A stretch of DNA of 38,047 bases from Kofleriaceae bacterium (GTDB taxonomy: Bacteria > Myxococcota_A > Polyangia > Haliangiales > Haliangiaceae), in the NCBI GenBank assembly GCA_046597055.1, contig JBKJLC010000095.1, positions 1 to 38,047 on the forward strand. The letters run 5' to 3'. This document shows positions 1-38,047 of this stretch, in pieces (position 1 is the stretch's first letter; the number at the start of each line of letters is the position of its first letter). The position numbers were made by a program, and so were the translations under genes. Under the pieces are notes generated by a model. That model was not told the origin of the DNA. It searched no databases and was given only the letters and a program-made list of their open reading frames with translations.

Positions 1-52
1 CTGCGCCTCGCGCTGCGGTCCGCTCTGGGGGCAGAGAGCCTCAGATCACGCG

Positions 53-150
53 TTGTTTGATGGAACCGTGATCAGCGCAGGGGATGAAAAGGGGAAAGCG
101 GGCGACCATCACTTTCACTGACCAGAATCGGCCACTTTCCCATCAAACAA
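53..150. repeat. 11-bp perfect inverted repeat (TTGTTTGATGG / CCATCAAACAA), possibly the end of a second element
   Basis: ttgtttgatgg at 53-63 and ccatcaaacaa at 140-150 enclose a visibly more AT-rich stretch. The ParB-like ORF loses typical codon usage here. Confidence 0.55.
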
Positions 151-836
151 TTCGCTCCTGCTGACCCGTCGTCCTCGCGGGCGGCGGCGTGCAACGCGCG
201 CAACGCCAGCCGCGGCGCCGCGACCAGCTGGGCGCGCCCCTCGCCGTCGCTGCATCGCCAGGCGTCGTAGAGGACGGCGAGGTCGCGGCTCGAGATCCGG
301 GTCGAGCCCAGGCCGGTGAGCAGTTGTTCGCAGTGCCGCCGGTTGGCGCGCGCCAACGGCACCAGGTACTTCATCGCGGCGTGCGGCGAGACCGTGCCCG
401 CGCGCACGGCGGTCTGGATCGCCGTCGCGAGCTCGTCGACCAGCGCGAGGCGGCGCGACACCCAGCTCTTCGAGCGACACAGGCGGCGCGCCAGCTCGTC
501 GAGATCGAGGCCGTGCCAGCGCAGGCGCGACAACAGCCATGCGTCCTCGAGCGCGGAGCGGCCGGCGGCCGCGGCCAGGTGATGATGATGGAGCAGCGCC
601 TCGGCCTCGGTCACCGGCCACGCCGTCGCGGCGGCGGTGTCGCGTCCGAGCCGTCGCAGCGCCTCGACCCGCAGGTAGCCGTCGATCAGCACCAGGCGGT
701 CGTCGTCGTGCACGACGATCACAGGCACCTGCTGGCCGATCTCGGCCACCGACGCGATCAGTCGGCGCCGCCGATCTGCATCGGTGATCCGCAGCTCCTC
801 GTGCCGCAGCTCGAGTTGGTGCAGGTCGATCTCCAC
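72..836 (-). CDS. ParB/Srx-like N-terminal domain protein with HTH; C-terminus probably truncated
   Basis: SVAEIGQQVPVIV and LIDGYLRVEALRRLG match ParB-N boxes, and LDELARRLCRSKSWVSRRL is HTH-like. The last ~25 aa are read from the AT-rich inverted-repeat segment. Confidence 0.8.
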   Translation of the reverse strand: MEIDLHQLELRHEELRITDADRRRRLIASVAEIGQQVPVIVVHDDDRLVLIDGYLRVEALRRLGRDTAAATAWPVTEAEALLHHHHLAAAAGRSALEDAWLLSRLRWHGLDLDELARRLCRSKSWVSRRLALVDELATAIQTAVRAGTVSPHAAMKYLVPLARANRRHCEQLLTGLGSTRISSRDLAVLYDAWRCSDGEGRAQLVAAPRLALRALHAAAREDDGSAGANCLMGKWPILVSESDGRPLSPFHPLR

Positions 837-840
837 GCCC

Positions 841-1281
841 TCACGCTGCCAGGGCGGGCCCGCCGCCCCTATCGCGTCTTGCGCGACCCCCGGGGTGAAG
901 TCCGCCGGATTCCCCTGTAGTTCCCGATGGTTTGCCTCGCATCGCGTCTTGCGCGTGCCGGGCGAGGACTCCCGCTACTCCCGCAATGATCACCACGGCT
1001 TCGCCCTTCATCGCGTCTTGCGCGACATCCCAGGGCACTCCCGCCAACACCGCTGGCCGCGTCGGCGGCGCCGGCGGCGTCCCCGCCTTCGCCGTCGCCA
1101 CCTTCGAGGCCCACCGCCGACCGCGATCGTAGTCAGGGTTCCGCTGGTGCCAGGCGCGATCACTGCGTCGATGCCGAGCCCGCCGACACGGCGCCGAGCC
1201 ACACGTTCGCTGCCGAGTGCCGAGCCGCGGGCTGGGCTCGAACCACCGACCGCACTCCGCACACGGCCGCTTCTTCGTCAC
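841..1281 (-). CDS. Small Cys4 Zn-finger-like basic protein
   Basis: CAEC...CGSAPC motif, Arg-rich helix and repeated AQDAM. It ends 4 bp before the ParB-like start. Confidence 0.65.
   Translation of the reverse strand: MTKKRPCAECGRWFEPSPRLGTRQRTCGSAPCRRARHRRSDRAWHQRNPDYDRGRRWASKVATAKAGTPPAPPTRPAVLAGVPWDVAQDAMKGEAVVIIAGVAGVLARHAQDAMRGKPSGTTGESGGLHPGGRARRDRGGGPALAA
871..1024. repeat. Three identical 15-bp direct repeats, ATCGCGTCTTGCGCG
   Basis: Copies at 871-885, 941-955 and 1010-1024 (periods of 70 and 69 bp). Confidence 0.9.
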
Positions 1282-1349
1282 GTCCGTCGGAGCATCGCCC
1301 CGCGGCGGCGCACGCTCCCCGGCGAGCCCTACGCGTTCAGACCGCCAGG

Positions 1350-1395
1350 CCCCGGACCACTTCTCGAGAGCAGCCCCGGGTCAGTTCTCGAGAGC
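1350..1395. repeat. Two 22-bp subterminal direct repeats (putative transposase-binding sites)
   Basis: ccccggaccacttctcgagagc (1350-1371) and ccccgggtcagttctcgagagc (1374-1395), 19/22 identical, 24-bp period. Confidence 0.8.
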
Positions 1396-1402
1396 GGTGA
1401 AG

Positions 1403-2100
1403 CGTAGTCGGCAACCGCGCGATCCCAGCGCCCGAGATCCACGAGCGCGCCGGCGCGCTGATGCAACGCGCCAACCACGACCATCGGTTTGGCCTGGACG
1501 GCTTCGCACGAGGTGAGAACCTCGTCCAACACCGCGAGCGCCTCCTCGGGTCGATCGGATTGGCGCGGGGCATGGCCGTACTCGGCGCACGGCGATGCGC
1601 GTGGGGTCCTCGGGCTTCAGGATTCGTTCCGCCAGTTTGCTGGCACGCTCGAGCCACCCGAGCGCCTCATCGACACGGTTCAAACTGTGCAGCCTGCTGG
1701 CGACGGTGGTCCACGCACGGATCAGGCTCGCGGACTCTCCAAACTTCAGTTCGATGACACGCGTCACTTCGAGGTGCGCCGTCAGCGCTTCGCCATGTCG
1801 CGCCGCCCGGTTCAGGGTCTCGCCCACGTTGCTGTGGACGGCCGCCAGCGTTGGATGGTTTCTCCCGAGGAGCTGCTCGGCGACAGCGATTGCGTCGCGG
1901 AACGCGGCCAGCGACTGCTCGTAGTTGCCACCGCTGCCGTGGCGCCGTGGGCGCTCCCGATGGCAACGTTCGCGGACAGCAGATTGCGTGCAAGCTCGCT
2001 GTCCGGCCGATCCGCGCCGGCTGCCCGCGAGAGCTGGCGCGCTTCATCGAGAGGTTGGCGTGCCCGGGGTGCCTCACCATGCCCGTGGATCGCGGCCGAA
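1403..2100 (-). pseudogene. Degraded TPR-repeat gene fragment, frameshifted and cut by the insertion
   Basis: TPR-like text runs across frames: ARNLLSANVAIGSAH / GNYEQSLAAFRDAIAVAEQLLGRNHPTLAAVHSNVGETL...LKPEDPTRIA / EYGHAPRQSDRPEEALAVLDE...LGRWDRAVADY. Shifts lie near 1940 and 1587. The 5' limit is approximate. Confidence 0.75.
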
Positions 2101-2131
2101 GGGTGGGCGTTGTCTGTCGCGCCGGCGGCGA

Positions 2132-4861
2132 TCAGCGGCGGCGGATGCCGTGCGCCTTCATCCACCGATCACTCTCAACGATGGCGTCGGCCATACGGTG
2201 CTTCTCGAAACCGGCGCGAGCCTGATATATCATGTCGAGTCCGCGCTTACGATCATGCCCGGTCTCGACGAGCAACTGGCCGTACAACGCGAGAGCTGGC
2301 AGACCGATCGTCGGTTCACATCCGTGCTTCGCGCACAGCTCGGTTGCGCGCTCGAATGCGATGCGCGCGTCTTCGAAGCGACGCTCGGTCTGCGCGCACT
2401 GTCCTCGGAGCATGAGCGGCAGGGACAGCAGCGCGGGCCGTTTAGCCTCGAGCACCGTCACAGCGTGCACGATGAACGGTTCGGCCGCACGACAATCGCC
2501 GCTCTGCACCAGCCTGCCAGCGAGGATGTTCTCGGCCCTCACGTACGACAGGTTGTCTTTGCCCTTCGCCTTCTCGATCAGGTTGAGAGCGCGCTCGAGG
2601 TGCGGGCGCGCAGCCACGATTCCGTTCTGCGCGAAGATGATGTCGCCGAGACCGGCGAGCGACGCGGCGAGCCGCACGGGATCGCCGGCTTTCTCCATCA
2701 CGCGTACGCCGCGCTCAGCCCACACGCGAGCTTCGGTGGCTCGCCCAGTGTTGCCTGCAACGAAGCCCAAGACCTGCAACGGGATCGAGGCCGAGGGGTG
2801 ATCCGGCCCGAACGTTGCCTCGGAGATCGCAAGCGCCCTCAGGGCGCGCGCCTCGGCGGTCGGGAAGTCCCCTGCCACGACCGAAAGCTGAGCGAGGAAC
2901 TCGATCACGTTGGCAGTCTGAGGGTGCTCTCGGCCGAGGACCGCCTCGTAGTCGGTCAAGACCTGCTCGGCAAGCGGCTCCGCTGCGGCGGGTCCCTGCT
3001 GCTGGAAGAGGACCTTTGCGCGGAACTGCTGCGCCTCGGCTCGGCGGAATCGATCGGGCGCGACTTCGAGGGCTTCATCGAATCGCCCGATCGCCACGTC
3101 GAGCTCACCACTTCCCATCGCCCTGCTCCCGACGGTTCTCAGGAAGTGATAGCGGAGGTCGGCGCCTCCGCCCGCACGTGTCACGGCAGCTTCGGCGACC
3201 GGTTCGATCGTCTTCGCTTCGGGGAGGTTGACCTCCACATTGGTGAGGTAGTTGATGAGGTCAATCCAGGCCACCGCCGTGGCGCGGTCGTCGTGGGCTT
3301 CCGCGGCGACCCGCGCGAGCTCGCGCAGCGCGCTGGCGCCGCGTACGTCGTTGTCGAGCTCGGCGCTGGACCGGACCTGGAGAGCGCGCGCGAGCAGCGG
3401 CGGATACTCGATCGCACGAGCCGCCACCAGCGCCTCCTGCGACAGCCGCAGCTGCTCCTTGTGTTTGCCGTTCCACTTGAGCGTACGCACCGTGTCGAGC
3501 TCTCGGTCGACCGCTTCGATGCGTGCCCTCACTTCTGGGGATGCGGGCAGCGGTTGGGCAGCGAGGAGCTCTGCCGTGCGGGCGCAGTCACCTATGTCAG
3601 GCAACGACGAGACCGCCTGCCATGCGCGGATGACGAAGTCCTGAGTAAGCGCACCGGACAGCGCGCCGGTGAACGCTCGCAGCTCGCTGAGCCGGCGATC
3701 GAGACAGACCTGGCGGCGATCCAGGACCTCGGCCGGCTGGCTGTGCCGGACATGCGTCGCCTCGCACGCCTCGACCTGCATCGTACGCCAGCTGGTCGCA
3801 TAGCCCTCCAGCAGGGGCATGACCCCGGCGAGCGTGGCGTCGGCGAGCGTCGGGGCTGCCTGACGGAACGCCGTTTCGATGGAGCGCTTGATGGACGAGT
3901 CCCACACGCCGGCGAGGCGCGGCCCTGGATCGGGACACGACGCCGATGGCGCGCCACGGGAAAACCAGATGACGGTCGCCGCCACCGCTCCGACCGAGAA
4001 CGCACCCAGGCCAACTGCGATCCGTCGCCTCCGTCGGAGGCGTCCCTCGACGTGGTCCAGGAGCGCCGTCATCGACGGCCAACGCTGCTCCCGCTCGGCC
4101 GCAAACCCACGCGCCAGCACGTCGAGCAGCCACGCCGGCGCAGCCCGCTTGCCGGTCCGAACGCCAGACGGTAACTCGCCCTGCAGCGCTTCCCACAGGC
4201 TGACGCAGAAGCTGTACTGATCCGCGCGGGCGTCGACAGTCCCTCCCTCGACCTGTTCTGGCGCCATGTACGCGCGCGTGCCAGCAGGCCTCGCTATACT
4301 CGGCTCGCTGTGCGAGCCGCTGACGCGTGCCGCGATGCCGAAATCGGCAACGAGGACCTCGCCCGCACCACCGAGCAGAACGTTCTGCGGCTTGAAGTCG
4401 CGGTGAACGATCCCCGCTCGATGCGCCGCCTCGAGGCCGCGCCCGGCTGCGATGAACCGGTCGATCACGGCGCGCCACGGTCGGCGGGCCCCTCGGAGCC
4501 AGTCGTATAGCGTGCCACCGGAGACGAATGGCATCACGAGGTAGACGCCGTGCTCGGTCGACCCCACGTCGTACACGGGTACGACCGACGGATGACTCAG
4601 CTTCGCGAGCGCGCGCCCTTCCTCGATGAATGTCTCCTGCGCGTCGGCACCGCCTCCCGCGGCACGGACCACCTTCAGCGCGACGTCACGGTCGAGCTCG
4701 GAGTCGCGCGCGCGGTACACGACGCCCATACCGCCGCTGCCTATCACCTCACCAACCTGGTACCGGCCGATCGCAGCGCCCGGCGCGAGCCTCGTGCTTC
4801 GCCCAGAATCTTGCGTCGAAGGAAGGGTCGGACCGAGGGCGTCATCCGGGTCGTGCGTCAT
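2132..4861 (-). CDS. Hanks-type Ser/Thr protein kinase with TM segment and C-terminal TPR repeats
   Basis: GSGGMGVVY, VALK, HRDFKPQN, DFG, YMAPE and DQYS motifs, then an RRRRR plus hydrophobic segment and HPxTA-type TPRs. ATG at 4861 chosen; GTG at 4879 is possible. Confidence 0.93.
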   Translation of the reverse strand: MTHDPDDALGPTLPSTQDSGRSTRLAPGAAIGRYQVGEVIGSGGMGVVYRARDSELDRDVALKVVRAAGGGADAQETFIEEGRALAKLSHPSVVPVYDVGSTEHGVYLVMPFVSGGTLYDWLRGARRPWRAVIDRFIAAGRGLEAAHRAGIVHRDFKPQNVLLGGAGEVLVADFGIAARVSGSHSEPSIARPAGTRAYMAPEQVEGGTVDARADQYSFCVSLWEALQGELPSGVRTGKRAAPAWLLDVLARGFAAEREQRWPSMTALLDHVEGRLRRRRRIAVGLGAFSVGAVAATVIWFSRGAPSASCPDPGPRLAGVWDSSIKRSIETAFRQAAPTLADATLAGVMPLLEGYATSWRTMQVEACEATHVRHSQPAEVLDRRQVCLDRRLSELRAFTGALSGALTQDFVIRAWQAVSSLPDIGDCARTAELLAAQPLPASPEVRARIEAVDRELDTVRTLKWNGKHKEQLRLSQEALVAARAIEYPPLLARALQVRSSAELDNDVRGASALRELARVAAEAHDDRATAVAWIDLINYLTNVEVNLPEAKTIEPVAEAAVTRAGGGADLRYHFLRTVGSRAMGSGELDVAIGRFDEALEVAPDRFRRAEAQQFRAKVLFQQQGPAAAEPLAEQVLTDYEAVLGREHPQTANVIEFLAQLSVVAGDFPTAEARALRALAISEATFGPDHPSASIPLQVLGFVAGNTGRATEARVWAERGVRVMEKAGDPVRLAASLAGLGDIIFAQNGIVAARPHLERALNLIEKAKGKDNLSYVRAENILAGRLVQSGDCRAAEPFIVHAVTVLEAKRPALLSLPLMLRGQCAQTERRFEDARIAFERATELCAKHGCEPTIGLPALALYGQLLVETGHDRKRGLDMIYQARAGFEKHRMADAIVESDRWMKAHGIRRR

Positions 4862-5035
4862 CGTGCCCGCGAGTATCACTCGGACGCCCGGCGGACAAGC
4901 TGGCGAGCGAGCGGCGACCGACGGCTCGACAGACCAGGATCGCGTCGAGGTGGTGAACGCTCCCGGCGCGGCTGCCGGGAGCGATCGAAGCGGAGGCGGC
5001 GGCCCCAGTGAAATGCCCGTGCGCCCGGCCGCAAA

Positions 5036-5848
5036 TCAGTACGTCAGCAGGGCGTCGAGGTGGACGCGTTCCCAGGTGCGGGCGTCGTCGTAGCGATCGA
5101 AGCGGGCCTCGTCGGCCATGAAGGCCTTGGAGTGGAACTCGCGGCGGCCGTTCTTGACCTTGATGTCGTGGACCTGGTGGAGCATCTCGTGGAAGACGAT
5201 CCACTCGACGAAGAACCGGGGGACGAAGCTGCGGTCGAGCGAGCGGTGGATGCGGATGAGGCGCTCCTCGACCGAGTAGCTGCCCATCTTGATGCTGTGG
5301 CGGCGCTTGGGGCGGCCGGTGCGCTGGCCCCACGTGATCGCGGCGTCGATCTGGCCGCCAAAGAAGCGGGCGTTGAGGTCGTCGAAGATCAGGCGGAGGT
5401 CGTGGTGGTCGCCCGCGGTGAGCATGACCTGGGTCGGGCTCTTGCGGGTGCGGCCGCGCACGACCTCCTGGTTGGCGTCGATGAAGTCGCCGAGGATGCG
5501 CGAGGCGTCCCGATCGTTTTCGGCGACGTAGCGGGCCAGCGCGCGGGTGATCACCGGGTCGGCGTCGGCGAACATGCAGTGCAAGCGCACGTCGTAGCTG
5601 CGCTGGCCGTGGCCGCGGGGCTGGCGCCGGACCGAGATCATCGTGTAGCGGTTGTCGGTGAGGGTCACCGTGATCTGGCCGCGGGCCAGGTGCGCGCGGA
5701 TGCGGCGGGCCAGGCTCTGCTCGGCCTCGGTGAGCTCGCCGGGAATGGTGCCGCTGCGGCGGGCGCGGCGGAGCGCCTCGCTGAGGATCGTCACCTGCGC
5801 CACCGCGTCATCGGTCCCCGGCCCCGCTTGATCAGCGGGATCGGCCAC
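5036..5848 (-). CDS. SprT-like/zincin metallopeptidase (HExxH)
   Basis: FDDLNARFF...ITWG...MGSY...IRIHRSLD...WIVFHEMLH. The start is uncertain: GTG at 5848 has GAGG upstream, but the frame is open to 5971. Confidence 0.78.
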   Translation of the reverse strand: MADPADQAGPGTDDAVAQVTILSEALRRARRSGTIPGELTEAEQSLARRIRAHLARGQITVTLTDNRYTMISVRRQPRGHGQRSYDVRLHCMFADADPVITRALARYVAENDRDASRILGDFIDANQEVVRGRTRKSPTQVMLTAGDHHDLRLIFDDLNARFFGGQIDAAITWGQRTGRPKRRHSIKMGSYSVEERLIRIHRSLDRSFVPRFFVEWIVFHEMLHQVHDIKVKNGRREFHSKAFMADEARFDRYDDARTWERVHLDALLTY

Positions 5849-6128
5849 GGAGTCCTCGGAGCAGGGCCTGGCGGATCGCATCGGGACGATGAAAGGTGAG
5901 ACTTCCGTGCCGTAGACCGGCGCAATGATAGGCCCGGTGTCGGCAGAGTCGCAGATCTCGGTAAGTCGCACTCTCTCTCCTTATATAAGCAGATCCGGGG
6001 TGCACGACGAGCGTGCCGATCACGGGCGCAGGGGCGCTTTCTGCGAGGGGCAGTCCGTGACGCGTCGGGTCAACCACCCGGCCTACCAGCGAAGAAAATG
6101 CTATCAGGCGTCTTTCGGATGGATCAAG

Positions 6129-6137
6129 TTATCCACA
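6129..6137 (+). promoter_or_regulatory. Perfect DnaA box TTATCCACA in a divergent intergenic region
   Basis: Exact 9-mer consensus match; function untested. Confidence 0.5.
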
Positions 6138-6304
6138 GGAAAAGGGATCTGATCACGATCCCAAGCCTCGGAAACGACTCTGAAAACGGCTGCGGCCGCG
6201 ATCCTCACGGGATCTTCCGAGGCACGCTCGATGGGTGCGGATCAAGTTTTCTCCGTGACCTGACGATCCCTGTGTTTTACGCGGCGCGATATGTTCCGCC
6301 GACG

Positions 6305-8101
<1,797 letters not shown>

Positions 8102-8134
8102 CGCCAGACAGCGCGGATCGGTCTGCCGACTCGC

Positions 8135-8165
8135 AGGTCCGCGGACCGCGCGGTCACGCGGACCT
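8135..8165. terminator. Near-perfect 31-bp palindrome between convergent genes; possible terminator hairpin
   Basis: aggtccgcg-gaccgcgcggtc-a-cgcggacct, about 34 bp after the aspS stop; no U-tract. Confidence 0.45.
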
Positions 8166-8338
8166 AGCTAGAGCGAAGCCGCGAACGCGACAGTCTCCCC
8201 TGCTGATCGCCCTCATCGGGCGCAGCTAGCAAGATCCTACACGCGAGTGCTCGTCCGACTACAACTATCGGCGATCACCCGAAGCGGCCACCGTTCATCA
8301 TCCCAACATCTTCGGCAGTTGAGCCCGGGCGAGCTGAG

Positions 8339-8650
8339 TTAGACGTCAATATCGTTATCGACCACAACCTGCACGCCCGGAAATGCAACAGGCAGCTCGC
8401 CGGCGAGCAGGTCGCGTGTCGCCTCCGTCCCCAGCACTTCGAACTCAGGCTCCGTTACTTCGCGTCCGCCAAGTTCCAGGCTCCAGCAGGCCCACCGGAC
8501 AAGTACTTGATCGCCAGCGCTACTCGCCTCCCACCGAGGCTCGTCCGCCACGCTCACTCTCAGCGTTCCGCTGAAGGGTGTGTGGGCGTCGAGCGCCCGT
8601 TTGATCCGCTGTAGGAATTTTGACTTCGCAAAGCGCGCTTCAAGAGTCAT
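8339..8650 (-). CDS. Putative immunity protein (103 aa) for the Rhs HNH toxin
   Basis: Its ATG overlaps the Rhs stop codon (ATGA at 8647-8650). It is small with an acidic C-terminal half, and I recognise no family. Confidence 0.7.
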   Translation of the reverse strand: MTLEARFAKSKFLQRIKRALDAHTPFSGTLRVSVADEPRWEASSAGDQVLVRWACWSLELGGREVTEPEFEVLGTEATRDLLAGELPVAFPGVQVVVDNDIDV

Positions 8651-11600
8651 TTCGGCTTCCGATCCTTGGGAGGTAACCATTCGGTGCCCAGTTCCTTTTT
8701 ACCTTTCTGGCGATTGCAAGTGCGACAAGTCGCATCGAGATTCTCGTCTACCGTCCCGCCTCCACGAGCGTATGCCTTTCGGTGATCGATCTCCACCGAG
8801 TTAGGTGAGCCAGCCTTCCTGTCCAAGGGTGTGTCACAGTGAGTACACTTTTCGACACCATCGGCGTCCTTTGAACGGTCGAGCGCTGCATCGCGCTGCT
8901 TCGTCGTCGGAGCCCGCCCGGGGCGCTTCGCCAAGTCCTTGCCGTCGGTCGAGCGCCCCGGTCCGCCGAGGAATCGGGGGACAACGTCAAGCGGATTGGG
9001 CGGGTCGACCGCGATGTCGATGACCGACGCAATAATGCCCCCCACGCCGCTCATGCTCTTCGCCATCTTCACCGTGTCCTTGCCTTGGCTCACGATGACT
9101 TGCCGGACGGACTTGTCCCCGGTGAAGCCCGCACTGACCCGCTGAATGAATCTCACATTGTACGCCGCTACAGGATTTAGTGCACTGAGGACGTCAAGAA
9201 TGTCGCGACCGTCCGGATCGAGAAACCGTACAGGATTCTGCGTGCAGAACGCATACAGGCTGGCTCGTCGGGGTTCCCTCCAAGCGGAATCAGGGGCCCA
9301 TCTGTACAGAGGGTCCGCCTGGGTCCAACCGAGCAACACCCCGTCATAGTAGCGGACGCCGTAGTAGCCCAGTGCAGTCAAGTCGTCGCGGAACTTGTCG
9401 TTGAACCTCCGATGCACATCCTTCGCTGCTGCGCCGCTGCTTCGAAGAAGCTCGCCATAAGGCGCATAGACAAAGCCCGCCTTGACGGTGCCATCGGGCG
9501 TGACCGTGAGTAGGGCGTTGTTCGAGAGGCCGTGGTACTGGAGTTCGAGGTCCTCCCGATCGGTGACGCGGGCGACCGGGGTCCCGAGCGAGAGGTGAGC
9601 GGACGAAGTCTTGAGGACGCTGGTGGCGCCGAAGACGAGCTCGGTGTCGCCGAGGAAGACGCGGGCAAGCTGGACGGCGCCGCTGCTGCCACGAGTCACG
9701 ACACCCATACGGGTGCCGGTGTGGTCGTAGAAGTACTCCTCGCGCGCGCCACCGACGGTGGCGCGGCGTAGCTGGTCCTCCCCGTCGTAGGCGAGCGTCT
9801 CCGCGCTTGGACCGCCCGCGCGGGTCGCCATGTTTCCGGCCGTATCGTAGCTGTAGCTACGCAACGGGACGCTGCCACCCACCGGGAGCAGCGCGGAGAC
9901 CGCTTCGGGATCGATGGGAGAGTCGTACTGGTACGTGACGTCGCGATCGACAACGTCCGACCCTGGCGCGGCGACCGACCTGACCGTGGCGCCCAGGAGC
10001 TTGCCGCCATGGGTGAACTGATAGGAGCTGCTGAACTGCCCCGCCGCCTCCTTGACGCTGGTCAGCTGATGCCGGGGATCGTACGTGTAGCCGAAGTCGT
10101 AGTAGCTCGCGCCAAGCCAGTGCTCGAGCCGCTTGGGGTCGTCGTGCCCGTGGTACTCGAGCTTCTGACGGGCCAGCTGCGTAGATGGTAGGTCTGTGAC
10201 GGTCTGAGTTCCAATCCGCGTCAGCCGGTCGTACGTGAACACAGACTCGAACTCTGCGACGTTTGGATCGTTGTGGTGGGCCGCACGCTTGGTGACCAGA
10301 CCGGCCAGATTCCGTGTGTGCTTGGCGACGAGCCTCGAACGCTGGCCGGCCTTCAACAGCCACATCTGGGCCGGCATCGCGCGGTCGTCGTACTCGACCC
10401 GCGCTCCCGTGGCGTTCGAGCTTCCCGCCTCGTTGTCGGCATAGGTGTGCTCTCGGACGCGGCCCCCGGGGCCGTACGAACTAGAAATCGAGCGTGTTCC
10501 GTTCACACCGGCAAACCGGAAGGACCTCGATTCACGGGTCGCGTTGCCTTCGGCATCGTACTCGTAGACGATGTCGAGCACACTGCCAGGGAACGTGACC
10601 GCGCACAGCCGGCCAGCGCCGTTGACACAATTGTCGTGCTTGAAGCTGACGGTACCAACCCCGAACAGGACCTGGTCCGCTGTGGACAGGTTGCGCCCCC
10701 CGACGCTGCGCGAGCGCGGACGGCTAGCCTCGTCGTAGGCGAAGGTCGTGGTGTACGCGAGCGCCAAGGCAGTGCTCGGCGGCGGTGCCGCCTCGGACGT
10801 CAGCTGCCCGTTCTTGTCGTAGCCATACACCCACTTGCGGCCCGCTCGAACGATGGTCTTGCGACGCCCGGCAAAGTCGTGCAACAGCTGCGTCACGACG
10901 CCGTCGGGATTCTGGATCCGGGTGACGGCGTCTCGAGGGTCGTACTGGTAGGTGGTCGTCGCGTACTGAGAGGTGGCGACGTCCGTATACTCGCGCACTT
11001 CGGCGAGCCGCCCGAACTGGTCGTGGACGAGCACCTTACGCCCAGCCGGGCCACCCTCGCCGCCCGCGACCTCGTCGATCTGGTGGACCTGCCCGTTGTA
11101 CGAGATGTCCACGCCGGATGCGGCGCCCAGCACGGCGGGCCGCCGCATCCGGGTGGGTCGGCCCAGGCTGTCGAAGTCGTACAGATATGTGACGGACGGA
11201 AACGGGGTCACCGTCGGGTTCGCCACACTCGGGTCCGGCAGGCTCACGGAGATCAGGTGACCCCGGCGATCGTAGTCATAGGTGGTCACGGCGTCGGCGC
11301 CGAGACCGGTGCGGACGCGGGACTCCTTCGGCCGGGCCTGGCCATCAAGCCGCGTCTCCTCGCGGGTCCAGCGGTCCTCGTCGTACTCGATGCGCGCCTC
11401 GGTCACGACCTTCGTTGGCTGACCGCCGAGGACGTGGTCGGTGTACGTGATGCGCGAGGTGCGCACCTTCTGCCAGACCGGATTACCAGGCAGCTCGACA
11501 TTCACCCAGGTCGAGAGCGTGCGGCCCAGCCCGTCCACGTCCGTCCAGCTCGCCGGCGCGTTGCAGCCGACACCGCACGATGCTGTCGCGGGTCCGCGCA

Positions 11601-14600
11601 CACTCAGGACAGCCCCCGTGCCAGGCTCGTAGGTCCGGTCCATCACGTGGCCCACCTCGTTCGTCGTCCTCGTGACGAAGCGCTTGGTGGGATCGTGCTG
11701 GTATGCCTCGACCGGTCCCGCCGGGAAGTTTCTCGGCGAGCGCGTGCTCCGCGTGATCCCGGTCGTCAGGTCGACGTCCCACACGGTCACTGCCGCATCG
11801 GCGGAAGGCCCATCCTGGAACCATTGCGTCCTGGCCGTCTGCGCGCGATACAGGACGTCGAAGCGGGCGGCCCAGTGGTCGTATAGCACCCGTCCCGTTG
11901 CCGTCTGCTCGTGCGCCTTGTGGTCCTCGATCTGGAGGCGGTAGTTGTTCGCGTCGGAGAAGAGGAAGTTCTTGTCGTAGGTATTCCGGTCGCCCACGGT
12001 GGCGCCGGGACCGGCATTGTCGCTGATGTACTTCTGTTGCAGGACCCACATGAGCGCGGGCCCTCCAGCGACACTGCTCGAGCCTATGGATATCCAGTAG
12101 GTCCGAGTGCGCTGCGGGGGTGTCGCACGGCACGACACTTCGGTCGAACCATTCGTACACGTCCAGTTCCGCTCGTCGGCCGCGTGGTAGGTCACGATCG
12201 CGCCCCCGAACAGCGTGGACTGCTGCCACGTGGTGTCTGCAATCGTGCGGGGATACAGATTTTCTGCCGTGTTGTTGTCTTCGGCGGCGAACGTCCGGAT
12301 GGTCTTCAGCCGACCGCTCCAGTCGACGTCAAAGCCATAGGTATCGATGATCCGCGCACCCGACGGCCGCGTCATCTCGACCTCCTCGAAGCCGCGGAAG
12401 CCCCACTCGCGGCGCTCATCCTGGTTCCAGACGGGGTAGAAGTACTTGTAGGACGAGGTGGAGCGGTCGTCGTCCCACCGATCGCGCGTGGTCAACTCGT
12501 GCACGACCCACTGCGAATGCGGCATCGCCTTACCGCGGGCAGCGTCCTGCACGACCACGCTCGCCTTCGTGGTCGGCGCGTACGAGACCTCCACCGTGCC
12601 GCCAACGCCGTTGTCGATCTTGCGCAGCAGCCGCAGCGGCTGATCGGTGGCGTCGACGTAAGTAGAAATCGTCGCACCCTCGAAGTTCCAGTGCTCCGGC
12701 AGCCCGTCCCCGTCCATGTCGATGAGGTCACGGACGGTCGCCCAGTGGTTGTCGCTTCCCATCATCAGCGCGCTCGTCTTCTGTACCAAGGCCCGCGCGA
12801 GGTTGGGATTGCTGGCCGTCGTGATTCCAGGCAAGAAATCGCCGCCGGCGTTGATGTGCAGTCGCTCCGGGCTCCAGTTCGCAATGGGCGACGCGAGGTC
12901 ACCGGGCCAGCTCTGGATCAGGTCGGCGCGGCCGTCGGCATCGACATCGACCAGGCGAGTCATGCTCCGGCGCCAGCCTTCACGCAGCCAGCCTCGCTCC
13001 ACCGTCGTCGTCTGGGCCCAGCTTCTCGACAGCGAACCCTGGACGCCTCGAAGTTGCTCGGCTTCGGCCAGCGACTGAGCGCGGAACTTGTAGCCATTGC
13101 CGTAGAAGACGAACGCCTGCGTGGGTCCGGTCCCCTGCACGTAGTCGGCGGCACCGTCGCCATTCAGATCTGCCAGCATGTGACCGGTCGCCGTGCTGTA
13201 ATCGTCATGGGTTATCAGATTGCCTGTGCACGACCCCCACGCGTGCCCGAAGCAGCGGGTGTTGCCCTGATTGGGCACAGCACCGTCGGGGGTGAACCAG
13301 GAGTAGAGCCGAGCACCGCTGGGGTCGAAGCCTCCGGCGCCATCGCCCGGGAACACATTCCAGTAGTTGGGGAAGCCCCGGTTGGGGCTGCGCCCGATGG
13401 TCACCAGATCGAGCTTGCCGTCACCGTCGAGGTCCATGATCGCGTGGTCGCTCGTCTGCATGCCGGATCCGCCACCGATGGACGAGTCTCCCGAGTCCGA
13501 CTCGAGCTCCGCAACCTGGTACTTGACCGTTCCTTGGGAGGACAACTTTGCGCCGAGCTGCGGGTCGGGATGATTCTCGTAGACGAGCCAGGGATTGCGG
13601 TCGCAGAGGACCTGCGACCGCGTGTACCCGCAGTGACTCCAGTTCTGCGGCGGTGGCGTGCCGGGCGGCGGCTGCCCAGGGGGCCACGCTGGCGGCAGCC
13701 CGTGATCAGAGATCGCCCAGGCCTCGAATTCCTGTGCGACGGTAACCTCGCGACTGATCTGCTCGGGATCGGTCGGCGTGCCCTGCGCGACGCAGGTCGC
13801 GAGCTTGCCCTGGTCGAAATGAAGTGACTTGTTCACGTCGAGCGCGAGCGCGTCACGCGTGCAGTCGGCGTCGAGCGCGAGGAGCGGCTTGCCGGACTTG
13901 GCGGCGCCGCACGCGGGCCACTGAGTTGTGCCTAGCTGCAACTCGGGGTTCAACGGCAGCGTGTTGGGGTTGAGGTGGTGGCTGGAATGGATCGCGGCGA
14001 CCAGATCGATTCTTCCGTCGGCGTTGACGTCGGTCCAGCGGTAGACCAGGTACGAGCCGATGTTATGGTCGGCACAGTTGCCTGCCACCATCCCCGGAAG
14101 GATGTTGTGGACCTTGGTGCGCTGGAAATTGAGCGTGCACTGCTCGGGATCTTGGCGAGCGCCGGTGGCCCAGGGAAGTCGCGGCATGATCTGCGGGGCC
14201 GACGGCGCTCCGAAACCGATCATGCCGTCTGGCTGCCGGCCCAGGTTTTTCTGCCAGACGAAGGCGCACTCGTTGGCGAAGGCGGCCGACCGCATGATCT
14301 TGTCCGGGAGGCCGTCAGCGTCGAAGTCGAGCAACATGCTGTGAACTGCCGGCCACCCGCCGTCCGACCGAGTGCCCGAGCTCGCGCTGAGTGACACGAT
14401 GTCCGGACTGGGCATCCAGTTGGGTGCCTCCGCCTGCACTCGGTCGAACGTTCGTGCGCGCCGGTTGTACTCGAACGTCACCGGCTCCAGGTCGACCCGC
14501 GGCGCGGAGGTCCCCCATGCGCTCTCCTGGATCGACGTGAGCTGGCGCGTCAGTCCGTGCGATACATAACAGTTGGCAGTGTTAAGATCGTAGCCGAGTG

Positions 14601-15492
14601 TGTACTCGCGCGTGTGCTGGATAGCACCCGATGAGGGCGCGAAGGCGACGGCTCGGATCTTGGTCAGCCGCCGGCGCCCCTCGAGCGAGTTGATGCGCAG
14701 GTCGTCGGCCGCGCCCGGCGCCAGCCGCGTGCCGCAGGTGTCCTCGACGTAGTCGAACTCGACCCGTGCGAACGCCGGAAGACCGGCAGCCGGGTTGGAG
14801 GTATACCGGATCTGCTGGAGCTCGGTGCCTTTCCACTGGTACTCGACGGTGTTGCCGAACGTGTCGACGGTCCGCGTGAGGGGGACCCGCAACGGCTGGT
14901 TCCAGCCAGCGGACAGTTCCGTGTCCCCGAAGTAGTAGGTGGTGCCGTCGGAAGCGCGCGCCCGCCACAGGAAGGCTTGGTCCTCATTCATGCGCTCGTA
15001 CCGCACGTACGAGCCGTCGTTCTGGGCGCGGAACGCACCGTAGGCGCCGGCGCCGCGAGGTTCGGTGACGGCGACCAGCGGACGCCCGCCGGCCATCGAG
15101 CTCACGAAGCGCTGATCGTCCCAGGCGCCGAAGTACAGCTGCTTCAGGAGCGACACCGTGGTGTCGAGTCGGATCTCGGGAACCGACAGGTTCCAGCCGG
15201 CGGCGACGCCGCCGTACGCGGCGCCTTGCGACGAGTAGGCCAGCGCCAGGCTGGGTTGAACCCCACGGCGCCCGGGCGGCACCTGGATGGGGTACGAGTA
15301 CTGAAGTGCGCCGGTCTGGGTGGAGACCGAGGCATCACCATCTTTAAGGTCGCGTGCCTTGGGTGGATCGGCGCCGATCGTCGGCGCCGGCGAGGATGTC
15401 ATGACGTCGCCGGGGACGCCCCATGCCGGGATGGCCATGCTGGCGGCGAGCACGAGACACATGGCTTGTATCGAGATTCGGCCGATTCTCAT
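8647..15492 (-). CDS. Secreted SpvB / FG-GAP / TcdB-midN / YD-Rhs polymorphic toxin with C-terminal HNH endonuclease
   Basis: Signal-peptide-like N-terminus (...LVLAASMAIPAWG); SpvB-type YSYPIQVPPGRRGVQPSLALAYSS; DxDGDG repeats; LLRKIDNGVGG and FRGF; YD repeats; core end RYYD...ADP...NPVRFLDPDG; toxin tip CTHC...IDH...GG...NL...CRTCNRQKG. Confidence 0.93.
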   Translation of the reverse strand: MRIGRISIQAMCLVLAASMAIPAWGVPGDVMTSSPAPTIGADPPKARDLKDGDASVSTQTGALQYSYPIQVPPGRRGVQPSLALAYSSQGAAYGGVAAGWNLSVPEIRLDTTVSLLKQLYFGAWDDQRFVSSMAGGRPLVAVTEPRGAGAYGAFRAQNDGSYVRYERMNEDQAFLWRARASDGTTYYFGDTELSAGWNQPLRVPLTRTVDTFGNTVEYQWKGTELQQIRYTSNPAAGLPAFARVEFDYVEDTCGTRLAPGAADDLRINSLEGRRRLTKIRAVAFAPSSGAIQHTREYTLGYDLNTANCYVSHGLTRQLTSIQESAWGTSAPRVDLEPVTFEYNRRARTFDRVQAEAPNWMPSPDIVSLSASSGTRSDGGWPAVHSMLLDFDADGLPDKIMRSAAFANECAFVWQKNLGRQPDGMIGFGAPSAPQIMPRLPWATGARQDPEQCTLNFQRTKVHNILPGMVAGNCADHNIGSYLVYRWTDVNADGRIDLVAAIHSSHHLNPNTLPLNPELQLGTTQWPACGAAKSGKPLLALDADCTRDALALDVNKSLHFDQGKLATCVAQGTPTDPEQISREVTVAQEFEAWAISDHGLPPAWPPGQPPPGTPPPQNWSHCGYTRSQVLCDRNPWLVYENHPDPQLGAKLSSQGTVKYQVAELESDSGDSSIGGGSGMQTSDHAIMDLDGDGKLDLVTIGRSPNRGFPNYWNVFPGDGAGGFDPSGARLYSWFTPDGAVPNQGNTRCFGHAWGSCTGNLITHDDYSTATGHMLADLNGDGAADYVQGTGPTQAFVFYGNGYKFRAQSLAEAEQLRGVQGSLSRSWAQTTTVERGWLREGWRRSMTRLVDVDADGRADLIQSWPGDLASPIANWSPERLHINAGGDFLPGITTASNPNLARALVQKTSALMMGSDNHWATVRDLIDMDGDGLPEHWNFEGATISTYVDATDQPLRLLRKIDNGVGGTVEVSYAPTTKASVVVQDAARGKAMPHSQWVVHELTTRDRWDDDRSTSSYKYFYPVWNQDERREWGFRGFEEVEMTRPSGARIIDTYGFDVDWSGRLKTIRTFAAEDNNTAENLYPRTIADTTWQQSTLFGGAIVTYHAADERNWTCTNGSTEVSCRATPPQRTRTYWISIGSSSVAGGPALMWVLQQKYISDNAGPGATVGDRNTYDKNFLFSDANNYRLQIEDHKAHEQTATGRVLYDHWAARFDVLYRAQTARTQWFQDGPSADAAVTVWDVDLTTGITRSTRSPRNFPAGPVEAYQHDPTKRFVTRTTNEVGHVMDRTYEPGTGAVLSVRGPATASCGVGCNAPASWTDVDGLGRTLSTWVNVELPGNPVWQKVRTSRITYTDHVLGGQPTKVVTEARIEYDEDRWTREETRLDGQARPKESRVRTGLGADAVTTYDYDRRGHLISVSLPDPSVANPTVTPFPSVTYLYDFDSLGRPTRMRRPAVLGAASGVDISYNGQVHQIDEVAGGEGGPAGRKVLVHDQFGRLAEVREYTDVATSQYATTTYQYDPRDAVTRIQNPDGVVTQLLHDFAGRRKTIVRAGRKWVYGYDKNGQLTSEAAPPPSTALALAYTTTFAYDEASRPRSRSVGGRNLSTADQVLFGVGTVSFKHDNCVNGAGRLCAVTFPGSVLDIVYEYDAEGNATRESRSFRFAGVNGTRSISSSYGPGGRVREHTYADNEAGSSNATGARVEYDDRAMPAQMWLLKAGQRSRLVAKHTRNLAGLVTKRAAHHNDPNVAEFESVFTYDRLTRIGTQTVTDLPSTQLARQKLEYHGHDDPKRLEHWLGASYYDFGYTYDPRHQLTSVKEAAGQFSSSYQFTHGGKLLGATVRSVAAPGSDVVDRDVTYQYDSPIDPEAVSALLPVGGSVPLRSYSYDTAGNMATRAGGPSAETLAYDGEDQLRRATVGGAREEYFYDHTGTRMGVVTRGSSGAVQLARVFLGDTELVFGATSVLKTSSAHLSLGTPVARVTDREDLELQYHGLSNNALLTVTPDGTVKAGFVYAPYGELLRSSGAAAKDVHRRFNDKFRDDLTALGYYGVRYYDGVLLGWTQADPLYRWAPDSAWREPRRASLYAFCTQNPVRFLDPDGRDILDVLSALNPVAAYNVRFIQRVSAGFTGDKSVRQVIVSQGKDTVKMAKSMSGVGGIIASVIDIAVDPPNPLDVVPRFLGGPGRSTDGKDLAKRPGRAPTTKQRDAALDRSKDADGVEKCTHCDTPLDRKAGSPNSVEIDHRKAYARGGGTVDENLDATCRTCNRQKGKKELGTEWLPPKDRKPK

Positions 15493-15585
15493 ATCGGGAG
15501 CTCCGTTCGGGAGGCGGTCGGTGCACTGGCTCCGCCAGGTCGGCTGTGGTGCCAGCGTCGAATCGAACTTTGGGTGGGGGCGTGG

Positions 15586-15966
15586 CTACTCGTCGCGGCA
15601 GGCCGCGAGCGCATCGGTTGTGCCCGCGGCGAGTCGGCAACGGACGCCTGCGGGTGATGCGGTAGCCAAGCATTCGTCGACGAACGAGGCAGCGAGACGC
15701 TCGGTCAGGGCCGCCTTGTGCTGGTCGCGGTCGGCGGTCACGGACTGGAGCCGGAGCTCCACGCTGTGGTCTCGCAGCTGCTCGCACGAGCGGCGGGACG
15801 CGGTGGTCGCTGCCTCCTCGCCCCCGCACGCTGCGAGTGCGGCGATGACCAGAGCGGCGGCGGTCCGCCAAAGGCGAACCTGGGCGGGCCGCGCGCTGGT
15901 GGTCGGGTGACGGGTGGCGGGTCCGGCTGTGACCGGTGCGAAGGGAGCCTGTTGCCTGCGGTGCAT
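15586..15966 (-). CDS. Small Cys-rich lipoprotein
   Basis: Hydrophobic stretch ending in lipobox LAAC, with four more Cys in the mature part. The true start may be later than 15966. Confidence 0.72.
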   Translation of the reverse strand: MHRRQQAPFAPVTAGPATRHPTTSARPAQVRLWRTAAALVIAALAACGGEEAATTASRRSCEQLRDHSVELRLQSVTADRDQHKAALTERLAASFVDECLATASPAGVRCRLAAGTTDALAACRDE

Positions 15967-16004
15967 GGCGACCTCGGTGAGGTATCGGCGTTCGGGTGGC
16001 GGGG

Positions 16005-16904
16005 TCAGGGAGCGCGATGGGCGACCCAGAGGTCACTCGGTGCGCCATCGGTGCGGTGGAAATAGAGGGCACAGCCGTCGGGCGAGACGAAGGTCGGGTA
16101 GCTGAAGCCGCGGCCGCTCAGCTCGGTCACCTCCGCGGGTTCGCCCCAGGCGGCGTCAACCGACTCGCGCTGCGCCGTCCACAGGTGGTCGCCACCCCAG
16201 CTGGACCAGAAGAGACGCAGGCCGTCGGTCGACTCGACCGGGGTCACGGCGGCGTCGTGACGGTCGAGACCGTCCATCCGCCGGGCGACCCCGAGGTTTC
16301 CGTCGGTCGCCACCGACACGGCCGCGAGCGTGGAGGTCGACGCAGCGTCGCCCTGTGTGTCGACGAACAGGAGGGCCTGCGGGGTGAGGTATGGCTGGCG
16401 CTGGAACGAGGTCGCCGATGGCGGGAGGCTCGTGACGCTCGCCGGGACCACCGTGACGAACGTTGCCGAGCTCGACGCCCGCGTGGCTCGCCACAGGTTG
16501 TTGTCCCGCTGGAAGTAGAGCGTCCGGCCGTCGGCCGACACGGTCGGATAGGACTCGTGCGCGGGGGTGGCGAGCTCCTCGATCGGCCGAGGCGTGCCGA
16601 AGTCGTCATCGATGCTGGCCCGGGTCGCGGTGAAGAGATCGGCCGCGCCGTTCACGGTCGCCTGACGGTGGAAGTAGACGGTCAGCTCGTCGGGCGACAG
16701 GCGGGCCCCGCCTTCGTGCAGCGGACTGTTGAGCGACCGGATTGGCACCGCCTCGTGGAAGGGCGCCGCCGGATCGCAGCGGCTGGGGGCAGCGTCGGGG
16801 TCGCTCGAGCCGGGCTCTGCCTGGTAGAGCGTGCACCCGGCCGCGCCGAGGGCGATCACGAGGCTCAAAGCCGGGCGCGCCGGGCGTACGTGGTTTCTCG
16901 ACAT
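16005..16904 (-). CDS. Lipoprotein with TolB/PD40-like beta-propeller repeats (copy 1)
   Basis: Lipobox AAGC; repeats LSPDELTVYF, VSADGRTLYF, ESTDGLRLFW, VSPDGCALYF. ATG at 16904. Confidence 0.85.
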   Translation of the reverse strand: MSRNHVRPARPALSLVIALGAAGCTLYQAEPGSSDPDAAPSRCDPAAPFHEAVPIRSLNSPLHEGGARLSPDELTVYFHRQATVNGAADLFTATRASIDDDFGTPRPIEELATPAHESYPTVSADGRTLYFQRDNNLWRATRASSSATFVTVVPASVTSLPPSATSFQRQPYLTPQALLFVDTQGDAASTSTLAAVSVATDGNLGVARRMDGLDRHDAAVTPVESTDGLRLFWSSWGGDHLWTAQRESVDAAWGEPAEVTELSGRGFSYPTFVSPDGCALYFHRTDGAPSDLWVAHRAP

Positions 16905-16938
16905 GCCCGCCCTATCGACGGTCGCGAGCGGAGTTGCG
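16905..16938 (-). promoter_or_regulatory. Putative ECF-sigma promoter GCAAC-N15-CGATA, 8 nt before the ATG
   Basis: The same bipartite motif and spacing lies upstream of the paralog at 18547-18580, with a diverged spacer. Confidence 0.6.
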
Positions 16939-17215
16939 GGTTTTTTTCGCTCGTCTGCCGACAACTGCGGCCGACCGTCAGTGCCGGTACCCGCGCGCCG
17001 GGCGCCACGCTGCGACCGGGCGCCGGGTTGGTGGCGGGGCCGCTGCCTGATCGAGGGTGTCCTGGCGCCCGACGCTGCGCGCCTGGCGATGGGCATCGGC
17101 AGCCGGCAGGTCGCGCCGCGGCCGCCGTGATGGTCGTGGTGCGGCTGCCCGCCCGGCCCGGCGCCGTTGACCTGCACGGCGCTGCCGGGGTTGGCTGACC
17201 GGCTGGCCGCCTATC

Positions 17216-17551
17216 TCATTCGACCCTCGCGAAGGCGGGATGATGGCCGTCGACGTCGGCCAGGTCGACATGGCCGATCTGGAGCTCCCCGGTTCCGTCC
17301 GCGTCGTCGGTCAGCAGCACGGCGAGGTGCTCGGCGAGATCCAGAACCCGTGCCAGCCGGTCGTGACTTTCTTGCGCGTAGGCCATGGCGCGAGCTGCCG
17401 CGAGGAGGCGATCGAGGACCCGCAGCGCCGCGCTGCCCCCGAACGCGTCGCTCGCTCGGACACGGTCGTCTCGCGGGTCTCGCTCGGGCTGGAGGCCGCT
17501 CACCGGGGGAACCAGATGCCGCGGGCGACCGGGGTTGCCGATGTTGGGCAT
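17216..17551 (-). CDS. Hypothetical protein (111 aa)
   Basis: Co-oriented with its neighbours, AAGGA upstream and a helical-looking core; no motif recognised. Confidence 0.4.
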   Translation of the reverse strand: MPNIGNPGRPRHLVPPVSGLQPERDPRDDRVRASDAFGGSAALRVLDRLLAAARAMAYAQESHDRLARVLDLAEHLAVLLTDDADGTGELQIGHVDLADVDGHHPAFARVE

Positions 17552-17649
17552 GACATGTCCTTGGTCCAGGTCATCGAGCCTGTCGTCGCGGCAGCACGCT
17601 TCGAGGCGCCAGATCCAGAACGAGTCGCCCGACGCGATCCCGGCTCAGA

Positions 17650-18546
17650 TCAGAGTGCCCGCTGGGCGGACCAGATGTCGGGTTCGCCGCCCTCGGGGGC
17701 GCGGTCGAGGTAGATCACGCAGCCGTCAGGCGAGATCCACGACGGGTACGCGGGGCCGCCGCCGGCGAGCTCGGGCAGCTCTTGCGCAGGCACCCAAGCC
17801 GAGTCGAGCGATCCGCGTCGCGCGGTCCGGATCGTGAGGCCGCCCCAGTCGGCGAACCCTGCCCAGAACAGGAGCCGCCCGTCAGCCGACTCGATCGGGC
17901 TGAGCGGCATGGTCTCGACATCGATCCACTCGGCGAGGCCGAGGGTGCCATCGGGCTGCAGCGGCGCCCGGGCCAGCTTGTAGCTCGCGAACTGCGCGAC
18001 CTCCGTGAACAGCAGGCCGTTGGGCGCGAGATAGGGGTCGAGCTGGTCGAAGTCGTCCCAGTCCGGGACGGCGGTGACGGTGGTCTGGGTCGGGATCGAG
18101 AACGGAGCAGAGGTGGAGTTGCGGGTGGTGCGCCAGACGTGGTCGTCACGCTGAAAGTAGAGGGTCAGGCCGTCGGCTGAGGGGGCTGGCGAGAGCTCGA
18201 GCGCCGGGGTGCTGAGCTCGCTGACGGTTCGCGCCGGGCCGAAGTCTTGATCGGCCGCGGACCGGGTAGCGACGTACAGGTCGAAATCGCCCGGGGTCAC
18301 CTCGCGATGGAAGTAGACGGTCAGCTCGTCAGGCGACAGGCGGGCCCCGCCTTCGCCCGCTGCGGTGTTGAGCGAAGCGACCGGGGTCGGCGGCAGGAAT
18401 GACGCCTCGGGATTGCAGCGCTGCGGGATGGCATCGGGCACGCTCGGCGGCATGGTTTCCTGATCGACGCCGCAACCGAGGAGGTTGGTTGCGACGGCCA
18501 GCGCGGCGGCCGCGAGCGCGGGGCCCGACGTTCGAGTGATCGACAT
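17650..18546 (-). CDS. Lipoprotein with TolB/PD40-like beta-propeller repeats (copy 2)
   Basis: Lipobox LLGC; LSPDELTVYF, PSADGLTLYF, ESADGRLLFW, ISPDGCVIYL; collinear with copy 1. ATG at 18546. Confidence 0.85.
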   Translation of the reverse strand: MSITRTSGPALAAAALAVATNLLGCGVDQETMPPSVPDAIPQRCNPEASFLPPTPVASLNTAAGEGGARLSPDELTVYFHREVTPGDFDLYVATRSAADQDFGPARTVSELSTPALELSPAPSADGLTLYFQRDDHVWRTTRNSTSAPFSIPTQTTVTAVPDWDDFDQLDPYLAPNGLLFTEVAQFASYKLARAPLQPDGTLGLAEWIDVETMPLSPIESADGRLLFWAGFADWGGLTIRTARRGSLDSAWVPAQELPELAGGGPAYPSWISPDGCVIYLDRAPEGGEPDIWSAQRAL

Positions 18547-18580
18547 GCCCGCCCTATCGCCGCCGGCGCCAGGAGTTGCG
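18547..18580 (-). promoter_or_regulatory. Putative ECF-sigma promoter GCAAC-N15-CGATA (second copy)
   Basis: Minus strand reads CGCAACTCC-N12-CGATAGGGCGGGC-ATG, with the same architecture as 16905-16938. Confidence 0.6.
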
Positions 18581-18584
18581 TCTT

Positions 18585-19034
18585 TCAGCCGGGGTTCATC
18601 AGGAGCTGGGCGATCGCGACGCAGTAGAAGGAGAAGCCGACGGCGAAGAGGACCATGGCGGTGGCGAGCCAGCGGGCCTTGCGGTCGCGGAGGGCGAGGC
18701 CGCGCTCGAGGGTGGTGGTGACGTCGGGGCCGAGGAGCTGGGTCAGCCAGCTGAGGCGCAGGACGCCGGCGATCGCGGTCAGGGCGGCGGCGAGCACGAT
18801 CAGGATGCCGATGCTGATGCAGAGGCGGGCGAGGAGGCTGCTCTGGGCGATCGCGCGGCCGGAGAAGCCGGTGACGGTGATGACGATGCCGGACAGCGAC
18901 AGCATCACCTGGGTGCGCAGGACCAGGACGCCAAGCTGGCGCTCGAGCAGGTCGAAGGCCGCGCGGTGGTCGCCGCCGACCAGGTTGGTGATGCGGCCCG
19001 CTTCCTCGGTCCGCGATGACTCGACGACGCTCAC
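18585..19034 (-). CDS. Hypothetical membrane protein (about 3 TM helices)
   Basis: Three hydrophobic segments and host-like GC3. Confidence 0.75.
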   Translation of the reverse strand: MSVVESSRTEEAGRITNLVGGDHRAAFDLLERQLGVLVLRTQVMLSLSGIVITVTGFSGRAIAQSSLLARLCISIGILIVLAAALTAIAGVLRLSWLTQLLGPDVTTTLERGLALRDRKARWLATAMVLFAVGFSFYCVAIAQLLMNPG

Positions 19035-19181
19035 GGTGCCGATGATACCGGGGTCCCGGGTGGCTACGAGCGAGCGGTCGGTCTGGATCGGTGCCGCCCG
19101 CAGCGCAGCTATCGAGAATCATGGCAATACCTGGCAAGCACGGCTGTAAAATTGCGCTCGCCGTTCACGGCGGGAGACGCC

Positions 19182-19820
19182 ATGATGCCCGCCGTCATGA
19201 ACGCGCTTTCCGACCTGCTGCCGCTGTACGCGCTGGGCGTGCTCGATCGCGATGACGCCGCGCTGGTGGAGCAGGCGCTCGCGACCAACCCCGCGCTGCG
19301 GTCGGAGCTGGTCGAGGTGCTCGAGGTCGGGGCCGACCTGATCACGTCGCTGGCGCCGGTGGATCCGGATCCGTCGGTGCGGGCGCGGTTGCTTGCTGCC
19401 ATCGCGGGCGATGCTGGCGCGGCGACGGACCTGGTGGCGCGGGTCGCCGCGCTGTTCGACCTCGCGGCCTCTCGCGCGCGCGCCGTGCTCGCGTGGGTCG
19501 ACGAGCCGCGCCGCTGGATCGCGCTGGCGCCCGGGGTCGATGGCGCGGGGCTGACGCCGGGGCCGGCCCAGGCGGGCGCGACCTGCGGCCTGCTACGGCT
19601 CGCGGCGGGCGCCACGTTCCCGTGGCACGCGCACCTCGGCGAGGAGGTCGCGCTGGTGGTGTCGGGTGGTGCCCGGATGTCCGACGGCCGCCAGGTCCGG
19701 TCCGGCGACGAGGTGCTCGCCGACGCCTCCCTCGAGCATGACATCGTTGCCGACGACGACGGCCCGTGTGTGTTCGCGGTGCGCAGCGCCGGCCTGCGGT
19801 TCGCCACACGGCCCCTCTGA
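19182..19820 (+). CDS. ChrR-like anti-sigma / cupin domain protein
   Basis: N-terminal LLPLYALGVLD...VEQAL resembles an anti-sigma domain. C-terminal FPWHAHLGEE...VVSG...EH is a cupin motif. Start at 19182, 19185 or 19197. Confidence 0.75.
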   Translation: MMPAVMNALSDLLPLYALGVLDRDDAALVEQALATNPALRSELVEVLEVGADLITSLAPVDPDPSVRARLLAAIAGDAGAATDLVARVAALFDLAASRARAVLAWVDEPRRWIALAPGVDGAGLTPGPAQAGATCGLLRLAAGATFPWHAHLGEEVALVVSGGARMSDGRQVRSGDEVLADASLEHDIVADDDGPCVFAVRSAGLRFATRPL

Positions 19821-19827
19821 CCCGCTG

Positions 19828-20816
19828 TCAGCGCTCGCTCGGCGTGATCGCGAGCGCCAGCGGCTGGCCGCGGCGGATGATGCCGAGCTCGACCGGCGTG
19901 CCCCACGCGACCTCGCGCAGGGTGCGGATCAGATCGTCGACGGACGTGACCGCACGCCCGGCGAGTCGATGGAGGATGTCGCCGTCGCGCAGGCCGGCGC
20001 GTTCGGCGGGGCTGCCGGCCTCGACGCTCATGACCTCGACCGCGGTCGCCGCGAGGAGGCCGTGGGCGCGGGCGAGCCGACGGTCGAGCGACCGGGTCGC
20101 GCCGCCGACGCCGAGCCAGGCGCGGCGAACCCGGCCGTGGGCCAGCAGCTGGGCGAGCACCCAGGCCGCGACCTCGGCGCCGATCGCGAAGCCGAGGCCC
20201 TGCGAGCCGGCGATGATCGCGGTGTTGATGCCGACCACCCGGCCGCGGGTGTCGGCGAGTGGCCCGCCAGAGTTGCCAGGGTTGAGCGGCGCGGTGTGCT
20301 GGACGATGCCGTCGATGAGGCGACCGTCCTTGCCCTTGAGGCTGCGCCCGAGCGCGGAGACCACGCCGGCCGACACGGTCGACGCGAAGCCGAGCGGGTT
20401 GCCGATGGCGACCACCAGCTGGCCGGGGCGCACCGCGACCGTCCGCAAGTGCGCTGCCACCGGGGCGCCGATCGCGTCGGGGTCGACCTTGAGCACGGCG
20501 AGTCGGTGGTGGGATCGTCGCCGATCACCGACGCTGGCGCAGGCTCGCCGGTGGGCGCGCGCACGCGGACCTGCTGGCCGCCGGCGACGACGTGGCTGTT
20601 CGAGAGCACGTAGCCGTCGGGCGTCACGACCACACCGGAGCCGGTGCCATCGCCGCCGCGCGCGCGGCCGCGGCGCACGTCGATGCTGACCACCGCCGGG
20701 CCGAGTCGATCGGCGACGCCGGTCACCGCCGCCGAGTAGGCGTCGAGGGCGTCCTCGTCGTCGCGCGCGCGATCGGCACCGGCCCGCGCCGACGCCAGGC
20801 TCACCGGGTCGGTCAC
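19828..20816 (-). pseudogene. HtrA/DegP-family serine protease with PDZ, split by a 1-nt frameshift (real or sequencing error)
   Basis: GSGVVVTPDGYVLSNSHVV...DPTTD in one frame and LAVLKV...AIGNPLG...LNPGNSGGPL plus PDZ in another. One C is missing at about 20502 (GACTCGCC instead of GACCTCGCC). Confidence 0.85.
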
Positions 20817-21730
20817 GGCCGGTTGCCCACCTTGATCGTCATGGTGAGCGGCGCGCCGCCGCGGACCAGGTCGAAGACGACCTCGGCGCCGGCGCGATCG
20901 AGGAGCGCGATCCGCAGATCGTCGGGGCCGCGCACCGGATCGCCGCCGACCGCGACGATGATGTCGCCGACGACCAGGCCGGCGAGCGCGGCCGGCGCCC
21001 CCTCCTCGATGGAGGCGATCAGCGCGCCGCGACCGCGGCCCGGCGCCAGCGCATCGGGGAGCTCGACCGGATAGGCACCGACGCCGAGGTACCCGCGCGG
21101 GACCCGGCCGTGGGTGAGGATCGCCTCGACCACCGCGGTCAGGTTTGCGGCCGGCACCGTGAGGTCGGCGCCCGCGATGAGCGTGCGCGTGTTCATCCCG
21201 ATCACCTCGCCGCGCAGGTCGATGAGCGGCCCGCCGCCGAAGCCGCGGGGCAGCGCGCGATCGGTCTCGATCCAGCGCTCGAGCCGACCGCCGGTCGGGG
21301 TCCGGGTCTCGGGTCCGACCACGCCGATCGCGCGTAGCGAGGCACGGATCGCCTGGCCGGGGCGGGCGACGGCGAACGCGAGCTGACCGGCGCCGAGCCC
21401 GGCCGACCCGCGGACGCTGGCCGGCGTGAGGCCGCCTCCGGTGACGCGGAAGACGGCGACGTCGGTGCCGGGATCGCGTCCGACCACAGTGGCGGCGCGC
21501 TCGGTCAGCGTGCCATCGGCGGCGACCACGCCCAGCGCGAGCTGGTCGGCGGCGTGGAAGCTGGAGGTGATGACCAGGTCGTCGGTCCAGACCAGGCCCG
21601 AGCCGCCGCCGCGGCGGCGTGGGACCCGGACGACCGCGGGCGCAACCCGTGCGACGGCTGCCGAGGTGAGGTCGTGGAGTGGAACAGTGAGATCCAGCGT
21701 GGCGGGATCGGGCGTATTCGAGAGGTTCAT
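20813..21730 (-). CDS. HtrA-like trypsin-fold plus PDZ protein, probably catalytically inactive
   Basis: GSGLVW, GRDPGTDVAV, GYLGV plus PDZ. The nucleophile loop reads RGFGGGPL with no Ser. GTGA overlap with the downstream paralog. Confidence 0.85.
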   Translation of the reverse strand: MNLSNTPDPATLDLTVPLHDLTSAAVARVAPAVVRVPRRRGGGSGLVWTDDLVITSSFHAADQLALGVVAADGTLTERAATVVGRDPGTDVAVFRVTGGGLTPASVRGSAGLGAGQLAFAVARPGQAIRASLRAIGVVGPETRTPTGGRLERWIETDRALPRGFGGGPLIDLRGEVIGMNTRTLIAGADLTVPAANLTAVVEAILTHGRVPRGYLGVGAYPVELPDALAPGRGRGALIASIEEGAPAALAGLVVGDIIVAVGGDPVRGPDDLRIALLDRAGAEVVFDLVRGGAPLTMTIKVGNRP

Positions 21731-21860
21731 GTCATGAAGGTGGTCCTCCCGAGGGTGGCCGCCCATCGTGCATTCGGCCGGGATGATGGAGGATTTTCGG
21801 GCAGGGCCCGGTCGGTGGCGGCGCCGTGCCCACCCGGACGGGCAGCGTGAACCATCGGCG

Positions 21861-21878
21861 CTGTCACGAAACTGTCGG
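21861..21878 (+). promoter_or_regulatory. Pho-box-like 11-bp-period direct repeat
   Basis: CTGTCACGAAACTGTCGG matches CTGTCATAAAACTGTCAT at 14/18 positions. Confidence 0.4.
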
Positions 21879-21946
21879 GTTGACCTGCTCCCTCTCCGGA
21901 CCCACCCTGCCATTTCGGCTTTCTCGTCCACCTGCTCGGGGCACCT

Positions 21947-22606
21947 ATGACTCGCAATCCCAATCTCCCCCTCCCCCTCGGCCAGCTCGTCTCCGACACC
22001 CTTGTCCAGGTGGCCGTCGTGACCGACGACCCCTTGCTCCGGCGCGGGCTCACCAGCCTGCTCGACGGGATCATCGATGTCCGCGTGGTCGACGTTCATG
22101 ACGCCGAGGTGGTGCTGTGGGATCCCGGCACCGACAGCGAGCGCGCCCTGGGCCGCATGCGCGAGATCCGGGGCCTCGGCGCCCCCGCGGTCGCCGTCAT
22201 CACCAGCCCGGATCACCTGGGTCCGGCCCTGGCCGCCGGCGCCCGCGGCGTGGTCCTGCGCGGCGAGGTCGGCCCGGAGATCGGCGCGGCGCTCGCCGCC
22301 GTGAAGCGCGGCCTGACGGTGATCGACACCTCGCTGTCGTCGGCGCTGGTCGCCACGCCGCCGGCGACCCGCCCCGAGGTCCGCGAGCGTACCGAGCGGC
22401 GCGGCGCCGGCGAGCTGACCGAGCGCGAGCGCCAGGTCGTCGGCCTGATGGCCGAGGGCCTCTCGAACAAGCTGATTGCCGATCGCCTCGGCATCAGCGA
22501 TCACACGGCCAAGTTCCACGTGAACGGCGTGATGGCCAAGCTGGGCTCGGGCACCCGTACCGAGGCGGTGGTCGAGGCAGTGCGGCGCGGGCTCGTCACG
22601 CTCTGA
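21947..22606 (+). CDS. NarL/LuxR-family response regulator-like transcription factor
   Basis: Degenerate receiver domain (VAVVTDD...VVLWD) and LuxR HTH LTERERQVV...GLSNKLIADRLGISDHTAKFHV. Confidence 0.9.
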   Translation: MTRNPNLPLPLGQLVSDTLVQVAVVTDDPLLRRGLTSLLDGIIDVRVVDVHDAEVVLWDPGTDSERALGRMREIRGLGAPAVAVITSPDHLGPALAAGARGVVLRGEVGPEIGAALAAVKRGLTVIDTSLSSALVATPPATRPEVRERTERRGAGELTERERQVVGLMAEGLSNKLIADRLGISDHTAKFHVNGVMAKLGSGTRTEAVVEAVRRGLVTL

Positions 22607-22642
22607 ACTGATCTAAGCCGCGCCGGGTCGAGGCCGGCGCGG

Positions 22643-23305
<663 letters not shown>

Positions 23306-23347
23306 GGGCTGGCGAGGTGTCCGGGTCTGTCGTAGCGTCTTCGCACC

Positions 23348-23707
23348 GTGGCGTCCAGTGCCGAGCTGTCCGCGCACGCGGCGCGTCTCTATCGAACGAT
23401 CTACCAGGTCGTGCGGCGGATCCCGCGTGGACGGGTCGCCACCTACGGCCAGGTCGCCGAGCTGGCCGGCCTGCCCGGTGGCGCCCGGGTCGCCGGCGCA
23501 GCGATGCGCGCCAGCGACGGGCTGCCCTGGCAGCGCGTGGTCGGCAAGCGCGGTCCCGCGCGCGCCGGGATCCAGATCCACGACCCGGTCGGCGCCTCGA
23601 TCCAGCGCCACCTGCTGGAGGCCGAAGGCGTCGAGGTCTCGGAGCGCGGGTTGATCGACCTGACCCGGTTCGGGTGGCTCCCCGGCGAGCGCGCGCGGCG
23701 CCGCTGA
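23348..23707 (+). CDS. Alkyltransferase-like (ATL, MGMT-family) DNA-binding protein
   Basis: IPRGRVATYGQVAELAG and PWQRVV, with Trp replacing the catalytic Cys; LLEAEGV. Confidence 0.88.
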   Translation: MASSAELSAHAARLYRTIYQVVRRIPRGRVATYGQVAELAGLPGGARVAGAAMRASDGLPWQRVVGKRGPARAGIQIHDPVGASIQRHLLEAEGVEVSERGLIDLTRFGWLPGERARRR

Positions 23708-25060
23708 TCAGTTGATCGGCTGGACGTTCGGGTCGGGCGGCGGTTGATAGCCCGGATCCGGCGGCGGCGCCGGCGGCACCTCGTTCGGCTGCATGGGCGG
23801 CGGCTCGTAGGGCCGGTCCTGCGCCGGCGGCGGGATCGGCGGCGGCGCCATCTCGGCCGAGCCCGGCGGCGGCGGTTGCCCGGTCGTCGGCCGGTCGGCG
23901 CTGTTGTCGAACGTCTTGCTGGGGCTGTTGGGGTCGGTCATGGGACGGCCCATCTCGCCGACCGGCTTGCCCATGTCGACCGGCGGTGGCGTGAGCGCGG
24001 GCAGCGGCGTCGGCTCGACCGGCCGCACCGGCTCGCTGTCGAGCGTGGGCCGCGAGCGAACGCCACCGCCGGTGGTGGGCGTCGAATCCTCGCCATCGGT
24101 CGCGCAGGTGGCGCCGATGCGGCGCATCGAGGTCAGCTTGCCGGTCAGCTTGATGTCGTGGAAGCCGCGCGAGTCGATCGCCGGGCTGCTGAAGTCACAG
24201 GTGCCGGCGAACTTGGGCCAGCGGGTCTTCAGCGCGTCCGAGCACTTGTAGCTGATGCAGCCGACGATCGTGGAGTCGCCGATCTTCTTGGCGAGCTTGA
24301 TCGTGAAGTCGAGCTGCGCCTCGCCATCGGGCGACACCATCTCGAACTTGCGACGCTTGGCCTCGCCCTTCGCGATGTCGATCCCGAGCTCGAAGCGGGT
24401 GATCTTGATCTCCGGCACGACCGTGCCGTCCTTGACGAACGCCTGGTCGGACTCGCGCTTGGCCTTGGGATAGATCCGGGTCACGCCGTCGCCGATCACG
24501 CAGCCGACCTTGCACGACAGGTCCAGCTTGCCCTTGGCCTTGCTCCAGTCGCCGGTCGGCAGATCGAGCGAGAACGCGCCGTCGCCGTTGCCGAACAGCG
24601 GGAGCCCGACCGCGTCGCCGATGCCGGGGATGGTGGCCAGCGGCACGTTGCGCAGCCGGAAGTCGATCGAGGTCGCCTGCTTGCTGAGCCGGACGGTGCC
24701 GGCCATCGAGCCCTGGGGGGTCGCCACGTCGAGGCCGATCTCGACCTTCTTGCTCAGGAGGGGCAGGAACGCGATGTCGACCTCGACCCGCTTGAAGTAC
24801 ATCGTGGTGACCGCCTCGTTGGCGACGGTCGGCCGCGACCGCAGGGTGACCGCGGTGAGCGAGAACCGCCCGGGCATGATGCTGCGCTCGACGCCGCCGA
24901 TGACGACGTCGTACTTGGTGGCCAGCGCCTCCTCGATCTTGTCCTTGACCCGGTGGTACGGGAACGTCAGGTGCAGCGCGTACACGAACGCGAACACCGC
25001 CAGCGCGACGTAGCCGAAGATGCGGAGGCCGAAGCGGGCACGCGGAGACAGCGTCATCAT
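23708..25060 (-). CDS. gspN: Type II secretion protein N with long Pro-rich tail
   Basis: N-terminal TM followed by LTFPY; last gene of the gsp operon; start overlaps the gspM stop. Confidence 0.78.
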   Translation of the reverse strand: MMTLSPRARFGLRIFGYVALAVFAFVYALHLTFPYHRVKDKIEEALATKYDVVIGGVERSIMPGRFSLTAVTLRSRPTVANEAVTTMYFKRVEVDIAFLPLLSKKVEIGLDVATPQGSMAGTVRLSKQATSIDFRLRNVPLATIPGIGDAVGLPLFGNGDGAFSLDLPTGDWSKAKGKLDLSCKVGCVIGDGVTRIYPKAKRESDQAFVKDGTVVPEIKITRFELGIDIAKGEAKRRKFEMVSPDGEAQLDFTIKLAKKIGDSTIVGCISYKCSDALKTRWPKFAGTCDFSSPAIDSRGFHDIKLTGKLTSMRRIGATCATDGEDSTPTTGGGVRSRPTLDSEPVRPVEPTPLPALTPPPVDMGKPVGEMGRPMTDPNSPSKTFDNSADRPTTGQPPPPGSAEMAPPPIPPPAQDRPYEPPPMQPNEVPPAPPPDPGYQPPPDPNVQPIN

Positions 25061-25659
25061 CAGCCACCCTTCTTGCCGGCGGTGCCGGTGCCGGTGCCGG
25101 TGCCGGTCCCGGTGCCAGTCGGCTCGGCGATCTTGGCCCAGGTCACGATCTCGCAGGTGAGGTCGACCTTCTCCTTGTCGCGGAAGTTGCGACGCATCGT
25201 CATCGAGCTCACCAGCACGATGGGCGAGGTGTTCTCGATCGCCTCGAAGAAGTCCTTGGCCTGGGCCAGGGTCAGCTCGCGCAGCTCGATGCCGACCGCG
25301 TGGGCGACGAACTTGCCGCGCGGGGTCGGGGTCCGCTTCTTGACCTCCGACACCGCGACGTTGGCCTTCTTGCCGGCCTCGAAGACGTAGGTCTCGAGGC
25401 CGATCGGGTCGACGCCGATCTTGGTGACCGGGTCGTCGGCGCTGACGCTCTTGCTCTGCGACTGCGAGGCGGCGAGCGTCACCAGCGCCCGCCGGGCGCG
25501 GGCGTTGCGAGCATCGAGCGCGTCGAGGCCGCGCTTGATCTCGATCGAGACGTAGATGATGAGGATGAGGATGGTGGAGACACCGAGGAGCACCACCATC
25601 CGCCGCTCGCGCGGGGTGATGGATTCCCACTTGTCACGGAGCTTATCGAGAGACGCCAT
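25060..25659 (-). CDS. gspM: Type II secretion protein M
   Basis: WESITPRERRMV plus TM, coiled coil, position after gspL. Confidence 0.85.
   Translation of the reverse strand: MASLDKLRDKWESITPRERRMVVLLGVSTILILIIYVSIEIKRGLDALDARNARARRALVTLAASQSQSKSVSADDPVTKIGVDPIGLETYVFEAGKKANVAVSEVKKRTPTPRGKFVAHAVGIELRELTLAQAKDFFEAIENTSPIVLVSSMTMRRNFRDKEKVDLTCEIVTWAKIAEPTGTGTGTGTGTGTAGKKGG
25081..25116. repeat. Hexamer tandem repeat (GGTGCC) x6, one imperfect, encoding a Gly-Thr tail
   Basis: ggtgcc x4, ggtccc, ggtgcc at the 3' end of gspM. Confidence 0.85.
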
Positions 25660-25665
25660 GGGTCC

Positions 25666-27282
25666 TCACATGCACTCGGAGCGGATGGTGAAGGAGAAGT
25701 TCATGACGTCGGCCACCGCCTGCATCGAGCCACGCGTCACCTCCTTGAAGCAGGTGATCTGCTTGAGCGCCGCCTCGATCAGGTCGACCTCGGCCGGGGT
25801 CTTGGCCGACGCCTTGAGGATGACCTTGTCGTCCTTGATCTCGAGCTCGGAGACGTCGAGGGTCACCTTGTCGCGCGGCGGCAGCTTCTCGTTGATCTGC
25901 AGCAGCAGATCGTAGGCGGACATGTCGGGCATCGGCGAGTCGCCGGCGACGACCGCCGACTTGGAATCCTTCAGGATCTGGTCGACGGTCCTGACCTCGT
26001 TGTGCACCGCGAGCGACTCGACCGCGACCCGCTCGTTCAACGTCTTCTCCGCCTGGCGCAGCTTGCGCAGGCCGGTCCACGCCGACGCCCCGGCGAACGC
26101 CAGGACCACCAGCATCGCCGCGGCGACCTGGGTCAGCTTGGTCTTCACGAACGACATGTCGACCTTGAACGCCAGCTCGCCCTGGCGCAGGTCGAGGCTG
26201 GGGCGGCCGCCGCCGAGATCGTGGGCGGCGGCGATCGCGAGCGCGCCGGCGTCGATCGCGGTGGCGGCGCCGAGCTTGACGCCGACCAGCGCGACCGCGT
26301 CGGTCTCGGCCAGGTGCGAGGTCGGCACGCCGAGCTCGCCGGCGACGTACGCGGGCAGCCCGCGCAGGCGACTGCCGCCGCCGACCAGGACCACCCGGCT
26401 GGCGGCGACGCCGGTCTTGGCGCGGCACGCGGCCAGGGTCTGGCGCAGCTCGCGCGCCCACGGCCCGACCTCGCCGACCAGGACCTCGTGGACCCGCGCC
26501 CACGCCTCGCTCGGCGCCGGGTTGGTCGCCGAGCCGATGAAGCCGTCGGTGTGCTTGGCCTGCTCGGCCTCGGCGAACGGCAGCTTCCAGACCCGGGCGA
26601 TCGCCTCGGTGACGCCGCGACCACCGCGGCCGATCGACCGCGAGTACAGCGGTCGACCGCCCTGGGCCAGCACGACGTGGGTGTGGTCGTGGCCGACGTC
26701 GACGATCGCGACCGCGCCGGGGCCGGCCAGCGACGGCGCCCGCTCGGCCAGCCGCGACAGCACCGCGACCGGGACCAGGCCGCGGGCCTCGTTGCCGGCG
26801 GCAGCGGTGAGCGCGAGCAGCTCGCGCGCCCGCTGCAGGCGCATCGAGTAGGTCAGCACCCGCATGCCGGTGGTCGGCCCCGCGACCCGGCCGCGGACGG
26901 CGGCGTCAGGCCCGGGCTCGGCCAGCGCCGGCAGCGCCTCGGCCGCGTAGACCAGATCCTCGAGGTCGACCGGGACCACGCCCTCGAGCTCACCACCGAC
27001 GATCTTGTCGAGATCCTGCCGGCGGGTGGTCTTGAACGCGAACTCGAGCACGTGGACGAACAGCTGGGCGCCGCCGACCACGAGGTAGCCGGTGTCGCGC
27101 TCGAGGTGCTGCTCGCGGATGATCGCGGCGAGCACCCGGCCGGCCCGCAGCTCGTGCGGCTCGTCGCCGGGCGGGACCGGGCGCTCGATCAGCTCGCTGA
27201 TGGCGGCGTGGCGCAGCCCGGCGTGGGCGATCGCCACCTTGACGCTCCAGGTGCCGAGGTCGATGGAAAAGATGCGGCTCAT
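25666..27282 (-). CDS. gspL: Type II secretion protein L (PilM-like actin-fold domain, TM, periplasmic domain)
   Basis: SIDLGTWSVKV, IVDVGHDHT and VVLVGGGSRLRGL, followed by a TM; lies between gspK and gspM. Confidence 0.85.
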   Translation of the reverse strand: MSRIFSIDLGTWSVKVAIAHAGLRHAAISELIERPVPPGDEPHELRAGRVLAAIIREQHLERDTGYLVVGGAQLFVHVLEFAFKTTRRQDLDKIVGGELEGVVPVDLEDLVYAAEALPALAEPGPDAAVRGRVAGPTTGMRVLTYSMRLQRARELLALTAAAGNEARGLVPVAVLSRLAERAPSLAGPGAVAIVDVGHDHTHVVLAQGGRPLYSRSIGRGGRGVTEAIARVWKLPFAEAEQAKHTDGFIGSATNPAPSEAWARVHEVLVGEVGPWARELRQTLAACRAKTGVAASRVVLVGGGSRLRGLPAYVAGELGVPTSHLAETDAVALVGVKLGAATAIDAGALAIAAAHDLGGGRPSLDLRQGELAFKVDMSFVKTKLTQVAAAMLVVLAFAGASAWTGLRKLRQAEKTLNERVAVESLAVHNEVRTVDQILKDSKSAVVAGDSPMPDMSAYDLLLQINEKLPPRDKVTLDVSELEIKDDKVILKASAKTPAEVDLIEAALKQITCFKEVTRGSMQAVADVMNFSFTIRSECM

Positions 27283-27301
27283 GACGGGGACCTCATCGCG
27301 A

Positions 27302-28651
27302 CTACTCCTCCCGGAGGTACAACCAGTAACCCTTGGGCGTGAACGGGCTGCGCGTGTTCTCGGTGGACACGGTGTGCCGCTGATCCCAGACCGAGCGAAT
27401 CGTGCGGCGGATCGGCAGGAATGGTTCCCGCGCGATCTCGGAGTACGCCTCGACCTCGTACACGCCGATGGCCTTTGACGACGCGATCTGGTTGAGCGGG
27501 CCGTCCGCGGACTCGTCGAGGATGATGCCCTTGACGCCAGGTGGCACGAAGTTCGGCGGCGGAGCCGGAGCCGCCCCCGTCCCGCCGGCGGCGCTCTCGG
27601 CCGCGATCCCGGCGAACAGCGCGGCCGGATCGGCCACGAACTCGGCGAAGTCCTTGGTCGACTCGAAGGTGATGCCGAAGTCCTTGGCCTTCAGCACCAG
27701 GTCCGCGATCGCGTACAGCACGACCGGATTGAGCACGTTGGGGTCGTTGGGATCCTTGGCCGCCAGCGAGATCACCGCGGCCACCACGTTGCGGTCATCG
27801 AGCGCGCGCAGGTTGACCTTGCACTCACCATGGACCCGGAACGCCTTGCCGAACAGGATCCAGAACCGGTCGTCGATGCCGCGCACCAGCTTCAGCTCGG
27901 CCACCGAGTCGAGGTAGTTGTTCTTGGCCTTGTAGCTGTCCCGCAACGTCTCGTAGCCGTAGTCCTCGGGCGCGCTCGAGGTCTGCCAGGTATCCTTGAC
28001 CAGCTCGATCTTGTAGCTGTTGGTATCGACGTAGTCGATGATCGCGGCGACCTGGGTCCGCCGGTCGCGGCGCCAGCCGTCGGCGTCGGCCTCTTCGAAC
28101 AGCGGGTCGAACGCGGTCGGGAACAGCAGGGTCTCGATCGTGCGCGCGATCAGGTTGGCCTGTTTGATGTTGTTCGCGCAGTTGACGTTGATCTTGCCGT
28201 CGACAGGGACCAGCCGGACCCCGAAGGTGCCGATGTCCGAACCGAGACCCTTGCCCTGGCTGGCGCTGATGCCGATCGCCGATTCGACCTGCTCGGCGTC
28301 GCCGCCGAACGCAGCCATGATGGTGTCGGCGTACATCGTCACGTTGACGCCGACCATCCTCTCGGCGCCCGGCTTGCCCTCCATCCCGGCCGCCTGCTTG
28401 TCGATCTGGTCCTGGAGGCGAAGGACGATCTCGGTCAGGTTCAGCGACGAGCGGGCCAGGAAGTGGCCGCGCATCTGATCGAGGTTGTTGCGGGCCTGCA
28501 TCATGTCGACGCTGGTGCGGGTCCCGAACTCGTTGACGATGACCATGCAGATCGCGACCGCGGTGATGACCGCGAGCAGCGCGATGCCGCGCTGGCCGGC
28601 GCGGGCGCCGCGGGCGCCGCGGCCACGACGAGGTTGACGGCGGGCTGACAT
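27302..28651 (-). CDS. gspK: Minor pseudopilin K
   Basis: QRG|IALLAV, GKINVN, AIIDYVD and YKAKNNYLDSVAELKLVRGI. Confidence 0.9.
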   Translation of the reverse strand: MSARRQPRRGRGARGARAGQRGIALLAVITAVAICMVIVNEFGTRTSVDMMQARNNLDQMRGHFLARSSLNLTEIVLRLQDQIDKQAAGMEGKPGAERMVGVNVTMYADTIMAAFGGDAEQVESAIGISASQGKGLGSDIGTFGVRLVPVDGKINVNCANNIKQANLIARTIETLLFPTAFDPLFEEADADGWRRDRRTQVAAIIDYVDTNSYKIELVKDTWQTSSAPEDYGYETLRDSYKAKNNYLDSVAELKLVRGIDDRFWILFGKAFRVHGECKVNLRALDDRNVVAAVISLAAKDPNDPNVLNPVVLYAIADLVLKAKDFGITFESTKDFAEFVADPAALFAGIAAESAAGGTGAAPAPPPNFVPPGVKGIILDESADGPLNQIASSKAIGVYEVEAYSEIAREPFLPIRRTIRSVWDQRHTVSTENTRSPFTPKGYWLYLREE

Positions 28652-29315
28652 CAATTTTGCTTCACCAGCGGCTCTTGCAGGAGCAGCCGGGCCTGCGTGG
28701 AAACCTTGAGCTCGTCGCCGCGCGGGGTCTTGTAGTGCAGTGTGATCCGGACCCGGGTCGGCAGCTTGTTGCGCTCGCCGTCGGCCTTGGTCGAGTCCCA
28801 TGTGTCCTGCCACTTCTTGTCCTTCCAGTCCCAGTACTCGAGCTCGATCTTGTCGACGTTGCGCAGCAGCACGTCGAGCTCGGCCGGCTCGCTGGTCCAG
28901 GTCTCGTTGGACAGCCGGCGCAGCTCCTTGCGGTACAGGTTGTCGACCCCGGCCTGCTCGCGGTCATCGTCGAGGTAGTAGGCGACGATCGCCTGGTCGG
29001 ACTCGTTGGCGTCGGCCCACAGCGAGACGTGCGCGAAGGTCGAGAACCGCAGCTCCTCGTCCTTGCCGATGAACATCGTGCGGCGGTTGTCGATGGTCTG
29101 ATCCTCGTTGGACGACAGGTGGGCGGCCTCGAGGTCGTAGACCATCCTCGCCATCGCGACCCGCACCTCCTGGTTGCGCTCCTCGAGCGCCTCGAAGTTG
29201 ACCCGGGCGTCGGACGCGTTCTTGATCGTCGACCAGGCCAGCATCATCATGAACGCCATGATCGCCATGGCGATCATGATCTCGACGAGGGTGAGACCGC
29301 GCTGGCGCCGCCTGG

Positions 29316-29319
<4 letters not shown>
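28651..29319 (-). CDS. gspJ: Minor pseudopilin J
   Basis: QRG|LTLVEIMIA prepilin motif, WQDTWDS...LPTRVRITL. Confidence 0.9.
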
Positions 29320-29977
<658 letters not shown>

Positions 29978-29978
<1 letters not shown>

Positions 29979-30805
29979 CACCGCTCCTGGACGCGGTCGC
30001 CGGTGGCGTCGCGCAGCATGTGATCGTCGGGGTTGCGCATCGTCCCGTCGCGGACCTCGACCCGCCCGGTCACCCCGTGGATGAGCAGCGAGTAGACGTG
30101 GTCGTCGCCGGAGCCGAGCTCGATGATCGCCTTCTCGGCCCAGCCGAGCGGGAAGAACGAGATGCTGACCTGCCCGCTGGTCACCGAGCTCTCGAGGTGC
30201 TGGACCCACACCTCGCGCAGCTTCACGCCCTTGGACGTGTTGAGCTGCCGCTTGAGCTGGCGGCCCTCGGCGTCGAGCGAGATCAGCCCCGCCAGCTCGG
30301 GCGTCGCCGCGCCGCCGAGCTCGTGGCACACCCGGCCGCCGACCTGCTTGCCGGCCAGCGCGGTCGCCATCCGAGCGTCGTCCTCGGGCGAGCTGCTCTG
30401 CAGCACCCCGCCCGGTACGCTGGCCAGCCGCAGCTGGGCCTCCTCGAGCGCCTTCTGCTGGGCGGCGACGTCGACCGCTTCCTCTTCCTTGACCCGGCGG
30501 AGCGCGGGGTCCCCGGCGCACGCCTCGACCCAGTAGGCGTTCTTGTCGAAGTCGAGCACCAGCCGCATCGGCATGCTGGCCTCGACCGCGAGCACCTGCG
30601 TGCGGCGCACGACCGACGACAGGTCGTTGGCGTCGTCGCCGAGCGCGGCGTGGGTGAGCATGCGGAAGCCGCTGTAGCCGAGCGACACCCCGAACCCGAT
30701 GATCGCCATCACGATCATCAGCTCGAGCACGGTGAGCCCGGCCGCGCGGCGGCGCCGGGCGGTCGATCCGCCGCGGCGGACATGAGGGGCTCGAAGGTTG
30801 GACAT
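29978..30805 (-). CDS. gspH: Minor pseudopilin H
   Basis: AG|LTVLELMIVMAIIG and ISFFPLG...IHGVTGRV. Confidence 0.85.
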
Positions 30806-30841
30806 GGGGATCGGGCGGTCAGCGGGTGACGTGCGTGCCGG

Positions 30842-31264
30842 CTACTTCCACGAGGCGAGGTCGTCGCCCTCGCCCAGCTCGTCCTTCTTGTTCTCGCCCT
30901 TGGACCAGACCGCGACGCCCTGCGCGCCCGGCGGCAGGTCGTTGCAGCGGAACAGGTACTCCTCGCCCCACGGGTCCTTGATGTTGTTGTTGGCGTACTC
31001 GCCGAGCTCGGCGAGCGTTGGACACTTGCCGGCGTTCGACGGCCGCAGCGCCCACTGAGGGAACGACTCGTTGGCGAGCTTGCGGACCATGCTGTGCGCC
31101 ACGCTGCCGCGCGACTCCGAGAACGACTTGAACAGCTGAGGGCCGACCAGGAGGCCCATCACCAGCGCGAGGATCGCCAGCACGATCATGATCTCGAGCA
31201 GGGTCATGCCGAGCGTGCGGCGGCGGCGGTTGCGACTACGACGGGCGGTGGTGCGGTGGAACAT
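30842..31264 (-). CDS. gspG: Major pseudopilin G
   Basis: LG|MTLLEIMIVLAILAL, KDPWGEEY and VWSKGEN...DDLASW. AAGGAG precedes the ATG at 31264. Confidence 0.9.
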   Translation of the reverse strand: MFHRTTARRSRNRRRRTLGMTLLEIMIVLAILALVMGLLVGPQLFKSFSESRGSVAHSMVRKLANESFPQWALRPSNAGKCPTLAELGEYANNNIKDPWGEEYLFRCNDLPPGAQGVAVWSKGENKKDELGEGDDLASWK

Positions 31265-31329
31265 GGTGGTCTCCTTGCGGCGCGCGGATGGGAACAGGTG
31301 CGGGATCACTTGCCGGTGCATCGGCCGGG

Positions 31330-32570
31330 TCACTTGAACGAGCCCATCGACATGATGGGCTGGAGGATCGAGAAGACGACGAAGGCCACGCCGCCGCCCA
31401 TGAGGACCAGCATCAGCGGCTCGAGCAGCGACGTCAGGCGGGTGAGCTGCATGTCGATCTCGTTCTCGTAGGTCTCCGAGATCCGCTCGAGCATGGCCTC
31501 GAGCGCGCCGGCCCGCTCGCCGACCGCGATCATGTGGGTCACCATGGCCGGGAAGTGGCCGGAGCGCTTCAGGGTCACCGCCAGCGACTCGCCCTCGGTG
31601 ACCGCCTGCTTGGCCTCCTCGATCGCCTTGCGCAGGATCACGTTGGCCACGATCTGCTTGGCGGTATCGAGCGCCCGCAGCATGGGCACGCCCGAGCTCA
31701 GCATGGTGCCGAGCGTGCGCGCGAAGCGGGCCACGTTGATCTTGCGGGCGAGCCCGCCGATCAGCGGCATGCGCAGGATCATGCGGTGCCAGATCGGCTT
31801 GCCCGACTCGCTCCGCATCCACCGGCGCACGCCGTAGATGGCGCCGATCCAGAACAGGATGATCAGGAGCAGGTGGTTGCGCAGCGTGTCGGCGCACCAG
31901 ATCAGAAACCGCGTGTTGATCGGCAGGGTCTTGCCCTGGGTCTTGAAGATCTTCGTGATCTCGGGAATCACGGCGATCATGAGGATCGACATGATCACCA
32001 CGCCGACCACGACCATGATGACCGGGTAGATCATCGCGCTCTGGACCTTGCTCTTCAGCTTCTGCGAGCTGTCGAGGAAGTCGGCCAGGCGCACCAGCAC
32101 CTCGTCGAGGTTGCCGGCGACCTCGCCGGCGCGGACCATCGAGACGTAGAGCTCCTCGAAGATCCGCGGGTGCTTGGCGAGGGCGTCGCCGAACGAGCTG
32201 CCCTCGTTGACCATCGTCCGGACCTCGCCGATCGGCACCTTGAGGCGGACGTTGTCGGTCTGCTCGAACAGCGTGCTGAGCGCCTCGGCCAGGGCGACGC
32301 CGCTCTTCAGCAGGGTCGCCAGCTGGCGGGTGAAGTTGGCGACGTCGGCCTTCTTCACGCCCGCGAAGATGCCGCCGAGATCGACCTGCTTCGACAGGCC
32401 AACGCCCTTGGCGCCGGCGCCCTTGACCGCCTGGCGCGACAGCTCGAAGTCGGTGATGACCACGCCGTCCTTGCGCAGCATCTGCCGCAGCACCTTGGGG
32501 CTGTCGGCCTCGCGCACGCCGCTGACCGACTTGCCCGACGGTCCCAGGCCCTTGTACGCGTACATCACCA

Positions 32571-32571
<1 letters not shown>
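31330..32571 (-). CDS. gspF: Type II secretion inner-membrane platform protein F
   Basis: FTRQLATLLKSG, YVSMVRAGEVAGNL, AMIYP, FARTLGTMLSSGVP and LLEP. Confidence 0.95.
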
Positions 32572-34382
<1,811 letters not shown>

Positions 34383-34383
34383 C

Positions 34384-36675
34384 TCAGCGCGCTCCGTCCG
34401 GATTCTCGATGTTCGACGGCGCGTAATCGATCGCACCATCGCGCACACCCTCGCGCTCGCCGAGCCCACGCATGATCTCGAGGTCCTGCTCGACCGAGAG
34501 CAGCGAACGGTTGATCTCCTCGACGACCCCGCGCTTGCGGCGATAGTCGACCTTCGGCTGGTACTTCATCTCGTTGAGCGTCGAGAACGAGCGCACGAAC
34601 TCGTCGCGCTCGCGCACCTTGCGCTCGCGGATGCTCTGCAGATCGAGCTGATCCTTCACGATGTACGGCGTGAGCAGGATCAGGAGGTTCGTCTTGCGCT
34701 TGCCCTTCTTCGTGTACTTGAAGAGGTAACCGATGATCGGGATGTCGCCCAGCAACGGCACCTTGGTCACGCTGTAGATGTCGCGCTCCTGGATCAGGCC
34801 GCCGATCACGACGCTCTGCTGATCGTGGACGACGACCTGGGTCTTCAGCTTGCGCTCGCTCCACGTCGGGCCGAGCTCGGGATCGTTGCCGCCGATATCC
34901 TTGGTCTCCTGCTCGATCTCGAGGCGAACGGCGTCGTTGCTCGAGATGTGTGGCGTGACGTTGAGCGTCAGGTTCAGCTTCTCGCGCTGGATGTTCTGGC
35001 CGATCGAGCCAGGCAGCGACTGGCCGTTCGCGGGCAGGCCGATGCCACCGAACGAGAGGCCCGCCTTGTAGGGGATGTTGTTACCGACCGAGAACTCGGC
35101 CTTCTCGTTGTCGATCGCGATGATGTGCGGCGCCGACAGGATGTTCGTGTTGTCCTGTGACGCGAGCGCCTGGAACAGGATCCCGTACGACGGGATGCTG
35201 GTGCCCAGGAACGTCTGCGAGTTCGTCAGCGGCGCGCCGATCAGGCCACCGATCAGGCCGGTCGCGCTGATCAGCGACGACAGGTTGAGCGAGCGGAGGT
35301 CGGGCGTCTGGACGCCGCCGAGGATGAGGTCACCGCCGCTCGTCGGATAGCCGCCGTGCGAGCTCGACCCGATGTTGAGCTGCTTGTTGATCTGGACCTC
35401 GAGGATCAGCGCCTCGATGAAGATCTGCCGGCGCGCCTGATCGAGGCGCTTGACGACCTCGCGCACCGCGAGGAAGTCGCGCCCCGACGCCATGATGATC
35501 AGCGAGTTCGTCGCCTTGTCGCCGATCACGCGAACCTGGCCCTCGAGCGACGCGCCATCGCCGATCGGCGATGCGGGGGGGGCTGGCGCGCCCGGCCCAC
35601 CGGCGGGTCGCTGGCCCTGGCGCTGCTGCTGCTGGCCGAATGCGTTGTTGAGCGTCGTCGCGAGCTCCTCGGCAAGCGCATTCTGCAACGCGTACACGTT
35701 GATCGCAGCACCACCCTCGGTCTCGAGCGCGATGTCGAGCCGCGACACCAGCGCCTTGACGCGCAGATAGCCGGCCTCGCTCGACACCACGATCAGCGTG
35801 TTCGTGCGGTCGTCGACCATGATCTTTGTCGGCACCGCGCCGGCGACATCGTCCCCGGTCGGCGCGCCCGCCGCCCCGCCGCGACCCGCCTTGCCGCCGC
35901 CGGCGGGCGGTGCCGCCGCCGACACGCCGAGGATCTCGTTGAGCTTGGTCGCGAGCTGCGTCGCGTCGGCGTACTTGACGGGGATCGTGTAGATGCCGTC
36001 GCTGTTGCCCGCGATGTCGATCGAGCGCGCGAGCGACATCATGTCGCGCACCTGGCTCGCATAGTCGGTGATGATCAGCAGATTGCCGGCGACCGCGACG
36101 TTGCCGGCGGGGGACCGGATGCCGTCGAGCGCGGCGCGCAGGACCTCGACGTTCGAGTGTTGCGGACGCAGCACGTAGCGCACGACCTGATCGTTGTTCG
36201 GCGGCATGCCGCCCTTGAAGATCGGCACCGTCTCGCTCTTCGCGGTTGCCGACTCGACGATGCGCATCACGTTGCCCTTCGGCACGACCGTGAGCCCCAT
36301 CGTCGACAGCGCGGCAAGGAACACGTTGTAGGCCTCGCCCTGGCTCATCTTGAGCGGCGCGATCACGGTGACCTTTTTGCCGGTCGACACGATGCGCGGG
36401 TCGAGGATGAAGTTCTTGCAGGTGAAGCCCATGACCCACGTGATGAGGTCCTTGAGCTCGGTCTCGGGCTTGAACGTGACCGCGATCGGCCCGGTACGCT
36501 TGCCGCACGCGTACAGCGGATCGTCGACGGGAGTCGGTGCGGGCGCCGCGGGAGCCGGCTGGGCGAAGGCCGCGCGCGGGCCGACGAGCGTGATCGCGAG
36601 TCCAGCAACGACAGCGGCCGCGAGCAGGCGCTGACCACGAACCAAGCGAACGGAGTGCGTCATGAAGGCCTTCAT
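34384..36675 (-). CDS. gspD: Type II secretion secretin D
   Basis: Signal peptide, N domains, RRQIFIEALILEV, ILSAPHI and KVPLLGDIPIIGYLFK...NLLILLTPYIV. Confidence 0.95.
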   Translation of the reverse strand: MKAFMTHSVRLVRGQRLLAAAVVAGLAITLVGPRAAFAQPAPAAPAPTPVDDPLYACGKRTGPIAVTFKPETELKDLITWVMGFTCKNFILDPRIVSTGKKVTVIAPLKMSQGEAYNVFLAALSTMGLTVVPKGNVMRIVESATAKSETVPIFKGGMPPNNDQVVRYVLRPQHSNVEVLRAALDGIRSPAGNVAVAGNLLIITDYASQVRDMMSLARSIDIAGNSDGIYTIPVKYADATQLATKLNEILGVSAAAPPAGGGKAGRGGAAGAPTGDDVAGAVPTKIMVDDRTNTLIVVSSEAGYLRVKALVSRLDIALETEGGAAINVYALQNALAEELATTLNNAFGQQQQRQGQRPAGGPGAPAPPASPIGDGASLEGQVRVIGDKATNSLIIMASGRDFLAVREVVKRLDQARRQIFIEALILEVQINKQLNIGSSSHGGYPTSGGDLILGGVQTPDLRSLNLSSLISATGLIGGLIGAPLTNSQTFLGTSIPSYGILFQALASQDNTNILSAPHIIAIDNEKAEFSVGNNIPYKAGLSFGGIGLPANGQSLPGSIGQNIQREKLNLTLNVTPHISSNDAVRLEIEQETKDIGGNDPELGPTWSERKLKTQVVVHDQQSVVIGGLIQERDIYSVTKVPLLGDIPIIGYLFKYTKKGKRKTNLLILLTPYIVKDQLDLQSIRERKVRERDEFVRSFSTLNEMKYQPKVDYRRKRGVVEEINRSLLSVEQDLEIMRGLGEREGVRDGAIDYAPSNIENPDGAR

Positions 36676-37589
36676 CGGATGGTGTACTTGAGGGTGACCG
36701 GCTTGCCGCGCCGCGTGACGTCGAGCTCGAGCGAGGTCGCTTCGCGCAGCTTCGTGTAGACCTCGAGCGCCTTGTCCGCGCTCGTCAGCTCGAAGCCATT
36801 GATCGACGTCAACGTGTCGCCGTTCGTCAGCCCGAGCTTCGCGTAGACCGACGTCGGCCGGATCGCGTAGAGCTTGAAGCCTTCCGGCTTGCCGTTCTTC
36901 ATCGCGGGCACGATGCGCGCGCCCTTGGCGACCGCCATCGGGTTGACGAGCACCTTCTCGACGAGGCTCTTGTCGATCTCGTACGTGGTGTCGTCGATCT
37001 TCTTGATGCCGTTGTCGATCGACGCCTGCAGATCATCCTTGTTCTCGTCGGGCGCCGCCGTCGGCTCGGTCACCGCGACCGTCTGCGGCACGGGCGTCCC
37101 CGAGAGCCCGAGGCGCTCGATGCGGCCACCGTTCTCGAAGTCGACGAACTTGTAGCCGATGACCTTCACCTTGCCGCTCGCGCCCGGGAGCATCTCGTCG
37201 ACGCCGTACGCGCCCTGCTTCTGGCTCTCGGTGTTGATCACGCTCGCGTAGGACTGCTTGGGGTCGGCGCTGACGTTCGTCGCGAGCAGCACGAGCGGCA
37301 GCGATGTCTGCGCGATCTGCGAGGGATCGGCCGACACCGTCGGCGCGCTCGGCGTGCACTCCGCGCAGAACATGTTGCGGCTCGCGAGCTGGGTGCCGTC
37401 CTTGCTGCGGCTTGCCTTGACCGGCACGTCCGGGCGCGGGGCCATCACGGTGACCTTCGGTGCCTTCGACGAGTCGCCGAGGAACTTCGCCGTCAGGATG
37501 CTGCCGGTCGCCTTGGCGGCGAACACCGCGCAGATCACGACGGTGACCGCACCGATGACCCAGAAGTAGCGCTTGATGAGGTCCTGCAT
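36672..37589 (-). CDS. gspC: Type II secretion protein C with PDZ domain
   Basis: N-terminal TM and ARIVP...GFKLYAIRPTSVYAKLGLTNGD...INGFELTS. Confidence 0.92.
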   Translation of the reverse strand: MQDLIKRYFWVIGAVTVVICAVFAAKATGSILTAKFLGDSSKAPKVTVMAPRPDVPVKASRSKDGTQLASRNMFCAECTPSAPTVSADPSQIAQTSLPLVLLATNVSADPKQSYASVINTESQKQGAYGVDEMLPGASGKVKVIGYKFVDFENGGRIERLGLSGTPVPQTVAVTEPTAAPDENKDDLQASIDNGIKKIDDTTYEIDKSLVEKVLVNPMAVAKGARIVPAMKNGKPEGFKLYAIRPTSVYAKLGLTNGDTLTSINGFELTSADKALEVYTKLREATSLELDVTRRGKPVTLKYTIR

Positions 37590-38047
37590 CAGTCCTTGTC
37601 CTCGGCCCCATCTTCGGAGCCGTCGCCTTCGCCATCAGGATCGGTTGCTTCGAGTCGCCGGTAGATCGTGCGGGTCGCGATGCCGAGGAGCTTCGCGGTC
37701 AGCCGCTTGTCGCCGCGGGTGTGGCGCAAGGTCTCGTGGATGACGCGCATCTCGATCTCGGCGAGCGGCATGCCGAGCGGGAACGTCAGCGCGGATGCCG
37801 CGGCAGTGCCCGGGGTCGCGTCGCGGATCTCGCGAGGCAGCGCGTCCTCGTCGATCACGGCGTGGCCGGCGCGAGTGAGCACGACCGCTCGTTCGATCGC
37901 GTTCTCGAGCTCGCGGACATTGCCGGGCCAACCATACTCGGTGAGCCGCTCGATCGCCGTCGGTGAGCAACCCGAAATGGCCTTGCCATTCTTCTCGGCG
38001 TAGAGCTGCGTGAAGTGCTGCGCGTGGAGTGAGATGTCGTCGCGGCG
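37589..38047 (-). CDS. Sigma54-dependent Fis-family activator, 3' part (runs off the window)
   Basis: The frame is open from 38047: RRDDISL...YGWPGNVRELENAIERAVV, then Fis HTH GDKRLTAKLLGIATRTIYRRL. Its stop overlaps the gspC start. Confidence 0.92.
   Translation of the reverse strand, partial: RRDDISLHAQHFTQLYAEKNGKAISGCSPTAIERLTEYGWPGNVRELENAIERAVVLTRAGHAVIDEDALPREIRDATPGTAAASALTFPLGMPLAEIEMRVIHETLRHTRGDKRLTAKLLGIATRTIYRRLEATDPDGEGDGSEDGAEDKD

Follow-up and report, generated by a model that had tools for sequence, protein, structure and literature searches.

What is new in the 38,047-nucleotide stretch of Kofleriaceae DNA analysed here, which we call the window, is a small four-cysteine lipoprotein whose gene is linked, throughout a clade of Rhs toxins, to that of the Rhs protein. 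The constancy of this association makes the lipoprotein a probable functional partner of the toxin. How Rhs and teneurin-like shells endowed with a signal peptide leave the cell, are retained at its surface and open on their target is an open question (PMC13018210, and the accessible part of PMC10433427), and a strictly linked small partner gene is a concrete handle, one that can be deleted, tagged and co-purified. Taken as a whole, our reading, to which we grant slightly less than an even chance, is that the Rhs protein would cross the inner membrane via Sec and would fold into a shell similar to the B+C shell of Tc toxins, enclosing a self-cleaved nuclease tip; the lipoprotein would hold it and tether it at the outer membrane, and the tethered protein, once it has likely been secreted by the type II pathway, would be displayed for contact-dependent killing of related bacteria.

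The toxin locus and its neighbours

A sequence-only reading of this DNA had described two PD40 lipoproteins, a small Cys-rich lipoprotein, an Rhs protein and a coupled small open reading frame (ORF), and all five genes were found where it had placed them, in the same direction on the minus strand (Table 1). Likewise, its view that the window lacks PAAR, T6SS VgrG, Eag and TcA genes agrees with the absence of any model match among the 28 and 23 ORFs scanned. It had overlooked a 111-aa ORF between the PD40 genes, as well as a type II secretion gene cluster. The Rhs stop codon and the ATG of the 103-aa ORF overlap as ATGA. The module is best read as a cassette of three genes, coding for the small lipoprotein, the Rhs protein and a likely immunity protein. 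Nine of 56 loci show a sigma-54-like element 5' of the lipoprotein gene, against 0.6 per shuffle, so that the transcription unit probably begins at the lipoprotein; a search for sigma-70 promoters found none, and terminator-like sites were no more frequent than chance would give.

Table 1. Features of the window, with positions counted from its first nucleotide
Feature	Position	Strand	Remarks
PD40 lipoprotein a (PD40a)	17650..18546	-	PD40 model match; lipobox by eye; resident gene of the locus, outside the module
111-aa ORF between PD40a and PD40b	17216..17551	-	same direction as neighbours
PD40 lipoprotein b (PD40b)	16005..16904	-	PD40 model match; lipobox by eye; neighbour, outside the conserved module
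Small Cys-rich lipoprotein, 126 aa	15586..15966	-	ATG at 15966; partner gene conserved in this Rhs clade
Rhs polymorphic toxin SpvB/FG-GAP/TcdB_midN/Rhs, 2281 aa	8647..15492	-	
Predicted Sec/SPI signal peptide, Rhs residues 1-25	15418..15492	-	from sequence and 39/39 homologues
SpvB domain, Rhs residues 59-229	14806..15318	-	PF03534; profile matches YenB and SpvB chains
FG-GAP propeller region plus TcdB_midN, Rhs residues 385-1046 or so (start approximate)	12355..14340	-	PF13517, PF01839, PF12256
Rhs core ending PVRFLDPDG, predicted self-cleavage site	9208..9468	-	TIGR03696
Exchangeable Rhs tip, 186 aa, HNH nuclease at residues 2216-2266	8650..9207	-	CxxC-DH-CxxCxxQ
Likely immunity protein, 103 aa	8339..8650	-	start overlaps Rhs stop
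Type II secretion gene cluster	23708..37589	-	candidate route across the outer membrane; resident, unlinked to the cassette

In the Rhs protein, domain models recognise SpvB followed by an integrin-like FG-GAP propeller (PF03534 and PF13517, both above cut-off), TcdB_midN (residues 918-1046), RHS repeats (PF05593) and a core (residues 2009-2095) that ends in DPDG. The correspondence with the Tc B+C shell that had been proposed stands, in that the domains are shared and a profile search against the PDB retrieved YenB (E 1e-11) and SpvB chains, albeit over some 180 residues only; Rhs used as a single sequence gave no match in the PDB. A heuristic reading recognises a hydrophobic stretch ahead of a conserved mature start in this protein and in 39 of 39 homologues; the cleavage site has no lipobox cysteine, and the signal is predicted to be of SPI type. 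We consider it very probable that Rhs is exported by Sec. Export by Tat, another candidate, was ruled out, as a strict Tat motif was seen in none of the 39 homologous N-termini.

The DPDG-type core motif is preserved in 26 homologues bearing different tips, which yielded just one weak match when compared pairwise. The present tip, lower in G+C (0.60), displays CTHC, DH and CRTCNRQ motifs, with PF01844 above cut-off. At two of six loci the same HNH tip (70 and 78% identity, 86 aa) precedes homologues of the 103-aa ORF on unrelated carriers, and at a third a decayed copy does so, which is why we regard this ORF as the likely immunity gene. The pairing of tip and putative immunity protein is established by linkage, and it is highly probable that in terms of activity the former is a nuclease, predicted to cut DNA, and the latter protects from it. 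The immunity protein belongs to a family without a name and matches no Pfam model; its structural model found nothing in the PDB with Foldseek at E<=0.001, and an Atlas search gave no usable match.

It had also been proposed that the PD40 lipoproteins take part in the delivery module, and this was not borne out. The gap between PD40b and the small lipoprotein is a mere 38 nt and the genes are co-oriented, so that read-through is possible, and PD40b is missing at the cassette-free site of a genome of the same genus (G127). Against membership, no PD40 homologue is present at any of the 39 homologous Rhs loci, 37 of which extend at least 5.2 kb upstream, and neither an Rhs start nor the lipoprotein lies within 1.5 kb of nine other PD40 loci; in G127 some 20 bp separate a PD40 gene from the aspS stop and no cassette intervenes, and both PD40 genes of the window share a 46-nt leader of their own. 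Synteny largely rules them out as module members, their belonging to it being most improbable, and PD40b is probably a tandem duplicate of PD40a.

A small lipoprotein linked to Rhs

The small lipoprotein gene lies directly 5' of Rhs, in the same direction, at 36 of the 39 homologous loci for which upstream sequence exists, and in 58 of the 60 entries of the main Rhs clade, as counted on a quick tree where this clade has an SH-aLRT of 90 only. Among the upstream lipoproteins that the sequence-only reading had associated with Rhs, the small one is thus the one that recurs, as opposed to the PD40 pair. Both exceptions are 5'-truncated remnants in which the start of Rhs is gone, and the signal peptide with it, and in all 58 intact entries the lipoprotein is kept, while every other neighbour varies. 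Conversely, an Rhs start is found within 1.5 kb of 28 of the best 30 lipoprotein matches. Thirteen of the 49 genomes that bear the pair have two or more pairs, with one lipoprotein copy for each Rhs, which suggests cognate pairing, and comparison with G127 indicates that the lipoprotein travels with the cassette to new sites.

The association has boundaries. The lipoprotein is missing from 24 of 24 loci of other families and from most sister clades of the main clade, and 17 Rhs entries outside the latter, including three paralogues of this very genome, have the same layout without it, so that such shells can function without lipoprotein. Furthermore, adjacency was inherited within a single clade, the entries are therefore not independent, and linkage could mean shared regulation only. 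When one Rhs half alone served as query for related loci, 34 candidates came up and not one was confirmed.

The lipoprotein has a long n-region and a lipobox read by eye as LAA/C47. Its mature part, of about 80 aa, is predicted to form four helices and has four invariant cysteines in addition to the lipid cysteine, all five being invariant across 56 sequences, with a linker of 10-18 residues. Lys at +2, reported as an inner-membrane signal for Myxococcus xanthus lipoproteins (PMC3222651), occurs in 0 of 56, and just 6 of 56 have Ala at +7, which in M. xanthus is the signal for export to the matrix. Pfam/NCBIfam models matched no family, Foldseek found no counterpart of its model in the PDB at E<=0.001, and an Atlas search returned only unnamed Myxococcota lipoprotein clusters. 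No fusion with Rhs was seen among the matches, a weak piece of evidence, the best 150 of 1075 being at most 427 aa long.

Several roles can be envisaged for this protein. That it physically binds Rhs as a lasting tether is plausible from the linkage, if slightly on the doubtful side; residues specific to the clade are scattered along Rhs, indicating no single binding site, and a complex prediction that combined mature residues 8-80 with Rhs 26-945 had a score of 0.00, which is neutral. The same linkage data would fit a transient periplasmic chaperone or plug that would fold the shell, shut it or hand it over to the system for type II secretion (T2SS), with release of a free particle. Substrates of the Acinetobacter T2SS depend on specific membrane-associated chaperones, according to the accessible text of PMC4713064, and the Rhs body contains 19 cysteines before the tip, mostly in loop-like spacing. 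Yet sister clades of the same layout do without the lipoprotein, and some 80 aa on such a linker resemble a tether as much as a foldase, and we see this role as rather unlikely. The lipoprotein might also be a co-regulated passenger with its own role in the envelope, making no contact with Rhs. Its family is indeed large, with 1075 clusters at E<=0.001; related four-cysteine lipoproteins occur throughout the phylum, none of 23 loci of the more distant members has an Rhs in its vicinity, and close copies at four loci (L117, L118, L119 and L123) have no intact Rhs behind them; such a passenger would not be expected to stay in every intact entry of the clade and to relocate together with the cassette, which makes this account improbable.

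Routes across the envelope

Co-occurrence was studied in 138 genomes of one Myxococcota family, 49 of which have the lipoprotein-Rhs pair, and by this measure the toxin is independent of T6SS, TcA and TraB. No VipB is found in any of the 49, and the present genome has neither VipB nor Hcp, its VgrG-like matches being below cut-off, the best of them in an eCIS-like cluster on contig C74. Delivery by T6SS was ruled out on these grounds together with the lack of any PAAR, VgrG or Eag link in the window. The TcA models PF18276 and PF20220 were not found in this genome (94% complete), and PF18276 matches in 34 of the 138 family genomes tell us that the model works. The earlier proposal of a Sec-type nuclease toxin with an immunity gene, independent of T6SS and TcA, is supported by genome searches, homologues and linkage. 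One could still imagine a fused B+C unit docking on a TcA encoded elsewhere, or loaded into the eCIS of the genome, considering the homology of the SpvB end to YenB, the family genomes that do encode TcA and the presence of the eCIS-like cluster. However, TcA is absent from 39 of the 49 pair-bearing genomes as well, it is not enriched with the pair (10/49 against 24/89), immunity genes are not predicted at true Tc loci (PMC7861908), and the signal peptide would keep the shell apart from cytoplasmic eCIS loading. We rejected docking and loading on TcA absence, lack of enrichment and the signal peptide, and hold them hardly credible.

The sequence-only reading had also evoked outer-membrane exchange by TraAB. 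On such a route the lipoprotein would anchor the shell at the outer membrane, and exchange would carry it, like SitA, into the periplasm of a neighbour. In Polyangium fumosum a lipoprotein carrier bears this HNH tip together with the immunity gene, gene order is like that of sitB-sitA-sitI (PMC8546572), and the lack of Lys at +2 fits. In contrast, the TraB model reaches at best 159 bits in this genome, for a cut-off of 700, the TraB-like genes checked have no TraA-like MYXO-CTERM gene directly 5', and the four family genomes with TraB matches of 490-533 bits are not among the 49, where no strong TraB match was seen (nine candidates scored per genome). Exchange is unsupported for this last reason, and very improbable. 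Present in at least 49 of the 138 genomes, and there without VipB or strong TraB, the cassette may be a main kin-killing weapon of the lineage.

For the tethered shell that we favour, the chances are balanced that T2SS is the route across the outer membrane. GspC is present in 136 of the 138 genomes, and the two misses lie outside the 49, all of which have it; near-universal in the family, its presence has no discriminating value. The window cluster comprises GspC, D, E, F, pseudopilins, K, N and a PilM-like gene; it is resident, and a genetic link with the cassette was rejected.

Comparison with known systems

The architecture itself is not new, as the class was defined in 2012 under the name of 'TcdB/TcaC' polymorphic toxins, with signal peptide, SpvB, integrin-like propeller and RHS repeats, delta-proteobacteria being among the hosts (PMC3482391, in its accessible part, here and below). 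Our protein shares these features (its signal peptide by heuristics), a variable tip and, by linkage, an adjacent immunity gene. An NGO1392-like HNH tip (CxxC, DH, CxxC, Q), whose motif the three stretches of the present tip fit, is recorded for the class, with Imm-SuFu, 13, 21, 33 and 38 listed as immunity, whereas the immunity protein found here matches no Pfam model; moreover, the part of that article consulted describes no upstream lipoprotein (PMC3482391). Two families are without a name, that of the lipoprotein and that of the immunity protein, which goes with an HNH tip also borne by a Polyangium lipoprotein toxin. With the Tc (ABC) shell YenB/YenC the protein has in common SpvB, propeller, TcdB_midN, Rhs shell, DPxG core and variable tip, but it is a single chain with a signal peptide and an immunity gene, and no linked TcA.

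Rhs4 and Rhs5 of M. xanthus are also large Rhs proteins with signal sequences (compared by description), active in kin discrimination independently of T6SS and OME and thought to be surface-displayed; they differ by their size (about 4000 aa), their Mx-alpha prophages and, in the accessible text, the lack of any described partner lipoprotein (PMC10433427). SitBAI has the same order of accessory gene, toxin and immunity, as well as nuclease tips, and the present HNH tip has its lipoprotein carrier in Polyangium, but in that system the toxin SitA is the lipoprotein, it has an escort domain some 375 aa long, and it requires TraAB (PMC8546572), which the pair-bearing genomes appear to lack.

Bacterial teneurin-like proteins, common in Myxococcota, are likewise stand-alone exported YD shells with a cleaved toxin inside and an immunity gene; their superfold is of the FN-plug/NHL kind, and each is itself a predicted lipoprotein, with its own anchor (PMC13018210). 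No NHL or teneurin model matches the Rhs of the window, which has FG-GAP and SpvB instead, its signal is of SPI type, and the lipid anchor would sit on a separate gene. It is plausible, though slightly more tentative than the tether itself, that in one myxobacterial clade of stand-alone Tc B+C-like shells a disulfide-bonded lipoprotein of 80 aa was taken on as cognate anchor, in replacement of TcA, T6SS and TraAB. If true, encapsulated toxins would have a surface-display route made of two components, and the 'TcdB/TcaC' class its first named accessory factor, the lipoprotein doing in trans what a fused lipid anchor does for teneurin-like toxins.

Layout of the cassette and its neighbours

The window is the entire contig C209 of an assembly of 8.4 Mb (72% G+C, 94% complete, 7.6% contaminated), and the genes recognised in the sequence-only reading, two PD40-domain lipoprotein genes (PD40a, PD40b), a small lipoprotein gene, a 2281-aa Rhs gene with an HNH tip and a coupled small ORF, were all found on the minus strand.

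Features of the window and of loci compared with it (G127, a genome of the same genus; G000, the window's genome)
Feature	Position or locus	Strand	Remarks
ParB/KorB-like ORF	72-836	-	At contig end; similar ORF near Rhs on contig C227
103-aa ORF	Starts on Rhs stop codon	-	ORF reading of window
Rhs, 2281 aa	15492-8647	-	SpvB, FG-GAP, TcdB_midN, RHS repeats, Rhs core, HNH matches
Small lipoprotein, 126 aa	15966-15586	-	ORF reading of window
PD40b	16904-16005	-	ORF reading of window
111-aa ORF between PD40a and PD40b	17216-17551	-	No family match; without paralogue in genome; missing from syntenic G127 site
PD40a	18546-17650	-	ORF reading of window
PD40 leaders	16898-16943, 18540-18585		GCAAC and CGATAG kept 15 nt apart, coding strand
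ChrR-like anti-sigma gene	19152-19820	+	zf-HC2 and cupin; unmatched at syntenic G127 site; no sigma gene seen beside it
Two HtrA-like protease ORFs	19828-22504	-	G127 match: larger in two frames, smaller in one piece
Type II secretion cluster	23708-37589	-	GspC, D, E, F, pseudopilins, GspK, PilM-like gene, AsmA-like GspN
eCIS-like cluster (L132)	G000:C74:152-23286		Tube, baseplate, VgrG-related, sheath-like genes
HNH tip and putative immunity gene, Polyangium fumosum	L187:7414-9285		Same tip as in window; carrier lipoprotein ~510 aa
Sigma-54-dependent activator gene upstream of lipoprotein	L031, L032, L033, L036, L037, L052, L053, L056		With TGGC-N7-TTGC elements

Forty Rhs loci were drawn from the upper part of a list of 98 matching genomes, longer contigs being preferred, and 39 were usable, one having no upstream sequence. 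A PD40 homologue was present at none of these 39, 37 of which had at least 5.2 kb upstream, while the nine best other PD40 loci contained neither an Rhs start nor the lipoprotein within 1.5 kb. G127 is syntenic with the window from the type II secretion (T2SS) cluster to aspS, and there some 20 bp separate the aspS stop from a single PD40 gene, lipoprotein, Rhs and immunity gene all being missing between them. The PD40 genes, proposed earlier as possible members of the module, are therefore set aside, and a part for their products in toxin delivery is hardly credible. Gene order is most simply read as insertion of the cassette next to a resident PD40 gene, on its aspS side. PD40a and PD40b, 46% identical and with a 46-nt leader in common, fit a local duplication; alternatively, PD40b may have come in together with the cassette. 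At a guess, the leader may be an ECF-type promoter; the presence of a similar ParB/KorB-like ORF near Rhs on C227 may mark a mobile element.

A small lipoprotein ahead of the Rhs gene

To judge from conserved gene order, the small Cys-rich lipoprotein does belong to the module, and the link proposed earlier holds for this part of the neighbourhood. In 36 of the 39 loci it is the co-oriented gene immediately ahead of Rhs, in one it is divergent and from two it is absent; conversely, an Rhs start was found within 1.5 kb of 28 of the 30 best lipoprotein matches, one of the two misses being at a contig end and the other real within 1.6 kb. Among 87 non-redundant Rhs rows, which are kin picked by likeness to the query, so that the counts describe one clade and not independent events, the lipoprotein is co-oriented in 66, divergent in one and absent from 20 (one without upstream sequence). 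A quick tree of 83 rows, four short ones being left out, yields a main clade (SH-aLRT 90) with the lipoprotein in 58 of 60 rows, both exceptions having a 5'-truncated Rhs gene without signal peptide. Outside it the lipoprotein is present in five rows, divergent in one and absent from 17, three paralogues of the window's genome among them. Other neighbours vary between Rhs loci, and 13 of the 49 pair-bearing genomes carry two or more pairs, each Rhs with its own lipoprotein copy. That the lipoprotein is a passenger is thus an unlikely reading. The association has its bounds: no lipoprotein lies within 1.5 kb at 24 Rhs loci from other families, and no Rhs start is near distant members of the lipoprotein family (23/23 loci).

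Matched in 81 of the 138 family genomes, the protein has a lipobox and a linker of 10-18 residues; its predicted fold (pLDDT 87) is made of four helices and contains four invariant cysteines. It matched no Pfam or NCBIfam family and forms a single branch within a large family of 1075 clusters. A separate, well-conserved four-cysteine branch, often with Lys at +2, occurs away from Rhs genes (L122, L125, L127, L128, L144, L160). Lys at +2, linked to inner-membrane retention in M. xanthus in the sections of PMC3222651 used here, is found in no lipoprotein of the Rhs pairs, and the +7 Ala matrix signal of the same sections in only 6/56.

A sigma-54-like element precedes the lipoprotein at 9/56 loci (0.6 per shuffle), and seven loci have a gene for a sigma-54 activator next to it on the upstream side, an eighth having one at a distance of one more gene, which suggests that the cassette is under sigma-54 control in relatives; the window's own copy has neither element nor activator gene.

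The toxin and its putative immunity gene

In a profile search of the PDB, the N-terminal half of Rhs matched YenB and SpvB along some 180 residues. The 'TcdB/TcaC' route in Table 1 of PMC3482391 combines signal peptide, SpvB, integrin-like propeller and RHS repeats, and its tips include an NGO1392-like HNH (CxxC, DH, CxxC, Q), the motif carried by the window's tip; as that table defines it, the window's Rhs is a member of this known class. Its N-terminal half is matched in 98/138 family genomes, and its first 325 mature residues in 108/401 genomes of the phylum. The window's genome has six SpvB matches and further Rhs genes or fragments (C133, C262, C63/C10, C83, C227, C142, C50, C151). The majority of these have SpvB or FG-GAP domains and an N-terminus resembling a signal sequence; the one on C142 is directly preceded by, and coupled to, a lipoprotein-like ORF of 1446 aa that matched no family.

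A hydrophobic stretch precedes the conserved mature start in all 39 homologues examined; Tat export was rejected, the strict motif occurring in none of them. Tips are exchanged after the DPxG core, 26 of them yielding one weak pairwise match; in many, the toxin domain is preceded by a stretch of moderate hydrophobicity. G+C is 0.60 in the tip and 0.61 in the 103-aa ORF, against 0.66 in the Rhs body.

This ORF, confidently folded in prediction (pLDDT 88) and unmatched in Pfam, NCBIfam or PDB, is likely the immunity gene of the HNH tip. An alignment of its six homologues (52-67% identity, some from Polyangium) led to six loci. In two of them the ORF homologue directly follows the same tip (70 and 78% identical across 86 aa), and in a third a decayed copy of it; one has a nearby Rhs core with another small gene between, and two have no such toxin upstream. 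In Polyangium fumosum the tip is borne by an unrelated lipoprotein, whose N-terminal part matched no SitA or other NCBIfam/Pfam model and which possibly represents an undescribed SitA-like family.

Export, proposed tethering and known systems

No VipB, Hcp or TcA match was found in the window's genome, in agreement with the earlier proposal of export without type VI secretion (T6SS) or TcA; its best VgrG-like matches sit in the eCIS-like cluster. With the reservation that many family genomes are incomplete and that the 89 others include genomes uninspected for the pair, VipB occurs in 0/49 pair-bearing against 14/89 other genomes, TcA in 10/49 against 24/89, and TraB (E<=1e-60) in 0/49 against 9/89. 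TcA-like genes of ~3000 aa were seen in 34/138 family genomes, 8/16 in the same genus. We consider delivery by TcA or eCIS extremely improbable. Outer-membrane exchange (OME) by TraAB, mentioned earlier as the way in which myxobacteria exchange lipoproteins, does little better and is very unlikely: the strong TraB match is missing from every pair-bearing genome, and none of the TraB-like genes checked in the window's genome has a TraA-like gene ahead of it. All three suborders are reported to have TraAB (PMC6372800, in part). T2SS is the only tested route found in all pair-bearing genomes, which proves little because GspC is near-universal in the family (136/138). The window's genome has three GspC matches. 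A GspC_delta match in the window, the Polyangium homologues of the 103-aa ORF and the taxa of Atlas proteins resembling the lipoprotein point to Myxococcota as its phylum.

Most likely, Rhs is exported across the inner membrane by Sec, folds into a closed shell in the periplasm and cleaves its own tip at DPDG, self-cleavage at this core motif being established for Rhs cores (PMC7861908, in part). The lipoprotein would bind the shell in the periplasm. We prefer, at slightly less than an even chance, to see it as a lasting tether displaying the shell, by analogy with the myxobacterial teneurin-like shells predicted to have a fused lipid anchor (PMC13018210, in part). A transient chaperone or plug, for which the membrane-associated chaperones of Acinetobacter T2SS substrates offer an analogy (PMC4713064, in part), is conceivable, if rather doubtful.

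The tether would mean that one clade of stand-alone Tc B+C-like Rhs shells recruited the small lipoprotein as cognate anchor, which we put forward tentatively. In the literature covered, mostly papers free of subscription, no title or opening of an abstract describes a dedicated lipoprotein for SpvB-Rhs toxins. Signal peptides and independence from T6SS and OME are already known for M. xanthus Rhs proteins (PMC10433427, in part), and in SitBAI (PMC8546572, in part) an accessory gene already precedes a toxin gene, as the lipoprotein gene precedes Rhs here; the toxin class is known, and the clade-wide upstream lipoprotein is what appears to be new.
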